In this document: piece by piece, positions 1 through 64,000 of the stretch
Position numbering within the stretch: position 1 is the first letter of the stretch
How the letters are laid out: each line of letters starts with the position of its first letter
From: Candidatus Shapirobacteria bacterium
GTDB taxonomy: Bacteria; Patescibacteriota; Microgenomatia; UBA12405; BS750m-G30
Length of the DNA stretch: 64,000 bases
Direction of reading: 5' to 3'
NCBI GenBank assembly: GCA_043817235.1
Contig: JBDRHA010000007.1
Span: 73,212-137,211 of the forward strand
The notes under the pieces: model-generated
Told to the model about the DNA's origin: nothing
Databases searched by the model: none
What the model saw: only the letters and a program-made list of their open reading frames with translations
Position numbers and translations under genes: made by a program

Positions 1-1044
1 GAAAAAAGATCAGGTTTAAAAGATGAAGAAACCCGCTTTCGCCAAAGGTATTTAGAGCTGGCCATAGATCCAGAATTAAGAGAACTTTTTCGTAAAAAAG
101 CACTATTTTGGCAAACAATTCGGAATTTTTTGCTTAAAAAGGGATTTTTAGAAGTAGAAACTCCGGTTTTGGAAAATATTACTGGGGGTGCGGATGCCGA
201 TCCTTTTATTACCCATCATAATGCCTTGGATATTGATCTTTATTTGCGGATTTCTATGGGTGAGCTTTGGCAAAAGAGGCTGCTAGTTGGAGGTTTTGAG
301 AAAACTTTTGAGCTTGGCCGCCAATTTCGCAACGAGGGAGTTAGTTTTGAGCATCTTCAAGATTATACCCAAATGGAATTTTACTGGGCTTATGTTAATT
401 ATCTATCTGGCATGGAACTAGTGGAGGAAATGTATAAGGAAGTGGTAAAAAAAGTTTTTGGAAAAACCAAATTTGATATTGGTAAATTTAGTGTTGATTT
501 TGGCCGAAAGTGGGAAAAGATTGACTATGTTTCTAGAATTGAAAAAGAGCTAGGAATCGATGTTCTTAAGGCTGGCAAAAAAGAAATTCAGCAAAAGTTA
601 AAAAGCCTTAGGGTGGATTTTGATAATCATGAGAGGAAGGGAAGACTGATTGACAAGCTTTGGAAACAAATTCGGGTTAAAATTGCCGGCCCAGCTTTTT
701 TAGTTGACCATCCGGTGGAAGTTTCACCCTTAGCCAAAAGAAAGAAAGAAAACCCGGCTTTGGTGGAGCGTTTTCAAGTGATCTTGGCTGGCTCGGAAAT
801 GGGCAATGGCTACTCTGAGCTTAATGATCCAATTGATCAAAAAGAGCGCTTTGAAGAGCAGGCGGCGATGCGTAAAGAGGGAGATAAAGAGGCTCAAATG
901 GCGGATACTGATTTTGTGGAGGCTTTAGAGTATGGTATGCCGCCGGCCTGTGGATTTGGCGTTTCGGAGAGATTATTTTGTTTCTTGGTTGATAGGCCAG
1001 CGCGGGAATGTGTCTTTTTCCCATTATTAAGGCCTAAAAAATGA
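1..1044 (+). CDS. lysS: Lysyl-tRNA synthetase (class II), 5'-truncated by the window edge
   Basis: The reading frame is open from nt 1 (..RYLELAIDPELRELF..), and the catalytic core carries class-II motifs (FRNEG, GMELVEEMY..., C-terminal GGFG). It ends in TGA at 1042-1044. Confidence 0.9.
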   Translation, partial: EKRSGLKDEETRFRQRYLELAIDPELRELFRKKALFWQTIRNFLLKKGFLEVETPVLENITGGADADPFITHHNALDIDLYLRISMGELWQKRLLVGGFEKTFELGRQFRNEGVSFEHLQDYTQMEFYWAYVNYLSGMELVEEMYKEVVKKVFGKTKFDIGKFSVDFGRKWEKIDYVSRIEKELGIDVLKAGKKEIQQKLKSLRVDFDNHERKGRLIDKLWKQIRVKIAGPAFLVDHPVEVSPLAKRKKENPALVERFQVILAGSEMGNGYSELNDPIDQKERFEEQAAMRKEGDKEAQMADTDFVEALEYGMPPACGFGVSERLFCFLVDRPARECVFFPLLRPKK

Positions 1045-1601
1045 ACAGAGATAAGCTAATTTCTATTTTAGAGCGAGAAGTTGAGAATAAAAATATTATT
1101 AAGCACATGCTGGCAACTGAAGCATGTATGAAAGCGCTGGCGCGCCAGTTAAGAGGGGACGAAGAGGAATGGGCGCTGTCAGGCTTAATGCATGATGGCG
1201 ATTATAAAGAAAGCGTGCCGGTGGAAAAACAGGGAGTAGAAATAGTAGATATCTTGAAAAAGGAAGGAATTGAAGTTTCGCCCGCTGTGGGCCAAGCGAT
1301 GGCCGCTCATAACTGGAGCAACACTGGCGTGGAGCCCAAAGCTTTAATGGATTGGTCTTTGTTTTGCGCTGATTCTTTAACTGGTTTGATTGTGGCTACG
1401 GCCTTGGTGCTTCCTGGCAAAAAATTGAGCGAAGCGACAGTAGAGCGAGTATTAAATCGATTTAAAGAAAAATCGTTTGCCCGCGGAACCAGAAGGGAAG
1501 ATATTCAGATGTGTGAAAAAAAGCTAGGAATTTCTTTAGAAGATTTTATTAAAATTTGCTTAAAAGCAATGCAGAAAATTAGTAGAGAATTAGGACTATA
1601 A
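1041..1601 (+). CDS. HD-domain phosphohydrolase
   Basis: An HD signature is present (..SGLMHDGDYKE..) in a 186-aa protein. Its ATG overlaps the lysS stop codon (ATGA). Confidence 0.6.
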   Translation: MNRDKLISILEREVENKNIIKHMLATEACMKALARQLRGDEEEWALSGLMHDGDYKESVPVEKQGVEIVDILKKEGIEVSPAVGQAMAAHNWSNTGVEPKALMDWSLFCADSLTGLIVATALVLPGKKLSEATVERVLNRFKEKSFARGTRREDIQMCEKKLGISLEDFIKICLKAMQKISRELGL

Positions 1602-1602
1602 A

Positions 1603-2864
1603 ATGCTAGATCCAAAATATATTCGGGAAAACAAAGAAAAAGTTGAGATAGGGGTAAAAAATAAAGGTTATGGTGAGGAATTAGTGAATCATTGGTTAAA
1701 AATTGACCAAAAATGGCGCAAGCTTTTAGAAAAAATAGAGGCCTTAAGGGCAAAAAGAAATAAGCTCAACGAGGTATTAAAGAGCCGCCAAGGAAAACCT
1801 CCGGCGGATCTTTTAAAACAAGGAAAAACATTAAAAAATGAGCTGATTCAAGAAGAAGAAAAGCTGGCTATAATAGAAAAAGATTGGAAAAAAGCTCTGT
1901 GGAAAATTCCAAACATTCCGGCTGATGATGTTCATGTTGGCCGGAGCGAAAAGAAAATAAAGTAGTTGAGACTTGGGGAAAAACTCCGAAATTTTCTTTT
2001 GGGCCCAAAGATTATCATGAATTAGGGAAAAAATTAGGTCTTGTTGACGTAAAAAGAGCCAGCAAGGTATCAGGCAGTCGTTTTGGGTATCTAGAAAAAG
2101 AGGCTGTTTTTTTGGAATTCGCTCTAGTTCAGTTAGCCTTGGAAACCCTAGTCCCAGAGGGATTTATTCCGGTAATTCCGCCCGTTTTAATTAAAAAGCG
2201 AATGGAGGCGGCTTTAGGTTATGCCGAGCATGGCGGTTGGAAAGATATGTATGAATTAAAAGAGGACGGTTTAGTTTTAGTAGCTACGGCCGAACATTCA
2301 TTAGCCGCCATGCACGCTCAAGAAACAATTGATGAGAGAAAACTTCCTTTGCGTTACATTGGATTTTCCACCTGCTTTCGTAGAGAAGCTGGATCTTATG
2401 GCAAAGATACTCGAGGAATTTTCCGGGTTCACCAGTTTGATAAAGTAGAGATGCTAGCTTTAACTAAGCCCGAGAATTCCGATAAGGAGCATGAATACTT
2501 GGTTTCTTTAGAAAAGAAATTGATGCAATTACTAGAACTTCCACACCAAGTAGTGAAAATGTGCACGGCGGATTTAGGTCAGCCAACAGTGCGAAAGTAT
2601 GATATAGAAACCTGGTTTCCGAGCGAAAAAAAATATCGGGAAACTCATTCTTGCAGCAACTGTACTGATTATCAATCTCGCCGATTAGGGATTAAGTATC
2701 AAGGGCAAGGAAAAACAAGCTATGTCCATCTTCTTAACGGAACGGCTTTTGCTGTTGGCCGGACTATTTTGGCGATTTTGGAAAATTATCAGCAGAAAGA
2801 CGGCAGCGTTCTTGTTCCTCAAGTTCTCCAAAAATGGATGGGAAAAGAGAAAATAGCTGCTTGA
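1603..2864 (+). CDS. serS: Seryl-tRNA synthetase, interrupted by an apparent 1-nt frameshift in an A-rich run near 1945-1962
   Basis: The 1603-1965 ORF is the SerRS N-terminal coiled-coil arm (..IPNIPADDVHVG..). The catalytic domain (VVETWGKTPKFSFGPKDYHELGKKLGLVD.. FSTCFRREAGSYGKDTRGIFRVHQFDKVE) continues in another frame from about 1962. The track ORF 2112..2864 is the tail of that second frame. Confidence 0.85.
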
Positions 2865-2880
2865 GTGCTATAATTTAGGG

Positions 2881-5583
2881 ATGTTTAATAAGCTAAAAAA
2901 TTTGTTTGACTATAATCGAAAAGAGATTGGACGCCTGAATAGAATAGTGGGAGAAATAAATAAGTGGGAGCCTCGGATCAAAAAGCTTTCAGACATCAGG
3001 TTAAAAGCCAAAACCGCTGAATTCAAAAAGAGAATTGTTAAGGGTGAAGCGGTGGAGAGTTTGCTTCCCGAAACTTTTGCGGTAGTGCGGGAAGCGGCCA
3101 GCCGGACTTTAGGTCAGCGCCATTATGATGTTCAATTAATGGCCGGAATTGCTTTATTTGAAGGGAAAATTGCCGAACAAAAAACTGGAGAGGGAAAGAC
3201 TTTAACAGCTACTTTGCCGCTTTATTTGCGAGCCCTAAAAGGAAAAGGCGCTCACTTAGTAACGGTAAATGATTATCTGGCTCGTATTGGCACGGGCTGG
3301 ATGGGGCCAGTTTATGATTATTTAGGTTTAACTACAGGGTGCATTATTCCCCAGGAATCTTTTCTTTTTGACGCTTCTTATAAAGGCCAGTCCTCAGATT
3401 GGCGTCTTAAGCGCTTAAAGCCAGTTGAAAGAAAAGAGGCTTATCTTGCTGATATTACTTATGGAACAAATAATGAATTTGGTTTTGATTATCTTCGCGA
3501 TAATATGGTTCAGGGCTTAAGCGTCATGGTTCAACGAGGTCACGCTTATGCGATTGTGGACGAAGTGGATTTTGCTTTGATTGATGAGGCGCGTACTCCC
3601 TTAATCATTTCTTCTCCGGCCGGCGACTCCAGCCGGGAATACCACCAATATTCTTCTTTGGCGGCAGAGCTTTTGTCAGAATCAGACTATATTATTGACG
3701 AGAAGGAGAGATCAGCGGTTTTAACTGAGTTTGGGATTAGGAAAGTAGAGCGTAAGCTTGGGGTAAACAATCTATATGAAGAAGACTTTGAAACTATTCA
3801 TCACATTGAAAATGCGCTTAAAGCGAGAACCTTGTTTCAAAAAGATAAAGATTATGTAATCAAAGATGGGCAGGTAATTATTGTGGATGAGTTTACCGGC
3901 CGGCTGATGCATGGCCGACGCTGGTCAGATGGTTTGCATCAGGCAGTAGAGGCTAAGGAGGAAGTTTCCATTCAGCAGGAGAGCAAAACCTGGGCAACGA
4001 TTACCTTTCAAAATTATTTTCGCTTATATAAGAAGCTCGCCGGAATGACTGGAACTGCGGCAACAGAAGCAGAAGAATTTAAGAAGATTTATGATCTCGA
4101 TGTAGTAGCAGTGCCAACCAATAAACCGGTAGTTAGAGAAGATTATCCGGATTATATTTATAAAAACCAGCGGTCTAAGTATGCGGCTATAGCGGCTGAA
4201 ATTCAAAAGTGTTATGAGTGCGGCCAGCCGGTTTTGGTGGGAACTACCTCGATTGAAAAAAATGAGCTTGTTAGCCGGTATTTAGCAAAAAAGAAAATTC
4301 CTCACCAGATACTAAATGCCAAGAATCATGAGAAAGAAGCGGAAATTATTGCCGAAGCAGGAAAAGTAAAAGCGATAACCGTAGCCACAAACATGGCGGG
4401 CCGAGGGGTGGATATTATCTTGGGAGGGGAAAAACCAGAAAAAACTAAAAGCAAAAAACTAAAAGCAAAAAACGAGAAAGAATGGGAAAAGGAACACGAA
4501 AAAGTAATTAGACTAGGAGGATTGCATGTAGTGGGGACGGAAAGACATGAGGCGCGCAGGATAGATAATCAGCTTAGGGGCCGCTCCGGCCGCCAAGGTG
4601 ATCCAGGGTCCTCGCGTTTTTTTGTCAGCTTGGAGGATGACCTAATGCGAGTTTTTGGCGGTGAGCAAATTTCCAACTTAATGACTCGATTTAAAATGCC
4701 TGAAAATATTCCTCTTTCCCATCCAATGGTCTCCCGGGTTTTAGAGCAGATTCAAATTAAAGTTGAAGGATTTAATTTTGATATTCGGAAAAGCTTAGTG
4801 GAGTATGACGATGTAGTAAACAAACAACGGGAAATAATTTATTTAAAAAGAAAGGCAATTTTAACTAATTATGATAAAAAACCAAAGAAGCTAAGAAAGG
4901 AAGTTTTGAAAATCTTAAAAAAGGAAATTAAAGAAAATGTTTCTTTTAGTTTAGATTCGATTAGCTTGGAAATAGATAGAGGAAAGTTGGTTTTGGGCTT
5001 TTGGGAGATATTGCCGGTGGAAGAAGAGAGTGAAAGAGAAAGAATCAGGAAAAAAATTAAAGGCAAAAACGAGGAAGGAATAAAAAATATTCTTTGGTCT
5101 TTAGCTAAAGAATTTTATCAGGAAAGAGAAAAAACTTTTGGCCCAAAAGTTGCTCGAGATATTGAAAAATCTGTTTATTTACATACCCTAGACAATCTTT
5201 GGGTGGATCATTTAACCTCTTTGGATGACCTTAAAGAGGGTGTGCGCTTGCGCGGCTATGGCCAGCGTGATCCTTTGGTAGAATACCGAAAAGAAAGTTT
5301 TGATCTTTTTCAGAAATTATTGGCCAATATTGAGTATCACTTAGCCCGAAGGATCTTAAAAATTAAAGTCCAAATGACAATGCCGGGCACAAGCCAAACA
5401 GTAGAGAGCCGGGGGCAGATTATTTCTCCTCAGGCAGAGAAGAAAGAGGAGCTTAGGCCGAGTGGTAATCAAAAAGTGAGGCCGGTAATTTCCGGCAAAA
5501 AAAAGCCAGGTCGAAATGACCCTTGCTGGTGCGGGTCAGGCAAGAAATATAAGAAGTGCCACTATCCCCAAACTGCCGATTAA
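2881..5583 (+). CDS. secA: Preprotein translocase ATPase SecA
   Basis: The 900-aa protein has the DEAD-like motor motifs (GEGKTLTATLP, DEVDFALIDEARTPLIIS) and the C-terminal zinc motif CWCGSGKKYKKCH. Confidence 0.95.
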   Translation: MFNKLKNLFDYNRKEIGRLNRIVGEINKWEPRIKKLSDIRLKAKTAEFKKRIVKGEAVESLLPETFAVVREAASRTLGQRHYDVQLMAGIALFEGKIAEQKTGEGKTLTATLPLYLRALKGKGAHLVTVNDYLARIGTGWMGPVYDYLGLTTGCIIPQESFLFDASYKGQSSDWRLKRLKPVERKEAYLADITYGTNNEFGFDYLRDNMVQGLSVMVQRGHAYAIVDEVDFALIDEARTPLIISSPAGDSSREYHQYSSLAAELLSESDYIIDEKERSAVLTEFGIRKVERKLGVNNLYEEDFETIHHIENALKARTLFQKDKDYVIKDGQVIIVDEFTGRLMHGRRWSDGLHQAVEAKEEVSIQQESKTWATITFQNYFRLYKKLAGMTGTAATEAEEFKKIYDLDVVAVPTNKPVVREDYPDYIYKNQRSKYAAIAAEIQKCYECGQPVLVGTTSIEKNELVSRYLAKKKIPHQILNAKNHEKEAEIIAEAGKVKAITVATNMAGRGVDIILGGEKPEKTKSKKLKAKNEKEWEKEHEKVIRLGGLHVVGTERHEARRIDNQLRGRSGRQGDPGSSRFFVSLEDDLMRVFGGEQISNLMTRFKMPENIPLSHPMVSRVLEQIQIKVEGFNFDIRKSLVEYDDVVNKQREIIYLKRKAILTNYDKKPKKLRKEVLKILKKEIKENVSFSLDSISLEIDRGKLVLGFWEILPVEEESERERIRKKIKGKNEEGIKNILWSLAKEFYQEREKTFGPKVARDIEKSVYLHTLDNLWVDHLTSLDDLKEGVRLRGYGQRDPLVEYRKESFDLFQKLLANIEYHLARRILKIKVQMTMPGTSQTVESRGQIISPQAEKKEELRPSGNQKVRPVISGKKKPGRNDPCWCGSGKKYKKCHYPQTAD

Positions 5584-5589
5584 TTATCT

Positions 5590-6365
5590 TTCTTATCAAC
5601 CTCGGGAGTTGATTATCCTTGCAACCTCGGAATTTTTATTCATTAGTTAAAAATTCAATTTTTTTGAGTTCTTTTTGATAATCTTTTCTGTTAAAGACGA
5701 AATCTTTATAATTTTTAGACTTGTTGTGAGAAATAATTATTTCTTTTTTGCATATTTCTTGATTGTTGCTTAAATATTCCTGCAGCGAAGACCAAGGATA
5801 ATTTTTTAGTTGTTTTGAAGTATTTACTATTGCTGAGGAATATGGATTAAGGTGTATATATCGAGTAAGATGAAGAAGCTGCTCTTCATTGTTTACTAAA
5901 ACGGCCTTAAATCTGCCCTGAAAAAGTGGCCCAAATTTATCTTGCTTTTTGTTAAAATACCTTGCATATCCGTTTTGTACAGTAGCCATTAATTTTGATA
6001 TGCCATCATTTCTGTTTTGTTTTAAAAGAACATGGAAGTGGTTGGGCATTAGACAATAACAGATAATATCTGCATATTTAATATCTTCCTTTGAAAGATT
6101 TCTTAGGATTTTCTGTCTTTCTTCACTTTTTAAGATTAAAAATTTAGAATAACTACCAGGATGGTCTGAATGTTGATAGTAACTAAGCAGATCTTTAAAT
6201 CTTTGATAATCTCTCTTGCTTAAAAATATTGGCTGGCCATTGCTGCCGCGATTATAAACATGATAGTAGTAGTTAGTTACTAGAGGCAAAAATCTTCCTG
6301 GCATAGGTCAAAGATAACATCATAATTCCGATGTTGCAATAGCAATCAACTCCCGAGGTTGACTG
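5590..6365. mobile_element. IS200/IS605-family element (Y1 transposase only, possibly RAYT-like) bounded by palindromic hairpin repeats
   Basis: A transposase gene is flanked by mutually inverted hairpin sequences, ATCAACCTCGGGAGTTGAT (about 5596-5614) and AATCAACTCCCGAGGTTGA (about 6340-6358). A second, imperfect pair lies inside these (TTGCAACCTCGGAAT versus ATTCCGATGTTGCAA). Confidence 0.65.
5636..6304 (-). CDS. tnpA: HUH-type Y1 transposase, IS200-like / REP-associated tyrosine transposase family
   Basis: An HUH motif (..MPNHFHVLL..) and a catalytic tyrosine region (..LTRYIHLNP..) are present; the N-terminal YHVYNRG.. is typical of IS200 TnpA. At 222 aa it is longer than canonical IS200 TnpA. 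Confidence 0.7.
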   Translation of the reverse strand: MPGRFLPLVTNYYYHVYNRGSNGQPIFLSKRDYQRFKDLLSYYQHSDHPGSYSKFLILKSEERQKILRNLSKEDIKYADIICYCLMPNHFHVLLKQNRNDGISKLMATVQNGYARYFNKKQDKFGPLFQGRFKAVLVNNEEQLLHLTRYIHLNPYSSAIVNTSKQLKNYPWSSLQEYLSNNQEICKKEIIISHNKSKNYKDFVFNRKDYQKELKKIEFLTNE

Positions 6366-6368
6366 TTT

Positions 6369-6791
6369 TTGATTGGTAAATCTGGTAAAATTAACTACGT
6401 GGGCAAAAAGCTAAAACAAGATATTCCTAAACAGGCTTGGCTAAGGCTGGGGTTACTTTCTGTTTTAATTTTGGGTGCTGTTTGGCTTGCTACCGCTCGT
6501 TCCCCAAAATCCCCTTCAGGGGTAGTGGTAGGTGAAAAGCTAGAGCTTCCGGAGGGGGTGAATAAGGGGATCCAGGTTTTAGGCGAAACTGTGGATAAAA
6601 TTATGCCGGAGACTAAAGGAACTATGGTGAGCACAGTGGAGGAAACTCAAATAGTGGAGGAAATAAAAAAGACAGTGGCCTCTTTAACTGAACAGATTAA
6701 TGGTTTTCCCCAAAAACAGGAAAAAGAGATTAAAAGACAGGTAATTGAGGATGTATGCAGTCAACTATTAAATGACTTGGAAGAGGAATAA
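6369..6791 (+). CDS. Hypothetical membrane-anchored protein
   Basis: The ORF has an N-terminal TM segment ([15 protein letters not shown]) and no recognisable domain. It uses a non-ATG start, and a GTG at about 6398 is an alternative. Confidence 0.35.
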
Positions 6792-6793
6792 GT

Positions 6794-7873
6794 GTGGAAG
6801 AAAGACTAGGTGATTTAGAAAAAAAGCTGAAAAGCCTAAAAGAAAGGCTTTCTTTAAAAGAAAAAGAAGAAGAGCTAAATAGGCTAAAAAAAGAAGCAGG
6901 AGAAAAAGATTTTTGGCAAGACAGCCAGCAAGCTTCCAAAATAACGAGCCGGATTGGGTTTTTGGAAAAGGAACGAGGAGAAATAGCTCAGATGAAGCAA
7001 AGAATAGATTCTTGTAAAGAAATTGCTCTTTTGTTGGAGAAGGATCGCGATAAAGAATTGGAGGATCAGCTGGAGCAGGAAATAGCGGACATAGAGAAAA
7101 AGATGGAAGAATTGGAGGAAAAGAAATATTTATCGGGCAAATACGATGACCATGGAGCTCTTCTTTCTATTCACGCTGGCCAAGGAGGAACAGAGGCTAT
7201 GGATTGGGCAAGCATGCTGGAGCGGATGTATTTGCGCTTTTGTGAAAGCCGAAAATGGAAAACAACAGTAGTTGAGCTAGTTGCTGGTGATGAGGCGGGA
7301 ATCAAATCGGCAACACTGAAAGTTGATGGTTTTCAGGCATATGGCTATTTAAAAAAAGAGGCGGGTATCCATCGCCTGGTGCGTATTTCTCCGTTTAATG
7401 CCCAGCATCTGCGCCAAACTTCCTTTGCCAAAGTTGAGATATTGCCCTTGATTGAAGATGAGAAGGAAGTAGAGATTGGTCCTGATGATTTGGAATTTGA
7501 AGCCTTTCGGGCTGGTGGTCACGGAGGCCAGAACGTAAATAAAGTAGAAACAGCTGTAAGAATTAAACACAAACCAACGGGCATTGTTGTTTCCAGCCAG
7601 TCTGAGCGCTTTCAGGAAAAGAACCGACAAATTGCCATGAGCGTTTTAAGAGCTAAATTGGCAGAAATTGAGGAAGAAAAAAGGAAGCAAGAAGAGCAAA
7701 GACTAAAAGGGAAAAACCCGTTGCCTTCTTGGGGCCGCCAAATCCGCTCTTATGTTTTGCATCCCTACAAGATGGTTAAAGACTTGCGTACTCAAGCAGA
7801 ATCTAACGATCCGGATTCAGTTTTAGCCGGCAAATTAGATTCTTTTATTGAAGCGGAAATAAAATTAGAATAA
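6794..7873 (+). CDS. prfB: Peptide chain release factor 2
   Basis: The SPF tripeptide motif (RISPFNAQH) and the GGQ motif ([19 protein letters not shown]) are present with a conserved C-terminus. It uses a GTG start and has no internal frameshift site. Confidence 0.9.
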
Positions 7874-7903
7874 TATGGTATAAGGTTAAAATAGAAAAAG
7901 GAG

Positions 7904-8329
7904 GTGAAAGTGGAAGAGCAGGAAAAAAAGAAATTAATTTTGCTAGTTAGCGCAGTTTTTATCTTAGGATCAATTAGCGGCTGGGGATTATTCCGGCTTA
8001 CCAGCCGGTCAACCTCAACAGAAAACAAGACAGGAGAAATGGCTGCTCTGATTTCTGGCCAAGAGATCAAGGTAGGCAAGACGTATGGTCAAGAAGGTGG
8101 CGTTTTTAAAGATGAGGCAGAGGGGATGATTATCGTTAACGACGAAGGAGGCCAGGGTACTCACAAGCTTATTCGTGAGGGAGGAGAATCCCAGTCGGCT
8201 CATCTAATTTCTTCGGTTTTGGATTTAAACTTATTTATTGATCACAAGGTTAAGGTTTGGGGAGAAACCTTTTCCTCAGATGAAGTAGGCTGGCTCATGG
8301 ACGTAGGCCGGGTGGAAGTTTTGCAGTAA
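7904..8329 (+). CDS. Hypothetical secreted/membrane-anchored protein
   Basis: A GTG start is preceded by AAGGAGG and followed by an N-terminal TM helix. The stop overlaps the ftsE start. Confidence 0.45.
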   Translation: MKVEEQEKKKLILLVSAVFILGSISGWGLFRLTSRSTSTENKTGEMAALISGQEIKVGKTYGQEGGVFKDEAEGMIIVNDEGGQGTHKLIREGGESQSAHLISSVLDLNLFIDHKVKVWGETFSSDEVGWLMDVGRVEVLQ

Positions 8330-9015
8330 TGGAAATAGTTTTTAAAGGAGTAAGTAAGTCATTTGGTTCCTTAGAAGCCCTAAAAGATATTTCTTTTAGG
8401 GTAAAAGCGGGCGAATTTTCTTTTTTAACCGGAACTTCGGGAGCAGGAAAGACGACGATATTTAAGATTATTACCGGCCAGATTGTTCCGGACGAGGGCG
8501 AAGTGAAAGTAGGCGAATGGCTGGTGTTTGGCGGCCAAAAAAAAATTTCACCGAAAGAGCTTCTTGCTTTACGAAGAAAGGTTGGTTTAATTTTTCAGGA
8601 CTTTCAGCTTATTGAAGAATATACGGTTGAAGAAAATGTTAGCCTGGCTCTGGATATTTTATGTGTAAGGGGTAGAGATTGTTCTGAACAAGTAGGCAAG
8701 GTGCTGGAGAAAGTGGGGTTGCTTTCCAGAGCCAAAGCTTTTCCCCGCCAGCTTTCCGGAGGCGAGCTTCAGCGGCTTTCTTTGGCTCGGGCTTTAAGCA
8801 TGAAGCCCGAGATTTTGCTGGCCGATGAGCCGACCGGAAATTTAGACCCGGAAACCAGCTGGCAACTGATTGCTTTACTTGATAAGATTAACAAAGAAGG
8901 GACCACGTTGCTCATGGCCACCCATAATTTTGATATTGTTGATTCCTTTGAAAAAAGAGTAATTAAGCTAAAAAACGGCAAATTAGTCAGTGATAAAAAG
9001 AAAGGCAAATATTAG
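8329..9015 (+). CDS. ftsE: Cell-division ABC ATPase FtsE
   Basis: Walker A (GTSGAGKTT), the ABC signature (LSGGELQRLSLARAL) and Walker B (LLADEPTGNLD) are all present. Confidence 0.9.
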   Translation: MEIVFKGVSKSFGSLEALKDISFRVKAGEFSFLTGTSGAGKTTIFKIITGQIVPDEGEVKVGEWLVFGGQKKISPKELLALRRKVGLIFQDFQLIEEYTVEENVSLALDILCVRGRDCSEQVGKVLEKVGLLSRAKAFPRQLSGGELQRLSLARALSMKPEILLADEPTGNLDPETSWQLIALLDKINKEGTTLLMATHNFDIVDSFEKRVIKLKNGKLVSDKKKGKY

Positions 9016-9887
9016 TGAAAGCAACTACTAAAGTTTGGCAATATTTGCGCCGCAGCCCCCACCAAAGCTTAGCGGCTACAATGGTTATGTTCTCAAATTT
9101 TTTTCTTATTTCAGCCGTAGTTTTTGTGCTTTTTGGCTTAAGTTCAGTTTTGCGATTTTTAGAAACGAGGCCTGAGGTGACGGCCTTTCTGAAGGATGAG
9201 GTTAGCACTGCTCAGCGGGATGCTTTGGTTCAAAAGCTTGAGGCAGAAGAGGGAATTAAGGAGGTGCGCTATGTTAGCAAAGAAGAAGCCTTAAAAATTT
9301 ATCAGCAGGATTTTTCGGATAATCCTTTACTTTTAGAAATGGTAACTGCCGAAGTTTTGCCGGCTTCTTTAGAAATTTCTGCTCAAAGCCCGGAAGTTCT
9401 TAAAAATGTTGTTTCTGAGCTTACTTCTCAGGCCGATTTATTTGAAGAAGTGGTTTTTCAGCAGGAAGTAGTAGATTCGCTTTTAAAATGGACGCAAACC
9501 GCGGAGAAAATTGGCGGTGGATTAATAGTTTTTCTTTCTATGGTCTCCTTGGTGGTAATCTGGGTAATTATTAGCATGAAAATTACTTTGCGAAAAAAAG
9601 AAATTTCCATTTTAAACTTACTGGGAGCAGAAGGGAGCTATATTCGTAATCCCTTTTTACTGGAAGGAATTTTTTACGGAGTAGTAGGGGCGATTTTAGG
9701 TTGGAGTATTGTGGTGACTATTTCTTTTTTAATTCGGCCCAAGTTAGTAGATTATTTTCAACAAATACCGTTTTGGCCCAGCTCTTTTCTTCCGTTTCTT
9801 TTAATTTTGGGTGCAGAAATGCTTTTTGGGGCAATTATCGGCTTGCTGGCCAGCTTCATGGCCGTTAAAAAGCAGCTGCACAAATGA
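9015..9887 (+). CDS. ftsX: Cell-division permease-like protein FtsX
   Basis: The periplasmic loop follows TM1 and four TM segments are present, directly downstream of ftsE. Confidence 0.85.
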   Translation: MKATTKVWQYLRRSPHQSLAATMVMFSNFFLISAVVFVLFGLSSVLRFLETRPEVTAFLKDEVSTAQRDALVQKLEAEEGIKEVRYVSKEEALKIYQQDFSDNPLLLEMVTAEVLPASLEISAQSPEVLKNVVSELTSQADLFEEVVFQQEVVDSLLKWTQTAEKIGGGLIVFLSMVSLVVIWVIISMKITLRKKEISILNLLGAEGSYIRNPFLLEGIFYGVVGAILGWSIVVTISFLIRPKLVDYFQQIPFWPSSFLPFLLILGAEMLFGAIIGLLASFMAVKKQLHK

Positions 9888-11083
9888 GATTCTCTAAAAA
9901 AATTATTCTTTTTTTGATCCTTGCTTCAGTTTTGTTTTCCTGGCCTTTTGGCATCCAGGGTGAGGATTCAGACGAAAAAACGACCTTGCTCGAAAACCAA
10001 ATTCAAGAATACACCCAAAAGTTAAACGAGCTGGGAAAACAAAAAAGTACATTAAGCAATGAAATTGCTATTATGGATTCCCAAATCCAGCTTACGGCTC
10101 TAAAAATTCAGCAGACCCAGGGATCTATTAATTTATTAGAAAAGCAAATTGGGGAGTTGGGCGAAAAAATCAGTGAACTAAACATCTCTCTAGATAATCT
10201 ATCTTTAGTTTTCTTGCAAAGAGTATCGGAAAGTTATAAGTTTCAGTCAACCTCTCCGTTTTCTCTGTTTCTCTCTTCTTCCAGCTTTGCTGATTTTTAT
10301 CGGAAGCTTCAATATCTAAAAGCTTTACAGCTTAATGACCGGGTAGTAATGGTTCAGCTGGAAGAAACTCGTTCAAGTTTTGACCAGCAAAAGAGCCAAA
10401 GGGAAGAAAAGCAAGCGGAGCTGGTTAATTTAAAAACTACTTTGGATAGCCAAAAGAATTCTTTAGAAAGCCAAAAATCTCAAAAAGACTATCTTTTGCA
10501 AATTACCAAAAACGACGAAAAGCGTTATCAACAGTTGCTTTCCTCTGCGCGGGCAGAATATGAAGCGATTCAAGCAGTTTTGGCCGGAGCGGGAAATGAA
10601 ATTGAAGTGGGGAATGTTTCCAAGGGCGAGCAAATAGCGAGTATTATTAGCGGCAATTCGTGCAATTCTTCGGGAGCCCATTTGCACTTTTCGGTTACCC
10701 AGGGAAACAATATTGTTAACCCCTTTAATTATTTGAGCTCAAGCGTGGAGTGGAGAAACTGTTCTGGATATAGTTGCGGAGGAGAAGGAGACTCTTTTAA
10801 CCCCGCAGGCTCTTGGGATTGGCCAATCAATTCGCCTATTACCTTCACCCAAGGTTATGGCAATACCTGGGCGGTTAATCACCAATCTTGGCTTCCTTAT
10901 GACTTTCACAACGGCATTGATATTTTTAATGATAGTTTGGCGGTAAAAGCAGTAGCGGACGGGAAGCTATATCGAGGAAGCTATACCGGAATTGGAGGTT
11001 GTGCCTTGCGCTATGTTCGGCTTATTCACAAAGACTCTGATGTTGAATCTTATTATTTACACATTAACTATACTAAGTTTTAG
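9884..11083 (+). CDS. EnvC-like coiled-coil M23 metallopeptidase (murein hydrolase activator / DD-endopeptidase)
   Basis: A signal peptide and long coiled coil are followed by an M23 domain (..SGAHLHFSV.., ..HNGIDIF..). The gene is adjacent to ftsEX. Confidence 0.8.
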   Translation: MRFSKKIILFLILASVLFSWPFGIQGEDSDEKTTLLENQIQEYTQKLNELGKQKSTLSNEIAIMDSQIQLTALKIQQTQGSINLLEKQIGELGEKISELNISLDNLSLVFLQRVSESYKFQSTSPFSLFLSSSSFADFYRKLQYLKALQLNDRVVMVQLEETRSSFDQQKSQREEKQAELVNLKTTLDSQKNSLESQKSQKDYLLQITKNDEKRYQQLLSSARAEYEAIQAVLAGAGNEIEVGNVSKGEQIASIISGNSCNSSGAHLHFSVTQGNNIVNPFNYLSSSVEWRNCSGYSCGGEGDSFNPAGSWDWPINSPITFTQGYGNTWAVNHQSWLPYDFHNGIDIFNDSLAVKAVADGKLYRGSYTGIGGCALRYVRLIHKDSDVESYYLHINYTKF

Positions 11084-11117
11084 TTAGATTTGGGATAATG
11101 GTATTATTATTATATAA

Positions 11118-11312
11118 ATGAAGGCTAAAGATAAAGAAAGGTTTTTTCAAATTTATGCCAATCTTCCTTTTAATATTCGGAATGGCGAAATTATTGCAGT
11201 AGTAGATGGTGAGCCGTTTACCTGGAATGCGGCCAGACTAGAAGTTGAAAATAATACCAAAAAAGGTGAAGAGATTTTGGGAAAGCTAATTAAATTAAAA
11301 ATAATCAAATAA
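11118..11312 (+). CDS. Hypothetical small protein
   Basis: The only evidence is a 64-aa ORF in a tight gene string. Confidence 0.3.
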   Translation: MKAKDKERFFQIYANLPFNIRNGEIIAVVDGEPFTWNAARLEVENNTKKGEEILGKLIKLKIIK

Positions 11313-11313
11313 G

Positions 11314-11565
11314 ATGAAGAATAATAGAAAAATTCAAAAGCGTTGCGAAAACAAGAGGGTTGAAGAAGAAGTGCGTGAGCTGATAATCGAACGAATTAAG
11401 GCGGCTTCTGGTGATTTGGGAATTTCTATAGGTTCGGATGAATATACCAAAGAGGAGATTTTAGAGAGTGTGGAGGAGGGCAGTGAAATAGGTCAAGAAA
11501 TTATGGACGCTCAGATGGAATATCTTCGGGATATGGCTGAAGGCAAAATATATAAAGATGAATAA
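11314..11565 (+). CDS. Hypothetical small acidic protein
   Basis: The 83-aa ORF is translationally coupled to its neighbours. Confidence 0.35.
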   Translation: MKNNRKIQKRCENKRVEEEVRELIIERIKAASGDLGISIGSDEYTKEEILESVEEGSEIGQEIMDAQMEYLRDMAEGKIYKDE

Positions 11566-12205
11566 GGCCCTTCTTGTTACGAGGCCAAATCATGATTTAA
11601 CTACGAATTATCTATTTTGTTGGAGTTTGCCTGTGATTAAGGAAGCAAGAAAGAAAGACTTTCAAGTTTTAGATTTGGAAGGAAATAAGGCCAATAAAAA
11701 GAATTTTGACAGCCATATTAAAAGACACAGGCCTATATTGGTTTTTTTCAATGGGCATGGTTCTAAAGAAATGATTGGTGGATTTGATAATGAAGTTTTG
11801 GTTAGGGTGGATAGAGATGAAAAACTCCTTTCAGAAAAAATGGTTTATGCAAGGAGCTGTGACTCTGCTGAAGAGTTAGGCTATAAATGCGTCAGGAAAG
11901 GAACAATAGTGTTTATTGGCTATAGAAGAAAATATTTCTTGGTTTACTCTCAATCGAAAAGCACCAGGCCACAGCAAGATGAGGTAGCAAAATTATTTCT
12001 CGAGCCCTCCAATTTAGTTCCAATTTCTTTACTAAAAGGAAATACTGCAAGCATTTCCTTCAAAAAATCCCAAGGTGGTATGCGGCGTAATTTGCGATTC
12101 ATGCTTTCAAGTAAGGCGTCACAGGTACAGAGAGATGCGGCTCCTTATTTGTGGCGTAACATAAAATCTCAAGTTGTAATAGGAAACAAAAAAGCAAAAA
12201 TCTAA
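11558..12205 (+). CDS. Hypothetical protein
   Basis: A 215-aa ORF with no domain I can recognise. Confidence 0.4.
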   Translation: MNKALLVTRPNHDLTTNYLFCWSLPVIKEARKKDFQVLDLEGNKANKKNFDSHIKRHRPILVFFNGHGSKEMIGGFDNEVLVRVDRDEKLLSEKMVYARSCDSAEELGYKCVRKGTIVFIGYRRKYFLVYSQSKSTRPQQDEVAKLFLEPSNLVPISLLKGNTASISFKKSQGGMRRNLRFMLSSKASQVQRDAAPYLWRNIKSQVVIGNKKAKI

Positions 12206-12258
12206 AACTCTAGATATTGATTGCGCAAAGAGCGATTTTTGTGATAGATTATTTTTTA

Positions 12259-13413
12259 ATGCCCAAGGGATGGATTTTTATTTTCTTCGTGATACTGCTG
12301 TTATTTCCGATAAAAAGTTTGGCAGTCTCTGACTTAATTTTATATAAATTTAGTTCTTTTTCTTCCCCCGACTGGATAGAAATCAAAAATATTAGTGAAG
12401 AGAGTATTTCTTTAAATAATTATTCGTTAGAGGATGAGGCTGGAAACAGGAAGACAAATTTTGACTGCTTTTTAAATTCAGGAGGAATTTATGCTGTTGA
12501 TTTTAGTAACTGGTTAAATAACGGCGGAGACGCTATCTATTTAAAAGATGTCGACGGAGTTATTGATTGTGCTGCTTATGGAGATAGCGAGTGTCCAGGC
12601 GAAAATCCATTAGATTTTGAGGAAGACAGTGATAACAAATATGGTATTTGGAATGGGGTAAGTTGGGAAATTACTGATGATTCCGGCAAAGCTGAAAATT
12701 CGGCTTGCGAAGTATTGCAGAATACTCCGGTTGTTGCTCCGACGCAAGTAAATACACCGACAGTATCTTCTAGTGGCAATTTTAAAATCAACGAGGCCAA
12801 GGATAGCGATGGTGGGAATATTTCTAACGCTAAGATATATGTGGATGATGTCTATACCCATCATTACGCTCCGGAAGATTTAGGGTTTTGCGATGGTTGT
12901 GATTGCAACAGTGGCGGAGAAGCTAGTTGCGGCTACGGCCAGCATAATATTAGGTTGACTAAGGACGGATATCAAGATTGGTAGCAAACAGTAACAATTA
13001 ATTCTGGGAATAATTATGAGGTTGATCCGATTTTAACTAAAGAAACCCCCACCTCCACTCCAACGCCTTCGTTTACGCCGACACCAACAATTAAGCTAAT
13101 AACTACCACTCCCAAAGCTTCTTTGACGCCGGCCTTGTCGCCTACTCCGACAGCAGATAGCGACTTAACCCCGACCTTAAAAGATGAAATTTCTTTATCG
13201 GTAACAAAAGAAAGTGGCCAGGCCGGCGAAATTTTGGGCGAAGCAAAGGAAGGAGAGAAGTCTTTCGGCTCAGTGAAAAACAAGAAAATTTTGGCTGGCG
13301 GCTTTATTGGCTTGGGCGGCGGCCTGATAGTGGCTGCTTCTTTGGCCGGAAACAAGAAGAAGCAAGAGAAAGCTGATTTTGATACAATGGAAGATAATGA
13401 AGACGAAAGCTAA
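12259..13413 (+). CDS. Secreted LTD (lamin-tail-domain) surface protein with Cys-rich module, PT-rich linker and C-terminal TM anchor, interrupted by a single in-frame TAG at 12982-12984
   Basis: There is a signal peptide (MPKGWIFIFFVILLLFPIKSLA) and an LTD-like segment (SPDWIEIKNISEESISL...NNGGDAIYLKDVDGVIDCAAYG). The same frame is open from 12985 to 13413 and encodes a PT linker followed by ILAGGFIGLGGGLIVAASLAGNKKKQEK. The track splits this into 12217..12984 and 13123..13413. Confidence 0.5.
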
Positions 13414-13801
13414 AAGAGCACTTCGCTTTTTAGGGCCAATCTTGTGGATGGCTTTTATTTTTTATCTTTCCTCGCGGCAAAGAATTGCCGTAAGCTCGAA
13501 CTACTGGCTGAGCTTTTTTATTTTCAAAACTTTGCACATAATAGAATATGGGATCCTTTTTTTCTTTTGGTATTCGGCCCTTTACGATCGAAAGGATAGA
13601 TTGCGATTAGCGATTATTTTTTCTTTTCTTTATGCAGTATTTGACGAACTGCACCAAAAATTTGTTCCTACTCGGGAAGGAAAAGTGCGGGATGTTTTTA
13701 TTGATTTATTAGGGATAATTATTTTTTGGCAGGTATTTTTAAATAGGTTGGAAAAAACAATAATTAAAATACCTATTCTTAAAAATATTCTCCCCTCCTG
13801 A
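13379..13801 (+). CDS. VanZ-like family membrane protein
   Basis: A VanZ signature is present (..AVFDELHQKFVPTREGKVRDVFIDLLG..) with four TM segments. Confidence 0.7.
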   Translation: MIQWKIMKTKAKRALRFLGPILWMAFIFYLSSRQRIAVSSNYWLSFFIFKTLHIIEYGILFFFWYSALYDRKDRLRLAIIFSFLYAVFDELHQKFVPTREGKVRDVFIDLLGIIIFWQVFLNRLEKTIIKIPILKNILPS

Positions 13802-13925
13802 GTCTATTTGAGGTCTTAATATCCAGTTGACAAAGCACTGAATAGTTTTTAGGATATAGGTTAGAAGAATTAGCACTTAAGATAAAGACAAATAGTTTAT
13901 GAAGTCGGATATTTTATTTATTATC

Positions 13926-13958
13926 GCCGTCCAGCATTAATGCTTGGGCGGTTTTTTT
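13926..13958 (+). terminator. Rho-independent terminator-like hairpin plus T-run
   Basis: CGCCGTCCAGCAT-TAA-TGCTTGGGCGG is followed by TTTTTTT, sitting downstream of the VanZ-like gene and upstream of the SD GGAGGTG. Confidence 0.5.
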
Positions 13959-13976
13959 ATGGAAGGAGGTGAAAAA

Positions 13977-14618
13977 ATGAAAAGAATCTTAACAAGTTTA
14001 TTTGTAATTGGGGTTGTGGCGGGTGTAATTACTAGTGCAACCAGTGCCTATTTTGCCGACGAGGGTGAAATTCAGGGTGTAACTTTTTCTACAGGCAATG
14101 CTGATTTGCAAATGACTCAGGTGTATATGCACAATTGGTATGCAGACAATGCATCTGCTGCGGATTTAGATATCCATCTTCCGGATGATCTTTACCCGGG
14201 CTATGAGGGAAGCTGGGGCAGCCCTGATGGGGCGATTTATTTGGGTAATTTTAGCGGCTCGCCGATTGATTTAACGGTGAGCGCTAGTATTACGAACTAC
14301 GCTGAAGATGTGGCTGGATTGGGCGATACGATTAAATTAGCCATGGCTTGGGGTGGAAATTGTGATAATCTGGGAGCGGGCACGGGCTTTCATGCTCTGT
14401 CTTGGTGGCAGTCTCACTCGGAAGATCTTTTTACTTATATTTCCGGCTCGGCCGACCCTGCTACCTGCGGCTTTATCCCCAATGAGCATTCTGGTGGTTA
14501 TGGAGGGTACGCAAGAGCCTTAAAGTTTTTCTTGAAAGTTCCGAACAATGCTGGGGATGAAATAGCCAATGGCGTGGCTTCGTTTAACATCCATTTTGAC
14601 GCCGAGCAAATGCATTAA
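13977..14618 (+). CDS. SipW-cognate-class secreted protein (TasA/camelysin-like)
   Basis: The SD GGAGGTG is followed by an ATG at 13977. The signal peptide ends in the SipW-cognate motif TSAYFADE, and the gene lies directly upstream of a SipW-type peptidase. Confidence 0.6.
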   Translation: MKRILTSLFVIGVVAGVITSATSAYFADEGEIQGVTFSTGNADLQMTQVYMHNWYADNASAADLDIHLPDDLYPGYEGSWGSPDGAIYLGNFSGSPIDLTVSASITNYAEDVAGLGDTIKLAMAWGGNCDNLGAGTGFHALSWWQSHSEDLFTYISGSADPATCGFIPNEHSGGYGGYARALKFFLKVPNNAGDEIANGVASFNIHFDAEQMH

Positions 14619-14687
14619 CTCAATAGCTCTTTGGGGATGTTAACTTGATGGGGTTGCCCAAAGCATTTGGGCAACCTAGTCAAGGTG

Positions 14688-17273
14688 ATGATTAAAAAAT
14701 TATCGAAATTGGGTCTTGGTCTAATTTTATTCTTGCTTCTTTTAGTAGCTTTGGCAACCGGATTAAGCGGTACTAAGGAAATTGCGGGCTTTAGGCTTTT
14801 TAGCGTAAAATCCGCTTCTATGTTTCCGGTATTAAAAGCGGGTGACTTAATTATTATTAAAAGAGACAACTTTTACGCTGTGAACGACATTGTTACTTTT
14901 GCCCGGGAGGCTGGCGCAGATAAAAAAGATGGCAAGACTGTGACCCATCGGATTGTTGACAAGTCTAACTTGGGGGAAAAGATTTTTTATATCACCAAAG
15001 GTGATGCCAACGAAACAGCTGATCGTGAGCTGGTGGCTTTTGAAAATATATTGGGCAAAAAGGTGTTTGCTTTCCCCTTAGCCGGCTATCTTATTAGTTA
15101 CACCCAGACCCTGCCGGGTTTGCTTATCTTAATCGTTATTCCCGGAACCGTTATTATTTATTCAGAACTAATCAAAATTAAGACGGAGTTATTTAGCTTG
15201 TTGGACAAAAAGAAGTCTTCTAAAAGTAGAATAATATTTATGGCAGTGATATTGACCGCTTACTTATTAAGACATCTTGGGTCTCCCTCGTTTTCTTATT
15301 ATGCGGATAGTGTTTCTTTGGGCCAGTTTAGCTTTTCTTTAGGAGATTGGACAAGGCCGAAGTCGGAAATTATCTCGGAAGAAACTTTGCTTAACAGTTT
15401 GCAGTTTAATATTGACTACGAAGCTTCCGATAATAATTTAGATTATATAGAGCTTTGGTATTCCTATAATTTTGGCGATTGGCAGCTATTTGCTGTGGAT
15501 ATTCCCGCTTCTTTGGGGGATTTTGATTTTACTTCGCCCGAAGGAGATGGCTTTTATCGGTTTATTACGGTTGCCGTTGACAAATTAGGAAATTGCGAAG
15601 ACAAAGACGATAATAGTGTTGACGATAATCTAGAACTAGAAGATCTTGCTTTGTTTTTGGGCTGGGATCTTTACGAGGTGCAGGTAGACACCCAAGCTCC
15701 TTATACGATTTTATCTTTGGGTGAATTTGGCGACGATGATTGGGGTGAAAACCGCTTTGGGCTAAACGAGCAGACGCTAAGCGGCAATTTTGAAGATACA
15801 TCTGGCTCGGAAAGAAACTGGATTATGGGGGGTGACGGCGACCATCGGGCAATTGACAATCTTGGCTTAGCTGGCCAAGCCGAAGTTTTTGGCGGTGATT
15901 ATTCCGGGCTAATAGGCTGGTTTGACTCTGATCCTGCAGTTGTGGGGACGGATTATCTTTATCAAATAATTACCCTGCCTAATACCCCCGCTACTTTGTC
16001 TTTCTGGTTCAGGGTTCTTAGTGAAGATACGGTTGATTATGATTCTTTTACGGCCAAAGTTATTGACGAAGCTGACCCGAGCAATGAAGAGGTAATTATC
16101 AGAACCGGTTCTGATGAACTTAGTGGCTGGTCTTTTGATAGTTTTTGGCAGGAAGTTACCTATTCATTAAATAGTTGGTTAGGAAAGACGGTTAAGCTTT
16201 GGTTTGGAGTAGAAAACAAAGATGAGCAGGCAATTCCTCTTAGGACATATGCTTTAATTGATGATCTTCGCGTGACTAATTTAGATAACTGGCTGACTAC
16301 CGGAAAAGAGATTGAGGTAAAAGCGAATGATCTTGGATCGGGAGTAGAGGCAACCTATTGTCGGATTAACGGAGGAAGCTGGGAGGAATGTTTGGGAATT
16401 TTTACTCCCAACGAAGCCGGCATTGGAGACAGCCAAGATTTGAATATTGAGTATTATTCAATTGATTTGGCCGGAAACCTGGAGGCTACCGAAAGCTTAG
16501 AGCTAAAAACCGATAACAGTAAAAGTTATTTTGGCCTGGTTTTAAACCAAATATCACCTCGACCCTCGGGGTCTGATTCAGGAACAAGCGGTTTGCCTTT
16601 AGAGGGGGAGTGGGTCGAGCTGTGGAATAATTCGGATGCGGATATTGATGCTGACGGCTGGGTCTTGCGGGAAAAGAGCGGAGCCTTTTTGCCTATTAAA
16701 GCGCAGAACTCTGATAATAATGGAAATTTATCTGATGGCGGTGAAACCCTAGTGCCGCCAGGCGGCTGGCTGAGAGCCTATCGAAATGGCGACTCGGATT
16801 TTAATTTGAATGATGATGTTGATAAAGTAGAGCTTTGGACCGACTATGAGGGCAGTGGTGGAAGCCTAGTTGATTCTTTTAGCTATGGTGAAGTTTTAAG
16901 CGATGATAAGACTTGGAAAAGAAATCCGGATGGAACCGGAGCCTGGGCTGACCCGGGCGTAGATATTGATTTTACTTCTTTGGGCTCCGGTAAATTTAGG
17001 CTTCAAGTTGGCAGTTTGCCCCAAAAAACAAAGCAGGTAAACTACGAGGTTCTTTACTTTAGCCTAGGGGTAGAAAAGGGTGTTTACGGAGAGGCAAAAG
17101 AGATTAAGGAGCAAAATTTAAAAAAAGAATTAATTTTAGGAACTTGCTCGACTGACGGATGCTTAAATGACTTTATTGACCAAAATCAAATCTTCGTAAA
17201 TTTAGAAATAATTAAAGAGGCGGGAATAGAAGATATTCATATTGAAAGCAGCTTTCTGTTTGTGATTAAATGA
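14688..17273 (+). CDS. SipW-type (S26B, ER/archaeal-type) signal peptidase fused to a large extracellular region containing a lamin-tail domain
   Basis: The N-terminal part has the peptidase motifs SASMFPVLKAGDLIII, KTVTHRIVD and TKGDANETAD. The C-terminal part has an LTD signature (LEGEWVELWNNSDADIDADGWVLRE...VDKVELWTDYEGSGGSLVDSFSY). Which start codon is used (TTG 14667, GTG 14685 or ATG 14688) is uncertain. Confidence 0.7.
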   Translation: MIKKLSKLGLGLILFLLLLVALATGLSGTKEIAGFRLFSVKSASMFPVLKAGDLIIIKRDNFYAVNDIVTFAREAGADKKDGKTVTHRIVDKSNLGEKIFYITKGDANETADRELVAFENILGKKVFAFPLAGYLISYTQTLPGLLILIVIPGTVIIYSELIKIKTELFSLLDKKKSSKSRIIFMAVILTAYLLRHLGSPSFSYYADSVSLGQFSFSLGDWTRPKSEIISEETLLNSLQFNIDYEASDNNLDYIELWYSYNFGDWQLFAVDIPASLGDFDFTSPEGDGFYRFITVAVDKLGNCEDKDDNSVDDNLELEDLALFLGWDLYEVQVDTQAPYTILSLGEFGDDDWGENRFGLNEQTLSGNFEDTSGSERNWIMGGDGDHRAIDNLGLAGQAEVFGGDYSGLIGWFDSDPAVVGTDYLYQIITLPNTPATLSFWFRVLSEDTVDYDSFTAKVIDEADPSNEEVIIRTGSDELSGWSFDSFWQEVTYSLNSWLGKTVKLWFGVENKDEQAIPLRTYALIDDLRVTNLDNWLTTGKEIEVKANDLGSGVEATYCRINGGSWEECLGIFTPNEAGIGDSQDLNIEYYSIDLAGNLEATESLELKTDNSKSYFGLVLNQISPRPSGSDSGTSGLPLEGEWVELWNNSDADIDADGWVLREKSGAFLPIKAQNSDNNGNLSDGGETLVPPGGWLRAYRNGDSDFNLNDDVDKVELWTDYEGSGGSLVDSFSYGEVLSDDKTWKRNPDGTGAWADPGVDIDFTSLGSGKFRLQVGSLPQKTKQVNYEVLYFSLGVEKGVYGEAKEIKEQNLKKELILGTCSTDGCLNDFIDQNQIFVNLEIIKEAGIEDIHIESSFLFVIK

Positions 17274-17277
17274 AGGT

Positions 17278-18180
17278 ATGCTAAAAAGATTGAAGAGTTT
17301 GTTCATCCCTCAGGAAGGTAATAATTTTCGAGCTAAGTTGCTTCATCCTTCAACCTTGGCTTTCCTGGTCGGTATTTTTCTTTTTAATCAAACGGTTTTG
17401 AATCTAGTTGCTATAGGCAGTCCGGGAGTTTTGGGTTATGTTTCCAAAATATTACCCGAGCAGGTGGTAGTTTTAACGAACGAGAAAAGGCAAGAGGCGG
17501 GATTAGAGTCTTTACAAATCAATGACTCGCTTAATGAATCTGCCCAGCGCAAGGCGGCGGATATGTTTGCTTTTGATTATTGGGCTCACGAATCTCCTTC
17601 CGGTCGGTCCCCTTGGGATTTTATTGCCGAGGTTGGGTATGCAGAAAATCAAGGTGGTTATATTAAACTGGGGGAAAATTTAGCCAAAGACTTTGCGGCT
17701 TCCGAAGGGGCGGTGGATGCTTGGATGAAATCTACTACTCATCGGGAAAATATCATGGATCCTGCTTTTCAGGAGATAGGCGTGGCAGTGGTGGAAGGCA
17801 CGCTTCAAGGATATAAGACTACTTTAGTGGTTCAGCATTTTGGCAAAGCCAAAGACGCAAAAGAGAATTCGGGTATTGCTGTTCAGGCCCAAGAAATTAA
17901 ACCTCAGGGAGAAAGTCTGTTCTCTGAGCAGAAAGCTTTGGTAATGGGTCAAGATCTTTCAGGGGTTGAGCAGGAAGCGCCGGTAATTAACCCTTTAATG
18001 GTTACCAAAACACTTAGCGCCTTGCTTTTTGGTTTAATTATTTTGGCAGTAATTGTGGATGCGGTTTTCTTACTGAAGAAGAAAATTCATCGTCTTTCCG
18101 GGCGCAATTTGGCTCACGCCCTATTTTTAGCCTTAGTCTTTTTGCTTATAATTTTAAGCCAGCAGGGGGTGATTAATTAA
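17278..18180 (+). CDS. CAP/SCP/PR-1 domain protein, membrane-anchored at both ends
   Basis: A CAP-domain motif is present (..DYWAHESPSGRSPWDF.. HRENIMDPAFQEIGVAVV) with N- and C-terminal TM helices. Confidence 0.7.
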   Translation: MLKRLKSLFIPQEGNNFRAKLLHPSTLAFLVGIFLFNQTVLNLVAIGSPGVLGYVSKILPEQVVVLTNEKRQEAGLESLQINDSLNESAQRKAADMFAFDYWAHESPSGRSPWDFIAEVGYAENQGGYIKLGENLAKDFAASEGAVDAWMKSTTHRENIMDPAFQEIGVAVVEGTLQGYKTTLVVQHFGKAKDAKENSGIAVQAQEIKPQGESLFSEQKALVMGQDLSGVEQEAPVINPLMVTKTLSALLFGLIILAVIVDAVFLLKKKIHRLSGRNLAHALFLALVFLLIILSQQGVIN

Positions 18181-18181
18181 G

Positions 18182-18448
18182 ATGTTTTTAAAAGAAGTTA
18201 AAAGGCATCCGGTCGATTTTGGAATTTTGGTTTTCGGGCTGATAATTTTAGGAATTGCTTTTGTTCGTTTTCAATTTTTACCCTTAACTCAAGAAAAAGT
18301 TTTGATTTTAGCTTCTTCTTTTTACTTTCTTTGGGGAATAACTCATCACCTGCTTCGAGGCGACTTTCATTTTAAATTGCTAATCGAATATCTTTTGATT
18401 TCTCTTTTTGCTTTATCCGCCGGTCTGCTAGTCTTAAGCCAGGTTTAA
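18182..18448 (+). CDS. Hypothetical small membrane protein
   Basis: An 88-aa ORF with 2-3 TM helices. Confidence 0.4.
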   Translation: MFLKEVKRHPVDFGILVFGLIILGIAFVRFQFLPLTQEKVLILASSFYFLWGITHHLLRGDFHFKLLIEYLLISLFALSAGLLVLSQV

Positions 18449-19453
18449 GGCAAGCCAGATTACTGCTCCAGAGACAAGCGGAATAAGGAGATTATCATTG
18501 ATCTTTTTCCCCCGTATTTTGGGCTCACTGTATTCTAAGATGGAAGTGGCGGCTGCCCCGGTGAGGGCAATGGGCAAAGAAATAAATTGCAAAGATACCA
18601 AAGCTGTAGCAAAAAGGGCGGCTAAGCTGGCCTCTATTCTTTTCTTTTTAGAATTAAAATAAAATCCCACTAAAGCATTAACCGAGTCGCCGACCGCTAA
18701 ATTGACAATGGCTGCTTGGGCGATATTTTGAGGAAAAAGAAGAAAGGCCGCAAAACAACTGGCTGTAAATAGGAAACAGCCTTCACCTAAAAAAGGCCGG
18801 GTTTGATCGCGCTCAAAAAAGATAATTAAATTCCTAATTTTTTGCGGCAGCCAAATAGTTGAAGCGAGAGTGATAATAGCCCAGACCAAAAAAAGGACGA
18901 AAAATAATGTTTTATCCAAAATTTGATATTCAATTAAATAAACTAAGGCAAATCCATAGAAAAGATGAACAATTTTTCGGCGCAGATTGCTGGCGTGCGA
19001 AATTTTTTGAACAATTTTTTGCTCGTGGATAATAAAAAAGACCCAAAATATCAGGGTGGCAATTGCAAATCCGCCAATTAAGTCCTGGAAATAATGAAGA
19101 CCCAGATGGGCGCGGGAGAAAGCGATAAGAAAAAGAAAAGCAAAGCCGATCCAGGAGAGGGTAGGTTTTAAAAAAGCCAAGGACCAGGCAAAAAAAGTAG
19201 CTAAAGCAGTATGCAAAGAAGGAAAGGAAAATCCGGAAGGAATATTGGTTTGAACGCCTAAAATGGCCGGATTTTCGACAAAGGGGCGAGAAATGGCGGT
19301 AATTTTTTTAAGAATTTCCACCAGAAAGGTAGTGGCAATTAAAGAGGGGACCAGAAATTTGAAGAATATTTTTCGTTTCTGATAAAAAGAAAAAACTAAA
19401 GGAAATAAAACGAGCGAAACAATCAGCAAATTAGAATTTAAGAATTCAATCAT
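18434..19453 (-). CDS. PAP2-family lipid phosphatase fused to a CTP-transferase/dolichol-kinase-like membrane domain
   Basis: The PAP2 motifs are KITAISRPF, SFPSLHT and FSRAHLGLHYFQD. The C-terminal half has a CdsA/DolK-like GD..A..G motif (LAVGDSVNALVGFYF). Confidence 0.55.
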   Translation of the reverse strand: MIEFLNSNLLIVSLVLFPLVFSFYQKRKIFFKFLVPSLIATTFLVEILKKITAISRPFVENPAILGVQTNIPSGFSFPSLHTALATFFAWSLAFLKPTLSWIGFAFLFLIAFSRAHLGLHYFQDLIGGFAIATLIFWVFFIIHEQKIVQKISHASNLRRKIVHLFYGFALVYLIEYQILDKTLFFVLFLVWAIITLASTIWLPQKIRNLIIFFERDQTRPFLGEGCFLFTASCFAAFLLFPQNIAQAAIVNLAVGDSVNALVGFYFNSKKKRIEASLAALFATALVSLQFISLPIALTGAAATSILEYSEPKIRGKKINDNLLIPLVSGAVIWLALNLA

Positions 19454-20129
19454 TTTTGATCTTTACTTTACTCGCCCGCCAGCGGGCAATTTCTTGATGA
19501 TTGCCTGACAAAAGAACCTTAGGCACTTTCCAATCCATAAAATTTTCCGGACGTGTGTAATGAGGAAATTCAAGAATTTTTCCCGCCGCTTCTTTTCTGT
19601 TAGCCCATTTTTTCATTGCCGGAGAAAACGATTCGATTTCTGAAGCTCCTTCTTTTTCCAAGACTCCGGGCAAAAGTCGAGAAATAGCGTCAATTAAAAC
19701 TAAAGCCGGCAATTCTCCACCGGACAAAACATAATTGCCAATAGATATTTCCTTGTCTATTAGGTGTTTTCTAATCCGTTCGTCAATGCCTTCATAATGG
19801 CCGCAAAGAAGAACTAGATGCTTTTCTTTAGATAAATTACTGGCCTTTTTTTGGTTAAATATTTTTCCTTTGGGAGAAAGAAAAATCACTTGAGAATTTT
19901 TCTTTTTTAGTTTTCTTAAAGCATTATAGACGGGCTCAATTCTCAGAATCATTCCTGGGCCGCCGCCGTAAGCAGTGTCATCCACGGTTCCTCGCTTATC
20001 TATTCCCCAGTCTCTTAAATTATGTGCCTTAACTTTTAAAACACCCACTTTTCGGGCTTTTTTAATCATGCTCCAGTCAAAAAAAGAGTCTAAGAATTCT
20101 GGGAAAAGAGTCAAAACATCAACTTTCAT
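19446..20129 (-). CDS. trmD: tRNA (guanine37-N1)-methyltransferase
   Basis: The protein reads MKVDVLTLFPEF... RGTVDDTAYGGGPGMILRIEP, matching the TrmD SPOUT fold motifs. Confidence 0.9.
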   Translation of the reverse strand: MKVDVLTLFPEFLDSFFDWSMIKKARKVGVLKVKAHNLRDWGIDKRGTVDDTAYGGGPGMILRIEPVYNALRKLKKKNSQVIFLSPKGKIFNQKKASNLSKEKHLVLLCGHYEGIDERIRKHLIDKEISIGNYVLSGGELPALVLIDAISRLLPGVLEKEGASEIESFSPAMKKWANRKEAAGKILEFPHYTRPENFMDWKVPKVLLSGNHQEIARWRASKVKIKND

Positions 20130-20133
20130 AAAC

Positions 20134-20949
20134 TTATTTTAATGGACTTTTAATATTTTTAAGCTTTGGATTTGTCACCTGTGTATACCGTTGAGTTGTT
20201 CTGATATTTTGGTGCCCGAGAAGCTCCTGAACGTAGCGGACATCTACACCGTTTTCCAGTAAATGAGTAGCAAAAGAGTGCCTAAGCGAATGAAAAGTTG
20301 CGTTCTTTTTTATGTTTGAAGCGTGAAGCGATTTTTCAAAAATTTTCTGAGCTGTTCTTGTGGTTAGTTTTCCGCCTCGCTCGCTGGCAAAAACAAGATC
20401 ATTTTTTGATTTTCCCGCAATCAGATTCCTAAGGTGGTTTGTTAATTTTTTTGGTAATACGCTGATGCGGTCTTTTTGTCCTTTTGCGTGCTTGATATGA
20501 AGAATCATTTCTCCTAAATCCAAATCTTGGATTTTCAAAGCAATAACTTCGCTTACTCGCAAACCTGCTCCATACGCAAGCGATAAAAGAAGCTTATGTT
20601 TTGTATTTGTCAGAGTTTGCAAAATCTTTTCAATCTCGACTCGCGATAGCACCACCGGCAAACTTTTGGGCTTTTTTGCTGAGCGTATTTTAATTTTCTG
20701 TGGATTTTTCACTATATTGCGGTAGTAATATTTGATTGCGTTTAACAACAAATTTCGAGTTTGGAGGGAGACTTTTTTTTGTTCACAATGATGTAAGAAA
20801 TTTCTGATGTTTTCCTGATCAAGCTCTTCAAAATTATCTTTCTTGAAGGTGAAATATTCCTGCAAACTATAAAGATAGCTTTTTATGGTCTTTGGACTGT
20901 AATTGAGAATTTTTAACTCCCGTTTGGTTTTTTCAAGTTGCTCTTGCAT
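20134..20949 (-). CDS. XerC/XerD-like tyrosine site-specific recombinase (short, 271 aa)
   Basis: The catalytic R..H-R-Y region is present (GLRVSEVIALK, HSLRHSFATHLLENGVDVRYVQELLGH, TTQRYTQV). Confidence 0.85.
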   Translation of the reverse strand: MQEQLEKTKRELKILNYSPKTIKSYLYSLQEYFTFKKDNFEELDQENIRNFLHHCEQKKVSLQTRNLLLNAIKYYYRNIVKNPQKIKIRSAKKPKSLPVVLSRVEIEKILQTLTNTKHKLLLSLAYGAGLRVSEVIALKIQDLDLGEMILHIKHAKGQKDRISVLPKKLTNHLRNLIAGKSKNDLVFASERGGKLTTRTAQKIFEKSLHASNIKKNATFHSLRHSFATHLLENGVDVRYVQELLGHQNIRTTQRYTQVTNPKLKNIKSPLK

Positions 20950-21109
20950 AATTAGTAGATCTTAGATAATATTGTCTTAATTTTAATGTGTTTGAGGAAA
21001 GATTATCATAACTTCACATAACATACAAATTATGACTTGAATTATGAAAACACTTCGTATAAAAACGAGTTATATGTAATTTGAGTCAGGAACATAAAAA
21101 AATAATGTA

Positions 21110-21125
21110 GGGGCAAAAATTTATA
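21110..21125 (+). repeat. GGGGCAAAAATTTATA motif, copy 1 (right-hand arm of an inverted-repeat pair bracketing gene 21149..22045)
   Basis: An exact copy recurs at 22282-22297, and its reverse complement AAATTTTTGCCCCTT lies at about 22053-22067 and 23391-23405. Each copy sits 8-25 nt upstream of an ATG and contains a -10-like TATA(C/T)(T/A). Confidence 0.6.
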
Positions 21126-21148
21126 TAGATTGCTAATTCATCAATATT

Positions 21149-22045
21149 ATGGACAAAAAAATCTTAAATCACTACTTACAATTTGGCACATTTACTAATC
21201 CTGGTTGCTATAAAGAATTTCTTCAAAATCTTCCAGATGATGTTAAAGAACTGGGCAACTTAATCAGTCATCAAATCATTCATCGCGTTACTCTCAAAGA
21301 AGGCAACACAAAAGCCAATAGAGATTTGCGTTACGGCGATATGAAAAAGCATCCTTGGCATAGATTAAGATGTGAGGATGATGTGTTGCCTACTGCGGTT
21401 TCAATGATTGCAGAATTATTAAGATTTGATGACCGAGGGTTTTTGCCCGACAGAAAAGTTGAAAATAAAATTGTTGTCACTTGTCGTTTTGTGGCAATAC
21501 TTATGGCATCTATATTGAAATCAAAAAATATTCCTTGCCGAGTGAGGTCTGGATTTGCGCCCTATTTCAATAAATATAGCGGTGACCACTGGATTAATCA
21601 GTATTGGGACAGTAAAAAAGAAAAGTGGATCACCTTTGACGCAGATGGATTTTTTGATAAGTCAATTGGGTTTGACCAATATGATATGCCTGAAAATAAA
21701 TTTGATTGGGCGGCAAATACTTGGCTTGGAATAAGAAACAAAAAATTAGATGCCAACAATTTTAGAAATGCGGACGGTTCTGTCGGGCTTATGCCAGTTC
21801 TTTGGGCAATATTTTACGATTTTCATAGTTTGATGAACAACGAAATTCTTTATAATCAAATGCCCAGTTATATTTATTTCAAATTTGATAAATTAACTGA
21901 AAAAGATTTTGAAGAAATTGATGAATTAGCCAAATTGATGTTAGAACCAGATAAAAACTTTGATGAATTAGTCAAAATCTGGAATACAAAGAAGAAATTC
22001 AGAATTTTGAATGGTCCACTTATTGGTGATAGCGATCACTTTTAG
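21149..22045 (+). CDS. Transglutaminase-like cysteine protease superfamily protein
   Basis: A Cys-His-Asp arrangement is present (VVTCRFVAILMASILKSKNIPCRVRSGF ... GDHWINQYWD ... WITFDADG). Confidence 0.55.
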   Translation: MDKKILNHYLQFGTFTNPGCYKEFLQNLPDDVKELGNLISHQIIHRVTLKEGNTKANRDLRYGDMKKHPWHRLRCEDDVLPTAVSMIAELLRFDDRGFLPDRKVENKIVVTCRFVAILMASILKSKNIPCRVRSGFAPYFNKYSGDHWINQYWDSKKEKWITFDADGFFDKSIGFDQYDMPENKFDWAANTWLGIRNKKLDANNFRNADGSVGLMPVLWAIFYDFHSLMNNEILYNQMPSYIYFKFDKLTEKDFEEIDELAKLMLEPDKNFDELVKIWNTKKKFRILNGPLIGDSDHF

Positions 22046-22305
22046 TGGAAATAAATTTTTGCCCCTTTATTTAATAAAATGTTTCTGACTCAAACTCACT
22101 CCGCTACGCTCCGTGCCACGTTGCGCTCTCCCTACACTTCGTTTCGGTCGGGACATATAACAAAGATTATGAGGAAAATGGCTCGGCTCGCCATTTTCCC
22201 AAATTTGCTCCACTTCGTTCCGCAAACTTCTCATAATCCTGACGTTAAGTGAAATAATTTTTAGTGACGATATCTTTTTAAGGGGCAAAAATTTATACTA
22301 CAAAT
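22046..22305. repeat. About 250-bp intergenic element bounded by a 15-bp inverted repeat (AAATTTTTGCCCCTT ... AAGGGGCAAAAATTT), MITE-like
   Basis: The terminal inverted repeats are at 22053-22067 and 22282-22297. The internal GC-rich block (ACGCTCCGTGCCACGTTGCGCTCTCC...CGTTTCGGTCGGGACATAT) resembles blocks in other intergenic regions of this array. Confidence 0.45.
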
Positions 22306-23391
22306 ATGACAAAGTTTATTCTCGGGTTACAACTGTGTGAACAATTTTATAAAGAGGTCGTGAAAGTTCTCATCGAAACAGAGTTTCATGGGCTCAAATA
22401 CTCTGCTGGATTGATTGGGTCTGGTTCGGAGGTTTTTGGTTTTGATACAGAGCGTTCGACCGATCATCATTGGGGTCCGCGTGTCCTGCTTTTTCTTTCT
22501 TCAAAAGACATCAGTAGGAAGAAACAAATTTCTGATTACCTCAGCAACAATCTTCCTCCAACATTTCATGGTTACTCAACACATTTTGGCAATCCTGACG
22601 AAATAGGTGTACAGCTTCTATCCGAGGCAAAAGCAGGACAACCGATCAATCATCGTGTGGAGATTTACACAATTGAATCATTTTTCAAAGAGTATCTGTT
22701 GATTGATCCCAATGATGATCTCACTGCTTCCGATTGGCTCACTCTATCCGAACAGAAACTCCGAACCATACGGAGCGGCAAAATTTTTTACGACCAACTT
22801 GGATTAAAGGCAGTTCAAAATAAACTCCATTATTATCCCAAAGATGTTTGGTTTTATATGCTTGCGTCTGAATGGATGAAAATAAGCCAAGAAGAACCGT
22901 TTGTTGGTCGTACTGGAGATGTGGGTGATGAATTAGGATCAAAAATTATTGCCGCTCGACTTGTGCAATCAATCATGAAACTCTGTTTCTCAATGGAGCA
23001 AGAATACGCACCATACAGCAAGTGGTTTGGTACGGCTTTTTCACGCTTAAAGTGTGCTAAAAAACTTTCGCCGATTTTGGATAAAGTCCTTTCCGCCAAA
23101 GATTGGAAAGAGCGTGAAAAATACCTTTCTCAAGCCTACAAAGTTGTTGCTCAAATGCACAATGATTTGAAACTCACCAAACCACTTGCAACAGAAGTAT
23201 CGAGCTTTCACGACCGACCTTATTTAGTGATTCACGGAGATGTCTTTGCAAACGAACTCAAGAAGAAAATCAAAGACCCTGCTGTCAAAAAGATTTCCGC
23301 TGATATTGGCTCCGTGAATCAATTCTCCAACACAGTTGATCTGCTAGAAAACGATAAACTGATGAAGAAGCTAAAAATTCTATACCGATAA
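22306..23391 (+). CDS. Nucleotidyltransferase-fold protein (minimal NTase N-domain plus DUF4037-like C-domain)
   Basis: The N-terminus carries the hG[GS]...D.E NTase signature (LIGSGSEVFGFDTERSTDHHW). Confidence 0.5.
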   Translation: MTKFILGLQLCEQFYKEVVKVLIETEFHGLKYSAGLIGSGSEVFGFDTERSTDHHWGPRVLLFLSSKDISRKKQISDYLSNNLPPTFHGYSTHFGNPDEIGVQLLSEAKAGQPINHRVEIYTIESFFKEYLLIDPNDDLTASDWLTLSEQKLRTIRSGKIFYDQLGLKAVQNKLHYYPKDVWFYMLASEWMKISQEEPFVGRTGDVGDELGSKIIAARLVQSIMKLCFSMEQEYAPYSKWFGTAFSRLKCAKKLSPILDKVLSAKDWKEREKYLSQAYKVVAQMHNDLKLTKPLATEVSSFHDRPYLVIHGDVFANELKKKIKDPAVKKISADIGSVNQFSNTVDLLENDKLMKKLKILYR

Positions 23392-23766
23392 TTTTTTGCC
23401 CCTTTTTATGGAAGTCACTAAAAATTACTCTCGCCAGCCCTTCGGGACGTTGCACTCTGGCTCGGGCTTCGCCTCACTTAACACAGAATATGCGGTTCTC
23501 TGCATTGCATTTGTTCTCCCAAATCTCTTGACTGATGTAAAATACAGCATATCAGTCGGCGTGACTTCGCCCATACTGGAACGTTATATGTATCTAGCGG
23601 ATATTCTCAACCGCTACCAATACACGGCAGAAGAGTTTGGCAATGCTTACCTCAAGAAAATGAATCACAATCTTAAGAGGGATTATTCAAAAAGCCAAAC
23701 GCAAATAATCGAGTTTTACTTCTTCGTTCCTCGAGCTCATTCAATTAGTTTTTGAGATAATCAATT

Positions 23767-24342
23767 ATGAAATTAGACACTTTTATCATTGGCAATCTAG
23801 AGAAAAACTTTTTGAGAAAGAGAAATAACGCAATGAAAAAATCAAAGGCCGATTTAGTCATGATTTTAAATACGGATATTGAAGTTTCCAATGTCAAGCC
23901 AACACTCAAACTCTTCGAGAAAGACGATAAGCTTTTTGCCGTCACTTTCTCGCCAGAATCTAGCCAATCGAAAATTGTAAAAAACGCTGAATTTGCCAAC
24001 GGTGGTTCTTCAATCTACAGAAGAAAAATTTGGAATAAGATTGGAGGAATAGACTTAATGTATGAGCCTTACTGGTGGGACGACGTTGATTACTCTTACC
24101 AAGCCAAGAAAATGGGTTACAAAATACTTGCTGATGGTAGAGTCAAAGTTGTCAAGAAAAGTGAGCTAGGCACAGACATTTTAGGTCGAAAACCTTATTC
24201 CAAATTTATTTATTACAGGAACCACCTGTTATTTCTCAGAAAAAACAAACCCAAAGAATTTCTCAAAAAATTTAAAAAACCTCTTTATCTTCCTCTACTG
24301 TTACTTGTCGAACTTAGGTTTAGAAAATTTCATAATTGCTAA
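23767..24342 (+). pseudogene. N-terminally truncated GT2 glycosyltransferase fragment
   Basis: The ORF begins inside the GT2 fold (..ADLVMILNTDIEV.. ; ..YWWDDVDYSYQAKKMGYKI..) and lacks the SYN / DGS.D N-terminal region. It is preceded by repeat-element sequence rather than an intact 5' end. Confidence 0.5.
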
Positions 24343-24373
24343 TTTATTTTAATTGACATTCGCTCTGCGGTAC

Positions 24374-24392
24374 TCGACCCCACTGCGTTTTC
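24374..24392 (+). repeat. TCGACCCCACTGCGTTTTC, a conserved GC-rich intergenic block (second copy at 26767-26785, degenerate relatives in other intergenic regions)
   Basis: An exact 19-mer is shared by the intergenic regions downstream of genes 23767 and 26197. Related CCCCA(Y)TGC(R)TT(Y)TC cores occur at about 25958-25972 and about 27538-27556. Confidence 0.6.
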
Positions 24393-24535
24393 AGCCGGAG
24401 AGCAGGGGAACGATTTTACTCTCCTTCTTCAGCTCGCACAACACGGCATGTAGGGTTAATGCCTCAGCTCGGCATTCAACCCAAATTATTCTGTCTTGTT
24501 GTAAAATAGTTTAACAAGCCAGTCTAACTTCCTAC

Positions 24536-24557
24536 ATACCGAAACGTTGTCGGAAAT
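24536..24557 (+). repeat. ATACCGAAACGTTGTCGGAAAT 22-mer, copy 1 (copies at 26131-26152 and, slightly diverged, 27588-27609), each preceded by a hairpin
   Basis: The sequence is identical at 24536 and 26131; 27588 reads ATACCGAAGCGTTATCGGAAAT. Each copy lies 45-160 nt upstream of the next + strand gene (24720, 26197, 27699). Hairpins sit upstream of each copy: CTTGTTGTAAAATAGTTTAACAAG (24495-24518), CATGTT..AACATG plus GTCCGCTTAACTACGGAC (26085-26130), and CGCATAACATAGTATATGCG at 27588. Confidence 0.65.
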
Positions 24558-24719
24558 ACGTTTTTAATTTTAAGATTTTCTGTTCCGCTTTTTATTAAGA
24601 AATAAAAACATTTTAGGGGGATAGAACAAAAGAAGAGTAAAACTTGAAAATCATTTCACCTGCTGTATAATACTGCCAACCTATTATTTTCTGCCCCTTC
24701 GATTTTTACTACAACTATT

Positions 24720-25838
24720 ATGACGCGGGAAATAGAGCCACCTAAAACATTTGAAACTGTCCCCCGACCCAGACCAGACACTTGGACACAGCTCTTTCAA
24801 GACGAAAAAAAATTAGCAGAATTAATGGGGGCATTTAAAGAAGTTACGGGAATTGATTTTTGCAACACTCCGATAAAAGCCTTAGGGAATAGAGTTATAG
24901 TGCCAGAATCGTTGATTACAAGACCAGAAGATATTAGGGGCGGGCCACTTACTGCCCTAGGTATTGTTAGACACATGCTTCTGGGCCATATAGTCATCTC
25001 TCCTTTTGATCCAGAACTGCTTGGTGCCAATGGCTACGATTTTAGAGTGTCTTGTCTACAAGGATATGCAAGAAGAGAAATAATAGAAGGTCTTAAAGAC
25101 AGAATCGGAAAAACCGGTCAAGTAGTTATCTATCATGAAGGATCTCAACCTAGAAGTGAATTCATTATTAATCCTTATAATCCAGATGACGTTGACCACA
25201 TCTGGCATTTAGTCAACGGAACCCAAGTTCAAGACATAAAAAGACAATCTCAAGATGATTGGGCCACTATCATGGGTGAAAATAGAATGGACGCTAGTGA
25301 TTGCCCGATAGATTTAAGAGGTGCACATCCCTTAAATCGTGCCTTTCTTATTCCGGGCCATCAAACTATCTTGTTGCGAACAGAAGAGGTAATTGGAGGA
25401 ATTGGTTGTGTGGTTCCAAAAATGTTGGGAAAATCTTCGAGCAGAAGGTGGGATTTTACTGTATGTGGAGATGCTCAACTTGGTAATTTAAATTGGATCG
25501 GTCATTGGGCCATTGAAGTTCAAAATATTACTGAATACACAAAATTCCTCGTTCACCAAACCCCTCTCGGACAGATGGAATTCACTCTAACAGCTGAAGA
25601 CCTACCCTCAAACTCTTCTTACGCTGGACAATATGCCAGCATCCAAGCAGCAGGAAACAATCTTCAAACTCTTTATTCTAATGTAGAACGGTATAGACAG
25701 AGATATCAAATAAGTGACTTATTACCCAGACCTCTTAGGTCTCCCGGCCCGATAGTAGAAGGGTTGACCCGTGAACAAGCATTCCGCGCTTGGGATAAAG
25801 CAGCAGAGATGTTTGGTACTCCACCAAGACAAAATTAA
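24720..25838 (+). CDS. Hypothetical protein with dCTP-deaminase/dUTPase-superfamily-like N-terminal region; GC-richer than surrounding genes
   Basis: The segment ..GHIVISPFDPELLGANGYDFRV.. resembles the Dcd-type beta-barrel motif. Its codon composition is visibly GC-enriched. Confidence 0.35.
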   Translation: MTREIEPPKTFETVPRPRPDTWTQLFQDEKKLAELMGAFKEVTGIDFCNTPIKALGNRVIVPESLITRPEDIRGGPLTALGIVRHMLLGHIVISPFDPELLGANGYDFRVSCLQGYARREIIEGLKDRIGKTGQVVIYHEGSQPRSEFIINPYNPDDVDHIWHLVNGTQVQDIKRQSQDDWATIMGENRMDASDCPIDLRGAHPLNRAFLIPGHQTILLRTEEVIGGIGCVVPKMLGKSSSRRWDFTVCGDAQLGNLNWIGHWAIEVQNITEYTKFLVHQTPLGQMEFTLTAEDLPSNSSYAGQYASIQAAGNNLQTLYSNVERYRQRYQISDLLPRPLRSPGPIVEGLTREQAFRAWDKAAEMFGTPPRQN

Positions 25839-26196
25839 AAGCAACTCTTTCAGCTCAAAAAATTCACCCCTCACCTCTCTTTTTTTCGCCGAATTTAAAA
25901 CAAGAGAGAAATAAAAAGCGGAACAGAAAATAGAGAATAAAGAACAAAAACGTACTCCTCGCTTCGCTCGCCCCATTGCATTCTCAACTTTTTTCTTTTA
26001 AAAAAATATAGCAAATAGTTTCGGGTCACCTAACACAGTATGTCCGGCTCATACGGTTGCACCTTTTCGCCCTAATTAAGCAGACATGTTGTAAAATTAA
26101 ACAGCCTAACATGTCCGCTTAACTACGGACATACCGAAACGTTGTCGGAAATCGAAAAACATTTAAAATACATCTATTAAAAATTAAGAAAATTTT

Positions 26197-26742
26197 ATGG
26201 CAGTAAAAATAACTTATTTTGTCCATGGCACCACCACCGATAATCAAAAGGAAATCTCTTCTGGTTGGTCTGATGTTGAGCTTTCTGATTTAGGAGTTAA
26301 ACAATCTATAGATCTCAAAGATCAAATTAAAGATAAAAAGCTTGACGTTGTTTTTTGTTCTGATCTCAAGCGAGCAGTTGATTCCGCCAAGCTTACTTTT
26401 GATGGTGTAGTCAAAATTATCCAGGATAAAAGATTGAGAGAATGTAACTATGGTGTACATAATGCTGGTCTATCTAGTATTGTCGAACCTCTCCAAGAAA
26501 AAAGCATCGTCAAAAGATTTCCTGAAGGCGAAAGTTATGAAGATGTTAAAAAAAGAATTCAAGATTTTCTTAATTTTCTAAAACAAAACTATGATGGCAA
26601 GCATGTTGCCATTGTCGCCCACAAAGCGCCCCAACTTGCTCTGGAAGTTCTTTTGAAAGGCAAGACCTGGGAACAAGCTTTTGCAGACGATTGGCGAAAG
26701 AAAAAAGCTTGGCAACCTGGCTGGGATTTTGTTTTAGAGTAA
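26197..26742 (+). CDS. Histidine phosphatase superfamily (phosphoglycerate-mutase-like) protein
   Basis: An RHG-like N-terminal motif (ITYFVHGTTTDN), ..VFCSDLKRAVDSA.. and a later HKAP histidine region are present. Confidence 0.65.
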   Translation: MAVKITYFVHGTTTDNQKEISSGWSDVELSDLGVKQSIDLKDQIKDKKLDVVFCSDLKRAVDSAKLTFDGVVKIIQDKRLRECNYGVHNAGLSSIVEPLQEKSIVKRFPEGESYEDVKKRIQDFLNFLKQNYDGKHVAIVAHKAPQLALEVLLKGKTWEQAFADDWRKKKAWQPGWDFVLE

Positions 26743-26906
26743 ATGTTTTTCGACTTCTCCTTTCAGTCGACCCCACTGCGTTTTCGTCGTTTTGTTTTTT
26801 AAATTTTAACAAACATCCTTAGGTCGTCTAACGCAATATATAGAGCTCGGTTCATTGTCCTCCCTCAAGCCCATATCGCTCATGCTTTTGATATAATACT
26901 TTAAAG

Positions 26907-27515
26907 ATGGCAAAATTACTCTTAACATCTACGGGGCTTGCAAACCAAAATATCACGGATCAGTTTTTACAAATAATAGATAAGCCGGGTTCTCAAATCA
27001 AAATTATATTTGTTCCCGCCGCCGCAAGAAACGAAGAAGAATTAAAATATATTGCCGAATCAAAAAAAGAACTTCTTGACTTAGGCATTTTTGAAGATAA
27101 CATTAAAACTTTGAATTTAGATAATCATGTTTTATTTAAAGAAGTCGAAAATTTTGATGTTATTTATGTATGCGGTGGAAATACTTTTTATCTGCTGAAA
27201 AAAGTTAGAGAAGTTGGCTTTGATAAGGTAATTATTGAATTTACAAAAACTGATAAACTTTACTTTGGAGTTAGTGCGGGAAGTATTTTAGTTTGCCCAA
27301 ATATTGATATTGCAAGTCCCTTTGACGAGAATGATATCAATTTAACTGATTTAACTGGATTAAATTTAACTGATGTGATTGTTTCCCCTCATTATAAAGA
27401 TGAAGAGAAGATGGTTATTGATAATTTCAAGAAAAAGTCACAGTATAAAGTTGTGCCTTTAACTGATGAGCAGGCATTGTTAGTTGTCGACGGGGAAACA
27501 AAAACAGTAGAATAG
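26907..27515 (+). CDS. Peptidase S51 (dipeptidase E / cyanophycinase-like) family protein
   Basis: It has a class-I glutamine-amidotransferase-like fold with a nucleophile-elbow serine (YFGVSAGSILVCPNI). Confidence 0.6.
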   Translation: MAKLLLTSTGLANQNITDQFLQIIDKPGSQIKIIFVPAAARNEEELKYIAESKKELLDLGIFEDNIKTLNLDNHVLFKEVENFDVIYVCGGNTFYLLKKVREVGFDKVIIEFTKTDKLYFGVSAGSILVCPNIDIASPFDENDINLTDLTGLNLTDVIVSPHYKDEEKMVIDNFKKKSQYKVVPLTDEQALLVVDGETKTVE

Positions 27516-27698
27516 CGCGCGTATTTGGAATTCAAGGGGATGCTGCGTTTTCGCATAACATAGTATATGCGGCTACGAACATCGCATATACCGAAGCGTT
27601 ATCGGAAATATTTTTTGTGATAAAATAAATCAAATTAATGCGAGGCGAGGTGCTTAAGTGATTGGTTCAGCCGGAGAGAGATAAAAAGTAAATTTATA

Positions 27699-28676
27699 AT
27701 GGGTGATTATAAAAAAATGAAGAAGGTTTTAATTTGTGGTGCCGGGGGTTTTATTGGCTCGCATCTTGCCAAGCTTCTAAAGAAAGAGGGCTGCTGGGTG
27801 CGGGGAGTGGATATTAAAAAGCCGGAATATAGCAAGAGTGCAGCGGATGAGTTTCTTCTTCTTGATCTTCGGGAAAGAAAAAATTGCCAAAAAGCATTAA
27901 CAAAAAGAGGTGGTTTTGACGAGGTCTATCAGTTAGCGGCTGATCGAGGGGGAGTAGGGTATATGATTCCCGGAGAGTGCGATATGATGGAAAATAATGC
28001 CTTAATGAATATTTATATGATTTCGGAGGCGGTTAAATTGAAAAAAAAGCCTAAATATTTCTTTTCCTCGTCCGTTTGTGTTTATAAAGATATGAAAATT
28101 GGGACGCCAATGATCTTGGAAAAAGATGTTTATCCTGCCTATCCTGACAATGAATATGGCTGGGAAAAACTATATACGGAGAGAATGCTTACTGTTTTTG
28201 GCAAGCGCTACAAAATGCCCATTAGGATCGCTCGATTTCATACTACTTATGGCCCGGAAGCTAATTGGGAGGGGGGACGAGAAAAGGCGGCGGATGCTTT
28301 ATGCCGGAAAGCGGCTTTGGCCAAAGATGGCGACTATTTGGAAGTTTGGGGGGATGGCAAAACGATCAGAGTTTTTACTTATATTGATGACCTACTTTTC
28401 GGAATTCGCGCTTTGATGAAGTCTTCTATCCCTGAGCCAACAAATGTTGGCAGTGATGAATATGTTACTGTTAATCAGTTGGCTAAAACAGTCATTGAAG
28501 CTTCCGGCAAGAACCTAAAGATTAAAAATATTAAAGGGCCGATTGGTGTGCAAAGCAGAAATTTTAGCAATAAACAGATTTATTCTACGGGTTGGCGGCC
28601 AAAAGTATCTTTAAAAGAGGGCATTGCGATTCACTACCAATGGGTCAAAGGAGAGGTAGAGAAAAAATATAAGTAA
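27699..28676 (+). CDS. NAD-dependent sugar epimerase/dehydratase (SDR extended family; GDP-mannose 3,5-epimerase-like)
   Basis: A Rossmann motif (VLICGAGGFIGSHL), the SxnYxxxK active site (SSVCVY...YGWEKLYTERM) are present. The start could be ATG 27699 or 27717. Confidence 0.8.
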   Translation: MGDYKKMKKVLICGAGGFIGSHLAKLLKKEGCWVRGVDIKKPEYSKSAADEFLLLDLRERKNCQKALTKRGGFDEVYQLAADRGGVGYMIPGECDMMENNALMNIYMISEAVKLKKKPKYFFSSSVCVYKDMKIGTPMILEKDVYPAYPDNEYGWEKLYTERMLTVFGKRYKMPIRIARFHTTYGPEANWEGGREKAADALCRKAALAKDGDYLEVWGDGKTIRVFTYIDDLLFGIRALMKSSIPEPTNVGSDEYVTVNQLAKTVIEASGKNLKIKNIKGPIGVQSRNFSNKQIYSTGWRPKVSLKEGIAIHYQWVKGEVEKKYK

Positions 28677-28687
28677 TTAATGTTTAA

Positions 28688-30157
28688 TTAATTACGAAAA
28701 CAGATTTTATCTACGTCCAGAATGCCGTCTCCTACAGCCTCAAGACAAAAGGTGTGGGCTATGTCCGAAAAGTTGTAGTGTCTGATTACCTGCCACTGCA
28801 TAGTTGTTGAATAGTTGCTTATAGTATCAATTAATTTTCCGTCCAAGTAAACTTCAGACGTGCCTCGATTTTTGAAAGTGATAGTGTACCAATCAACAGA
28901 TGATCCAGTAAAGGGAAGGCAGGCTTTGGACCCGGCTGTATTGGTAAACCGCCAACTGCCTCCGCTGGCCTGATCCAGAGTACCCAACAGCCAGTTGCCG
29001 CTAAAATCTACTTGTTCAGCCGTATTTTCGTAACAAACTTCGGCACTGACATCGTCGGTCGGAGTGGGTGTTGCGGTTGGTATGGAAGTAGGCGTAGGTG
29101 TAACAATTACAGAATCAGCTAGGCAAAATTTGTCTACATCAACATAGCCATTTCCAACCACTTCCACACAAAAAATATGGCTGGCTTGGCTAAAAGAATA
29201 ATGCTTGAGCACCTGCCACTGCATGGCCGGCGAATAATTATTAACTGTGTCTATAAGCTGACTGTCAAGATAAACTTTGGCTGTACCCCGGTTTTTGTAA
29301 GCGACGGTGTACCAGTCAAGCCAAGAGCCGCTGAAATTCACACAAGACCGGTTTCCGGTTTGGTTGGTAAAACGCCAACTGCCGTTACTGGCATTTTCGT
29401 GTGTTCCTGTAAACCAATTGCCGTCCCAAGTAATTTGAACATCATTGTCTTCATAGCAGGAGGCTGTATTGGGATTGGGAGTAGGAGTAGGTGTCAGGCA
29501 ATCCAAACAATTGTTTACTATTTTGACTGTTGCCTCAAAGCTCAGGGCAATTCTTTTATATCCGGAAGCATTGGGGTGTAAAGCATCGCCAAACAGGATC
29601 GGGTTGCCGCCTTTAGCGTAATCGCCGGCGTCCAAAAGCAGTCCGGCCCAGGGATTTTGGGTGTAGTAATCTTCGCGCGCGATATTTAACCGCAGTTCAT
29701 CCACTAGAGGTTTCATGCACAGCGTGTCGCATTTTGGATCGCCCAAATTGGGAGTAACAGCGCTGAGGATTACTTTTGCGCCATACGCTTTAGCTTTATT
29801 AACAATATTCTGGATTTCTTGGCGCACGGCCGCTGGTTTTTGATTTTTACGCATATCATTAACGCCAAGCATGATGATAACAATATCCGGTTTATCTTGA
29901 GCCAGCCAAGCATCTGTGTTAGCTAGGACTTGGTCAGCTGTCCACCCTGATTGACCGCGATTAATTACTTTGTAGCTGGAGCCAAGTAATGACTGGAGTT
30001 GGCTGGGGTAAGATTTATTGGCTGGCGCTCCAGCACCGTAAGTAATGCTATCGCCTAAGCAGGCAATAACAGTTTGATTGATAGCCAAAACAGGTGTTTT
30101 TTGCCAAAATAAAAATACCAGCAAGCCCAATGTAATATGTTTTAAGAATTTAATCAT
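28688..30157 (-). CDS. Secreted SGNH/GDSL hydrolase with two tandem ~130-aa beta-sandwich (CBM-like) repeats separated by PT-rich linkers
   Basis: A signal peptide and the GDSL blocks are present (ACLGDSITYG, MLGVNDM, GDALHPN). The ~130-aa repeat, SCYEDND..WRFTNQTG..DWYTVAYKNRGTAKVYLD and AEVCYENTAE..WRFTNTAG..DWYTITFKNRGTSEVYLD, occurs twice. Confidence 0.75.
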   Translation of the reverse strand: MIKFLKHITLGLLVFLFWQKTPVLAINQTVIACLGDSITYGAGAPANKSYPSQLQSLLGSSYKVINRGQSGWTADQVLANTDAWLAQDKPDIVIIMLGVNDMRKNQKPAAVRQEIQNIVNKAKAYGAKVILSAVTPNLGDPKCDTLCMKPLVDELRLNIAREDYYTQNPWAGLLLDAGDYAKGGNPILFGDALHPNASGYKRIALSFEATVKIVNNCLDCLTPTPTPNPNTASCYEDNDVQITWDGNWFTGTHENASNGSWRFTNQTGNRSCVNFSGSWLDWYTVAYKNRGTAKVYLDSQLIDTVNNYSPAMQWQVLKHYSFSQASHIFCVEVVGNGYVDVDKFCLADSVIVTPTPTSIPTATPTPTDDVSAEVCYENTAEQVDFSGNWLLGTLDQASGGSWRFTNTAGSKACLPFTGSSVDWYTITFKNRGTSEVYLDGKLIDTISNYSTTMQWQVIRHYNFSDIAHTFCLEAVGDGILDVDKICFRN

Positions 30158-30219
30158 AACTTATAGAGATTTTATCAAGATCTGGATAATTTGTCTATAA
30201 ATAGAAATTATTGCCAAGT

Positions 30220-30250
30220 TCTTTAGATTTGTATTTTCTTGGTATAATTA
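30220..30250 (+). promoter_or_regulatory. Putative sigma70-like promoter for tRNA-Pro (-10 TATAAT at about 30243-30248)
   Basis: A perfect TATAAT lies 9 nt upstream of the tRNA 5' end, with a TTG-containing -35-like segment upstream. Confidence 0.4.
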
Positions 30251-30257
30251 ATTACAC

Positions 30258-30335
30258 CGGAGCGTAGCGCAGTTGGATTAACGCGCCCCGATCGGGTCGG
30301 GGAGATCGCGGGTTCGAGTCCCGCCGCTCCGACCA
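30258..30335 (+). tRNA. tRNA-Pro (anticodon CGG), genomically encoded CCA
   Basis: Manual cloverleaf folding gives an acceptor stem CGGAGCG/CGCTCCG, an anticodon stem CCCCG/CGGGG with loop AUCGGGU (U33, anticodon CGG, G37), a T-arm GCGGG-TTCGAGT-CCCGC, and a 3' ACCA. Confidence 0.8.
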
Positions 30336-30588
30336 TACAGGACAAAGCCCTTGTCCATAAAGTCTTTGAAGGGTTGATTTAGCTGATATGAAGCCACTTT
30401 CTTATCTTTCAGAGTAAAGTTCAAGAAGATTTTGGAGATAATCTCATCCTTACCTTGCATAGGCTTTGTTTTCCTCAAGACATCGGGCAATTGTTTGAAA
30501 AGTTCGACAAACTCAGAATACTTGTAAATAAAGGTCTCGTTAGCTTTGAGAGCCTGTTTAATCTTAGTAATTTTATCTTCAATATCTT

Positions 30589-32025
30589 TTAATTCCTTGT
30601 CCTTGGCCATAAGGTCTTTCTTAAAGATAGTCCTAAACTCCGATTCTTTCTCCTCTCCTCAAGTATTATGTTTTTAATATCTTTAATTCTTTTGTCAACG
30701 CCTCTTTTTTGCGCCTGTAGAGAGCGCAAGAGACTATCTAACTCCTTTTTCTTTTCTCTACCAACCTTCTTCATTTCTTTGACATAATGGTCGTAAATAT
30801 CCTTTGAAGCGAAATTGAATTTATCCAAAAAGTCATAAACAAAATCTAAAACAACTCTAGCCCTGACATTATGCTTAACCTTCCTGCCTGATTTTTGCTT
30901 GATTGGCTTGCACCCTTCCATGTCACATCTGTAAAAGTAATACCACTTTTTGTCATCTTTAGTTTTCTTTGAGGTTAAGCCTGAGCTCATGGGTTGGCCA
31001 CAATGTCCACAAATAACTTTACCCCTGAGAAAATCTGCTTTTGTAGCACCTAATCTTGTCCCCCTAATCTTTGACTTAAAGACTTTGGTTATGTCACTTA
31101 ATTTGTTGACACTTAAAAACTCTTCAACAGTAACTATCGGAACATAGTCGTAGACCTCAACAAGGTTAGCGACATGCTTGCCTTGGCCATACTGCATAAC
31201 ACCAGCATAGAAAGTATCCTTGAACATCTCTGATAGCCTTTTAACATTCATTTCAAATGGCTTGTGTGTAATCTTGCCTATACCATAAGCTCTGTGATAA
31301 TTCTGGTCTGTTAAATACTCTGAAATCTCGGCAAGAGTCTTGTTTTCAAGGCGCATTAACCAAGCCTTCTTGATTAAATGGAAGTTATTACCATCTGGTC
31401 TTAGTAGTTGGTTTCTGTCTCGATAGTACCCATGCTTGGCGGTAGTAAGCCACTTACCTTCTTCAATACTTCTTCTAATGCCTCTAGTGACAACATCGCT
31501 AAGCTGGTCTGAGTATTGTTTAGAAAGGACAAAAGCAATCCCTAGCAACATCTTGCCAGAGGCATTGTTATCAAAAGTAAAATTGACAAATTGAAGGTCT
31601 TTGATAATTCCCTTATCAAGTAGGTCGATAATTTCGCCAGCATCTCGCATGTTGCGACTAAGACGGTCTGGGTGCCAACAAATAACACCATCAAACTTAC
31701 CACCATTAAGGTCATCAATCATTTTTCTGAACCGAGGTCTTATGTTTGGTTCTTTGGCGCTTTCGCTTTCTCTAATTGGCCTGCCGACTACGGTTAGGTT
31801 CCGATTCTCAGCCATCTGTTCACAATCGGCTATCTGGTCTCCAAGGCTCCGAATCTGCCTTTCCTCACTTTCAGTGCTTTTTCTGGCATAGATAACATAA
31901 CGGAATTGAGTAGGGTCTTTAACCTCGCTCTCACCTCTAATGCTTTTAAGAAGATTGGCAAGGTCTGCTGGTGTATGAGCAGGTTTATCATTCATGTTCG
32001 TAATTCTCTTAATTCTCATGCTCAA
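30589..32025 (-). CDS. Large serine recombinase (phage-integrase type)
   Basis: The resolvase catalytic domain has the YARKSTESEERQ serine motif. A recombinase domain and a zinc-ribbon (CGHCGQPMSS...YYFYRCDMEGC) follow, with a C-terminal coiled coil. The protein may continue in another frame (see findings). Confidence 0.85.
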   Translation of the reverse strand: MSMRIKRITNMNDKPAHTPADLANLLKSIRGESEVKDPTQFRYVIYARKSTESEERQIRSLGDQIADCEQMAENRNLTVVGRPIRESESAKEPNIRPRFRKMIDDLNGGKFDGVICWHPDRLSRNMRDAGEIIDLLDKGIIKDLQFVNFTFDNNASGKMLLGIAFVLSKQYSDQLSDVVTRGIRRSIEEGKWLTTAKHGYYRDRNQLLRPDGNNFHLIKKAWLMRLENKTLAEISEYLTDQNYHRAYGIGKITHKPFEMNVKRLSEMFKDTFYAGVMQYGQGKHVANLVEVYDYVPIVTVEEFLSVNKLSDITKVFKSKIRGTRLGATKADFLRGKVICGHCGQPMSSGLTSKKTKDDKKWYYFYRCDMEGCKPIKQKSGRKVKHNVRARVVLDFVYDFLDKFNFASKDIYDHYVKEMKKVGREKKKELDSLLRSLQAQKRGVDKRIKDIKNIILEERRKNRSLGLSLRKTLWPRTRN

Positions 32026-32313
32026 AAAAACAAAAGAGCTTAGTATCAGTATAACTCAAAAACTACTTGATGAACAAAGCCAACAACGCTAACCGATAGT
32101 AATCCTATAATGGTTGACTAAAATGATGTTATTTGATATATTACTAGGGTAAATTGGCCTTACTCAGTAAAGCTTAATTGTTCTTTAACATATCCCTATA
32201 GCAGAGAGAATTGTGTGTATTGACAGCCCACTAAATGCTGTGGAGCAACAGTCTATACTCACTGACTCTTTGTTATTTTTCGGTTCAATCCAAAACCACA
32301 CAGGAGGTGTGAA

Positions 32314-32562
32314 ATGGAAGGTCAAGTAATGCTTGATGCCGTGTCTGTCACTGTTGGAGTTGTTACTCTTGTGTTGATTCTGGCCCATATGTTCACCAAG
32401 AACAAAAACAATACCCTCGCGACGATGAAGGTGGTTTTTATGGTGGTAATGGCCATTCTCAACGTACTCGATGCAGACATTTTCTTCACAGTCCTCTGGA
32501 CAATTCTGGCTTGTCTCAATATCGTGTTGATTGCCATACGCATCAACACCAAAAGCCAGTAG
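32314..32562 (+). CDS. Small two-TM membrane protein (hypothetical)
   Basis: A strong SD (ACAGGAGGTG) lies 6 nt before the ATG, and the product has two hydrophobic helices. This + ORF is preferred over the overlapping minus-strand ORF 32185..32652, which has no RBS and is Cys/His-rich with low complexity. Confidence 0.45.
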   Translation: MEGQVMLDAVSVTVGVVTLVLILAHMFTKNKNNTLATMKVVFMVVMAILNVLDADIFFTVLWTILACLNIVLIAIRINTKSQ

Positions 32563-32955
32563 GCCGAACAGTAACACAAAGGAGCAAGGAGTAGGTTCAC
32601 ACCTACACGATACACTTAACTGTATATCGTCATCACTTGCTCCATTTTTCATACAAAAAATTAGAAAATAAAGAATTGAAGAAAAGTGTCATAATATGCG
32701 GGTAGAAAATTGACACAGACTCTTGCTTCAAAAGAGTACCTCTAAGAGTTCTTAACCTTAAATACAGCAAAACTAAAAGAGTTAGACAGGATTTAGCAAA
32801 ATTGACCCTCTCAAAGCACATCCCAACATATGAAAATGCCTCATATGATGAGGGAAATTCAAAGACAGTTAACGTGGTTCAACTACATAAAAATCTAAAC
32901 CCTGGCATACCCCCATACTATGGTTCGATGACTTTTAGGCTAATACAAAAGAAGG

Positions 32956-33312
32956 CTATTTTTTGATTACTTTGAGCTTGGGTGAAACATACTCAACTTG
33001 TTCTTCAACAACAATCTGCACATACTCATCACCAGATTCTCTAATAACTTTGATTTTTGATTTAGGTGGCTTATCAACTCTAGACATATTAATACCACTC
33101 AAGCTTTTTTGTACCTGAGACAAAGTAACCTTGGTTCCATCTGGAAGCAAAACTTCATAATCAGACATATTGGGTGGCACATCAGGAGCTACAATCTTGG
33201 GTGTTTTAGGCTCTGAAACGCTCCCAGAAGGCTTCTGAGCTGGTTTGGCAGTCTCTGGCTTTATCTCATCCACTAAGTCGGTTAAGTTGTCTTTTTTGAC
33301 TTTCTGGTTCAT
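32956..33312 (-). CDS. Hypothetical protein (Pro/Lys-rich N-terminus)
   Basis: A 118-aa ORF with no recognisable domain. Confidence 0.35.
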   Translation of the reverse strand: MNQKVKKDNLTDLVDEIKPETAKPAQKPSGSVSEPKTPKIVAPDVPPNMSDYEVLLPDGTKVTLSQVQKSLSGINMSRVDKPPKSKIKVIRESGDEYVQIVVEEQVEYVSPKLKVIKK

Positions 33313-33501
33313 ATATCAAGTATAGCTTTTGGGAGTTCAAAATCAAAGCACAACCTGATTGTAAAAAGGCTTAACTGGTATTCTCTGGATATGCTGATAG
33401 GTAGCCTTTAATCTCTGGTTGTATTTGGTTAACTCATCTAGTTGATTTATAATACTGTCATAAAGTTCAAGATAAGTTTCTGAACGTCGACACAAAGTCG
33501 C

Positions 33502-35727
33502 GTGTTTTTTACTGTTTTGACCAGTCTAAACACTAAGAAAATGGACAACGAATCAACACCTATTTCTCCCAGGGAAACTGAAAAACAGTCACGGTTCAAA
33601 TTTGCTCTTAGGAGCTTGCGAAGAAGCTCAGCAAGAGATATTGGAATTTATGATACTGTATCTAATTTAAGAGATATAAAAGAAAATATAGATCGTTTAA
33701 CAAAAGAGGAGCGGGAGGCGGCCAGAATAGCACTTAAAAAAATTCTTATTATTCTGCCGCCATGGCGGAGAGGTGCGAATTTTGTTGTTCAAAACCTTGA
33801 AAATGTAGCTTATACTCCAGAGGAACAAACGAACTTGGTCCAACTAAGACAAGAAGCGCTAGCAAGGCAGGCCCAAGTCGAGCAAGAAATAGCAGAAGGG
33901 GCTTCCCCTTGGTTGGCTAGGGTGAAACATAATGAACAAAATGCCCAAAATCCAGTTGCGGTTGGGTTTTACCAAATGCCAGATGGTCAAATAAGAACTA
34001 TTTTTGGCCGGCGATATTTTCAGTCTAAAAGACAAATAGAAACCAAGGACTTGTTTTTTGGCGGACGGAGTGAGGGCAAGGAAGTAGGCCTGCTTTCTAC
34101 AAAATTTCAAGCTGTAGTTGAGCAAGAACTTATAAAAAGTAAACTTTTTGATTTATTGCCCGAGGATTTAAGAGAACGATTCGGGAGAGGAGAAATTTTA
34201 ATAACTGGGAAACAAGACCTCTACGATTTAAGCGAAACTGAAATTGAAAGTTTAGCTGCAAGCACAGACATTGATGCTCTTGCTAAACATATTGAAAAGA
34301 AAATTGCCAGTGCCGGAAAAGAGGGACAATATTACCTGCTTTTTCAAAATGAATATCTCGATGATGAAACTGGTCGGACTGGAGTTTTGATGATTATTAA
34401 AAACGGAAAGGCAGAACCCGTGATCATTATAGTGGGAGATAAACAGTTTGTGGTTGAGATAAAGGGTTGTGGGAAAAAGGGTGGTGGATTTGGCCGAATG
34501 CACCACCGCACCGGAAGAGATATTATTACTGGTGGTGCAGAAAGAGAACAAGCGATAAATGAATTTGACCGACTATCTGAGATGACAGACGAAGATGCGC
34601 CAAAAGCTGTTGCGAGTATTCTTTTTGATAATCACGGCTATCAGCAGGGATATATATTGAGACTAACGCCTTCAACCGTTAGGGCTTCCTACTCAGGTAA
34701 CGAGGTTTATCCTGCCATAGATAGCCATGAACAAGTTTCTAGAGTATTAGATATTTATGCACAGGAATTGGCTCGACAGGTTTTCGCATCAAATCCGAAA
34801 ATTTTAGATCGTTCATCACACTCGGAAAATATTTTACTTTGGGGAGACGGAAAGCATACTTTTACTGATTTTTCCGATCATGTTGCGTTTTCTGATAATC
34901 ACTTTCCTCACGAAGAAAGCCATGGGGGCTATATGACACCACGGCAAATGCTTGAATATTATGTAAAAATGGTAGAGGAAATTCCCGGGTACAATGCTGA
35001 AAGAGATAAAAAGGTATTCCTCGAAGCATTGGGAAAAGCATTTGCCGCAGAAGGCTGCGATGTTTCTCTTGATGAAGCAGAGGGATATGTCGATATAACA
35101 AAAAGATTGTGGGAGGGCGGAATAGCTTATCAAGTTTTCTCTGCAAAGCGAACGAACAATTATAGAGCAGATGGTGTTGTGGAGGAGTTTAGAGAATCTG
35201 TTACTACCGATGAATATCATCAAAGAGAATTGTCTTTAGCGTCTGAACAAGCATTTGTTGAAAAATACGAAAATGGATTTCAAAAAATGCTCACAGCGCT
35301 TGATATTCTTCAAAGAGTTAGTGCTCCTGAAGTAGCAGATATTCGTGGATTGGCAGAAAATAGAGACTTGTCGGGATTGTTAAAAAATCTTGATAGGCTT
35401 TTTACCATGCTTGGCGAGAGCAAAGAAAATCTCAGTAAAAGCGAAAGAAGCAGCATATATCAAGCAATATTTTATTTTTCTGGTTTAGAATATACTTTGG
35501 CAAGAACAGTGAGGCGATATTTAGAGCATGAGCATGATGTTGTCTCTTCTGCACGAAATTCCGCTCCAGCAAGTGATAAAATAGCCTTAGCCAAAGCAAG
35601 AAACGAAATTGATGGCAAGAAGCAAGAACTTGAGACAATTTTAAACAATCCAAACGAATTGTTCGATAAGTTCACTGATATAAGTTGGGTTCAGAGATTT
35701 ATATCATTAAGTTTTTATCAAAACTGA
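33502..35727 (+). CDS. Large hypothetical protein (741 aa) with a glycine-rich loop GCGKKGGGFG ... HHRTGRDIITGG; no family assignable by eye
   Basis: A long uninterrupted ORF in the tRNA/recombinase island. It has an N-terminal coiled-coil region and a central segment (..IIIVGDKQFVVEIKGCGKKGGGFGRMHHRTGRDIITGG..) reminiscent of a nucleotide-binding P-loop or kinase G-loop. An alternative start is at 33541 (MDNEST). Confidence 0.5.
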   Translation: MFFTVLTSLNTKKMDNESTPISPRETEKQSRFKFALRSLRRSSARDIGIYDTVSNLRDIKENIDRLTKEEREAARIALKKILIILPPWRRGANFVVQNLENVAYTPEEQTNLVQLRQEALARQAQVEQEIAEGASPWLARVKHNEQNAQNPVAVGFYQMPDGQIRTIFGRRYFQSKRQIETKDLFFGGRSEGKEVGLLSTKFQAVVEQELIKSKLFDLLPEDLRERFGRGEILITGKQDLYDLSETEIESLAASTDIDALAKHIEKKIASAGKEGQYYLLFQNEYLDDETGRTGVLMIIKNGKAEPVIIIVGDKQFVVEIKGCGKKGGGFGRMHHRTGRDIITGGAEREQAINEFDRLSEMTDEDAPKAVASILFDNHGYQQGYILRLTPSTVRASYSGNEVYPAIDSHEQVSRVLDIYAQELARQVFASNPKILDRSSHSENILLWGDGKHTFTDFSDHVAFSDNHFPHEESHGGYMTPRQMLEYYVKMVEEIPGYNAERDKKVFLEALGKAFAAEGCDVSLDEAEGYVDITKRLWEGGIAYQVFSAKRTNNYRADGVVEEFRESVTTDEYHQRELSLASEQAFVEKYENGFQKMLTALDILQRVSAPEVADIRGLAENRDLSGLLKNLDRLFTMLGESKENLSKSERSSIYQAIFYFSGLEYTLARTVRRYLEHEHDVVSSARNSAPASDKIALAKARNEIDGKKQELETILNNPNELFDKFTDISWVQRFISLSFYQN

Positions 35728-35770
35728 TTACTCTAAAAAAACTACTAGATGAAAAAGGAGGTGATTAATT

Positions 35771-36235
35771 ATGATTAACCCAGAAGGTAAAGAACGCCAA
35801 GCTTCAGAATTTGATAATATTTTATCTGGGATTGATAGAAAAAAAGAATTAATAGATAAAGAATTTCAAGAAAGAAGGAAAGCGGCTGATTCTTTAGTTA
35901 GAGTTATGGATGATATCCTTCCAAAAGAAGGATCGTCAGCCATGATGGGCCCATTCAAATTTATTCCGGCTACACTCTTGAAGGAGGGTGTGACGATTGA
36001 AAGATGCACTGGTCTTTATCCTCCCATAGGCGAGAGAGTACTTAATTATGAGGTTCGTTTGGCAACAGGGCGATCAAATAGAGAGGTTTTCATTGTATCT
36101 AGAGTTAATGAAGAGACAACCGTGCCTTTAATTCTTGATGTTGGGCAGGATCAATATGGGCGACCCATGGATAAATTTAGAATCGCTTCAGTAGAAGAGA
36201 CAGAGGGAGTTAGAGAAATAGTCAGTAAGCTGTGA
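35771..36235 (+). CDS. Hypothetical protein (154 aa), likely co-transcribed with the 741-aa gene
   Basis: A perfect SD (AAAGGAGGTGATTAATT) precedes the ATG, and the gene starts 43 nt after the upstream stop. Confidence 0.5.
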   Translation: MINPEGKERQASEFDNILSGIDRKKELIDKEFQERRKAADSLVRVMDDILPKEGSSAMMGPFKFIPATLLKEGVTIERCTGLYPPIGERVLNYEVRLATGRSNREVFIVSRVNEETTVPLILDVGQDQYGRPMDKFRIASVEETEGVREIVSKL

Positions 36236-36537
36236 AGGGCCGACTTTTTGAGAGTATTCGCCAAGCTGTTTCCCAGATTCCTCAAGGCAAAGTGGCAACA
36301 TATGGGCAAGTGGCTCGGTCGGTGGGAACGAAAGATGCGCGAAAAGTTGGCTGGGCAGTTTACGGCAACAAAGACCCGGAAATTCCCTGCCACCGGGTAG
36401 TAAAAAAAGGCGGCTATTTAGCGGAAAACTTTTCCGCTGGCGGGTGGAAAGAGCAAAAAAGAAGATTAAAAAAAGAAGGGGTAAAATTTAAAAAAAATAA
36501 TCAAGTTAATTTAGATCTTTGCTCTTGGGAAATTTAA
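36232..36537 (+). CDS. MGMT-family protein (O6-alkylguanine-DNA alkyltransferase DNA-binding domain only)
   Basis: A helix-turn-helix (VATYGQVARSVG) and an intact PCHRVV active-site motif are present. At 101 aa it consists of a single domain. It uses a GTG start overlapping the upstream stop. Confidence 0.7.
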   Translation: MKGRLFESIRQAVSQIPQGKVATYGQVARSVGTKDARKVGWAVYGNKDPEIPCHRVVKKGGYLAENFSAGGWKEQKRRLKKEGVKFKKNNQVNLDLCSWEI

Positions 36538-37548
36538 GTTTGGTAGACGATCCAAGAGATCTAAGTTTTTGACAAATTCTTTTCTTTGAAATTTGAAGTA
36601 ACCTGTAATGGCAATCATAGCCGCATTGTCAGTTAAAAGAGAGGGAAGGGGGATAAAAACAGGGAAGTTGTTTGCATCACCAACTTTTTTGACCTCTTTT
36701 TGCAGAAGCTGGTTATTAATAACTCCGCCGCCTAAAAATATTTGCTTCGGTTTGGTTTTTTTAATAGCCAGCTGTAATTTCAAAATAATGGAGTGAACCA
36801 AAACTCTTTCAAAGGATGCAGAAAAATCGGCTAAAAATCTTTTATCTTTTAGTTTTCTTTTAGGAATTTTTCTTAATTTATAAAAACAAGCGGTTTTTAA
36901 ACCGGAAAAACTGAAGTTTAGACTTTGAGAGCGGGCCATTGGGATCGGTAAATCAAATTTTAGTGGATTGCCCTGGGCCGCTAACTTAGAAATTTCCGGG
37001 CCGCCGGGATAAGGAAGGTTAAGCATTTTTGCCACTTTATCAAAAGCTTCACCGGCTGCATCGTCTAAAGTTTCTCCAAGAAGCTGATACTGACCGATTT
37101 TTTCCATCAATACTAATTGCGTATGACCGCCGGAAACAAGTAATCCGAGAATTGGATATTTTATTTTAAAATTTTGAGCTAAGCAGGAAAGAAAATGGCC
37201 TTCCATATGATTAATTGCCAGCAAGGGCTTTTGATATTTTCTGGCTAATTCTTTTGCTTTTTTTAAGCCTACTTCCAGAGCAATTGATAAACCGGGACCT
37301 TGAGTAACCGCAATAGCCTGAATATCCTGCCAGTCTTTATCGGCTTTTTTAAGGGCCTGCTTAATTACCGGGTTAATCTTTTTTTCATGCTCTCTTTTGG
37401 CTAAATTAGGAACTACTCCGCCCCAGGGCTGGTGAATTTTTATTTGCGAGTAAATAATGTTACTTAGTACGCGTTGTCCTTGGGTGACTGCAGCTGCAGT
37501 TTCGTCGCAAGAAGTGTCGATGCCGAGTATAATAATTTTGCTTTTCAT
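36511..37548 (-). CDS. tsaD: tRNA N6-adenosine threonylcarbamoyltransferase
   Basis: The protein reads GIDTSCDETAAAV ... AINHMEGHFLSCLA ... SGGVINNQLL, matching the Kae1/TsaD family. Confidence 0.9.
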   Translation of the reverse strand: MKSKIIILGIDTSCDETAAAVTQGQRVLSNIIYSQIKIHQPWGGVVPNLAKREHEKKINPVIKQALKKADKDWQDIQAIAVTQGPGLSIALEVGLKKAKELARKYQKPLLAINHMEGHFLSCLAQNFKIKYPILGLLVSGGHTQLVLMEKIGQYQLLGETLDDAAGEAFDKVAKMLNLPYPGGPEISKLAAQGNPLKFDLPIPMARSQSLNFSFSGLKTACFYKLRKIPKRKLKDKRFLADFSASFERVLVHSIILKLQLAIKKTKPKQIFLGGGVINNQLLQKEVKKVGDANNFPVFIPLPSLLTDNAAMIAITGYFKFQRKEFVKNLDLLDRLPNLNFPRAKI

Positions 37549-37573
37549 CAGAATGACATATTATACTCAATTT

Positions 37574-37966
37574 ATGGATCAAGATTGCGTATTTTGTAAA
37601 ATTATTCAGGGTAAAGTTCCTGCTTATAAAATTTACGAAGATAAAGATTATTTGGCTTTTTTGGATATTAACCCCTGGGTGGAAGGCCATACTTTGGTGA
37701 TCCCTAAAAAGCATTATCGCTGGGTTTGGGATGTTAAAGACCTGGGCGGTTATTTTAAAATTACCGGTAAAATAGCCAATCAGTTGCGCAAAATTTTTAA
37801 GACAGAATTTGTGATGAGCTATATTTATGGTTATGATGTGCCTCATGCTCATATCCAGCTTTTCCCTGATGCACGCGGGAAAATCGCTTTATTCCCTAAA
37901 GAAAAACTGGGAAAATTGACTGAAAAAAAGGGCAAAGAATTAGCCAGAAAAATTTCTTTTAAGTAA
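37574..37966 (+). CDS. HIT-family (histidine triad) hydrolase
   Basis: The protein reads CVFCKIIQGKVPAYKIYEDKDYLAFLDINP ... HAHIQLFP. The track ORF starts at 37457, but the ATG at 37574 (MDQDC) avoids overlap with tsaD. Confidence 0.75.
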   Translation: MDQDCVFCKIIQGKVPAYKIYEDKDYLAFLDINPWVEGHTLVIPKKHYRWVWDVKDLGGYFKITGKIANQLRKIFKTEFVMSYIYGYDVPHAHIQLFPDARGKIALFPKEKLGKLTEKKGKELARKISFK

Positions 37967-38429
37967 TAGTAATTTTTCGTGACTGAGGGCTTAGGTGCTG
38001 AAAGTTTACTTTAATTATTTTAACATTCTTGTCATTGGCTATTTCCTTTAAAATATTACCTGTTTTATTTACCCATTCAATAGCCAGAATATTGCCGGGT
38101 AATAACATTTTTTCCAGTTGAAGATCGGCTATTTCTTGGGGATCGTCTAATCTCCAGGCATCAATATGATAAAGAAGAGCTGTTTTATTTTTTAGAGAAT
38201 TTAGAGAATAAGGATGCTCGTGGACCAAGATAAAGGTAGGTGATTTAATTGCTTCTTTAATTCTTAATGCTTGGCCAAGGCCTTTAACAAACCGGGTCTT
38301 GCCGCTTCCAAGCTCACCTTGAAGAGCGAAAATCAAGCATTTACTTTCTAGATTCTGCCAATTATCTTGAATCAGCTTTATCGCTAGGGCTTGCGTTTCA
38401 TTAGTCGAATGAGAAGTTATAGTTTTCAT
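37959..38429 (-). CDS. tsaE: tRNA threonylcarbamoyladenosine biosynthesis ATPase
   Basis: A P-loop is present (LQGELGSGKTRFVKGL) with ..SPTFILVHEHPY... and ..HIDAWRLDD.., matching TsaE/YjeE. Confidence 0.8.
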   Translation of the reverse strand: MKTITSHSTNETQALAIKLIQDNWQNLESKCLIFALQGELGSGKTRFVKGLGQALRIKEAIKSPTFILVHEHPYSLNSLKNKTALLYHIDAWRLDDPQEIADLQLEKMLLPGNILAIEWVNKTGNILKEIANDKNVKIIKVNFQHLSPQSRKITIT

Positions 38430-38490
38430 TGCTAGTATATATTTTACTACCTCTTGGCAACTAAATAATAATTCTGTATTATTATGACAA

Positions 38491-39639
38491 ATGAAAAAAC
38501 AAACTGCCGTAGTTGTAATTCCTACTTACAATGAAGCCGATGTTATTGGCAAAACGATTGATTACTTATTTACCAAAACTTTTCCATCGATATCAGGCTG
38601 GGAGATGAAGGTTTTGGTGGTGGACGACACTTCGCCGGATGGTACTCATAAAATAGTCCAAGAAAAACAAAAAAAATATAAAAATTTAGAGCTTTATTTG
38701 AATAAAGAAAAAAAAGGCATAGGCTACGCTTATGTGGTTGGCTTCCGCCAGGCGATGAACAAAATGGGGGCTGATGTGGTTATTGAGTTTGATTCTGATC
38801 TACAGCACCCACCCGAAACAATTCCTGTTCTTCTTTCTGAAATAAATAATGGAGCTGACTATGTTTTAGGTTCCCGCAAAATTAAGGGAGGGTCGAATTC
38901 GAAGGGTTGGGGATTCAAGCGCTTGTTTTTCTCGGAAGTTGGCGGGCTAGTGGCCCGTTTTGTTTTATTCTTTCCTTTTAAGAATTTTTTCCAGATTACT
39001 GATCCGACTACCGGCTTAAAGGCTTCTCGGGTAAAGGGATTCGTAGACAAGATGGACATGGACCATCTTTACTCCAAAAAGTTTGGCTATAAGCTAGAGT
39101 TTCTTTACAAAATGATAGGTTTGGGAGCAAAGGTTAAAGAAATACCACTTCAGTTTCAAATAAGAAAAGCAGGCGAATCTAAGATTACCGGGGGCACAGC
39201 CAAAGATATTTTTCGAACGGTATTTTTGTTAAGGTGGCACGATAAAACTACTCAGAAATTTATTAAATTCGGGACAGTGGGCTTCCTTGGCTATTTGGTG
39301 AACGCTATTTCTTTAGCACTTTTTGCTCGCCGAGGATTTCCAGAGTGGTCAGCTTGGCTATTTTCTACCGAGCTGGCAATTATTTCTAACTTTACCTGGA
39401 ATAATCTTTGGACTTTTAAAGATGAGAAGTTTACCGAAATTAGCAAGATCGTGGGAAAATTCTTGCAGTTCAATTTAACTTCGGGTGGGGCCCTATTAAT
39501 CCAGACAGCCGCCGGCACATTTTTAACCAATATTTTCGGAGTACAATATCGTCAGCTTCTACTGCCTCTGATAATTCTGTTTCTAGTTCTACCTTACAAC
39601 TGGCTGATGTATAACAAGGTGATTTGGAAGAAGAAATAA
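38491..39639 (+). CDS. GT2 polyprenyl-phosphate sugar synthase (DPM1-like) fused to a C-terminal GtrA-like 4-TM domain
   Basis: The GT2 domain has VVIPTYNEADVI, VVDDTSPDGT and DSDLQHPP. The C-terminal domain (FIKFGTVGFLGYLVNAISLALF...WNNLWTFKD) is GtrA-like. Confidence 0.8.
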   Translation: MKKQTAVVVIPTYNEADVIGKTIDYLFTKTFPSISGWEMKVLVVDDTSPDGTHKIVQEKQKKYKNLELYLNKEKKGIGYAYVVGFRQAMNKMGADVVIEFDSDLQHPPETIPVLLSEINNGADYVLGSRKIKGGSNSKGWGFKRLFFSEVGGLVARFVLFFPFKNFFQITDPTTGLKASRVKGFVDKMDMDHLYSKKFGYKLEFLYKMIGLGAKVKEIPLQFQIRKAGESKITGGTAKDIFRTVFLLRWHDKTTQKFIKFGTVGFLGYLVNAISLALFARRGFPEWSAWLFSTELAIISNFTWNNLWTFKDEKFTEISKIVGKFLQFNLTSGGALLIQTAAGTFLTNIFGVQYRQLLLPLIILFLVLPYNWLMYNKVIWKKK

Positions 39640-39641
39640 AG

Positions 39642-40760
39642 CTAGTAATACGGGCCCCAGTCGGCAATTGGAGCAAGATTGTGGTTAATAAAATTCACCG
39701 TATAAAGATAAATTGCCGGAAGAAGCAGGAAGAAAATTATTTTAAACTCTCTCTTGTTTAAAAAAGGAGCAAAGGCGATCAAGAAGAAGGGGTAAAGGGG
39801 AGAAGAATAGCGAGATAGATCACGATGGGCAACAAATAAAGTAGCTAAAAAGAAAATAGTCGGAAAAATGACAACAATGTCCTTTTTGAATTTCTGATAG
39901 AGAAGAGAGATAGCAATTGCTCCCAAAAAGTAAAGATAGATAACGTCTTCTAGCCAGATATCGCCCAGCCATGAGCGAGAAGAAATGAAAATTTGATAAG
40001 GGGGAAAAACAAGATGAAAATTATCTCCCGAAAGAAAATAAGCCCAAAAATTTCCTGTTTGAATTTTAAAAAAAGAAAAAAGAACAAGAATAGACAAAGG
40101 ACCCAAAAGAAGGGGCCAGTACTTGATTATAGTGTCTATCTGAGGCTTTTTTTCTTTTTTTGTATCTCGAATAAAGATAGTGATCGCGTAAGCGGCAAAA
40201 AGCAAAATTGCTGGGCTTTTGGTAATTTGAGCAAAGGCCAAAAAAAGGCCGGAAAACAAATATTTTTTGTTTCGAAAAAAGTAAACAGAGGCCAAAAGTA
40301 AACTTATAAATAAGGTTTCCGGAGCGCCAACTGTTCTTAAAATTACCATTCGAGCGGGAAGAAAAAGAGCTAGAATTGTTAGCAAAGTTCTCCCTCTTAC
40401 TTTTAGGTCTTTAAGCAGGTAGTAGAAAATAGTTAAGAATCCGGCTGTAGCGAAGAAATTTACTGCGAGCATTGCCCACCAACCAGGCAAGAATAAATCA
40501 AAGAACTTAATTAAAAGCGGATATCCGGGGAAATGAGCAGGATAATATTCTAGGGGCAGGGGCTGGGAAAAAGTGGTTCCAATACAATCAAAGTTATAGC
40601 CGCATTTAGCAATAATTAGGTAGTTAGGGCCGTCGTAATTGGCAAAGACTCTAGTCATTTGGCCGTTAAAATAAAAAGGCGCCCAGATAATAAAAGAGGT
40701 AATGGCTAAGATTAAAAAAGGAAGAAGCAGGGGTTTGAAAAAAGCTAGTTTTTTCTCCAT
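39642..40760 (-). CDS. Polytopic membrane protein, probable GT-C-type glycosyltransferase
   Basis: About 11 TM helices, located within the glycosylation cluster; no sharper family call is possible. Confidence 0.45.
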   Translation of the reverse strand: MEKKLAFFKPLLLPFLILAITSFIIWAPFYFNGQMTRVFANYDGPNYLIIAKCGYNFDCIGTTFSQPLPLEYYPAHFPGYPLLIKFFDLFLPGWWAMLAVNFFATAGFLTIFYYLLKDLKVRGRTLLTILALFLPARMVILRTVGAPETLFISLLLASVYFFRNKKYLFSGLFLAFAQITKSPAILLFAAYAITIFIRDTKKEKKPQIDTIIKYWPLLLGPLSILVLFSFFKIQTGNFWAYFLSGDNFHLVFPPYQIFISSRSWLGDIWLEDVIYLYFLGAIAISLLYQKFKKDIVVIFPTIFFLATLFVAHRDLSRYSSPLYPFFLIAFAPFLNKREFKIIFFLLLPAIYLYTVNFINHNLAPIADWGPYY

Positions 40761-40785
40761 CTTTTAATTATGATAACATAATTGC

Positions 40786-41511
40786 ATGGTTCAGTATCTA
40801 TTGCCAGAACTTTCGGTATTTTTTCCTGCGTATAATGAGGAGAACAATCTTAAAAATACCGTAGAAAAAGCAGTTCCCATTATAAAAGGCATAGCGAAAA
40901 AATGGGAAATAATAATTGTTAATGACGGCTCCAAAGACCGCACAGAAGCAGTTGCTAGAAACCTTGAAAAAAAATATTCTCAAGTTAGGCTGATAAATCA
41001 CAATCGGAATCGGGGTTACGGAGCGGCTTTTAAAAGTGGTTTTTATAACGGTAAATACAATTGGATTGCTTTTACCGATGCTGATGGCCAGTTTGATTTT
41101 CAGGATATTTACCAGCTGATTGAAAAGCAAAAAAAAACTAAGGCTGATTTGGTCATTGGTTATTATTTAGGGAGAAAAGTTCCTTTTGTCAGGATTTGGG
41201 GTTCTAAGCTTTGGGAATTGATGGTTTTTCTTCTTTTTGGACTAAAGGTCCGGGATATTGATTGTGGCTTTAAGCTGGTTTCGAAAAAGGTAATTGACGC
41301 TATTCCCAAACTAGAGTCGGAAAGAGGACCGTTTATTACTTCTGAATTTTTAATTAAAAGTAAAAGAGCTGGTTTTAAAATTGAGCAAACAGGAGTGACT
41401 CATTTTGCCCGAGAGGCGGGGGAGGCGACAGGAGCGAAGATGGAAGTAATTCTTTCTGGGCTTAAGGATCTTTTTTATCTTTGGCTTAAGATGAATTTTA
41501 AGAATGGCTAA
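40786..41511 (+). CDS. GT2 family glycosyltransferase (DPM synthase-like)
   Basis: The GT2 motifs are FFPAYNEENNL, IIVNDGSKDRT, FTDADGQ and DCGFKL. Confidence 0.8.
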   Translation: MVQYLLPELSVFFPAYNEENNLKNTVEKAVPIIKGIAKKWEIIIVNDGSKDRTEAVARNLEKKYSQVRLINHNRNRGYGAAFKSGFYNGKYNWIAFTDADGQFDFQDIYQLIEKQKKTKADLVIGYYLGRKVPFVRIWGSKLWELMVFLLFGLKVRDIDCGFKLVSKKVIDAIPKLESERGPFITSEFLIKSKRAGFKIEQTGVTHFAREAGEATGAKMEVILSGLKDLFYLWLKMNFKNG

Positions 41512-42964
41512 AAAGATTTTTGACAACAAGCTTCTGATCATTATTCTCCTGATCGCGGCTTTTCTGCGTCTTTATAAAATTCCCTCTTATATGGAGTTTT
41601 TGGGTGATCAGGGCCGGGATATGCTTTTAGTCCGCCGCTTTTTAGCCAAGGGAGATTTGATGTTTATTGGCCCGCAAACCTCTGTAGGTAATATTTATTT
41701 AGGCCCTTGGTATTACTATTTAATAGCTCCTGCTTTATTGCTTTCCGGCTTTAATCCGGTTGGCCCGGCAATTTTTATAGCCTTGCTGGGAGTGGCAGCT
41801 GTTTGGCTGGTCTACAGGGTAGGAAGAGAATGGCTTAACAAAACGACTGGATTAATAGCCGCCCTATTAATGGCGTTTTCTCCGGTAATTATTTATTATA
41901 ATATTTTTTCTTGGAACCCAAACGTTATGGGTTTTTTTGCCTTGCTAGCGATATATCTTCTGGGCGAAATTTGGCTTAAGAAAGATTTCAAAAAAATACC
42001 TTGGCTGGCATTGTCTTTAGCAATGATTTTAAATTCTCATTACTTGGGTTTGCTAGTTTTTCCGGTAGTTTCATTGTTTTTATTTCTATCTTTTTGGGCA
42101 ATAAAAGACAACGGAAAAGAAAAAAAGTTATTAGGGAAAAATATTGTTTGGGCTGGAATCGTTTTTTTTCTTTTTATGCTGCCTTTAGTTCTTTTTGACT
42201 TAAAGCACGGGGGAGCTAACTTCCAGGCTTTTAAGGCTTTTTTTATCAATAGAGAAGAAACAGTTAATTTTAGGCTTTATAAGGGTATTTCTAACTTTTT
42301 ACAAGTTCTTGGCCAGCTTGGCGCTAATTTATTAGTAAGAAAAGATTCTTGGCCTTGGTCATTTCTCTTTCTGCCTTTTTTACTTATCGGCCTTTGGCAA
42401 GCAAGAAAAAATAAGCTCTTATTGTTACCGGGGGCGTGGCTTTTCGTCGGCCTGTTCGGCTTAAGTAATTATAAACAAGCTGTTTATGCTCATTATTTTG
42501 GCTTTTTATGGCCTGCTGTTATTTTGATTCTCGCTGTCGGCTTAAAAAAATTGTGGCCTTGGTCTTTAGGGGCAGCGGGAATAGTTTCTTTATTAATGTT
42601 CAGTCAGTGGCATGGCTTGAGGCCTCCGGTTAATCAGCTTGCTCGCAGCCAAAACGTAGCCCAGTTTATTCTTTCTTCGGCAGCTGAAGAAGAATTTTCT
42701 TTAGCTTTAATTGCTAAGAATAATTACGATGCTCCTTATCGCTATTATTTGGAAAATCAAAACCCTAGACTAGTTGATCTTCATGAACAAATGACAAGCC
42801 AACTCTTTGTAATTTGCGAGCCCTGGGGAATAGAGGATTGCAACCCCCTAGGTCATTCCAGGTGGGAAATTGCCGCTTTTGGCCGGGCCGATTTAGCTGG
42901 AAAGTGGCAGATAAGCGGGATAGACGTATTTAAATTAGTCCATTCGCATGAAAAAATTGACTAA
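41504..42964 (+). CDS. ArnT/PMT-like GT-C glycosyltransferase (GT39/GT83-like)
   Basis: The N-terminus has a DQGRD loop (YMEFLGDQGRDMLLVRRF) followed by 10+ TM helices. Confidence 0.7.
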   Translation: MAKKIFDNKLLIIILLIAAFLRLYKIPSYMEFLGDQGRDMLLVRRFLAKGDLMFIGPQTSVGNIYLGPWYYYLIAPALLLSGFNPVGPAIFIALLGVAAVWLVYRVGREWLNKTTGLIAALLMAFSPVIIYYNIFSWNPNVMGFFALLAIYLLGEIWLKKDFKKIPWLALSLAMILNSHYLGLLVFPVVSLFLFLSFWAIKDNGKEKKLLGKNIVWAGIVFFLFMLPLVLFDLKHGGANFQAFKAFFINREETVNFRLYKGISNFLQVLGQLGANLLVRKDSWPWSFLFLPFLLIGLWQARKNKLLLLPGAWLFVGLFGLSNYKQAVYAHYFGFLWPAVILILAVGLKKLWPWSLGAAGIVSLLMFSQWHGLRPPVNQLARSQNVAQFILSSAAEEEFSLALIAKNNYDAPYRYYLENQNPRLVDLHEQMTSQLFVICEPWGIEDCNPLGHSRWEIAAFGRADLAGKWQISGIDVFKLVHSHEKID

Positions 42965-45900
42965 ACTAAGCTTAAGCAATATTCTTCTGATAATTACTCT
43001 TCTCGGGCTTTCTTTTTTTACAGGAAAAGGAGTATTTAAATATAATGTGTTTAGCACTCATGATGGAGATCATCATGTTGCTCGGAGTTTTGACGCTATT
43101 CAAACTATTAAAGAAGGCCATTTTCCTTTACGCTGGGCCGGAAGCTTAAACTTTAATTGCGGAGTAGCTATTTATAATTTCTTTTACCCCCTTTTGTACT
43201 ATTTGGTAATAGCAATTAATTTTTTGGTTAAAGATGTTATCGGGTCTTTAAAAATAATTTATTTTTTGACCCTGCCAGCAGGAACCTTGTTTTTTTATTG
43301 GTGGTTGAAAATAGAGACTAAAAACAAGTGGGCTGCCCTAGGAGGGGCAGTGCTTTATCTTTTTGCTCCTTATCGCTTTTTATTAATTTTTGTTAGAGGC
43401 AGCCCGGAGTTTTTAAGCTATGCTTTGCTGCCAGTAGTTTTATATTTATTTTCTCTTAGCTTTGAACAGATTAGCTGGCGGAAGTTTGTATGGATAGTTT
43501 TTGGATCAAGCTTGGCTGGCGGCCTTCTGGTTGTTTCTCATAATTTCACTGTTATGTTTTTAATGCCGATTTTACTTTTTTATTTAATTATTAAAATTAT
43601 TAGGGTAAATAAGCTTTCTTTCTCAAGAAAAAGATTGATTCTTTTTTCCTACTTTAGTGCTTTTGGTTTGGGAGCATTCTTTATTTTTCCGGCCTTGCTG
43701 GAAAAGCAATTTGTTCAAATTGGCCAAGTAATAGTAATTAACTTTCGTGAACATTTTCCGACTTTAAAACAGCTAATCCGTTCTCCTTGGGATTATTTTT
43801 ATTCATCCCCGGGAGTTAAAAATGACGGGATGTCATTTCAATTAGGCTATGCTCATTGGTTGATTATGGGAGGAGTTAGCTTGTTTTCTTTGAAAAAGAT
43901 TTTTAAATCTTTAGATCCGCTGATATTGTTTTTCCTGATTATTTCCTTAGGCTCAGTTTTCTTGATCTTGTCCTGGTCTTTGTTTATTTGGGAAAGAGTG
44001 TCTTTGTTACAGCAAATCCAGTTTTCCTGGCGGCTTTTGGGAATTGCGGTTTTTTCTATTAGCGCTTTATTTGCTTTTTGGCTGGAGAGCTTGAAAAAGA
44101 ATATTATTTTTTTCCCTATTTTGGCCGTAGGTATTTTTTTAGCGATTTTTGGCAACCGCCATCATCTTTTACCCCAGCCGGTTTCTACCCAAACAATATA
44201 TCAATATGATGATTTTGAAAAACTTCATCCTCACCGACACTCTACTACTACTTTAGGGGATGATATTTTGGGAGTTGGGGCAAAAGAGTCTTGCAGTTTT
44301 GATACCCCATTATTATTAGTGGGAGGGAAATTTATTACTGATTATCAAGTTCAGGCAAGAGGGAACACATTTGGCGAAATTAGATTTTTTTTGGGCAGTC
44401 AAGAGGAGTGGAAAGAAAAACCAATTATACTGGGCCTGGAATATTTTCCGGGCATTTATCATTTTCAAATTAACGGATCAGATAAGGTTAATTATTCGGA
44501 TTGTGAGGGTCGGGTTTGCCTGGATAGCCAGAATTTCAGACAGGGGGCCAATTACTTATCTTGGAAAATTGGCCAGTCTCCAATAGAAAGGGTTTTTAAC
44601 GGGGTAAGTATTGCTTTTTTTATTGCTTGGATAATTATTATCGTTAGTCAAATTTTACCGGAAAAATATAAAATATTTATTAAAATGAACAAGCTAAAGA
44701 TCTTCTTATTCGGATTGCTTTTATTAATTTTTGCCTTTTTTAGATTCTATCGCTTGCCCGAGCGAATAGTTTTTAATTGGGACCAAGAAAGAGACGCTCA
44801 GGTGGTCAAAGAGATGATAAATTTTAAAAAATTTACTTTAATCGGTCCCCGGGTTTTAGGCCCGGAGGGATTTTTTTTAGCCCCGTATTTTTATTATTTT
44901 CTTCTTCCTTTTTATTATGTTTTTAATCTTTTTCCTCAAGGCCTGACTTTTTTTATTGTTGCTGTTAATTTGGCTTTTTTTGGCATAAGTTTTTTAATTT
45001 TAACAAAGATTTTTAATATTAGAATTTCTTTTTACTTTTTAGCGCTTTGGTCAATAATTCCCTGGGCAGTTGGAGCTGATATTATCGCCTGGAATCCCTT
45101 GCTTATTCCTTTACTTGTTTTGCTTTTTCTTCTTGCCTTTGATCAGTTTTTCCTAAAAAAGCAGCTAAAAACTATTTTTTTTCTTGGCTTAGTCTTTAGT
45201 ATAGGCATTAATTTTCATGTCCAGTTTTTCTTGCTTTTGCCCTTTATATTCCTTGTTCTTTTTAGTCTTTGGAAAGAGGAAAAAAAGATATTGTTGGGGT
45301 GGAGTGCTTGGTTAATAGCCGGAATAGGCTTGCCCTTTTTGCCTTTATTAATTTTTGACCTCAGGCATAATTTTTTAAATATTTCTCTTCTAAAGAATTT
45401 TCTTTTTCAAAGAGGCAGAGGACAGCCTCTTGCATTCTTGCCGGTTTGGAATAGGGTTGTTAATCAGCTTTTAGGCTTGGAAATAAATAATATCGGGGGC
45501 CTTGTTTTTTATTTAATAATTCTGGCTCTTTTTCTGGCCGCGTATAAAAAGGCAAGAGAAAAGAAAAATCTATGGCTGGGAATGCTTTTAACTTGGATAT
45601 TAATGCCAGTTTTTTTTGGCCTTTACGGCAGCAGGCCATCGGAATACTATTTTAATTATCTACAGCCGCTACTTATTATCCTGATTTCTTTTTGGCTAGA
45701 CAAAATATTATTAACGCTAAAGAAAAAACAGCACTGGCTATTTGCGACCTTTATCGCTTTATTTATACTAGTTTATTATTGTTTTAAAAATATTCCGCTT
45801 CTGGCTGACAATCGCCAGGGATTATTTTACAAAACCCAAACAGCAAAATTTTTAACAGGCGTTTCTGACTCTGGGCCCTTGAATATTTCTTTTTCCGGCT

Positions 45901-46085
45901 CCTGGAGCGCAGACAATGGTTTTCACTATCTTTTCGATATTTATCAGGTTAAACAAAGTCAAAACCCAGAAGACCCCTTAATTGAGGTTGTCGTTCCAGC
46001 TGGCAGTCGGCCGAGCACTATTATTTTTGGGGCCATCGGAGTTTATTTTCCCGAAGGCTGGTTATCTGATTACTGGATATTGTAA
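42948..46085 (+). CDS. 1045-aa fusion of two polytopic membrane modules (PTPS-related/YfhO-like N-half plus ArnT-like C-half)
   Basis: The N-half carries FSTHDGDHHVARSFD...EGHFPLRW, also seen in the 48430 gene. The C-half restarts with an ArnT-like N-terminus (MNKLKIFLFGLLLLIFAFFRFYRLPE...NWDQERDAQVV) at about nt 44689, in frame with no intervening stop. Confidence 0.55.
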   Translation: MKKLTKLSLSNILLIITLLGLSFFTGKGVFKYNVFSTHDGDHHVARSFDAIQTIKEGHFPLRWAGSLNFNCGVAIYNFFYPLLYYLVIAINFLVKDVIGSLKIIYFLTLPAGTLFFYWWLKIETKNKWAALGGAVLYLFAPYRFLLIFVRGSPEFLSYALLPVVLYLFSLSFEQISWRKFVWIVFGSSLAGGLLVVSHNFTVMFLMPILLFYLIIKIIRVNKLSFSRKRLILFSYFSAFGLGAFFIFPALLEKQFVQIGQVIVINFREHFPTLKQLIRSPWDYFYSSPGVKNDGMSFQLGYAHWLIMGGVSLFSLKKIFKSLDPLILFFLIISLGSVFLILSWSLFIWERVSLLQQIQFSWRLLGIAVFSISALFAFWLESLKKNIIFFPILAVGIFLAIFGNRHHLLPQPVSTQTIYQYDDFEKLHPHRHSTTTLGDDILGVGAKESCSFDTPLLLVGGKFITDYQVQARGNTFGEIRFFLGSQEEWKEKPIILGLEYFPGIYHFQINGSDKVNYSDCEGRVCLDSQNFRQGANYLSWKIGQSPIERVFNGVSIAFFIAWIIIIVSQILPEKYKIFIKMNKLKIFLFGLLLLIFAFFRFYRLPERIVFNWDQERDAQVVKEMINFKKFTLIGPRVLGPEGFFLAPYFYYFLLPFYYVFNLFPQGLTFFIVAVNLAFFGISFLILTKIFNIRISFYFLALWSIIPWAVGADIIAWNPLLIPLLVLLFLLAFDQFFLKKQLKTIFFLGLVFSIGINFHVQFFLLLPFIFLVLFSLWKEEKKILLGWSAWLIAGIGLPFLPLLIFDLRHNFLNISLLKNFLFQRGRGQPLAFLPVWNRVVNQLLGLEINNIGGLVFYLIILALFLAAYKKAREKKNLWLGMLLTWILMPVFFGLYGSRPSEYYFNYLQPLLIILISFWLDKILLTLKKKQHWLFATFIALFILVYYCFKNIPLLADNRQGLFYKTQTAKFLTGVSDSGPLNISFSGSWSADNGFHYLFDIYQVKQSQNPEDPLIEVVVPAGSRPSTIIFGAIGVYFPEGWLSDYWIL

Positions 46086-46096
46086 AATAGGAAGAA

Positions 46097-46861
46097 ATGA
46101 AAACCTATCTTAGTGTAGTTATTCCTTGTTATAACGAAGAAGCGAATTTAAAAAGGGGAGTTTTGGATCAGGTGAATGACTATCTTAAAAAACAAAATTA
46201 TTCCTGGGAGGTGCTTATCTCTGACGACGGCTCAACAGATCAGAGCTTAAAAATATGTTCTTTGTTTGCTAAAAAACATAAAGGTTTTAGGATTTTGAAA
46301 AATAAGCATGGGGGAAAACCCTGGGCTGTTTCTCAAGGTGTTAAAGAGGCGCAAGGAGAATATATTTTGTTCACGGATATTGATCAGTCTACCCCAATAA
46401 ATCAGCTGGATAAGCTTTTGCCTTGGGCCAAAAAAAATTATCCGATTGTAATTGGCTCGCGGGGATTGGAGCGGAAAGACTTCCCTTTATTTCGCCGAGT
46501 TGGAGCGATTATTTTTGCTCTTATTCGGAGGTTTTTGCTTTTGCGAGACATTAAAGACACTCAATGCGGCTTTAAGCTCTTTCAGACAAGCTTGGTGAAA
46601 GAAATTTTTCCTTATCTAGATGTTTTAAGGCAAAGAGCGAAGGGTTGGGTAGTCAGCTCTTATGATGTTGAGCTTTTGTATATGGCCAGTGTTAAGGGGG
46701 CTAAAATTAAAGAGGTAGTTGTCACTTGGGAAGACGAGGATATAAGCACGAGCAAGGGCAATAATTACCTAGCTCGCTATTTTAAAGAGGCCAAGAAAAT
46801 GTTTTTTCAAATTTTGCAAGTCAAACGGAATCAATGGCAAGGGAAATACCTAAACATTTAA
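46097..46861 (+). CDS. GT2 family glycosyltransferase
   Basis: The GT2 motifs are VVIPCYNEEANL, LISDDGSTD and FTDIDQS. Confidence 0.8.
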   Translation: MKTYLSVVIPCYNEEANLKRGVLDQVNDYLKKQNYSWEVLISDDGSTDQSLKICSLFAKKHKGFRILKNKHGGKPWAVSQGVKEAQGEYILFTDIDQSTPINQLDKLLPWAKKNYPIVIGSRGLERKDFPLFRRVGAIIFALIRRFLLLRDIKDTQCGFKLFQTSLVKEIFPYLDVLRQRAKGWVVSSYDVELLYMASVKGAKIKEVVVTWEDEDISTSKGNNYLARYFKEAKKMFFQILQVKRNQWQGKYLNI

Positions 46862-46876
46862 TAGTTAATCCGTCAG

Positions 46877-48430
46877 TTGGCGGGTAAGCTAATAGTGAAA
46901 AGTTGCTTAAAGAAAAAAATCAGAATTTATGATTTTGAATTTAGTTTTCAGGAATTAGCTATTTTTATTTTGCTGATATTTATTTTTTTTGCTTCTAGGC
47001 TAATAAATCTAACCGGTTTGCCAATCTTTGCTGATGAGGCGATTTATATTAGATGGTCCCAGGTGATGAGAGCAGAAGAAACTTTGAGGTTTTTACCTTT
47101 ATCTGACGGCAAACAGCCTTTTTTTATGTGGCTGGTTATACCTTTTTTAAAAATCCTTAAAGACCCGTTGGCGGCCGGCAGATTTGTTTCGGTTTTATCA
47201 GGATTTTTAACAATGCTGGGATTAGGCAGTCTTGTTTATTACCTCAAAAGATCCGTTAAGCACAGTATGGGAATAATGGCTCTATATATTATTATTCCGT
47301 ATACTCTTTTTTTTGACCGAATGGCTTTAGTTGATAGCTTGCTTTCGGCCTTTGGGGTCTGGGGTTTGCTTTTTGCTCTTTTGCTTGGGGAATACAGAAG
47401 ATTGGATTTAGCTATGATTTTGGGCCTAATTTTAGCCGGAGGCTGGCTAACCAAAAGCCCGGGTTTATTTCTGGTTTTATTGTCGCCTCTGGCTGTTTTT
47501 GGAAGCTACTATCAGAAAAGAAAAACTTTTATACATAAAGAAGCTTCAAGGTTAGCCATATTATCGGCAGTGAGCGTTTTTTTTGCTTTTGTGGGATATA
47601 ATATTTTGCGTTTAGGTCCTAATTTTCACCTTATTGCCCTGCGTAACAAAGATTATGTTTGGCCTTTAAAAGAGATCTTGAAACATCCTTTTAATCCTCT
47701 TATTCCCCATTTAAAAGATGTTTGGCGTTATTACACCGCTTACTTAACTATTCCCTTGTTTGCTCTAGGGTTTTTAGGGATATATCGCGGATTAGCTAAA
47801 AAGGATTTAAGATTCTATTCTTTAGTTTTTTTATCATGGTGGCTTTTGCCATTGTTTATCCAGTCGGCGGCGGCAAAAGTTTTTACCGCTCGCTATCTTT
47901 TGTATGGCGTGCCAGCTTTTTTGTTATTTATTTTCCTTGGCCTAGAATTTACAAAGGATATTTTTAAAAATAAACGAGTTTTCTATTTTTTTGTTTTTTT
48001 TCTTTCTTTTCCGGCATTGTTTTTTAATTACCGACTTTGGACCAATGCGGTTAAGGCGCCATTGCCCAAGGACGAGTATAGGGGCTATTTAGAAGATTGG
48101 ACAGCAGGGTGGGGAATAAAAGAAGTGGCCCAATATTTAAAAACTATTTCTAGAGAGAAGGGAATAGTGGTGGGAACAGAAGGATATTTTGGAACCTTGC
48201 CCGATGGCTTGCAGATTTACCTAGAAAAAGAAGCAGATATTAGCGTGATTGGCGTAGGATTTCCGCTGGAGACCTTGCCGGAATCTTTGACTAATGCCCA
48301 AGAATATGGCAATCAGGTATACTTGGTGATTAATAAAAGCCGGTTGGGATATCCGAGAGTTGAAGATTGGGAGCTAATTGGCCAGTATTCTAAGCCGGGC
48401 GGCGACGAGCTGCTTTTTTATAAGCTTTAA
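46877..48430 (+). CDS. ArnT/PMT-like GT-C glycosyltransferase
   Basis: The N-terminus has an FADEAIYIRWSQ loop followed by multiple TM helices; it is a paralog of 41504, 57610 and 61272. Confidence 0.7.
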   Translation: MAGKLIVKSCLKKKIRIYDFEFSFQELAIFILLIFIFFASRLINLTGLPIFADEAIYIRWSQVMRAEETLRFLPLSDGKQPFFMWLVIPFLKILKDPLAAGRFVSVLSGFLTMLGLGSLVYYLKRSVKHSMGIMALYIIIPYTLFFDRMALVDSLLSAFGVWGLLFALLLGEYRRLDLAMILGLILAGGWLTKSPGLFLVLLSPLAVFGSYYQKRKTFIHKEASRLAILSAVSVFFAFVGYNILRLGPNFHLIALRNKDYVWPLKEILKHPFNPLIPHLKDVWRYYTAYLTIPLFALGFLGIYRGLAKKDLRFYSLVFLSWWLLPLFIQSAAAKVFTARYLLYGVPAFLLFIFLGLEFTKDIFKNKRVFYFFVFFLSFPALFFNYRLWTNAVKAPLPKDEYRGYLEDWTAGWGIKEVAQYLKTISREKGIVVGTEGYFGTLPDGLQIYLEKEADISVIGVGFPLETLPESLTNAQEYGNQVYLVINKSRLGYPRVEDWELIGQYSKPGGDELLFYKL

Positions 48431-50139
48431 TGAAAAGAATTTTTCTGATTTTGGTTTTAATCAGTGCTTTGCTAGCTTCTTTCCGGCTTTTTGGGTCGGG
48501 TTTTTTTACTATGCACGATGACCTGCATGTTAGCAGGCTTTACGAGATGGATAGTTGCTTTAAAGACCGCCAATTTCCTTGTCGCTGGGTTCCGGACATG
48601 GGTTTTGGATATGGTTATCCTTTGTTTAATTTTTATCCTCCACTTCCTTACTACCTTGGCGAAGTCTTTCACCTTATTGGTTTTAGTTTAATTAGCAGCG
48701 TGAAGATTGTTTTTATTGTGGAAATATTTTTAGGTGCTTTTTTTATGTATTTACTTGCCAGCCACTTTTGGGGGCGTTGGGGTGGATTGTTGGGCTCAGT
48801 TTTTTACACCTGGGTTCCCTATCATGCTTTAGATATTTTTGTTCGGGGCGCACTAAGCGAATTTATGGCTGTTGCCTTTTTTCCGGCAATATTTTGGATT
48901 ATTGCTGAGATTATTAATAAAGGCAAAAAAAAGCACTTCCCTTTGCTGGCATTATTTTATGGCGCCCTTCTGCTTTCCCATAATATCATGGCCATGCTCT
49001 TTACTCCGCTTATTGGCCTTTGGATAATATTTTTGTTACTGGTCAGGGAAAAAAGAGATTTTAAATTACTGCTAAAAATAATCTTGGCTGGCTTTTGGGG
49101 GCTGGGTCTGGCGGCCTTTTTTACTTTGCCGGCTTTTTGGGAAAAGGGCTTGGTTCACGTGGAAACGATGTTCATGGGCTATTTTAATTATCTTGCTCAC
49201 TATACTTCTTTAAAACAATTATTTTTAGACCGCTTTTGGGGTTTTGGGGCTTCAGTTTGGGGTCCTGAAGATGGGATGTCTTTTCAGCTGGGCCACTTGC
49301 ACTGGATTTTGCCTCTGATAATCCTAGGTTTAGCAATTTTCCTTTATTTTAAATCTAAAACCAAAAAAATGAAAAGTAAAAATAAACACTTTTTGCTCTT
49401 AGTATCTTTTTGCTTTATTTTAGCCTTGGGGATTATCTTTCTTACTCACCCTCGTTCTGTTTTTATCTGGAAAGCTCTTCCGTTTTTAGAATATCTTCAG
49501 TTTCCGTGGCGATTTTTGGCAATTGCTACTTTCTTTTTAAGTTTCCTTTCCGGGGGCTTGACTTTTTTTGTGCCTAGGGGAAAAAGGCCTTTTTGGATGG
49601 GAGCGATAATCGGCGGGGTAATTTTACTTAACTTTAATTTTTTTCAGCCGGAAAAGAGAATTGAGATTACTGACCAAGAAAAGTTATTCTCTTTGGAGGG
49701 CTGGCATCGCTTGCAGACCGATGCCATCTTTGATTATCTTCCCAAGTCTGCTCCTTTTCCGCCTACTTCTTCAGCGCCGGACACGGTGTTGTTAAAAGAG
49801 GAGAATAGTGGCAATCAGCTGGCAGTAGAGAACTTCCAAAAAGGCACGAATTGGTTTAAATTTAGAATTAATCTTGAAAAAGAAGGGGAAATTATGCTGC
49901 CGGTTTATTTCTTTCCTCAATGGCGGGGCTGGCTGGACAAGAATGAAGTAGAGCTGGGCTACGAAAAGGACCTAGGAAGAATCATAATGAGAGTGTCTTC
50001 CGGGGAGCACATGGGCGAATTGCGTTTAACCAATACGCCAATTCGCTCCTGGGCTAACCTTGTTTCCCTGCTTTCTTGGTGGGGACTGCTAGGATATTTT
50101 TTGGCTCCAATATTAGGGAAATTAGTGCCTAAAAGATGA
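48430..50139 (+). CDS. PTPS-related / YfhO-like polytopic membrane protein
   Basis: It has FTMHDDLHVSRLYE...RQFPCRW...GYGYPLFNFYPPLPYY and is a paralog of the N-half of 42948. Confidence 0.55.
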   Translation: MKRIFLILVLISALLASFRLFGSGFFTMHDDLHVSRLYEMDSCFKDRQFPCRWVPDMGFGYGYPLFNFYPPLPYYLGEVFHLIGFSLISSVKIVFIVEIFLGAFFMYLLASHFWGRWGGLLGSVFYTWVPYHALDIFVRGALSEFMAVAFFPAIFWIIAEIINKGKKKHFPLLALFYGALLLSHNIMAMLFTPLIGLWIIFLLLVREKRDFKLLLKIILAGFWGLGLAAFFTLPAFWEKGLVHVETMFMGYFNYLAHYTSLKQLFLDRFWGFGASVWGPEDGMSFQLGHLHWILPLIILGLAIFLYFKSKTKKMKSKNKHFLLLVSFCFILALGIIFLTHPRSVFIWKALPFLEYLQFPWRFLAIATFFLSFLSGGLTFFVPRGKRPFWMGAIIGGVILLNFNFFQPEKRIEITDQEKLFSLEGWHRLQTDAIFDYLPKSAPFPPTSSAPDTVLLKEENSGNQLAVENFQKGTNWFKFRINLEKEGEIMLPVYFFPQWRGWLDKNEVELGYEKDLGRIIMRVSSGEHMGELRLTNTPIRSWANLVSLLSWWGLLGYFLAPILGKLVPKR

Positions 50140-51593
50140 AAGCGGGGGATTCTTTGGAATTAAGACATAAAGCTTTTGCTGGAGTAAGTGCTTTGGTCAT
50201 TAGGAATATTTTCCTTCAGCCAATTTCCTTCTTTGGTTTTGTTTTTCTTTCTGTTTTTTTGCAAACTTGGGAATTAGGTGTATTTTGGGCTGTTTCCGAG
50301 GTGGTTGGGTTTTTAGGCTATTTTTCAGATATCGGGCTTGCTGCCGCAGTTATTCAAAAGAAGAAGGAACCCGGTGTCAAGGAACTGCGTACTATTTTTA
50401 CTATCCAACAGCTGCTGGTGTTAATCTCCATTGCCGCCGCTTTTTTACTTACACCCTTCTTGGAAAGAAGATTTGATTTCGGCTCCGGCCGTTTTCTTTA
50501 CTGGACCCTTTTATTTGGATTTTTTGCCTCCAGCTTAAAAACAATCCCTTCAGTTCTCTTAGAAAGAAAATTAGCTTTTTCCAAAATTGCCCTTATTGAT
50601 CTAGTGGAGCAATTAATTTTTACTTCACTGGCTGTATTTTTAGCCTGGAAGGGATTTAGCGTAAACAGCTGGGCTTGGGCAGTCTTAGCTCGTTCTTTAG
50701 CGGGCTTGGCTTTAATGTATATAATTTCTCCCTGGCCGCTGGGGATTAGCATGGATATCGGTTCAGTTAAAAAGCTTTTTAGTTTTGGCCTTCCTTACCA
50801 AATTAATTCTTTGCTGGCAATGCTTAAAGACCGATTAATAAATATTTTTTTATGGGGAATTTTAGGCAGCACTGGGGTGGGAATTTTAGGCTGGGCCCAA
50901 AAATGGGCGGCCCTGCCGGCGCGGTTTTTAATGGATTCAGTGATCCGGGTTACCTTTCCGGCATATGCCAAATTACAAAATGAGAAAGAAAGGTTAAAAA
51001 AAGCTTTGGAAAAAAGCTGCTTTTTAATTAATTTGCTGATTTTGCCGATTTTAACTGGAATGGGTTATTTGATGCCTTTAGTGGTGGTAATTTTCCCTCA
51101 ATATCAAAAGTGGCAAGTTGGCCTTACTCCTTTTTTCTGGTATTTGGGTAATTTTGGCTTGGGAGTAATTACTACGCCCTTGGTTAATGCCTTTAATTCA
51201 GTCGGAAAGGTAAAAATTACTTTAAGGCTAATGGTTTTTTGGACTCTCATGACCTGGTTTATCGTTCCTGCTTTGGCTAGAATTGAGGGGGTCAACGGAG
51301 CTGCTTTGGGTTTATTTTTGGTATCAGGAAGCTCTTTTGTTGCTTGGCTTTTAGCGAAAAGAGAATTTGGGGTTTCTTTTAGGAAGATTCTCTTTGTCCC
51401 TGTTGCCGGCAGTTTACTGATGTTTTTATCTTTGATTATAGTGGATTCTTTTTTGCCAACGGGAATTATTAAATTAGTAGCTTTAACCTTAAGCGGAGGT
51501 CTTGTTTATTTGGCCTTTGCTTATCTTATGGCTAGGGCTGAGTTTATTTGGTTATTTGCTGTTGGCGCTAGATGGTTAAAAAGAAAAAAATAA
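50136..51593 (+). CDS. Polysaccharide flippase (Wzx/MOP superfamily)
   Basis: A 485-aa protein with about 12 TM helices and a PST-family-like N-terminus. Confidence 0.7.
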   Translation: MKAGDSLELRHKAFAGVSALVIRNIFLQPISFFGFVFLSVFLQTWELGVFWAVSEVVGFLGYFSDIGLAAAVIQKKKEPGVKELRTIFTIQQLLVLISIAAAFLLTPFLERRFDFGSGRFLYWTLLFGFFASSLKTIPSVLLERKLAFSKIALIDLVEQLIFTSLAVFLAWKGFSVNSWAWAVLARSLAGLALMYIISPWPLGISMDIGSVKKLFSFGLPYQINSLLAMLKDRLINIFLWGILGSTGVGILGWAQKWAALPARFLMDSVIRVTFPAYAKLQNEKERLKKALEKSCFLINLLILPILTGMGYLMPLVVVIFPQYQKWQVGLTPFFWYLGNFGLGVITTPLVNAFNSVGKVKITLRLMVFWTLMTWFIVPALARIEGVNGAALGLFLVSGSSFVAWLLAKREFGVSFRKILFVPVAGSLLMFLSLIIVDSFLPTGIIKLVALTLSGGLVYLAFAYLMARAEFIWLFAVGARWLKRKK

Positions 51594-53277
51594 TTTTTAG
51601 GCCTAATCTGAGTTTGGCTATCCTGCTTTTTTTGGGGACAATTTCGCTGTCGTTGACTATGGTTCGCAGCGGGTTGGCTACTAGGTGGGGTTTGGGATTT
51701 TGGGGCCCCAATGGCCACGATGGAATTTGGCATCTGGCTGTTATTAATCAAGCAATAAAATCTTTTCCTCCTGTAAACCCGATTTTCTCCGGTTCCGGGC
51801 TGACGAATTATCATTTTGGCTACGACATTTTAGTGGCTTTACTTAGTAAGATTTTTTTTCTGTCGCCAAGAATTCTTTATTTTCAGCTGCTGCCGGTGGC
51901 GACTGCTTTCTTTTTGGGGCTGCTTTCTTTTTGGGTGGGAATGAAGTGGAAGAAAGATTTTTGGACCGGATTTTGGTTCGCCTTTCTTAACTTTTGGGCA
52001 GGTTCTTTGGGCTGGATTGTTACCTTGGTGCGTGAGGATAAAGTTGGCGGCGAATCTATGTTTTGGTCTATGCAGTCATCGTCCACCCTGATTAATCCCC
52101 CTTTTGCTCTTTCTTTAATTTTTTTACTCTGGGGAATGTTTGGCTTGCTAAATTTAAAAAATTGCATTTAAAATCAATCCTGTTTTTGGGCTTGCTTTTT
52201 GGCTTGATTATTAACATCAAGGCTTATGGTGGGCTAGTAGGTTTATCTGCTTTAGGGGGCTACTGTTTTTTTGAATTTTTAAAGGGCAGAAAAAAGACAT
52301 CTCTTATTTTTTTAACAGCATTTGGATTTAGCCTGGGCACCTTTTTTATTACCAATAAAGGCGGAATATCTCTTTTTGATTTTAACCCCCTATGGTTTGT
52401 GCACTCCATGATTGAGTCTCCGGACCGTTTTTACTGGCCTAAGCTCGCCTTGGCTCGCTATTATCTATCTGCAAATGGTTTGGGCCTTCGGTTAGTTTTA
52501 GTAGAGCTTTTTGGCATAAGCATTTTCTTACTTGGCAATTTAGGAATTAGGGTCATAGGTTTAGTTGAGCTAGTAAAAAAGACTATTAGTAAAAAAATTA
52601 GAAATTTTGACTGGTTTTTAATTTTTGGTTTGCTTGCCTCTCTTTTTCCGGCATTTTTGTTTACTCAAAAAGGGACTGCTTGGAATACGATTCAGTTTTT
52701 TTACTATTTTCTTTTTTTTCTTAATCTTTACACAGCTTCTTTTTTGTCCCGTTTAAACCAGAAAAGGGGAATTTTTGCCAAATTATTTTTAGGTTTATTA
52801 TTAATAATAACTTTGCCTACCTCCTTGTCCAGTTTAAGGGGATACTTGGGCGCTAATCCGCCTGCTGTTTTGCCGGTTGAAGAAAGAGCCGGATTAGATT
52901 TTCTTAAGAGTAAGCCCGAAGGAGTAGTTTTAACGTATCCTTATGACGCTTATCTTAAGGCTGATTTTCCCACCCCGCTTCCTTTATATGTATATGAAAC
53001 TACAGCCTATGTTTCCGCCTTTTCCCAAAAAATTAGTTTCTTAGAAGACGAAATGAACTTAACCATTGTTGGGGCCTCTTGGCCGAAAAGGAAAGAAGAA
53101 GTAGAAAATTTTTTTGAAACTGAGAACCAAGCGCTAGCCAGAGGCATTTTGCTTAACAACAGGATAGATTATGTTTATTTGGCGGGGGAGCAAAAACTAT
53201 CCTTATCTGAGGTTGATTTGGGATTGGAGATGATATTTAGTAATAAACTGGTTAAAATATATCAGGTGCGAAGATAA
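51572..53277 (+). CDS. Polytopic membrane protein (paralog of 59264..61294), interrupted by a frameshift in an A6 run at about 52155-52161
   Basis: The track ORFs 51572..52171 and 52162..53277 align in sequence, in order, with the single 676-aa paralog (..FWGPNGHDGIWHLAVINQ.. ~ ..FWSSQGHDGLWHVALMEE..). The frame switch falls inside AATTTAAAAAATTG. Confidence 0.6.
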
Positions 53278-54219
53278 ATGGCTAAAAAACTATTAATTTC
53301 TGTAGTAGTAAATACCTTAAACGAGGAGAAAAATATTTCCCGTTGTCTATCCTCAGTAGGGAACTTGGCCAGCGAGATAGTGGTGGTTGACATGTATAGT
53401 GATGATAAAACGCGTCAGGTTGCCCGTTCTTTCGGAGCTCGGGTTTTTCTTCATGAGAGACTTAACTATGTTGAGCCGGCGCGCAGTTTTGCAATTAATA
53501 AAGCGCGGGGAAAATGGATTTTTCTTTTAGACGCGGATGAAAAAATAACTTCTAGTTTAGCCAAAAAGCTCAAGCAAATCGCTCAGGGCGATCGGGGGGA
53601 AGCCGATTATGTTTTAATTCCTCGCAAAAACATTATTTTTGGGAAATGGATTCAGAATTCTCGCTGGTGGCCGGATTATTTACCTCGCTTTTTTAAAAAG
53701 GGAAAAATAGACTGGCCAAATCAAATTCATCAACAGCCTGAGTTAAAAGGGAATATCTTGACCCTGCCGGACGTAGAAAAGTTTGCTATTGTTCATTATA
53801 ACTATGACTCCCTAGACCAGTATTTAACCAGGGCAGTGCGCTACGCTCAGGTACAGGCTGACCAGCTAGTGCGGGAGAAAAAATATAAGCTTTCTTCAGC
53901 TGATTTGGTACTGAAACCCATGGGTGAATTTTTAAGCCGTTTTTTTGTCGGTGGCGGCTATAAAGATGGTTTGCATGGCTTGGGATTAGCTGTTTTGCAA
54001 AGTTTTAGTGAAGCCTTGATTTATCTGAAAGTTTGGGAAAAAAATAGATACGAAGAAAAGAGTTTAGAAAATCGGAAAATTAAAGAAATTTTTTCCCAAG
54101 CGGTATTGGAAGTAGACTATTGGTATTCTCGCTGGTGGACAGAAAGAGCAAAGGGAATTAGGCGTACAGTTTTAGAAATAATACTCAAGATCAAAACTAG
54201 TTTGCTTAAACTCTTCTAA
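53278..54219 (+). CDS. GT2 family glycosyltransferase
   Basis: The GT2 motifs are SVVVNTLNEEKNI, VVVDMYSDDKT and LDADE. Confidence 0.8.
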   Translation: MAKKLLISVVVNTLNEEKNISRCLSSVGNLASEIVVVDMYSDDKTRQVARSFGARVFLHERLNYVEPARSFAINKARGKWIFLLDADEKITSSLAKKLKQIAQGDRGEADYVLIPRKNIIFGKWIQNSRWWPDYLPRFFKKGKIDWPNQIHQQPELKGNILTLPDVEKFAIVHYNYDSLDQYLTRAVRYAQVQADQLVREKKYKLSSADLVLKPMGEFLSRFFVGGGYKDGLHGLGLAVLQSFSEALIYLKVWEKNRYEEKSLENRKIKEIFSQAVLEVDYWYSRWWTERAKGIRRTVLEIILKIKTSLLKLF

Positions 54220-55139
54220 TGAGTGAAAAAAAGCCGAAACTGGCTATTGTAATTGTCTCTTATAACACCAAAGACGTTCTTTTAAGGTGTTTGACTAGTC
54301 TAGAAAAGCAAAAAAAGCCCAAGGATAATTTAGAGATTATTGTAGTTGACAATAATTCGCAGGATCAAACTATAGAAAGCATAAAAAAAGAAAGATTTAA
54401 AGTTACTTTAATTGCAAACCAAGAAAATCTAGGTTTTTGCCAAGGAAACAATAAAGGCATAAAGTATGCTTTGAGCCGGGGAGCTGATTATGTAATGCTG
54501 CTCAATAGCGATGCCTATACTCAAAACTGTTTTTGGCAGCCTTTAGTTGCTTTTTTAAAGGAAAATAAAGAAGCAGGAGTTGTAACGCCGAAAATTTATT
54601 TTGCTCCGGGGCATGAATATCACAAAAAAAGGTATCAAAAAGCTGATCAGGGAAAGGTGATTTGGGCGGTAGGTGGAGTAATGGATTGGAATAATGTGGC
54701 TGGTGCTAACCGGGGAGTGGACGAAATAGACAAGGGTCAGTTTGAAAAAGCAAAAAAAGTTGATTTTGCCAGCGGTTGTTGTTTGCTGGCTAGAGCTGAG
54801 GTTTGGCAAAAGGTAAATTACCTGGACGAGCGGTATTTTATGTATTATGAAGATGCTGATTTTTGCCAAAAAGCAAAAAGTTTGGGCTGGGAAGTATTTT
54901 ATGTTCCTCAAAGTAAAGTTTGGCATTTAAACGCTAAGTCTTCAAAAGTAGGAGGCTTTCTTCAAGATTACTTTATTTCCCGCAATCGCCTTCTTTTTGG
55001 TTTGCGCTGGGCTCCTTTTCGGGCTAAACTGGCTTTAGCAAGAGAAAGCGGAAGATTACTGCTTAAGGGAAGAAAATGGCAAAGAGCAGGGGTGAGGGAT
55101 TATTATTTAGGAAAATTTGGCAAGGGGAGTTGGAAATGA
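54219..55139 (+). CDS. GT2 family glycosyltransferase (rhamnosyltransferase-like)
   Basis: The GT2 motifs are AIVIVSYNTKDVL, IIVVDNNSQD, YYEDADFC. The start overlaps the previous stop (TAATG). Confidence 0.8.
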   Translation: MSEKKPKLAIVIVSYNTKDVLLRCLTSLEKQKKPKDNLEIIVVDNNSQDQTIESIKKERFKVTLIANQENLGFCQGNNKGIKYALSRGADYVMLLNSDAYTQNCFWQPLVAFLKENKEAGVVTPKIYFAPGHEYHKKRYQKADQGKVIWAVGGVMDWNNVAGANRGVDEIDKGQFEKAKKVDFASGCCLLARAEVWQKVNYLDERYFMYYEDADFCQKAKSLGWEVFYVPQSKVWHLNAKSSKVGGFLQDYFISRNRLLFGLRWAPFRAKLALARESGRLLLKGRKWQRAGVRDYYLGKFGKGSWK

Positions 55140-55899
55140 GCTTAACGGTCGCAATTATTGCCCGAAACGAAGAGGAATTAATTGGCGAAGCGATAAAATC
55201 AGCCTCTTTTGCTGATGAAATAATTATTTTTCTTAGTCCGGATTCAAACGATAAAACTAGAGAAATTGGGAAAAAATTAGGAGCAAAAGTATTACCTCAA
55301 AAAGGGAATAATTTTGCAGCTTGGCGGACTAATCTTATTTTAGCAGCAAAAAGTGATTGGATTTTTTATTTAGATGCTGATGAACGCTTTACCAAAGATT
55401 TGGCTAAGGAAGTTAAAAAGATGGTTTTCGGCAAGGGAGCAGGTAAAATCGCTGCCTATGCAGTGCCGCGGGCAAATTATTATTTGGGAAAAGAGTAAAG
55501 CATGGCGGCTCTTGGCCGGATTATGTCGAGCGCTTATTTTACAAAAAAGATTTGAAAAAATGGACAGGCAAATTACACGAAAGGCCGGTTTACAAAGGTA
55601 ATCTCGGGTATTTAAAAAATCCAATTAAACATCTAACTCATCGGGATTTAACTTCCATGCTGGAAAAAACGATTAAGTGGACTCAAACCGAAGCAAATTT
55701 GCTATATAAATCAAGTCACCCGCCGATGGCTGCTTGGCGCATTGCCAGAATGATGTTTACTAAATTTTGGGAGCGAGTTATTAAACAAGGGGCTTGGAGG
55801 GATGGCACAGTGGGTTGGATAAATTCTATTTTTGAAACTTTTAATACTTTTATTATTTACGCTCGATTATGGGAAAAACAACAAGAAAGAAAGCGCTAA
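55136..55899 (+). CDS. GT2 glycosyltransferase (paralog of 53278), interrupted by a frameshift in an A-run at about 55488-55497
   Basis: The ORFs 55076..55498 (real start MSLTVAIIARNEE at 55136) and 55552..55899 are collinear with the intact paralog (..IPRKNIIFGKW | IQNSRWWPDYLPRFFKKGKIDW..). The second frame is open from about 55447. Confidence 0.6.
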
Positions 55900-56948
55900 T
55901 TTATGATCCCTACTTAGACACTTTAGGAGGAGGGGAGCGGTATTGTTTAACCGTGGCCGAATGTTTGCTGAAAAAAGGCTGGCAAGTTGATTTTTGGTGG
56001 AGAGGAAAAGATGTTTTATCTAAGGCCAAAGAGAGATTTGGATTAAATCTTAAAGGACTTAAGATCAAGAGTTATGATTTGCGACCTCTTTTTCAAAGAT
56101 TAAGGCTCACCAGAGATTATAATTTAGTCTTTTGGCTTTCGGATGGAAGCTTGCCGCTACTGCTAGCGAGGAAAAATATTGTTCATTTTCAGGTTCCTTT
56201 TAAAAATACTTCTACAAATAAAGTTTTAGATAGAGTTAAGTTAAAATTAGTTGATCAAGTTATTTGCAATTCGAAATTTACTAAAAGATTTATTGATCAA
56301 GAATATAATACAAATTCAGTTGTTCTTTACCCACCAGTTGCGGTTGAAGAGTTTACTCCGGGTAAAAAAAAGAATATTATTCTGGGAGTTGGCCGGTTTG
56401 AGCAAACTATGCAAGCTAAAAGGCAAGATATTTTGATTAAAGCTTTTTCTCAACTATATAAAAGGGGCTACAAGGACTGGAAATTGGTTCTGGCAGGAGG
56501 ATCTTTAGGAAATCCGGAAAATAATCACTTTTTAAAAAGTTTAAAAAAGCAGGCTCTGGGCTTACCGGTTGAATTTTTGGTAAATGCTTCTTTTGTAGAA
56601 CTCAAAAGGAATTACGCTCAAAGCAGTTTTTTTTGGCATGCGGCCGGGTTTGGGGTAAACGAAGAAAAAGAACCGTGGAAGACCGAACATTTTGGGATTA
56701 CCACAGTGGAGGCGATGAGCGCTGGCTGTGTTCCACTGGTAATAAACAAAGGAGGACTTAGAGAAATTGTGCGACGCGGAGAAGGGGAGAGGTGGGAAGA
56801 AATTGACGAATTAGTTAATAGTACTATTGGTTTAATAAAAAACAGCAAAAAATATTCTTCTTGTCGAGAAGCAGCTATAAAACGTTCACAAATTTTTTCT
56901 CAAGAAAATTTTTGTTATAAGCTGGAGGCGATCCTCGAAAGAAGATGA
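55869..56948 (+). CDS. GT4 family glycosyltransferase (glycosyl transferases group 1)
   Basis: The GT4 C-terminal domain shows ..EHFGITTVEAMSAGCVPLV.. (the EX7E region). Confidence 0.8.
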   Translation: MGKTTRKKALIYDPYLDTLGGGERYCLTVAECLLKKGWQVDFWWRGKDVLSKAKERFGLNLKGLKIKSYDLRPLFQRLRLTRDYNLVFWLSDGSLPLLLARKNIVHFQVPFKNTSTNKVLDRVKLKLVDQVICNSKFTKRFIDQEYNTNSVVLYPPVAVEEFTPGKKKNIILGVGRFEQTMQAKRQDILIKAFSQLYKRGYKDWKLVLAGGSLGNPENNHFLKSLKKQALGLPVEFLVNASFVELKRNYAQSSFFWHAAGFGVNEEKEPWKTEHFGITTVEAMSAGCVPLVINKGGLREIVRRGEGERWEEIDELVNSTIGLIKNSKKYSSCREAAIKRSQIFSQENFCYKLEAILERR

Positions 56949-57613
56949 CTTTCTTAAAGGATAAGGATATTTTTAGTCAGAAGATTGCTTTGATTTTTTT
57001 GGCTTTGCTAGTTGTTAATCCCTTTACCTGGTTCTTAATTATTGGTCGAAGCAATGTTCACGTGCTTTCTTTAAATAACTTAATTCCTTTTTTGGCTGAT
57101 CCGGGGGTGATTAACGCTATTAATTTTTCTCGAGGAGAGCAACTAAAGTCTTCCTCAAGCTTATTGGCCAAATTACTCTTTAATAAAACTTATTATTTTG
57201 TTTTTTGGTTTAGCCAATTTTTAAAGCAATTTTCCTTGGCTAATTTATTTTCCTTAACTGAAGATGCGAGTGATAAAATATTTTCTGCTCCTCCTTTTTT
57301 GCTTGTTTTTGCTCCTTTTTTTGTGTATGGTTTTTTTAAATCATTTGGAAAATTAGGTTTAAAAAGGGCTGGATTTTTGATGCTTTTAATGTTTTTAGGC
57401 GGGGTAATAAGTTCTTTTTCATTAACGATGAAAGACTATAGCTTGCTCGTCCTTTCTTTTCCCTTTATTGCTATTTTTATTGCCCTGGGGATAAATTGGT
57501 GGGTTAAGTCCAAGAGGTCAGCTTATTTCCTGCTTTTTTTAGTTTTTCTTAACATGGCGATAACTTACTATAAAATATTTTTGGATTTTACTTTTTATGG
57601 ATTTGGGAAATGA
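56945..57613 (+). CDS. Hypothetical polytopic membrane protein
   Basis: A 222-aa protein with 5-6 TM helices in the glycosylation cluster. Confidence 0.4.
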   Translation: MTFLKDKDIFSQKIALIFLALLVVNPFTWFLIIGRSNVHVLSLNNLIPFLADPGVINAINFSRGEQLKSSSSLLAKLLFNKTYYFVFWFSQFLKQFSLANLFSLTEDASDKIFSAPPFLLVFAPFFVYGFFKSFGKLGLKRAGFLMLLMFLGGVISSFSLTMKDYSLLVLSFPFIAIFIALGINWWVKSKRSAYFLLFLVFLNMAITYYKIFLDFTFYGFGK

Positions 57614-59274
57614 AAAGACTATTAAAGAATACGAGCTTTATCTTGTTTATAATTTTTCTAATTTCAGCTGCCTTTAGGTTCTACAAGCTTGCTAATTATC
57701 CGGTTTCTTTAAGTATTGATGAAATAATTATTGGCTATGATTCTTATAGTCTGCTAAAAACCGGCAAAGATCATTGGGGAGAGGCTTTTCCTCTTGCGTT
57801 CCAATCAATTGGAGATTATAAACCTCCGGTCTTAGTTTACTTGATGGTGCCGGCGATAAAATTTTTAGGACTTAATGAGCTTGGAATCCGTTTTACTATC
57901 GCCTTATTCGGTTCGCTTACTCCTTTGCTTGCCTATTTTCTTATTAATCTTCTTATTAAAAACAGAAACATTGCTTTGATTTCCGCTTTTCTTCTGGCTA
58001 TTTCTCCCTGGCATATTAATTTTTCCCGCTCTACTTTTGAAGCTATTCTGGCCTTATTATTAATGCTTGCCGGGGTTTTAGTTTTTTTAAAGTCAAAAAA
58101 TGGGAAGCTCTGGTGGTTTTCCGGCCTTCTTTTTTCCTTGTCCATATATTCCTATCATGCCGAAAGAGTATTTGTGCCCTTATTCTTAATTGCTCTTTTG
58201 GTAATCTTTTTTGACCGAATTAAGAAAAATAGCAAAAATGCTCTACTCGCTATCGTAATTAGCCTTATCTTTCTCCTTCCTTTTTTCCAGCTCATGTTTT
58301 CCCCTAAAGGTCAAACCAGAGCTAAGACTGGAATTTTTTTAAACGACTATGAATTTGCGACGGTAAAGATGTCCAAGGTGGAGCAAAAAGGGGCAACCGA
58401 GATTGACCGGGTTTTAGCTAACAAGGGAGTTCAGGCCTTGTCTTTCTGGGCCAAAAGATACTTAGAATATTCTGATCTTGACTACCTATTTTTTGGGGGA
58501 ATGGGCTATACTCACGAAAAATATCCGGATATTGGAGTGATGCATTATTTTGAATTAGGGTTCTTTATTTGGGGATTAATCGCAATTATTGGCAAAGGGG
58601 TTAAAATATCAGGACAAAATAAAAAACTTATTTTTGTCTGGTTATTATTAGGCCCCATTCCGGCCACGTTGGCGAATAATTCTCAACATCCGCTAAGGAG
58701 CTTAACTGCTATTCCTATTCCGCAGTTAATTTCTGCTATTGGAATTTATCAGTTTTTTGGCTGGGTGAAAAATCTCAAGAAGTGTATTTTTAAATTTTTG
58801 ACTCTTTTGCTTTTTTTCGGAGCAGTTTTGGCCTCGCTTGTTTATTATGTATTTATTTATTATGTCCATTATCCGGTTCATTATTCCCATTACATTATGT
58901 ATGGAATGAAGGAGATCGCTTTATACACCTGGGAAAATAGGGATAAATATGACCGGATTATTATTGATGGAGAATTCGGGATAGAAGATAAAAATATTGC
59001 GGGAATTCCTTTTGCCTATGTCTTGACCCATAATAAGGTTGATCCTTTTGTTATTCAGCAGGCCAGACAAGAAGGAAAAGATCCTTTGTCTTTTGAGAAT
59101 TTTACCTTTCGGGGAGTTAATTGGCCTGAGGATAGTCAGCTCAAAAAAACTCTTTTGGTAGCCAGCGCCTGGCAGCTTCCGCCACAAGATATTTCTCAAG
59201 ACCAGATTGTTAAAGTGGTTTCTTTATATAACGGCCAGCCAATGTTTTATTTAGTGGAAACAGATGCTCAATAA
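57610..59274 (+). CDS. ArnT/PMT-like GT-C glycosyltransferase
   Basis: It has ..IDEIIIGYDSYSLLKTGKDHWGEAFPL.. and is a paralog of 41504, 46877, 61272 and 62973. Confidence 0.7.
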   Translation: MKRLLKNTSFILFIIFLISAAFRFYKLANYPVSLSIDEIIIGYDSYSLLKTGKDHWGEAFPLAFQSIGDYKPPVLVYLMVPAIKFLGLNELGIRFTIALFGSLTPLLAYFLINLLIKNRNIALISAFLLAISPWHINFSRSTFEAILALLLMLAGVLVFLKSKNGKLWWFSGLLFSLSIYSYHAERVFVPLFLIALLVIFFDRIKKNSKNALLAIVISLIFLLPFFQLMFSPKGQTRAKTGIFLNDYEFATVKMSKVEQKGATEIDRVLANKGVQALSFWAKRYLEYSDLDYLFFGGMGYTHEKYPDIGVMHYFELGFFIWGLIAIIGKGVKISGQNKKLIFVWLLLGPIPATLANNSQHPLRSLTAIPIPQLISAIGIYQFFGWVKNLKKCIFKFLTLLLFFGAVLASLVYYVFIYYVHYPVHYSHYIMYGMKEIALYTWENRDKYDRIIIDGEFGIEDKNIAGIPFAYVLTHNKVDPFVIQQARQEGKDPLSFENFTFRGVNWPEDSQLKKTLLVASAWQLPPQDISQDQIVKVVSLYNGQPMFYLVETDAQ

Positions 59275-61294
59275 TATGGGATTGCTATTGGTAACTTTTT
59301 TAAAACTATTTATTTTTATTCCCTTGACTTTATTGGTTTTTTACGTTCCGGGTCGGGTTTTAATTGGGAGCAAAAATGGGGGACTTGATGATTTAGAAGT
59401 TGTTGCTCTTTCAATGACGCTGGGAATTATTTTATTTGTTTTGTCGGCAATACTCTTAGGATTATTAAATTTCCGAGTTCTTTCTTTGCCTATTTTATTA
59501 GTTATTTTTACTCTTGGCTTAAGGCGTTACAAGGGAGAATTTTTTAGGCTTTTCAGGGCTATTTTTGCTGATAAAAAACTGCTTTTGTTGTTATTTTTGG
59601 GAATTTTGATTCAGGGGTTTATTAATTTTCCGAGCGGGTTTACATACAAGGAAGGAATTCATTTTTGGAGCTCACAGGGTCATGATGGGTTGTGGCATGT
59701 TGCTTTAATGGAAGAAGTAAAAAGAAATTTTCCTCCCGGAAATCCTCTTTATCCCGGCCATGTTTTGCAAAACTATCATTATGCGGGCGATATTTTAATG
59801 GGCGAATTTTATCGTTTATTTTCTTTTTTAAATCCTCTTGATCTTTATTTTCGCTATTATCCGGTTTTATTTTCTTTTTTAATCGGCCTTAATGCTTTTG
59901 TTTTTGCTAAAAAAAAATGGAATTTATTAACTGCTTACTGGGCCGTCTTTTTTGCTTATTTTTGCGGTAGTTTTGGCTATATTTACTTAATCCTTAAAGG
60001 GAAATTTCCGCTAGGAGGAGAAACTGTTTTTTGGGCCTCTCAAAATAATACTATTCTGGGAAATCCTCCTCATGCTTTGGGAATTATTATTTTGACCATG
60101 ATTTTCTTTCTTCTTGTTTTATGGCAAAAAGACAAGAAGAAATATTGGCTGCATCTGGTTTTTCTCTTGGGCGGAGCACTGATGACTTTTAAAGTCTCTT
60201 CAGGAGGAGTTTTAGTAGCTGGTTTAATCGGGGCAGGGGTTTGGCTATTTATTAAAGAAAAAAAGCTTACTCTTCTTGCTTTAGGAATTATTTTAGCAAT
60301 TACCAACTTTTCTTTATTAAAATTGATTAGCCCCAGCGCGGAGTCGTTTTTAGTTTTTGAGCCGCTCTGGTTTCCCCGCACAATGATGGTGGCCAAGCTG
60401 GATAATGTGGATTGGATTTTAAGGAAACAGCATTACTTATCGGTGGGGAGCTGGAAGGCTTGGCTCCGAATTGTTCAACTAGAGTTAACGGCAGTTCTTA
60501 TTTTTATTTTGGGCAATACCGGTGCTAGACTAATCGGCTTAATTGGTTTTTGGCAATGTTGGAAAAAGAGTCTTAAATCGATTGATATTTTTTTAGGGAC
60601 GGGAATGATTTTTTCTTTGGCGGTGGTTTTGCTTTTTGTTCAAAAAGGAATTACTTATAATCTAATTCAGTTTATGCAGATTTACTTTCATATTTTGGGT
60701 TTTTGCGCTGCTTCCGGTGTTGTCTATCTTTTGAGTAAAATAGAGAGAAGAAAAGCAAAAATATTAGTAAGTCTGATAATTATTCTAATCGCGCTGCCCA
60801 CTGCAATCGGTAACTTATTCGAGTTTTATGGCCCAGATCGAAAACCTTTGGCCAGAGTGAGCGATGCAGAACTGGAAGCATTTGATTGGATTAAAAGCAA
60901 CACGCCTCAGGCCGCACTTTTGCTCACAAAGCCTTTTTCGGGAAATGCTCACTATCAGTATTCTGCATTGCCCTTGCCGATTTATGCTTGGTATAGCACG
61001 CCCTATGTATTTGTTTTTTCCCAGCGCTATGTTTTTTTGACCGGTGAAGAACAATTAGATATCACTGGCTATAATTATAAACCGGATTTGCTGGCGGCAG
61101 AGAAATTTTTTAACCAAACAGATTTTGTTTTTAATCGCGAATTTTTAGCTCAAGAGAATATTAATTATATTTATCTTCGTAAAGATGAGATAATCGAACC
61201 AATTGACGAAAAAACAAACAATCTAGAGCTTGTTTTTGAAAATCAAGAAATAAAGATTTACGAGGTAAGCGGTGATGAAGAAAAAAGAGATTAA
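59264..61294 (+). CDS. Polytopic membrane protein (intact paralog of 51572..53277)
   Basis: A 676-aa protein with HDGLWH and NPPHALG motifs. Confidence 0.6.
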   Translation: MLNNMGLLLVTFLKLFIFIPLTLLVFYVPGRVLIGSKNGGLDDLEVVALSMTLGIILFVLSAILLGLLNFRVLSLPILLVIFTLGLRRYKGEFFRLFRAIFADKKLLLLLFLGILIQGFINFPSGFTYKEGIHFWSSQGHDGLWHVALMEEVKRNFPPGNPLYPGHVLQNYHYAGDILMGEFYRLFSFLNPLDLYFRYYPVLFSFLIGLNAFVFAKKKWNLLTAYWAVFFAYFCGSFGYIYLILKGKFPLGGETVFWASQNNTILGNPPHALGIIILTMIFFLLVLWQKDKKKYWLHLVFLLGGALMTFKVSSGGVLVAGLIGAGVWLFIKEKKLTLLALGIILAITNFSLLKLISPSAESFLVFEPLWFPRTMMVAKLDNVDWILRKQHYLSVGSWKAWLRIVQLELTAVLIFILGNTGARLIGLIGFWQCWKKSLKSIDIFLGTGMIFSLAVVLLFVQKGITYNLIQFMQIYFHILGFCAASGVVYLLSKIERRKAKILVSLIIILIALPTAIGNLFEFYGPDRKPLARVSDAELEAFDWIKSNTPQAALLLTKPFSGNAHYQYSALPLPIYAWYSTPYVFVFSQRYVFLTGEEQLDITGYNYKPDLLAAEKFFNQTDFVFNREFLAQENINYIYLRKDEIIEPIDEKTNNLELVFENQEIKIYEVSGDEEKRD

Positions 61295-62969
61295 AACGTT
61301 TTTCTTTCTTGCGGGGTTGATCAGTATTGCCGCTTTCCTTCGTTTTTACGAGCTAGCCAAGGTGCCTATCGAACTTTTTGGCGATGAGCTGGATATTGGC
61401 TACCAGGCTTATTCTCTTTTTAAAACAGGAGGAGATTATTTTGGCAATAAATGGCCCGTCTTCTTTCGTTCCTTTGCTGAATATCGAATGCCTATGTTGG
61501 TTTATCTAACTGCCCCCTTGGTCGGTTTTTTTGGTCTTAATAATTGGGCAGTGAGAGTAATTCCCGCTTTATTTGGCTGTATAGATATTATTTTAGTTTG
61601 GATTTTCCTAAAGCAGTTAACAAAAAACAAAACTATCGTTTGGACCGGGGCGATATTTATGAGTTTTATTCCTTGGCATACGCATTATTCTCGTACTGGA
61701 TTTGATACTACAATATTGCTTGCCTTCGTTTTCTTGAGTTTGATTTTCTTTTTTCGGGGGCTAAGAGAGAAGAAATTTTTGCTTTTAAGCGCTTTGATTT
61801 GGCCGCTGACTTTTTATACTTACAGCACTTCTTTGGTTTTTAGTTTGCTTTTCTTACCGCTAATTTTCTGGCTTTACCGCTTGGAAATATCAAAAGCTGG
61901 CAGAAAAACTTTAGCTTTGTCCGGCGTTATCTTTCTAGTCGTTTGCTTGCCCTTAATCGCCAATTTGGTAAACGGGCGGGCGGGAGACCGATTTTCTCAA
62001 ATCAGTTTGCTTAATGATTCGCAAATGGTTGATGAGCTTTACCAAAAGCGTGCTCAAGAGAGAGGCGGAGGGAGAATATTCCATAATAAGGCAATATATT
62101 TGGGCAAAGAATTTATTACTAATTACCTACAGGCTTTTTCGCCCGAGTTTTTGTTTATTAATGGGGATCCAAATCCACGTCATTCGGTAAATGATTTCGG
62201 TATGCTTTTTTTTGTTTTTGCCCCATTGATTATTCTGGGATTTTATTCCGCTTGTGCCGAAAAAGAAGCCAACCTAAAACGGGCTAATTATTTATTTTTA
62301 GGCTGGTTGTTGACTGCGCCTATTGCTTCTGCCCTAACAATTGACGGAGGAAGCCATGCTACCAGACTATTTTTAATGTTGCCCGCCTGGGTCTATTTTG
62401 CCTCTTTGGGAGCAAGGCAGTTCTTAAGCTTTAAGGATAAATTACTTGTTAAAGGGACTTTGGTATTGTTAATTACTGTTTTTATTGGGGAGGGGATTCT
62501 CTATTTTCATCAATATTTTTTCCACTATCCTCGGGAGTCTTGGGAATATTTTGACTTTGGCTATCAGGAAGCACTTACCTATTTAAAAGAACATGAATCA
62601 GATTATGATCAAGTTTTTATTGATTCGGCTAAAGGTCCTCCGCTTTTGCAAACTTTATATTGGTTAAAAATAGATCCTGGTTTTCTTAAAAATAATTATC
62701 AAGGCCAAGATTGGCAGGTTGATATTTTTCCGGGATTTGATGGATTCAAAATGGGGAAGTATTATTTTGGCGAGGTGCAAAATCCTCTTGCCTTAAATCA
62801 GTTTTTATCTCCCGGAATGATTTATTTGGCTTTTCAAAATACAGCCGTAGTTCCGGGAGATTGGAATTGGGAACGATCTTCTCCGGATGGAGTTCGGGTT
62901 TTAAAAATGGTGAAGAGGCCATTTGCCGATATTCCCTTAATTTATCTTTTAACCGGAGAGGAAAATTAA
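61272..62969 (+). CDS. ArnT/PMT-like GT-C glycosyltransferase
   Basis: ..FGDELDIGYQAYSLFKTGGDYFGNKWPVFF.. is followed by many TM helices. Confidence 0.7.
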   Translation: MMKKKEIKTFFFLAGLISIAAFLRFYELAKVPIELFGDELDIGYQAYSLFKTGGDYFGNKWPVFFRSFAEYRMPMLVYLTAPLVGFFGLNNWAVRVIPALFGCIDIILVWIFLKQLTKNKTIVWTGAIFMSFIPWHTHYSRTGFDTTILLAFVFLSLIFFFRGLREKKFLLLSALIWPLTFYTYSTSLVFSLLFLPLIFWLYRLEISKAGRKTLALSGVIFLVVCLPLIANLVNGRAGDRFSQISLLNDSQMVDELYQKRAQERGGGRIFHNKAIYLGKEFITNYLQAFSPEFLFINGDPNPRHSVNDFGMLFFVFAPLIILGFYSACAEKEANLKRANYLFLGWLLTAPIASALTIDGGSHATRLFLMLPAWVYFASLGARQFLSFKDKLLVKGTLVLLITVFIGEGILYFHQYFFHYPRESWEYFDFGYQEALTYLKEHESDYDQVFIDSAKGPPLLQTLYWLKIDPGFLKNNYQGQDWQVDIFPGFDGFKMGKYYFGEVQNPLALNQFLSPGMIYLAFQNTAVVPGDWNWERSSPDGVRVLKMVKRPFADIPLIYLLTGEEN

Positions 62970-62972
62970 GAT

Positions 62973-64000
62973 AAAAAAGAAGTTTGAGGGGAATAAACTA
63001 TTACTATTTATTCTAGTTTTAGCTTTTATTCTCCGTTTTTGGCGAGTGTGGGAAGTTCCGCCGGCTTTAAACTGGGACGAAGTATCTATCGGCTATAATG
63101 CTTATTCGATTTTAAAAACAGGCCGCGACGAGTGGGGAAAAATTTTCCCCCTTCATTTTCGCGCTTTTGGCGAGTATAAGTTGCCAGTTCAGATTTATGC
63201 TTCAATTCCCGGAATATGGTTCTTTGGCTTGAATGAAATTGGCGTGAGAGCTACCCCTATTGTTTTTGGCACCCTAGCTGTTTTCTTAACCTATTTTTTG
63301 GCTCAAGAAATATTTAAAAACAAGAAGGTTAGTTTGCTGTCTGCATTTTTATTAGCTGTTTCTCCTTGGCACTTGCAGCTGAGTCGAGCTTCTTTGGAGT
63401 CGGCAACGGCAATGTGCTTAACTGTTGGTTGTTTATTGTTTTTCCTAAAAGGCCTTAAAAAGGAAAAGTGGTTTATTTTGTCTGCTGTTTTAGGCGGGCT
63501 GGCGATTTACACTTATAATGCGCAAAGAGTTTTTGTGCCTTTGTTTTTGCTGGGTTTGATTTTTATTTTTCGCCGGCCGATTCTTGCTTTAAAAAAAAGG
63601 AAAACAATTTTGCTGGCCGGGTTAATTTTTGGTCTTTTTATTTTCCGTTTAGCCCCTGCTCTTTTTACCCCCGAGGCCCAGTCTCGTTTTCAGCTGGTTA
63701 GCTTTGTTAATGATCCGGGTTTTGTTTTAAGAATTAATGAGGCGAGGGGAAATTTAGCCTTGCCCTCGCCCTTGCCGCGCTTAATCCATAATAAAATTAC
63801 CCATTTTTTAGTTATTTTTGGAGGTAATTTTTTGGCTCATTTTTCTCCTTCTTTTTTGTTTTTAAGTGGAGCAGGCCACCATCAGCATCATGTTCAAGGA
63901 ACAGGGGAGATGTATTTTATTGAGCTGCCGTTTTTATTACTAGGAGTTTGGTTTTTGTTAAAAAAACAGAAAAAAGAAGCTAAGGCGATGTTTTTTCTTT
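62973..64000 (+). CDS. ArnT/PMT-like GT-C glycosyltransferase, 3'-truncated by the window edge; no canonical start codon
   Basis: The frame (..WDEVSIGYNAYSILKTGRDEWGKIFPLHFRAFGEY..) is open from the codon right after the TAA of the upstream paralog and is in the same frame as that paralog. There is no ATG/GTG/TTG before the first TM helix. Confidence 0.55.

Follow-up and report, generated by a model that had tools for sequence, protein, structure and literature searches.

A SipW-type signal peptidase joined to a predicted substrate beside a TasA-like gene in Candidatus Shapirobacteria

Results

TasA/SipW fibres serve as a model of biofilm matrix assembly. In Patescibacteria, TasA homologues were previously known through a Pfam survey only (PMC9245690). 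We analyzed a 64-kb stretch of Candidatus Shapirobacteria (CPR) DNA, hereafter the window, in which positions 12259–18180 of the + strand carry five open reading frames (ORFs): a lamin-tail-domain (LTD) surface protein, a VanZ-family protein, a TasA-like protein, a SipW-type peptidase with a large extracellular region and a CAP-domain protein. A first-pass annotation had proposed all five, and each is present in the ORF list. It had also read them as a surface-fibre module of the TasA/SipW type, making that reading depend on the fold of the third product and on the catalytic residues of the fourth; fold and residues were both found, and the reading is supported with the refinements described below. 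A promoter and terminator scan gave counts not above those in shuffles, and no SipW-type signal was found in the window beyond that of the 213-aa TasA-like protein.

The N-terminal part of the upstream surface protein (12259–12984, +; ORF list, translation and Pfam LTD) combines an ordinary Sec-type signal peptide, in which no AYFxD motif was found, an LTD-like domain (Pfam LTD 31.2 bits, E 3e-7, under the gathering score of 34.3) and a Cys-rich beta domain. Translation and orthologues reveal an in-frame TAG (12982–12984, +) interrupting the gene at a position that is a sense codon elsewhere, read as N in L086, S in L001 and I in L002. Past this codon the same frame (12985–13413, +) continues with the end of the beta domain, a Pro/Thr-rich linker, a membrane anchor (aa 344–364 of the joined product by hydropathy) and a charged tail, and the L001, L002 and L086 orthologues have this anchor layout as well. 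The proposed LTD protein with a C-terminal anchor thus keeps its LTD-like domain, scored below cutoff, and has its anchor only if the TAG is read through. Reassignment of the stop codon was rejected because TAG ends 6 of the 42 long ORFs in the window and long ORFs are normal under table 11.

The next gene encodes a small membrane protein of the VanZ family (13379–13801, +; NF037970 75.6 bits, cutoff 20; PF04892 54 bits, cutoff 30.1). Of six related loci, five (L001, L002, L003, L084 and L086) have VanZ directly before the TasA-like gene or genes, and the contig of the sixth, L085, begins too near sipW to judge. In L003, VanZ precedes a TIGR04088-positive protein of 378 aa as well as a second sipW. 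At the other end of the module lies a CAP/YkwD-domain protein (17278–18180, +; PF00188 70.3 bits, cutoff 21.1; TIGR02909 99.6 bits), in which hydropathy shows one hydrophobic segment at the N-terminus and two at the C-terminus. It is followed by a small three-helix membrane protein of 88 aa (18182–18448, +; ORF list), which has 86–87-aa counterparts in L001, L003 and L086 and a weak DUF5656 match under cutoff. Both are conserved downstream neighbours, the 88-aa protein as a candidate member of the module. VanZ and the CAP protein are present as the module was first drawn, and their tie to it consists of conserved synteny. Together with the upstream anchored LTD protein they are best described, from sequence comparison, as conserved neighbours to which no fibre role is assigned.

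Preceded by a ribosome-binding site (GGAGG), the gene at 13977–14618 (+) encodes a putative fibre subunit of 213 aa that is TasA-like (camelysin superfamily) by homologues and fold. Its SipW-type signal peptide (13977–14048, +; TIGR04088 and family conservation) leads into the TSAYFADE at aa 22–29 that had been singled out as a SipW-cognate signature in a small secreted protein before the peptidase, and the motif residues A21, T22, A24 and D28 proved invariant across 18 homologues. TIGR04088 (cognate_SipW) scores 18.9 bits here against a cutoff of 19 (E 1.2e-3), and 31.8 and 28.3 bits on two syntenic proteins of L002. By analogy with TasA (…TWA|AFND), whose N-terminus and P2' Phe have been described (PMC10151520, PMC10269814), we infer cleavage at A24|Y25 (…ATSA|YFADE).

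The fold of the 13977 product is a TasA-like jelly-roll/beta-sandwich, in agreement with the TasA/camelysin-like fold expected of it. Structurally, it matches best to TasA-superfamily fibre subunits (TasA fibre, CanX, AbpA and TLP), with weak Foldseek E-values of about 1e-2. A Pfam search with the subunit found no match, nor did the PF12389 (Peptidase_M73) and NF046066 profiles. The link to PF12389 is transitive: BLASTP connects the subunit to L084:875-1471 (E 4e-13), which in turn matches PF12389 with 51.2 bits over positions 17–194 of 196. A PDB sequence search with the subunit yielded no more than a cohesin match at chance level (E 0.04). Within the subunit family, the segment matching the donor strand of TasA is the most conserved part, and in the monomer model of the 213-aa protein this N-terminal segment is unstructured and unplaced. 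Homology and fold together show the protein to be a TasA-superfamily subunit, with predicted export via a SipW-type signal peptide.

The following gene (14688–17273, +) joins a SipW peptidase, an internal signal peptide and a multidomain ectodomain in a single ORF (ORF list, profiles and alignment). Read from the ATG at 14688, the start also used by the deposited protein P0001, it encodes 861 aa; read from the TTG at 14667 (longest ORF), it encodes 868 aa, and residue numbers below count from this TTG. The deposited P0001 is annotated merely as 'signal peptidase I', which conceals the substrate half. The peptidase domain (14688–15173, +; TIGR02228, SEC11C alignment and hydropathy) is of the archaeal/ER type (S26B), aa 19–169 matching TIGR02228 with 93.1 bits (cutoff 51.85). 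Alignment to SEC11C (7p2q; SASMFP/SGSMEP, THRIV/VHRVI, GDANETADR/GDNNEVDDR) places the catalytic codons at 14817–14819 (Ser51), 14946–14948 (His94) and 15021–15023 (Asp119), all on the + strand. The Ser and His in question thus align with those of SEC11C and, like the Asp, are invariant in 35 sequences; the hallmarks of S26B are all there, with Ser in SxSMxP, His instead of Lys as general base and Asp in the GDxN…D box. Membrane helices span aa 11–36 and 148–169 by hydropathy, and 2–33 and 149–178 in the AlphaFold2 (AF2) model. Overall, the alignments show that the fused ORF opens with a complete and, as predicted from its residues, catalytically intact archaeal/ER-type signal peptidase with two membrane helices. 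With the Bacillus SipW equivalog model NF046067 it scores 104.6 bits, below the cutoff of 190, which marks it as a relative of Bacillus SipW and not an equivalog.

The ectodomain of about 658 aa (15297–17270, +) is a string of beta-sandwich domains according to the AF2 model, Foldseek and HMM matches. The model contains an Ig-like domain (aa 229–320), a jelly-roll/CBM-like domain (aa 336–545) and a C-terminal domain (aa 765–868), and profile matches add an OmpL47-type barrel at aa 547–613 of the fused ORF (44.3 bits, cutoff 40) and an LTD at aa 623–741 (16533–16889, +; PF00932 35.9 bits, above the gathering score of 34.3). With this LTD and the TIGR02228 match, the claimed union of a SipW-type peptidase and a large LTD-bearing extracellular region in one ORF is borne out. 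The AF2 model (md0b05c680659) has a pLDDT of 63.5 overall, its domains lying mostly at 60–88 per 10-residue block. Foldseek returned generic strings of Ig/FnIII/macroglobulin and CBM domains for it, which are uninformative on function; searching PDB sequences with the entire fused ORF gave no match, and a TapA (TIGR04087) search of the ectodomain likewise gave none. The C-terminal beta domain of ~105 aa (16959–17270, +), recognized by family conservation and by its motif Y.LTY…G..G…LGTCS..G.C, had no match in Pfam and NCBIfam. This 'LGTCS' domain is conserved in the homologues P0002–P0007 and forms the sole ectodomain in 10 other SipW fusions; hhalign against the TasA-like family detected no relationship (probability 0.2%).

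Peptidase and ectodomain meet in a junction (15204–15296, +) made of a Lys-rich DKKKSSKSR, the 13-residue hydrophobic IIFMAVILTAYLL and RHLGSPSFS. It was delimited by alignment to P0004, P0005 and P0006, stand-alone homologues that start with Met and this signal peptide and share the consensus TNAYFSD…GNSFSxGDWTRP. This comparison identifies the junction as a SipW-type signal peptide in degenerate form, for which cleavage is predicted at S210|Y211. The stand-alone homologue of L001 reaches 16.7 bits (E 0.006) with TIGR04088, and a family signal HMM scores P0002, P0003, P0005, P0006 and P0008 at 7.6–18.2 against a shuffle maximum of 4.4. The window signal is the most degenerate of the family (SPSFS|YYAD vs the consensus GTNA|YFSD): with the HMM it scores -2.9, a value within reach of shuffles, and TIGR04088 found no match in the fused ORF, internal junction included. 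Because the cleavage motif is degenerate, we put cleavage of the window copy forward as a prediction. In the AF2 model the junction region (aa 137–228) has a pLDDT <50. An HMM of the subunit's mature N-terminus, too short for the purpose, did not separate ectodomains from shuffles, except P0008, and the likeness between the mature N-termini of subunit and ectodomain is confined to a shared motif. An ectodomain start at the internal ATG 15240 was rejected because the positively charged n-region would be lost and no Shine-Dalgarno sequence precedes this ATG.

The same fusion occurs in three independently assembled homologues (P0002, P0003 and the partial P0008; 32–55% identity by BLASTP), and is therefore not an assembly accident. 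In L001, L084 and L085, a separate gene of 168–185 aa overlaps the start of the ectodomain gene by 8–38 nt. That of L001 is confirmed as SipW (TIGR02228 99.6 bits), those of L084 and L085 are presumed to be sipW from position and size, and L003 shares this split layout. The ectodomain is more than a generic appendage of the peptidase: sister genomes encode it separately with its own signal peptide, as a SipW substrate. At the family level, sequence comparison shows an enzyme-substrate fusion in which the window ectodomain, a predicted SipW substrate, is joined to the peptidase via its own signal peptide; in the join, an n-region rich in Lys and a short h-region lead to a small-x-small|YYxD site.

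The arrangement is also less unusual than had been supposed. SipW-like proteins number roughly 15,000. Among the 149 closest SipW cluster representatives besides the window's own, 34 (about 23%) are extended, with at least 280 aa and the peptidase N-terminal, and SipW beside an LTD protein is common across CPR. When SipWs of at least 250 aa were examined, a K/R-rich stretch, a hydrophobic segment and an AxA[YF][FY]xD-like motif were found in 25 of 35, vs 26 of 700 shuffled tails; a strict junction rule retained 13 of 35 vs 2 of 700. Fusion partners in other extended SipWs include TapA- and TasA-like proteins. In P0099, for example, the part joined to SipW belongs to the TapA family (TIGR04087 91.5 bits, cutoff 80). 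A neighbour-joining tree without bootstrap support suggests that the fusion arose at least twice within the Shapirobacteria family. Across CPR phyla, a locus search with alignment-derived patterns, which mostly picked up LTD proteins, found a stand-alone sipW followed by a gene for a signal and an LTD, often with a TasA-like N-terminal region, the two genes usually overlapping. This N-terminal region was detected at E<0.01 in 4 of 9 LTD proteins tested, 2 of which reach the Pfam cutoff; in the Shapirobacteria family ectodomains, an N-terminal strand-like segment is all that is present, except in P0007. We did not find a peptidase-substrate fusion of this layout in the literature searched.

Discussion

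We consider it probable, with some reserve, that the locus encodes a self-cleaving SipW-substrate fusion in a TasA-type fibre module, the ectodomain serving as a TapA-like initiator or tip adhesin. In the predicted topology, the N-terminus would lie inside, the catalytic domain outside, and helix 2 would lead back inside to the Lys-rich linker; the h-region would then cross out again, bringing the cleavage site to the outer face beside the active site. The peptidase, in cis or from a neighbouring molecule, would cut at about S210|Y211 and free the 658-aa ectodomain. The new N-terminus, YYADSVSLGQFSFSLGDW, would resemble that of the subunit, YFADEGEIQGVTFSTGNA, which appears to correspond to the donor strand of TasA. 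In B. subtilis, the TapA N-terminus AFHDI mimics AFNDI of TasA and nucleates the fibre (PMC10151520, PMC9674648). By analogy with TapA, the ectodomain may give its N-terminal strand to the first subunit and occupy one fibre end, where its LTD and CBM-like domains would be displayed and act in adhesion or anchoring; polymerisation may proceed by N-terminal donor-strand exchange. The claim is that the ectodomain may work like TapA, not that it is TapA. Fusion would ensure that the peptidase and this low-copy initiator are inserted together at a 1:1 ratio.

The degenerate window junction, with Ser at P1 and Phe at P2, leaves room for a permanent fusion, in which the internal signal of the window and P0002 lineage decayed to a third membrane segment and the peptidase helices hold an uncleaved LTD adhesin in the membrane, the peptidase still processing the subunit. 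The HMM score at shuffle level and the missing TIGR04088 match fit such a protein, as does the altered FSYYxD form shared by P0002, the closest fused relative. However, the hydrophobic segment, with just 13 residues before Arg-His, is shorter than expected of a stable transmembrane helix, and small residues at -3 and -1 and the motif Y-Y-x-D…G..FS.GDW are still present. Moreover, canonical TNAYFSD sites are kept in the fused homologues P0003 and P0008, and TapA- and TasA-like fusion partners elsewhere need release to function. We regard a permanent fusion as unlikely, while giving it real weight.

Polymerisation itself can be questioned, since Foldseek E-values of about 1e-2 would also suit SipW-processed secreted or surface proteins, such as coat or camelysin-like envelope proteins, that share the TasA-like fold as a common beta-sandwich scaffold. 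Yet it is TasA-superfamily fibre subunits in particular that head the structural matches, and the region matching the donor strand of TasA is both the most conserved part of the family and unstructured in the monomer model, so that a non-polymerising role seems improbable. The single ORF might also stem from a frameshift error of sequencing or assembly where sipW and the substrate gene meet in an A-rich stretch; the genes of the split relatives do overlap within A-rich Lys-codon tracts that are prone to 1-nt errors. Against this stand the three further fused homologues from independent samples, about 34 extended SipWs in other lineages and a window junction without a long homopolymer; an artefact of this kind is very hard to credit.

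With a self-cleaving fusion, the recognition by SipW of substrates with an aromatic P1'/P2' residue, and the coupling of fibre initiation to the peptidase, could be studied in one compact system. The fibres, should they exist, would be host-attachment candidates in organisms not culturable alone. More speculatively, CPR may widely use self-processing SipW-substrate polyproteins to make LTD-tipped, TasA-like donor-strand fibres, an unrecognised attachment apparatus of episymbionts with the 'LGTCS' domain as a new module; we hold this general proposal tentatively and as somewhat doubtful. If true, ultra-small episymbionts would possess LTD-tipped fibres distinct from type IV pili as an attachment apparatus.

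One of the closest known systems is the tapA-sipW-tasA operon of B. subtilis, where a dedicated Ser/His signal peptidase likewise adjoins proteins whose signal is of the A|[AY]FxD type, the major subunit has the TasA-like fold and, in a second substrate of larger size, the mature N-terminus mimics that of the subunit. There, tapA and sipW overlap, hinting at coupling (PMC10151520). In contrast, the window combines peptidase and accessory substrate in one polypeptide, in the order sipW then substrate; the accessory has no TIGR04087 match and consists of 658 aa of Ig-like, CBM-like, OmpL47-type, LTD and novel C-terminal domains, the peptidase falls under the Bacillus SipW equivalog cutoff and the host is a CPR bacterium. 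The C. perfringens sipW-bsaA-bsaB-bsaC and B. cereus sipW-calY1-calY2 systems also place sipW first, and the genes after it encode matrix or pilus subunits of the TasA-like kind and a large secreted accessory protein. The BsaA subunits of C. perfringens are locked by isopeptide bonds. A model for this species has subunits assembling at the membrane ahead of SipW cleavage (PMC11580942). Unlike the window, both systems are without fusion and without LTD. Archaeal fibres of the TasA superfamily, namely the AbpA/AbpB bundling pili of Pyrobaculum and the CanA/CanX cannulae of Pyrodictium, use a general signal peptidase, and we know of no report of a dedicated or fused one. Related as well are the split sipW/LTD pairs of Parcubacteria/Paceibacterota and other CPR, which share the enzyme family, the AYFxD signal and an LTD in the substrate and differ in keeping the genes separate; they provide evidence, at the level of sequence, that across CPR lineages the usual partner of SipW is a protein bearing an LTD. 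Set beside these systems, what is new here is a natural and recurrent fusion of a type I signal peptidase to its substrate through the substrate's own signal peptide, together with a conserved, previously unannotated C-terminal domain.

A SipW peptidase joined to a predicted SipW substrate

The deposited product of the long open reading frame at 14667/14688-17273 (+ strand; 868 aa from TTG at 14667, 861 aa from ATG at 14688, residues numbered here from the TTG) is named just "signal peptidase I". Its N-terminal 180 residues scored 93.1 bits against TIGR02228 (archaeal/ER-type signal peptidase I, cutoff 51.85) and 104.6 bits against the Bacillus SipW equivalog model, under the 190-bit cutoff of the latter. 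In an alignment with human SEC11C (7p2q), SASMFP corresponds to SGSMEP, THRIV to VHRVI and GDANETADR to GDNNEVDDR. The first-pass annotation had described a SipW-type peptidase fused to an ectodomain, and the catalytic Ser and His it would need are in place: S51 and H94 align with SEC11C and, like D119, do not vary among 35 aligned extended SipW relatives. The enzyme family is clear and the catalytic residues are intact. On either side of the catalytic domain is a hydrophobic segment (aa 11-36 and aa 148-169). Judged from its sequence, the peptidase is real and looks active.

Alignment with homologues revealed what follows helix 2 of the peptidase: a Lys-rich DKKKSSKSR, a 13-residue hydrophobic segment and then GSPSFSYYADSVSLGQFSFSLGDWTRP. 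Three homologues of 667-675 aa (P0004, P0005 and P0006) have no peptidase; at their N-terminus is a SipW-type signal peptide made up of an initial Met, basic residues, a hydrophobic stretch and TNAYFSD…GNSFSTGDWTRP. Directly upstream on their contigs lies a separate gene of 168-185 aa, which overlaps the substrate gene by 8-38 nt. This gene is confirmed as SipW in L001 (TIGR02228, 99.6 bits) and presumed to be SipW, from position and size, in L084 and L085. The stand-alone substrate of L001 scored 16.7 bits against TIGR04088, the model of the cognate SipW signal. In a further related locus, L003, the same ectodomain comes after a TasA-like segment, again 3' of a stand-alone sipW. The fused ectodomain is homologous to separately encoded SipW substrates. 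Together, the junction alignment and the split relatives with a separate sipW argue that, at the sequence level, the window ORF is SipW joined to its relatives' exported SipW substrate via the substrate's own signal peptide. The topology predicted from hydropathy would fit this enzyme-substrate fusion, with the basic linker cytoplasmic and the cleavage site beside the active site. The L003 member of the ectodomain family (P0007, L003 8001-10406) has a TasA-like N-terminal segment and not only a strand-like N-terminus, and its locus harbors a pair of sipW paralogues as well as additional TasA-like genes.

For this genome, a rival reading to be taken seriously is an adhesin that stays permanently tethered and uncleaved, because the internal signal of the window protein is the most degenerate of the family, scoring -2.9 on the family signal HMM, within the shuffle range. 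On the same HMM, P0002, P0003, P0005, P0006 and P0008 scored 7.6-18.2 against a shuffle maximum of 4.4.

The enzyme-substrate fusion itself is genuine and recurrent. Three proteins from independent samples are fused as well: P0002 (GCA_016783425.1), P0003 and P0008, the last a partial sequence. In a neighbor-joining tree of the ectodomain, which carries no bootstrap support, split forms are basal and fused forms occupy two places (the window protein with P0002, and P0003), a pattern pointing to two or more fusion events. In split loci (L001 7940-8020; L085 760-850), the sipW stop and substrate start overlap in A-rich Lys-codon tracts, e.g. gaaaaagaaaaaaaagaaATGaaaaaaattag. A 1-nt indel or slippage in such an overlap would fuse the frames and interconvert split and fused forms.

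The putative TasA-like subunit

The 213-aa secreted protein encoded at 13977-14618 (+ strand) has a signal peptide ending in …ATSA/YFADE and scored 18.9 bits against TIGR04088 (cutoff 19). Across 18 family members A21, T22, A24 and D28 never vary, and the best-conserved stretch, GVTFSTGNADL, lies just after the signal motif. Its structural matches include chaperone-usher pilins; Foldseek returned targets of the same kinds, weakly. Independent support for its TasA-like identity comes from L084, where the protein in the equivalent syntenic slot is a full-length member of PF12389 (camelysin/TasA; 51.2 bits) and matches the window protein over residues 1-128 (E 4e-13). Evidence from sequence, profiles, fold or synteny shows the putative subunit to be TasA-like with a SipW-type signal. 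In the monomer model, pLDDT falls below 50 at residues 20-39 (signal peptide end and mature N-terminus), as a donor strand modeled in isolation from its partner would look.

The 175-nt spacer between VanZ and this gene contains a GC-rich hairpin (CGCCGUCCAGCA-UUAA-UGCUUGGGCGG) followed by U7 at 13926-13959, 17 nt 5' of the ATG. It lies downstream of the spacer's only good promoter-like site (TTGACA-17-TAGGAT, 13827-13855), and the 81-nt segment containing it folds at -20.5 kcal/mol (z -2.15). The hairpin may serve to terminate the upstream unit, or it may be a leader or attenuator.

Locus layout and neighboring genes

The window derives from a metagenome-assembled genome of Candidatus Shapirobacteria (CPR/Microgenomates); NCBI proteins bearing that name, encoded on a contig of 238,659 bp, are 100% identical to the fused protein and to the 213-aa protein. 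Upstream of these two genes on the + strand are VanZ (13379-13801) and a surface protein (12259-12984) whose signal peptide is of the ordinary type and whose LTD-like domain scored 31.2 bits, under the Pfam cutoff. The surface protein ORF ends at an in-frame TAG (12982-12984), past which the frame stays open to 13413 and encodes a linker rich in Pro and Thr and a membrane anchor at the C-terminus. This codon is N, S or I in orthologues, the 142 codons 3' of it are still intact, and TAG elsewhere in the window is a normal stop; possible explanations for the in-frame TAG are a nonsense mutation of recent date, an error in the consensus and readthrough. Downstream on the same strand are a CAP/YkwD-domain membrane protein (17278-18180) and a small three-helix membrane protein (18182-18448).

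Synteny is the sole basis for assigning putative roles to VanZ, to CAP and to the anchored LTD protein, and it also reaches housekeeping genes, namely ftsEX, an M23 peptidase gene, a PAP2-family gene and trmD. The ftsE-ftsX/M23 block lies upstream of the fiber module in L001 and L002, so part of the module's synteny is housekeeping; other related contigs end short or differ. In the window, the gene directly 3' of ftsE-ftsX (9884-11083) encodes an EnvC-like protein that combines a coiled coil with an M23 peptidase domain. An ORF resembling XerC/D tyrosine recombinases (20134-20949, - strand) adjoins trmD. Since such a gene, annotated PF00589, has the equivalent position in the closest relative (L086), it is probably resident and not a sign of a mobile element.

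Extended SipW proteins beyond the family

Searched exhaustively with HMMER, the peptidase domain had 14,951 matching proteins at E≤1e-3. Of the 149 top-ranking ones (the query's own protein excluded), 34 are at least 280 aa long in total and carry the peptidase at the N-terminus. We applied a junction rule (basic residues, a hydrophobic segment and an AxA[YF][FY]xD-like motif after the peptidase) to 35 extended SipWs of at least 250 aa. The loose form was matched by 25/35 against 26/700 shuffled tails, and the strict form by 13/35 against 2/700. An HMM built on the signal region of the small protein matched about 16 extended SipWs at positions ~190-250 (best reversed-sequence E 1.8). In alignment A3 of these proteins, window protein included, LTD partners occur in 7 of the 35; further partners are TasA-like domains, a conserved C-terminal domain and one TapA-family protein. 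The SipW fusion architecture is noteworthy and is found well beyond this genome. A metagenomic cluster representative of 346 aa (P0099) naturally combines in one chain SipW (aa 4-182) and a TapA-family part (aa 179-346; TIGR04087 91.5 bits, above the curated cutoff of 80).

The C-terminal ~105 aa of the window protein (16959-17270, aa 765-868) form a conserved beta domain. Its motif is Y.LTY…G..G…LGTCS..G.C, and neither Pfam nor NCBIfam has a model for it. At least 10 other SipW fusions (e.g. P0032, P0113 and P0155) have this domain as their only ectodomain, and hhalign found no link between it and the TasA-like family.

Unfused pairs were also encountered. A scan of GTDB genomes identified about 25 loci with an LTD-protein gene after a stand-alone sipW, the two genes overlapping in most cases, in lineages including Paceibacterota, Parcubacteria, Zambryski-, Taylor-, Nealson-, Moranii- and Sungiibacteria. 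Most of the LTD proteins inspected start with a SipW-type signal. Nine sipW-adjoining LTD proteins scanned with Pfam all contained LTD; 4 of them also matched PF12389 in its N-terminal part (E<0.01), and 2 of these 4 were at or above cutoff.

Proposed mechanism and comparison with known fibers

We propose that the peptidase would cut at about S210/Y211 and release the ectodomain, whose freed N-terminus, YYADSVSLGQFSFSLG, would imitate that of the subunit, YFADEGEIQGVTFSTG. The likeness of the two mature N-termini is one of motif only, statistically inseparable from shuffles. The ectodomain might then behave like TapA. In B. subtilis, residues 28-38 of TasA form the donor strand, and TapA, with the N-terminus AFHDI against AFNDI in TasA, gives the first strand and can be placed nowhere but where the filament starts (PMC9674648, PMC10151520). 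A similar role was proposed for Pyrobaculum AbpB, which has distal adhesin-like domains (PMC9245690). The ectodomain is modeled as a string of beta-sandwiches (Ig-like, jelly-roll/CBM-like, OmpL47-type, LTD and the C-terminal domain), which would suit an adhesin or anchor. TasA homologues in Patescibacteria were already reported in a Pfam survey (PMC9245690), and in the searchable literature we found neither a paper joining SipW with "lamin tail domain" nor a description of a natural signal-peptidase–substrate fusion. On these grounds, we assign the finding to the known TasA/SipW fiber system, of which it is a variant in architecture.

Follow-up and report, generated by a model that had tools for sequence, protein, structure and literature searches.

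A putative integron-like gene-cassette array beside an Xer/IntI-lineage tyrosine recombinase in Candidatus Shapirobacteria

Organization of the locus

The window, the whole stretch of 64,000 nucleotides analysed from an uncultivated CPR bacterium, contains a tyrosine recombinase gene beside trmD, with five plus-strand gene units past the recombinase-proximal site and a covarying hairpin element between units (Table 1). A sequence-only reading had described unrelated single genes and repeat-built spacers by a tyrosine recombinase; this is confirmed by gene calls, Pfam matches and seven spacers of 164-377 nt (199, 260, about 375, 377, 358, 164, and 183 nt). Composition varies from gene to gene, as proposed, with GC of 31-45% and GC3 of 0.25-0.43 for the region's genes. 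The repeat-bearing array ends at 27609 rather than at tRNA-Pro, where its right boundary had been placed. The tRNA-Pro adjoins a separate serine-recombinase region and is not the array boundary.

The 22-nt inverted repeat reported earlier around cassette 4 is present and perfect, and the cassette has its own promoter-like site (24644-24671, 11/12 match). The dCTP-deaminase-like ORFan of this cassette had been called GC-rich, but its GC content is 41.7%; it has a single homolog (81%) among 5.8e9 proteins, and the neighbours of that homolog differ. The ORF of cassette 3 has weak Pfam matches only, to GT2/GT21 (E 0.03-0.08). An ORF at 23396-23755 is probably spurious and overlaps hairpin element E3.

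Table 1. Coordinates of genes, cassettes, and recombination-related features in the window (CM, covariance model)
Feature	Position	Strand	Details
trmD	19446-20129	-	recombinase gene immediately upstream, 4 nt apart
xerD-like tyrosine recombinase gene	20134-20949	-	271 aa
Conserved recombinase-proximal region (attI-like)	20950-21068	.	two tandem dif-like ATAA-N7/8-TTAT motifs
Proximal R' core/tail, start of cassette 1	21069-21080	+	GTTATATGTAAT
Left inverted-repeat arm, cassette 1	21080-21124	+	includes AGGGGCAAAAATTTAT; partner 22051-22094
Cassette 1 gene, transglutaminase-like	21149-22045	+	Pfam
Hairpin element S2	22151-22255	+	R'' 22153-22161; R' GTTAAGTGAAAT 22244-22255; CM R1 75.5 bits, E 3e-17
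Cassette 2 gene, DUF4037 protein	22306-23391	+	Pfam; arms 22280-22296 / 23388-23404
Hairpin element E3	23472-23593	+	R'' TCACTTAAC 23474-23482; R' 23583-23593; CM 43.3 bits, E 1.5e-8
Cassette 3, truncated glycosyltransferase-like ORF	23767-24342	+	arms 23757-23774 / 24326-24343
Hairpin element A	24432-24557	+	R'' 24434-24442; R' GTTGTCGGAAAT 24546-24557; optional 5' box 24378-24392; CM 93.5 bits
Cassette 4	24575-25931	+	dCTP-deaminase-like ORFan 24720-25838; arms 24575-24596 / 25910-25931
Hairpin element B	26024-26152	+	R'' 26026-26034; R' 26141-26152; 5' box 25971-25985; CM 81.8 bits
Cassette 5	26148-26757	+	histidine phosphatase 26197-26742 (Pfam); arms 26148-26165 / 26740-26757
Truncated element C	26767-26900	+	5' box 26771-26785; R'' 26824-26832; 5' stem half only; read from sequence, with a repeat-motif match
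Peptidase S51 gene	26907-27515		truncated element C runs into gene
Mini hairpin element D, last of the array	27549-27609	+	R'' 27551-27559; R' GTTATCGGAAAT 27598-27609; CM 50.1 bits, E 2e-10
Epimerase gene	27699-28676		beyond array
SGNH hydrolase gene	28688-30157	-	beyond array
tRNA-Pro	30258-30335		beyond array

Hairpin elements between cassettes

What had been read as several spacer modules is one hairpin site together with cassette-specific inverted-repeat arms. The element consists of R'' (..TC-N4-AAC), a 10-bp stem, a variable core, GAAAC, and R' (GTT-N4-GAAAT); AAC...GTT cores of the R''/R' type, which the earlier search for canonical attC cores had missed, are present. The 30-190 nt that separate R'' from R' form a covarying hairpin: pairing over the 15 modelled base pairs reaches 89.8%, versus 24-39% with partners slid, and compensatory changes occur at 9 of 10 stem pairs. 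The element core contains a conserved unpaired CCCAWATT, and an optional 5' box is present in 15 of 35 elements; both features are left unexplained by the cassette model. Element C has no covariance-model match and lacks its 3' half. Among the shorter repeats, the 22-mer ATACCGAAACGTTGTCGGAAAT, proposed to occur in three copies, has two exact copies and a third with 2 mismatches (chance expectation 0.01), while GGGGCAAAAATTT occurs four times in alternating orientation and CCCCAYTGCRTTYTC has three exact occurrences.

The repeat motifs and covariance-model matches are absent outside the array region within the 64-kb window. With elements called by covariance model at E<1e-9, no matches were detected on recombinase downstream flanks, in the remaining 54 kb of the window, or in 14 other CPR loci. 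Element arrays lie beside a homologous recombinase in 9 of 10 independent loci (picked non-randomly, by length of the carrying contig), where they without exception occupy the divergent side and read in the array sense. In the window and these nine loci the elements stay within the array next to the recombinase, rather than recurring genome-wide as promoter or terminator repeats.

Structured RNAs of an accessory-gene region, serving in UTRs, processing, or termination, would give the hairpins a different meaning, in which the 5'/3' complementarity closes the mRNA and the recombinase is a bystander. The element's three-way junction, with its unpaired but conserved nucleotides, is typical of a functional RNA, start codons follow the element at a distance of about 45-160 nt, and the arms resemble terminator-stem halves. 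In contrast, no Rfam family matches the elements, and the asymmetries in wobble pairs and folding energy both point to the strand antisense to genes. The non-Watson-Crick cells comprise 25 C.A/A.C (bottom-strand G.T) versus 8 top-strand G.T (p 0.0046), and the attC-like bottom-strand folding envisaged earlier is the more stable in 27 of 31 elements (mean -2.8 kcal/mol, p 3e-5), with related copies counted as independent in both statistics. Fixed polarity, occurrence solely beside the recombinase, the end of platform conservation exactly at the R' core, and whole-unit differences between otherwise identical strains with junctions at GTT also argue against such RNAs, which are a highly improbable explanation.

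The recombinase and its proximal site

The recombinase contains Pfam Phage_integrase and SAM-like N domains with the catalytic R-K-H-R-H-Y motifs. It scores 215.6 bits against the NCBIfam integron integrase model TIGR02249 (cut-off 265) and 212.4 bits against the XerA model (cut-off 220); in the PDB, VchIntIA 2a3v matches best, as two segments that leave out residues 184-244. Judged by these matches, the protein is IntI/XerA-like and lacks the IntI-specific I2 insert. The earlier label of XerD-like, not IntI, is refined: the protein is equally close to IntI and Xer and has no IntI insert. That its best matches are the integron integrase model and VchIntIA favours an integron-like platform. The I2 insert defines IntI and reads the extrahelical bases of attC; canonical IntI needs I2 for recognition of folded attC.

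The absence of I2 and the gap of only 4 nt to trmD would also suit a housekeeping Xer that the cassettes merely exploit. Such hijacking, with no dedicated integron, would involve a dif-like duplex proximal site and miniature elements of the IMEX or pdif-module kind that build up there through ordinary duplex recombination, with hairpins that are incidental or only CTX-phage-like. The protein's matches to the XerA, XerC, and XerD models come close to that with IntI, the half-sites R'' (..CGCATAAC) and R' tail (TTATGTGAAAT) look like the XerC and XerD arms of dif, and the proximal region carries ATAA-N7/8-TTAT motifs. Candidate-phyla 'Cand' recombinases have also been treated as Xer-like (Smyshlyaev 2021, PMC8138268). 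However, R'' and R' are separated by the covarying hairpin and not by a central region of 6-8 bp, and there is no GC-skew sign change at the site, which is therefore not obviously a terminus dif. Across many CPR lineages and classes the homologous recombinase keeps 73-83% identity whereas TrmD reaches at most 65%, an uncommon pattern for an ordinary housekeeping gene. Xer/dif hijacking, which we regard as unlikely, differs from an integron-like platform in biochemistry and not in outcome, as capture occurs beside the recombinase either way.

The proximal region, attI-like in the integron-like interpretation favoured here, probably contains the recombinase promoter. Upstream of the recombinase gene, 7 loci share about 135 nt of conserved sequence, and this conservation stops exactly at ..AYAAC in the recombinase sense, the GTT of the array sense at 21069.

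Complementarity of cassette ends

A cassette whose 5' R' complements its own 3' R'' bears the classical signature of circular cassettes. In the window, the reverse complement of the proximal R' is ACATATAAC, the R'' of the next element (22153-22161), and the R'' of E3 exactly complements the R' of S2; end complementarity is thus perfect in cassettes 1 and 2. The same relationship, an R'(n-1) that reverse-complements R''(n) without mismatch across the 6 variable positions, holds for 20 of 32 cassettes, compared with 1.9% of non-cognate pairs (binomial p about 1e-26). Within one element, R' and R'' agree on average at only 3.5 of 6 positions. Complementarity extends into cassette-specific inverted-repeat arms, which lie above the null 99th percentile in 16 of 23 cassettes; the cassette 1 arm has a score of 16, where the null 99th percentile is 11-14.

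Perfect complementarity is found in all eight first cassettes from independent loci versus 12 of 24 later ones (Fisher p 0.014); the first-position cassette of contig L095 is imperfect (4/6). In window cassettes 3-5 the R'/R'' complementarity is missing (2/6 positions). Given this loss, the truncated element C, and a cassette that holds a gene fragment, the distal array may be a fossil. We infer that the window's own array may still be active, with distal cassettes that look degenerate.

Cassette turnover among related strains

Six contigs from a related CPR population share an identical recombinase and 99.94-100% identity over 10,813 nt of downstream flank, and yet their cassette sets and orders differ; the same genes in the same order, the outcome set against gene capture by the earlier reading, were not found. 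In one of the six, L095, the proximal site is exactly where a 3.6-kb Thoeris-like ThsB-TIR/SLATT block has been inserted, and GTTATACGAAAT stands at either junction; the junction position is GAAAC|GTT. One element body carries three different R' tails, each of which travels with the downstream cassette. The window's S2 is homologous to L069:10452-10556 and L083:107-211, where it lies beside different genes. Cassette replacement is seen between the window and L083, which have the platform and an S2-type element in common, with a transglutaminase-like gene in between in the window versus a radical-SAM SPL gene in L083.

Tandem non-autonomous TIR transposons (MITE-like, with a passenger gene) or recombinase-flipped invertible segments (shufflon or inverton) might also produce units bounded, as every unit is here, by 9-nt inverted repeats and longer inverted arms, and transposase genes do occur within some arrays. 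Nevertheless, no target-site duplications are read at cassette 1, the L095 insertion is precisely at the proximal site, and more than 50 cassettes keep one orientation relative to hairpins and recombinase throughout, which inversion or random transposition would not yield. Little credence is given to this explanation.

Comparison with known systems

No description of such a platform was found in the literature searched. As in sedentary chromosomal integrons (IntI, attI, attC), the recombinase gene is divergent from unrelated, same-strand genes that are often ORFans or defence genes, and the proximal site ends at a GTT core. Further similarities are an R''(..AAC)/R'(GTT..) pair with unpaired spacer, inner stem, and variable core between cassettes, entry of new cassettes beside the recombinase, bottom-strand folding bias, ORF-less cassettes, and cassette duplications. 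Unlike in integrons, the recombinase here has no I2 insert, each R box spans 9 bp and includes a free N4 'barcode', and the unpaired spacer is uneven (2/5 nt). Conserved extrahelical bases are not seen in the elements, and their core is often a three-way junction with the conserved CCCAWATT. Complementarity reaches 15-40 nt past the exchange point as the cassette-specific arms, and some cassettes are multi-gene (3.6-8.5 kb) or have their own promoter.

Xer/dif systems and IMEX, such as CTX phage with its ssDNA hairpin integration, share an Xer-like recombinase without I2, dif-arm-like half-sites, a folded hairpin that presents the site, and elements that pile up at one chromosomal site. In contrast, no GC-skew switch coincides with the site here, the cassettes are single genes with no phage or plasmid functions, and the hairpin sites form a conserved family kept between all units. 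In Acinetobacter, pdif modules are likewise small units of one or a few genes that have Xer-type sites at their ends and are exchanged between replicons. While pdif sites are 28-bp duplexes of alternating orientation on plasmids, the sites here are long hairpins of single orientation, chromosomal and beside the recombinase gene.

A model for the platform

The platform would comprise an Xer/IntI-lineage tyrosine recombinase without I2, an attI-like site, and divergent same-strand cassettes that each end in an attC-like hairpin. A cassette may be transiently circular, its site forming one long imperfect palindrome of right arm, R'' (TC-N4-AAC), 2/5-nt unpaired spacer, 10-bp L stem with variable core, R' (GTT-N4-GAAAT), and left arm. 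The folding strand would probably be the bottom strand, antisense to genes as in attC, presented in single-stranded form. The recombinase, as the presumed catalyst, would exchange strands at GAAAC|GTT, with insertion resulting from exchange with the proximal site and excision from exchange between two array sites. Once inserted, the cassette would have the R' tail and left arm at its 5' end and the remainder of the site at its 3' end. With the exchange point at the 5' edge of R', as in integrons, the first bases of a cassette would complement its own R''.

Sequence comparison shows the element structure, the exclusive and polar association with the recombinase, the GTT junction, end complementarity, and strain-level cassette turnover in a related CPR population. 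The earlier suggestion of a non-canonical integron-like capture array is supported by the recombinase-confined elements and by cassette turnover, and 20134-27609 is probably an integron-like gene-cassette (gene-capture) platform, though not a canonical integron. As flank-identical contigs differ only in array genes, the system behaves like an integron assembled from non-canonical parts.

Genes and repeats of the array

The genes and repeats that the sequence-only reading had named are present as described in Pfam searches and repeat counts, and the differences in composition that it saw from gene to gene are borne out by GC and GC3 values computed per gene. The open reading frame taken for a truncated GT2 fragment exists, while its identity as a GT2 protein is weakly supported by Pfam. 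The source organism belongs to the CPR bacteria, Microgenomates/Shapirobacteria type. The 22-mer occurs in three copies in the window, two exact and one with two mismatches, compared with 0.01 expected. There are four copies of GGGGCAAAAATTT in alternating orientation and three of the CCCCAYTGCRTTYTC box, and a perfect 22-nt inverted repeat brackets the dCTP-deaminase-like (DCD-like) gene. Promoter and terminator scans show no enrichment over shuffles (31 versus 26.3; 12 versus 7.6), and hence the spacer modules are not ordinary promoters or terminators; the named repeats are confined to the array region within the 64-kb window rather than being spread genome-wide.

The DCD-like cassette protein is nearly an ORFan, with one homolog, 81% identical, in a word-indexed search of 5.8 billion proteins; the neighbor genes of this homolog differ from those in the window. 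Rfam searches of the window at gathering and permissive thresholds returned tRNA-Pro only. A 16-nt match between 22098-22113 and the 5′ end of tRNA-Pro is within chance expectation.

Coordinates of features in the window and, where a contig is named, in the comparison contigs (L numbers)
Feature	Position	Strand	Remarks
Tyrosine recombinase	20134-20949	-	Pfam; directly upstream of trmD
Array-side genes, in order: transglutaminase-like, DUF4037, DCD-like, histidine phosphatase, peptidase S51, epimerase		+	Pfam
DCD-like cassette protein	24720-25838	+	372 aa
SGNH hydrolase		convergent	Pfam
tRNA-Pro	30258-30335
Hairpin element, covariance model matches (n = 5)	22151-22255, 23472-23593, 24432-24557, 26024-26152, 27549-27609
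Hairpin element, sixth copy	~26767-26900		truncated
Optional 5′ box	22113-22135, 23440-23470, 24378-24392, 25971-25985, 26771-26785, 27537-27556		..GGGAC-GTTGCACT / CCCCACTGCGTTTTC
ATTCACCCCT module	25866-25880; L074 1650 and 2411; L082 ~6620; L088 1710 and 3085
Empty cassettes	L069 13953-14031 and 12258-12305; L072 ~113-160; L092 2180-2226; L087 upstream of xer
Y1 transposase gene, IS200-like	5636-6304	-	Pfam Y1_Tnp, E 3e-9
39-nt inverted repeat	5596-5634 / 6324-6362		flanks Y1 transposase gene
Large serine recombinase	30589-32025	-	Resolvase, Recombinase, Zn-ribbon domains
110-aa ORF	30278-30610
~190-nt tandem repeats	L082 10869-11188; another copy 1353-1544		copy lies 9 kb away
tmRNA/tRNA-like 3′ end	L080 ~11270-11330	reverse	..GGTGGAGGTGGAGGGAGTTGAACCC

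The hairpin element

The vocabulary of the spacers reduces to two components, one structured element per spacer and a pair of gene-specific inverted arms. The element consists, in order, of the outer core box R″ (..TC-N4-AAC), 2 nt, a stem of ~10 bp, a core, the second half of the stem, GAAAC, and the outer core box R′ (GTT-N4-GAAAT). The core is variable (11-170 nt) and often comprises two hairpins linked by a conserved CCCAWATT, and the 22-mer is the 3′ end of the element. A covariance model built from 15 copies has no match in the rest of the 64-kb window beyond the five listed. A metagenome scan with the 3′ end detected the same element in other low-GC contigs, among them L069, which holds another array of unrelated small genes; the 20-mer of the element is absent from viral contigs.

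The structure of the element is strongly supported: 89.8% of cells in the modelled pairs are paired, compared with 24-39% when the partners are slid, and nine of the ten stem pairs show compensatory changes. The element has the features of an integron attC site, namely an inverted R″/R′ pair, an unpaired spacer, an L stem and a variable core. Its AAC and GTT are near-invariant, although the sequence-only reading saw no canonical attC R″/R′ cores; the spacing and the flanking consensus differ from those of the canonical attC (RYYYAAC / GTTRRRY). The non-Watson-Crick stem cells are mostly C.A/A.C, equivalent to G.T wobbles of the bottom strand (25, versus 8 G.T on the top strand; p 0.0046), and with DNA parameters 27 of 31 elements fold more stably as the bottom strand (p 3e-5), both p-values being optimistic because the element copies are related. 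This strand bias speaks against a role as sense-strand RNA and parallels attC sites, in which it is the folded bottom strand that recombines. No conserved extrahelical bases were identified in the elements.

The inverted arms lie on either side of each ORF, and both the GGGGCAAAAATTT copies and the 22-nt inverted-repeat pair are such arms. Across the window and nine further array loci, the arms score above the 99th percentile of non-cognate pairs in 16 of 23 units. The GC-rich 5′ box is an optional module present in 15 of 35 elements, located 20-100 nt ahead of R″; it is often the loop of a small covarying hairpin and resembles a second R′-like GTTG core. Another recurrent module, beginning with ATTCACCCCT, comes after the stop codon in several cassette genes from different arrays. 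The DCD cassette flank at first seemed circularly permuted between the window and L088; this was rejected, as the shared segment is this 3′ module. Some units are ORF-less 'empty cassettes', in which the perfect complement R″ and a mini hairpin come within 9-18 nt after an R′ tail. An identical unit of this kind recurs at several places within an array, and it lies directly at the proximal site, the attI-like region between the recombinase gene and the start of the array, in L087 and L092.

The recombinase

The window encodes a single tyrosine recombinase. Its top NCBIfam match is the integron integrase TIGR02249 at 215.6 bits (cut-off 265), in two stretches, and the score for archaeal XerA is almost equal (212.4; cut-off 220), followed by XerC (185.7; cut-off 335) and XerD (180.2; cut-off 330). 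The closest solved relative is Vibrio IntI4 (VchIntIA, 2a3v), with an alignment in two pieces that skips the IntI-specific insert: only 18 query residues correspond to residues 184-244 of 2a3v. The recombinase is therefore not an IntI, and it does not have the I2 helix of the integron enzyme. In earlier work the clade appears only under the name 'Cand', as a Xer-related group (PMC8138268).

More than 5,500 homologs at E<=1e-40 suggest that the system may be widespread. The top 120 homolog clusters are 73-83% identical and their labels span many CPR classes, and the recombinase with its upstream site is ~74-75% identical at the DNA level among the homolog clusters P0002-P0120. TrmD of the same window has nothing above 65% identity. 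Behind the high identity of the recombinase across CPR classes lies either extreme constraint or horizontal transfer of the platform as a whole. The closest relatives in a phage collection and a plasmid collection are <=35% and <=40% identical, respectively.

The proximal site and the cassette ends

In the seven loci compared, conservation extends over ~135 nt upstream of the recombinase gene and stops exactly at ..AYAAC in the recombinase sense, which is GTT in the array sense (window 21069). Each unit starts with GTT-N4-GA(AAT) and ends with the TC-N4′-AAC of the next element. In 20 of 32 units, one end is the exact reverse complement of the other across all six variable positions, versus 1.9% of non-cognate pairs, and R′ matches the R″ of its own element at a mean of only 3.5 of 6 positions. 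In the window, GTTATATGT is complementary to ACATATAAC at the ends of cassette 1, and GTTAAGTGA to TCACTTAAC at the ends of cassette 2. Complementarity of the ends is the argument that first defined the boundaries of integron cassettes. As in integrons, where crossover is at G|TT, an attI-like site adjoins the recombinase gene and the start of a cassette complements its own R″. The complementarity of cognate ends argues that each unit would once have been circular, with R″ paired to R′, and opened at the 5′ edge of R′; in such a circle the arms would lengthen the palindrome.

Perfect complementarity is found in all eight first-position cassettes, from independent loci, versus 12 of 24 later ones (p 0.014), a difference that fits entry at the proximal site and subsequent decay. 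The distal part of the window array looks old because cassettes 3-5 have only two of six complementary positions, element C (fifth in array order) is truncated and one gene is a fragment. Integron cassettes mostly have no promoter and are driven by a Pc promoter in the platform. A conserved motif, TT(G/A)AAT-N15-(T/C)ATAAA, faces the array just before the GTT and scores below promoter-scan criteria. The DCD cassette, at least, carries a strong promoter-like site of its own.

The main competing view takes the enzyme for a housekeeping Xer recombinase that IMEX-like cassettes have hijacked. The half-sites do look like dif arms and the recombinase gene abuts trmD, but the site does not coincide with a GC-skew switch, the sign of the skew being the same on both sides, and the hairpin is under selection, such that this explanation is considered unlikely. 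Dimer resolution by Xer/dif involves a Xer protein at family threshold and a dif site of 28-30 bp at the terminus, whereas the locus offers dif-like motifs with an unchanged skew sign. The pdif modules consist of inversely oriented 28-bp XerC/XerD sites, in contrast with the hairpins of 60-200 nt in one orientation found here.

Distribution across loci and cassette turnover

The contigs of nine homologous recombinases were compared, giving 10 independent loci with the window. The covariance model matches at E<1e-9 in nine of the ten, always on the divergent side of the recombinase gene and in the same relative orientation, with the first match directly after the first gene or gene block. No match is present on the downstream flanks or in 14 other CPR loci. 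Readings of the array as RNA elements, a transposon or an inversion system fit poorly, and the inversion (shufflon) and TIR-transposon readings are very unlikely given orientation and location. The ends are TIR-like as in a MITE or TIR transposon; no target-site duplication is seen at cassette 1, and the copies are not dispersed.

The genes between elements encode restriction-modification systems, OLD, NACHT and TIR defense proteins, GNAT, NUDIX and HAD enzymes, small alarmone synthetases and many proteins without family assignment, and are almost never common to different arrays. L083 has the platform and an S2-type element in common with the window, with different intervening genes. An apparent array polymorphism between L069 and L072 was discarded, as the break is a contig end inside a repeat. 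A TrmD-based synteny scan of genome contigs gave a nearest relative of 65% identity on a 5.6-kb contig and no useful synteny, and an exact look-up of the window recombinase returned no contig.

Turnover is seen in a related CPR population, in which six contigs from six samples encode an identical recombinase (P0097). The recombinase gene and 10 kb downstream (10,813 nt) are 99.94-100% identical and collinear in all six contigs, whereas the upstream arrays differ. A cassette of 274 aa is first in two contigs, second in a third behind a 3.6-kb ThsB-TIR/SLATT block, and duplicated in a fourth with several cassettes between the copies; other cassettes are at positions 3-4, 6-7 or 11-12. Comparison of the filled and empty site shows the ThsB-TIR/SLATT block to lie precisely at the proximal site, and each of its two junctions carries GTTATACGAAAT. 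One element body occurs with three different R′ tails, and each tail moves with its downstream cassette; therefore, exchange is at GAAAC|GTT. Cassette content thus varies between close relatives, as it does in integrons. These near-identical flanks with differing arrays, rather than the same genes in the same order, agree with the gene-capture array, integron-reminiscent and non-canonical, proposed by the sequence-only reading.

Other elements at the loci

The stretch 5596-6362, with its transposase gene and inverted repeat, constitutes a small mobile element of its own that has no relation to the array. The large serine recombinase gene lies immediately 3′ of tRNA-Pro, and a 110-aa ORF overlaps both the end of this gene and the tRNA. 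Small minus-strand ORFs, one of them weakly AbiEi-like, lie beyond it, and the region 30258-33312 may represent another integrated element at tRNA-Pro; alternatively, it may contain the C-terminus of the recombinase after a frameshift. In two comparison contigs, the sequence downstream of the tyrosine recombinase gene contains ~190-nt tandem repeats (L082) or a 1-kb non-coding stretch with what appears to be a tmRNA/tRNA-like 3′ end (L080).

Implications

As judged from sequence, the array is probably an integron-like cassette platform, which falls outside the formal integron definition because the recombinase has no I2 domain. The defining feature of integrons is IntI with its I2 helix. This helix is regarded as the innovation through which attC sites could recombine in folded, single-stranded form (Escudero et al. 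2020, PMC7790495). A platform of the same logic with an I2-less Xer/IntI-like enzyme bears directly on the origin of integrons and, if true, is a natural test case of whether I2 is really needed for hairpin-site recombination. Detection of integrons based on IntI would miss the platform because the recombinase is without the IntI insert, and a literature search for integrons or Xer cassette arrays in CPR/Patescibacteria yielded no relevant paper.

The balance tilts slightly toward the broader proposal that many CPR (Patescibacteria) lineages carry an undescribed, integron-analogous form of gene capture, with a highly conserved I2-less Xer-type recombinase and long folded hairpin sites. Such a system would be an independent invention of the integron principle or a surviving relative of the Xer-to-IntI transition, and a major route for defense and accessory genes. 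The array reveals a fast-evolving locus of CPR bacteria, with a cargo of restriction-modification, Thoeris-like, OLD and NACHT defense genes and many ORFans. It stands out in genomes that are small elsewhere and that, in the population compared, are clonal across the neighboring 10.8 kb.

Follow-up and report, generated by a model that had tools for sequence, protein, structure and literature searches.

The segment 20134-27598 of the window (the whole 64,000-nucleotide stretch of Candidatus Shapirobacteria DNA analyzed here) carries an integron-like platform, which comprises a recombinase gene, an attI-like site and six cassettes; the genome belongs to the Patescibacteria (CPR). The first two genes of the array are each bracketed by a short inverted repeat, which is predicted to be only the outermost helix of a fold that extends through the entire coding sequence. 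The bracket would form the outer rung of such a fold across each gene because both genes are mobile integron-type cassettes whose DNA appears to be kept self-complementary. From sequence comparison and folding predictions, it is rather probable that split-hairpin brackets and a whole-cassette fold act here on single-stranded mobile DNA.

Recombinase, attI-Like Site and Cassette Array

The platform is organized as follows:

20134-20949, minus strand: tyrosine recombinase, 271 amino acids, IntI-related, without the IntI-specific insertion, divergent from the array
21051-21076, plus strand: attI-like site CACTTCGTATAAAAACGAG/TTATATG (the slash marks the crossover, between G21069 and T21070)
21070-22244, plus strand: cassette 1 (from the leader through ORF, trailer and module into the attC as far as the crossover G), boundaries by sequence comparison
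22245-23583, plus strand: cassette 2, boundaries by sequence comparison, found in five other contexts
23584-24546, 24547-26141, 26142-about 26890 and about 26891-27598, plus strand: four further cassettes, whose coding sequences are little structured

The recombinase contains Phage_integrase and SAM domains (Pfam). Its best NCBIfam match is the integron integrase model TIGR02249, which it fits in two stretches with 215.6 bits, below the cutoff of 265; the XerA-type model NF040815 scores 212 bits and the XerC/D models 180-186 bits. In the best PDB match, VchIntIA (2A3V), residues 183-245 of IntI4 lie opposite residues 179-198 of the query, so about 43 residues are missing from the recombinase. 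By both the NCBIfam profile and the PDB comparison, the IntI-specific additional domain near patch III is absent from the protein; this domain is regarded as the hallmark in the literature (Messier and Roy, 2001, cited in PMC9668308; PMC4792948). Patescibacteria MAGs contain most of the 80 relatives of the recombinase (57-79% identity), and the loci of all 80 (the 80 related loci) form the comparison set for the array statistics given below. Since the IntI-specific domain is missing and the protein shows the conservation of a housekeeping Xer protein, it is linked to the array by adjacency only.

The six cassettes are co-oriented, carry a single gene each and end in an attC-like imperfect palindrome with R''/R' and L''/L' boxes, a variable loop and a terminal GTT. 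The cores of the further cassettes include G24546, G26141 and G27598, and the R' box of the site between genes 5 and 6 is degenerate. Hairpins are predicted for four of the five attC-like sites of the window (z = -1.5 to -5.9). No extrahelical L-box bases are present in the clearest sites, as in the perfect duplex of GTATATGCG with CGCATATAC at 27553-27608, and the asymmetry of the sites is confined to the unpaired spacer (3 vs. 6 nt). About 25 of the 80 related loci carry the motif of the attC 3' end on their array strand as well, 5' of the recombinase, and the related locus L077 has six attC-like sites. Cassette 1 joins unique sequence at G21069/T, where a CACTTCG.ATA…GTT motif is conserved; L077 has a similar site (CACTTCG.ATA…GTTA). 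A -35/-10 scan called no Pc-like promoter next to the attI-like site.

The array shares with integrons a divergent tyrosine recombinase closest to integron integrases, an attI-like site, co-oriented and mostly single-ORF units, imperfect palindromes that combine AAC…GTT R boxes with L boxes and a variable loop, a G/TT crossover, cassette 5' ends complementary to their own R'', and the occurrence of one cassette in different arrays. It differs from them in the missing IntI-specific domain, in L boxes devoid of extrahelical bulges, and in a complementarity that continues 40-50 nt past the R box and through the coding sequence, a fold that the class 1 cassettes blaOXA-2 and aadA1 do not have.

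Mobility of the Two Bracketed Cassettes

The components of cassette 1 are:

21080-21095, plus strand: outer 5' arm TTTGAGTCAGGAACAT, partner 22079-22094
21109-21124, plus strand: inner 5' arm AGGGGCAAAAATTTAT, containing the upstream repeat of the sequence-only reading, partner 22051-22066
21149-22045, plus strand: gene 1, transglutaminase-like protein, 298 amino acids (Pfam Transglut_core, E = 4e-5; 1425 homologues at E <= 1e-20), with internal nested helices
22051-22066, plus strand: inner 3' arm ATAAATTTTTGCCCCT, partner 21109-21124
22079-22094, plus strand: outer 3' arm ATGTTTCTGACTCAAA, partner 21080-21095
22097-22152, plus strand: 56-nt module (…CCACGTTGCGCTCTCCCTACACTTCGTTTCGGTCGGG) between the 3' arm and R'', with related modules in L089/L090 and L077
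22153-22251, plus strand: attC-like site 1, with R'' ACATATAAC (22153-22161), L'' (22165-22174), L' (22230-22238) and R' GTTAAGTG (22244-22251)

The components of cassette 2 are:

22255-22268, plus strand: outer 5' arm TAATTTTTAGTGAC, partner 23414-23427
22280-22296, plus strand: inner 5' arm AAGGGGCAAAAATTTAT, again containing the repeat first noticed, partner 23388-23404
22306-23391, plus strand: gene 2, DUF4037 protein, 361 amino acids (Pfam DUF4037, E = 9.5e-31), with about 25 internal nested helices
23388-23404, plus strand: inner 3' arm ATAATTTTTTGCCCCTT, overlapping the stop codon, one mismatch to the 13-mer
23414-23427, plus strand: outer 3' arm GTCACTAAAAATTA, partner 22255-22268
23429-23473, plus strand: 45-nt module 5' of R'', which the gene 2 cassette does not have in L081 and L083
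23474-23590, plus strand: attC-like site 2, with R'' TCACTTAAC (23474-23482), L'' (23486-23495), L' (23570-23579) and R' GTTATATG (23583-23590)

The suggestion of the sequence-only reading that the two genes are individually mobilizable units is borne out by their occurrence in other arrays. Gene 2 and its leader stand behind five different upstream attC sequences (L081, L082, L083, L084/L092 and L090, the last representing L089/L090), and the similarity between these copies begins at ACG/TTA. The cassette of gene 1, which starts at the attI-like crossover point in the window, follows another attC in L097 (…CCGATG/TTATATGTAATTTGAG), where it keeps its own attC and the similarity begins at G/TT. 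By these junctions, the cassettes appear to be cut and joined between the G and the TT of the GTT core.

In both cassettes the R'' box is complementary to the cassette's own 5' end at nine of nine positions, vs. six of nine for the adjoining R'. Through this pairing and that of the arms, the non-coding part of a circularized cassette is predicted to form one hairpin with the attC at its tip, in which the bracket arms prolong the attC stem. Integration at G/TT would split this hairpin, so that its halves flank the gene and appear as a bracket. The circle junction of the L083 copy folds as a single hairpin (-46.8 vs. -13.4 kcal/mol, z = -12), that of cassette 1 in the window folds with z = -7.1, and the reconstructed junction of cassette 2 reaches -41.1 kcal/mol (z = -6.6). 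Of the isolated sites, the bottom strand of attC-like site 1 folds into R box, spacer, L box and a branched loop (-17.5 kcal/mol, z = -3.8), and attC-like site 2 folds poorly in the array context (z = -0.75).

The Inverted Repeat Belongs to Cassette-Specific Arms

A motif scan of the 64-kb window locates exact plus-strand copies of GGGGCAAAAATTT at 21110-21122 and 22282-22294 and an exact match to its reverse complement at 22053-22065; the fourth bracket copy, AATTTTTTGCCCC at 23390-23402, has one mismatch. The same 13-mer or its complement does therefore surround both genes, as first noticed, and about 0.002 exact 13-mers would be expected by chance in 2 x 64 kb, in agreement with the statement that the repeat is not coincidental. 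The 3' copy lies 7 nt past the stop of gene 1 (TAG, 22043-22045), also as described. The arrangement around gene 2, given as exactly the same, is the same in its bracketing and is inexact in detail: the 3' copy overlaps the TAA stop and carries the mismatch. No further exact copy exists in the window or in the 80 related loci. A count at up to two mismatches is uninformative, since 16 are found in the window vs. 10.9 expected.

The complementarity exceeds the 13-15 bp first described. Each unit has two inverted repeats, of 16 and 16 bp in unit 1 (21080-21095/22079-22094 and 21109-21124/22051-22066) and of 14 and 16 bp in unit 2 (22255-22268/23414-23427 and 22280-22296/23388-23404). The arms align with scores of 48 in unit 1 and 36 in unit 2, vs. 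shuffle maxima of 26 and 25. They are located 11-26 nt 5' of the ATG and at or just past the stop codon. The inner arm is common to the two units and the outer arms are peculiar to each; in a score matrix of own vs. foreign pairings, the arms of the window are cassette-specific. Two further units of the window have their own, different brackets (24575-24596/25910-25931, 22 nt and perfect; 26152-26165/26740-26753, 14 nt), and 16 of 46 cassettes of related arrays score above the 99th percentile of foreign arm pairings. In L089/L090 both arm pairs of cassette 2 covary, the outer one as TAATTTTCAGGGGC with GCCCCTGAAAATTA and the inner one as GGGGCAAAAGTTT with AAACTTTTGCCCC. We infer that two cassette families have the same 13-mer, that of genes 1 and 2, as the stem rung nearest to the ORF.

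Whole-Cassette Fold

The pairing carries on into both coding sequences, which contain dozens of nested Watson-Crick helices of 8-17 bp, so that the entire cassette is predicted to be self-complementary. Cassette 1 folds as DNA with -171.6 kcal/mol vs. -102.5 kcal/mol for shuffles (z = -16), with 91 end-to-end pairs, and cassette 2 with -215.2 vs. -132.6 kcal/mol (z = -13), with 84 such pairs; ten ordinary genes give z = -1 to -7. The coding sequence of gene 1 alone has a fold z of -6.6 to -7.5 and three inverted 11-mers (0.05-0.1 expected), and that of gene 2 has -174 vs. about -111 kcal/mol and seven inverted 11-mers (0.0-0.2 expected). Within the window, structure is strong in units 1 and 2, moderate in unit 3 and hardly present in units 4-6.

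Across the 80 related loci, 100 intra-ORF inverted 11-mers are observed within 1.5 kb of the recombinase vs. 4.2 expected (about 24-fold). This excess drops with distance from the recombinase, a trend that is partly confounded by array ends. On the array side the inverted-repeat pairs are nested in 203 cases and crossing in 9, vs. 65 and 67 on the other flank. The structured cassettes are a subset only, as about 17% of first ORFs elsewhere carry at least three repeats. The structured ORFs in the related loci encode real enzymes that are unrelated to each other.

Such a cassette-long fold is not a generic property of integrons. In a control consisting of two ordinary-length class 1 cassettes from one element (R46), blaOXA-2 and aadA1 give z = -0.9 and -2.8 and contain no inverted 11-mers; a third R46 cassette, orfD (291 nt), gives z = -5.1, also with no inverted 11-mer. 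To our knowledge, self-complementarity of the coding sequence has not been described for integrons.

Selection and the Cassette State

Synonymous changes are 3-5-fold rarer in helix arms (odds ratio 0.20-0.32, p = 5e-4 to 1e-7), and copies with 82-89% identity retain 89-97% of the helix pairs. In comparisons of deep lineages within one cassette, the internal helices are not conserved (about 55% paired), and double compensatory changes inside the coding sequence are few. Selection may therefore act on general foldedness, or the helices may come from a mutational process.

The fold accompanies the cassette state. Cassette copies have fold z values of -5 to -17 vs. +0.4 to -2.9 for non-cassette homologues, and the fossil copies L098 and L103 are intermediate; the synonymous-site contrast with the non-cassette homologues is weakened by saturation (60-68% nucleotide identity). 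These comparisons suggest that the fold is kept at the nucleotide level during the cassette state and lost on domestication. Selection on a folded, single-stranded mobile form appears to be the best reading.

DNA or RNA

The same pairing could act in RNA. Here leader and trailer would pair like the processing stems of 16S and 23S rRNA, and the array transcript would be cut into monocistronic mRNAs (e.g., by RNase III), or the mRNAs would be protected or silenced. The position of the arms, close to the ATG and at or past the stop, has the geometry of a processing stem, and as in rRNA operons the complementary flanks are long-range and lie just outside each unit. Folding with RNA parameters gives the bottom strand no advantage over the sense strand, and the leaders lack a canonical promoter, which makes co-transcription from upstream plausible. 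Nevertheless, the helices consist almost wholly of Watson-Crick pairs, and neither strand folds better than the other; among the wobble positions, A.C outnumbers G.T on the sense strand (10 vs. 4, p = 0.18), a trend opposite to the G.U excess expected of RNA. The stem also runs without a break into the R and L boxes of the attC-like site, a DNA recombination site with which the bracket is coaxial in the folded circle junction. The listed helices bury the start codon of gene 1, and the cassettes, unlike rRNA operons, are protein-coding and pair internally as well, with dozens of helices inside the coding sequence that end processing would not need. Expressed but domesticated copies, intact non-cassette homologues, have no fold, which is unexpected for an expression function. 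An RNA role is thus rather unlikely, and the fold would function in DNA.

Other Explanations

The shared inner motif GGGGCAAAAATTTATA could instead serve chiefly as an expression signal, either a -10-only or leaderless promoter or an archaeal BRE/TATA-like element, with the 3' complement being secondary; this explanation is compatible with a fold in mobile DNA. The same leader motif occurs in two unrelated cassette families, and after loss of the 3' arm and the attC the fossil L098 keeps the 5' motif and the archaeal L103 has ATGGGCAAAAATTTATATAGAC. The sequence TTTATATA fits the consensus of the archaeal TATA box, and TATACT/TATATA resembles a -10 box. The portable promoter proposed earlier as part of the repeat found no counterpart in a -35/-10 scan, which called no sigma-70-type site on either upstream copy. 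In addition, the motif is missing from the cassette leaders of the 80 related arrays, and its 3' complement covaries with it, which argues that the pairing itself is constrained. As a chief function this is doubtful, although the 5' motif retained by the fossil copies after loss of the 3' motif may leave some room for a role in expression, e.g., as a -10-only or leaderless promoter.

Another possibility is that the fold is a functionless mutational by-product. In a folded single-stranded state, into which the cassettes would pass repeatedly, templated repair or template switching would use the opposite arm to correct mismatches in a helix, and complementarity would grow until limited by protein function. 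This would account for helices that are perfect or nearly so and almost wobble-free, for their turnover between deep lineages with few double compensations in the coding sequence, and for the decay of structure after attC loss. It would also account for an R'' that always fits its own 5' end, even where module and L boxes are of a type common to another cassette. Against it, the synonymous suppression in the arms and a pair retention above the identity-based estimate resemble purifying selection, which lower damage in paired DNA could mimic, and no enzyme or process of this kind was identified at these loci. We regard it as improbable; as it still requires a folded single-stranded state, it amounts to a version of the main explanation and does not oppose it.

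The inverted repeats around and within the genes, next to a tyrosine recombinase, also recall the substrates of DNA inversion in invertons and shufflons. This is very unlikely, as each cassette has repeats of its own and not a common recombinase site, as the repeats number dozens per gene in a strict nesting (203 vs. 9) that is the signature of a fold, and as the gene keeps the same orientation relative to its arms in the homologous copies of both cassettes, about nine in number. A short Xer-like recombinase and single genes between inverted sequences are likewise found in the Xer/dif system, in the pdif modules of Acinetobacter plasmids. Those modules are bounded by conserved 28-bp XerC/XerD sites, identical for all modules. 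The brackets of the window, by contrast, differ by cassette, and the conserved part is the attC-like hairpin, with the junctions at its GTT core. Palindromic intergenic sequences are also typical of REP/RAYT elements, but the 13-mer is not dispersed in the window. A RAYT-like gene is present at 5636-6304, flanked by a 44-nt inverted repeat of another sequence.

The sequence-only reading had also taken the 250-bp spacer for a MITE-like element with 13-15-bp TIRs, and the repeat for a recombination target. The spacer is indeed a short non-coding segment flanked by inverted 13-mers, AAATTTTTGCCCC (22053) and GGGGCAAAAATTT (22282), and its junction folds with both as a closing helix (-37.6 kcal/mol), but the proposal is hardly credible, because neither the window nor the 80 related loci contain the 13-mer in many copies, the segment is single, no target-site duplications are evident by eye, the neighboring spacer lacks a second TIR (there is no copy 5' of gene 3), the pairing of the outer arms spans the gene and not the spacer in the score matrix, the crossovers (G21069/T, G22244/T and G23583/T) lie 36-40 nt upstream of the 5' copy, and the spacer consists of a 45-56-nt module and an attC-like site of a family common to many arrays. 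It appears TIR-bounded because two adjacent cassettes, to which the arms belong, happen to have the inner arm in common.

Proposed Mechanism and Significance

In the proposed mechanism, the cassette-long fold would act on single-stranded DNA, either in the excised circle or on the array strand when unwound, and would collapse the cassette into a rod. This rod could present or assemble the recombination site, draw flanking sites together, and/or protect the intermediate. It would perhaps compensate for a recombinase and an attC that lack classical extrahelical-base recognition.

An architectural parallel is found in RNA. HDV and Obelisks are rod-like circular RNA replicons that encode proteins in a self-complementary genome, and viroids are the non-coding case. 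The likeness is one of architecture only, a unit of about 1-1.5 kb that includes an ORF, is extensively self-complementary in a nested, largely unbranched-to-branched form and, as a circle, would close into a rod. By contrast, the cassettes are chromosomal DNA moved by a recombinase, their pairing consists of 8-17-bp patches rather than being near-complete, and they show no evidence of replication or ribozymes.

More tentatively, Patescibacteria and, via transfer, DPANN archaea may possess an integron-like system whose recombinase, devoid of the IntI domain, moves genes in the form of single-stranded circles of DNA that are rod-like and self-complementary. The attC would then be the tip of a cassette-long hairpin, and the need to fold would shape the synonymous sites of ordinary enzymes. 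If this is true, such cassettes would be the DNA equivalent of rod-like coding RNAs such as HDV and Obelisks, and the sequence signature of their fold would indicate how long ago a gene was last mobile.

Integron-Like Organization of the Array

Gene 1 and gene 2, the two bracketed genes, belong to an array of six + strand ORFs divergent from a tyrosine recombinase gene. The predicted products are, in order, transglutaminase-like, DUF4037, unknown, dCTP-deaminase-like, histidine phosphatase and peptidase S51. Each ORF is followed by an imperfect palindrome, the attC-like site, consisting of …AAC (R''), an L'' box, a variable loop, an L' box and GTT… (R').

20134..20949, - strand: tyrosine recombinase, 271 aa, top family match TIGR02249 integron integrase
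21149..22045, + strand: gene 1 (cassette 1, 21070..22244)
22306..23391, + strand: gene 2 (cassette 2, 22245..23583)

The recombinase scores 215.6 bits against TIGR02249, under the cutoff of 265. Its nearest solved relative is Vibrio IntI4 (2A3V), and the alignment between the two skips ~43 residues, precisely at the position of the IntI-specific insertion. Gene 1, gene 2 and the recombinase have no exact-sequence match on record. Relatives of the recombinase (57-79% identity) are found in 80 contigs, most of them labelled Patescibacteria, and the closest synteny is with a Shapirobacteria contig. The attC 3'-end motif (…GAAACGTTR…GAAAT) occurs in ~25 of these 80 loci, with up to 6 copies per locus; nearly all copies occupy the array strand, on the upstream side of the recombinase. 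In the window, GC skew is flat or negative across 22-27 kb and positive in the rest.

Many of the related contigs (L007, L008, L009, L014, L016, L019, L039, L046, L049, L057, L073 and others) stop 100-250 bp upstream of the recombinase, as a variable array would cause; these breaks, located where the array would begin, agree with a cassette content that varies between strains. In the attC-like site following gene 5 (26743-26906) the 3' end is degenerate, …CATATCGCTCATGCTTTTG in place of …ACGTT…, and cassettes 5 and 6 may therefore be fused or immobilised.

Mobility of the Cassettes

Searching metagenomes with the gene 2 protein recovers this cassette, at amino-acid identities of 54-91%, behind five distinct upstream attC sequences, with similarity starting at ACG/TTA… (the slash marks the crossover). 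The gene 1 cassette of contig L097 (97% identity) follows another attC (…CCGATG/TTATATGTAATTTGAG) and keeps its own, and homologues of gene 1 (n=1425) are present in CPR bacteria, DPANN archaea and other groups. In an excised circle, the join of a cassette's own attC to its own leader would read …CCTGACG/TTATATGTAATTTGAG for cassette 1 and …GGAACG/TTAAGTGAAATAATT for cassette 2. In both window cassettes R'' is complementary to its own cassette's first nine bases at 9/9 positions, but to the physically adjacent R' at merely 6/9. Such a match is classically the mark of a cassette that once existed as a circle.

Comparison of these junctions indicates that the units are mobile and that they cross over at G/TT. 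The proposal of the sequence-only reading that the genes are mobile units is thus borne out by the same cassettes lying behind different attCs, with similarity beginning at G/TT. The repeat itself, which had been suggested as the recombination target, loses that role, since the crossover maps to G/TT instead.

The Bracketing Repeats

The repeats on either side of each gene are arranged as follows:

21110, + strand: exact 13-mer GGGGCAAAAATTT, 26 nt ahead of the ATG of gene 1
22053: exact complement of GGGGCAAAAATTT, 7 nt past the stop of gene 1
22282, + strand: exact 13-mer GGGGCAAAAATTT, 11 nt ahead of the ATG of gene 2
23390: AATTTTTTGCCCC, one mismatch to the 13-mer complement, overlapping the stop of gene 2
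21080-21095/22079-22094: gene-specific outer arms, cassette 1
22255-22268/23414-23427: gene-specific outer arms, cassette 2
24575-24596/25910-25931: bracket of wholly different sequence around a further gene, 22 nt, perfect
26152-26165/26740-26753: bracket of wholly different sequence around another further gene

The positions first reported at 21110, 22282 and 22053 are exact. Gene 2, for which the same arrangement as in gene 1 had been described, does carry a copy at its end (23390), but with one mismatch and overlapping the stop codon. The repeats are longer than first noted and two-tiered, with an inner arm of ~16 nt common to genes 1 and 2 and an outer arm of 14-16 nt specific to each; own-pair alignments score 48 and 36, while shuffles reach at most 26 and 25. 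The spacer between the neighbouring cassettes 1 and 2, which had been taken for a MITE-like element, is not a MITE; it seems to be bounded by TIRs only because the two cassettes have this inner arm in common, and the next spacer is not so bounded. Further exact copies of the 13-mer are found neither in the window nor in the 80 recombinase-related loci, which rules out both a REP and a lineage-wide consensus, and a looser motif scan confines the bracket arrangement to the two cassette families. A -35/-10 promoter scan detects no sigma-70-type site on the cassette leaders, leaving the portable promoter envisaged there unsupported, and an Rfam search of 20000-28800 gives no credible RNA-family match.

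Other inverted repeats are also present. ORF 5636..6304 (- strand) is REP-associated tyrosine transposase-like (NF047646, E = 2e-14, under cutoff). As is usual for RAYT/REP, an inverted repeat flanks this ORF (44 nt, 84%; 5596-5639/6319-6362). The overlapping ORFs 37457..37966 (+) and 37460..37852 (-) have another one around them (28 nt, 89%; 37237-37264/37924-37951). On the non-array flank of two related loci (L055, ~15830-16710; L069, ~10980-12550) the perfect palindrome TGTTCCACGTGGAACA is clustered at spacings of ~100 to 850 nt, and these clusters might represent arrays of binding sites or a region resembling an origin.

Continuity of the Bracket with the attC Stem

To model the circle junction, the 3' non-coding region and attC of each cassette were joined to the leader of that same cassette, the arrangement that an excised circle would have. 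The reconstructed junction is a single continuous hairpin comprising inner arm, outer arm, R box, L box and loop (z = -7.1 and -6.6 for cassettes 1 and 2). In the copy at locus L083 the outer arm directly abuts the R box, and the junction MFE is -46.8 vs -13.4 kcal/mol (z = -12). Since the junction folds as one hairpin, the bracket is, in the model, an extension of the attC stem past the R box; crossover would split this stem and leave its halves flanking the gene. Of 46 cassettes in related arrays, 16 show own-arm complementarity past the R box that is above the 99th percentile for foreign pairings.

A module of 45-56 nt, with the motifs CCACGTTGCRC and GCGCTCTCCCTACRCTTCG.TTCGGTCGGG, is located just 5' of R'' in the window (22097-22152, 23429-23473) and in L077, L082, L088, L089 and L090. 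It varies among copies of one cassette, being absent from L081 and L083. In L089/L090 the module and L boxes resemble those of window attC1 despite a different gene, yet R'' always fits the 5' end of its own cassette, a mixture that suggests exchange or templated correction inside attC regions.

Folding of the Whole Cassette

The array sides of the 80 loci contain 138 exact inverted 14-mers 200-3000 nt apart, where shuffles give 5, and the repeats are concentric inside single units, within long ORFs. Whole window cassettes were folded with DNA parameters and compared with shuffles, and intra-ORF inverted 11-mers were scored across loci against codon shuffles, binned by distance to the recombinase.

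Table. Predicted folds and enrichment of intra-ORF inverted 11-mers (observed/expected)
Fold, cassette 1: MFE -171.6 kcal/mol; shuffle mean -102.5; z -16
Fold, cassette 2: MFE -215.2 kcal/mol; shuffle mean -132.6; z -13
Fold, ten ordinary genes: z -1 to -7
11-mers, array strand, <=1.5 kb: observed 100, expected 4.2 (x24)
11-mers, array strand, 1.5-3 kb: x8.5
11-mers, array strand, 3-5 kb: x5.4
11-mers, array strand, 5-7.5 kb: x2.9
11-mers, other flank: x1-3

Each cassette has ~25 predicted helices of 8-17 bp, chiefly pairing coding sequence with coding sequence, and many are perfect (e.g., 22462-22474/22708-22720 and 23018-23031/23176-23189). Gene 2 contains 7 inverted 11-mers and gene 1 contains 3, the other ~50 ORFs of the window having at most 2 each. 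Array-side repeat pairs are nested in 203 cases and crossing in 9 (p = 6e-49), as genuine secondary structure requires; on the other flank the counts are 65 and 67. The structured ORFs encode real, mutually unrelated enzymes (SDR, E = 5e-69; metallo-beta-lactamase fold; methyltransferases; racemase). An assembly or amplification artefact is ruled out by the recurrence of the same helices in independent metagenomes, and a decayed large palindrome by the non-collinear helix offsets and the intact enzyme ORFs. According to the predicted fold, the bracket is the outermost rung of a structure reaching through the coding sequence.

A separate case is an Actinomycetota-labelled contig (L074:122-1895), whose array-side flank contains a 132-nt perfect inverted repeat (122-253/1764-1895) and a 735-aa ORF with 10 internal inverted 11-mers.

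Constraint on the Fold and Its Loss

In L089/L090, a deep lineage, both arms covary (inner GGGGCAAAAGTTT/AAACTTTTGCCCC; outer TAATTTTCAGGGGC/GCCCCTGAAAATTA). Close cassette copies (82-89% nucleotide identity) keep 89-97% of the window helix pairs, against a rough expectation, estimated by hand from both sites unchanged plus chance re-pairing, of 80-86%. In codons of the helix arms, synonymous change is reduced 3-5-fold (OR 0.20-0.32, p = 5e-4 to 1e-7). The internal helices are not common to deep lineages (~55% paired) and so turn over, and the structured fold is limited to some cassettes.

The cassette fold is constrained at the nucleotide level, and this constraint is lost after domestication. 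Cassette copies of the DUF4037 gene give z = -5 to -17 and non-cassette homologues +0.4 to -2.9, the comparison with distant homologues being partly saturated. The gene 1 family forms a decay series from the active cassette L097 (z = -5.3) through the fossil L098, which has a leader without attC (z = -3.9), to the archaeal L103, with a leader remnant alone (z = -1.6), and native copies (~-1). In a small class 1 control, plasmid R46, blaOXA-2 and aadA1 lack inverted 11-mers (z = -0.9 and -2.8), as does the short cassette orfD (291 nt; z = -5.1).

The L103 homologue of gene 1 (2400-3415, Woesearchaeota, 82%) is located beside gyrA and keeps the cassette-leader remnant ATGGGCAAAAATTTATATAGAC, with no 3' arm and no attC; from its sequence it looks like a fossil cassette moved across domains. 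Contig Ga0172380_10000008 (474 kb; L087 and L104) carries homologues of gene 2 (69%) and gene 1 (77%) ~50 kb apart, both unstructured and leaderless, the gene 1 protein being labelled Candidatus Magasanikbacteria by NCBI. Genes of this type are possibly the native ancestors of the cassettes.

State in Which the Fold Acts

The arms belong to each cassette, are continuous with the attC stem and form part of a whole-cassette fold. We infer that this fold acts on the single-stranded DNA of the mobile state, because the helices are almost purely Watson-Crick, with both strands folding equally well, because the stem shares its axis with a DNA recombination site, because helices enclose the gene 1 start codon, and because intact ex-cassette genes, presumably still expressed, lose the fold. 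Wobble counts single out neither strand as the folding one (4 vs 10, p = 0.18). A function at the RNA level is a live rival to this reading, as is a self-templated mutational origin of the fold. In architecture alone, we take the whole-cassette fold to be comparable to the rod-like coding RNAs (HDV, Obelisks).

Relation to Known Systems

Classical integrons recombine the bottom strand of attC, folded as single-stranded DNA and situated on a non-replicative molecule (PMC8191803), and IntI has a dedicated domain for the single-stranded attC pathway (PMC4792948), a domain that archaeal integrons are reported to retain (PMC9668308). The platform in the window operates in the manner of an integron, but the IntI domain is absent from its recombinase, as judged by alignment, and extrahelical bases are absent from its attC-like sites. 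With these two defining features missing, the platform is classified on sequence as an integron-like variant and not as a member. The long stem might replace the IntI domain and the extrahelical bases. MITEs, pdif modules, REP/RAYT and invertons have also been considered, and the platform fits none of them. Neither integrons in Patescibacteria/CPR nor self-complementary cassettes are described in the literature covered, which is incomplete and whose silence is not proof. The bracketing is the outward sign of a larger and apparently undescribed phenomenon.

Biological Significance

These observations suggest that CPR bacteria have an integron-like system, which standard finders would overlook if they require the IntI-specific domain. 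The families of gene 1 and gene 2 are widespread in CPR bacteria and DPANN archaea, which helps explain exchange among reduced genomes. Common enzymes (SDR, methyltransferases, racemase, DUF4037) can have coding sequences that are strongly constrained at the nucleic-acid level; this is a caution for codon-based evolutionary analyses, and the disappearance of the constraint on domestication makes it useful in practice as a mark of recent mobility. In integron biology, the cassettes bear on two questions, what physical form an excised cassette takes and how two attC sites meet. Their sequences record selection for folding of the whole unit, so that the idea of a single-stranded intermediate becomes directly testable.
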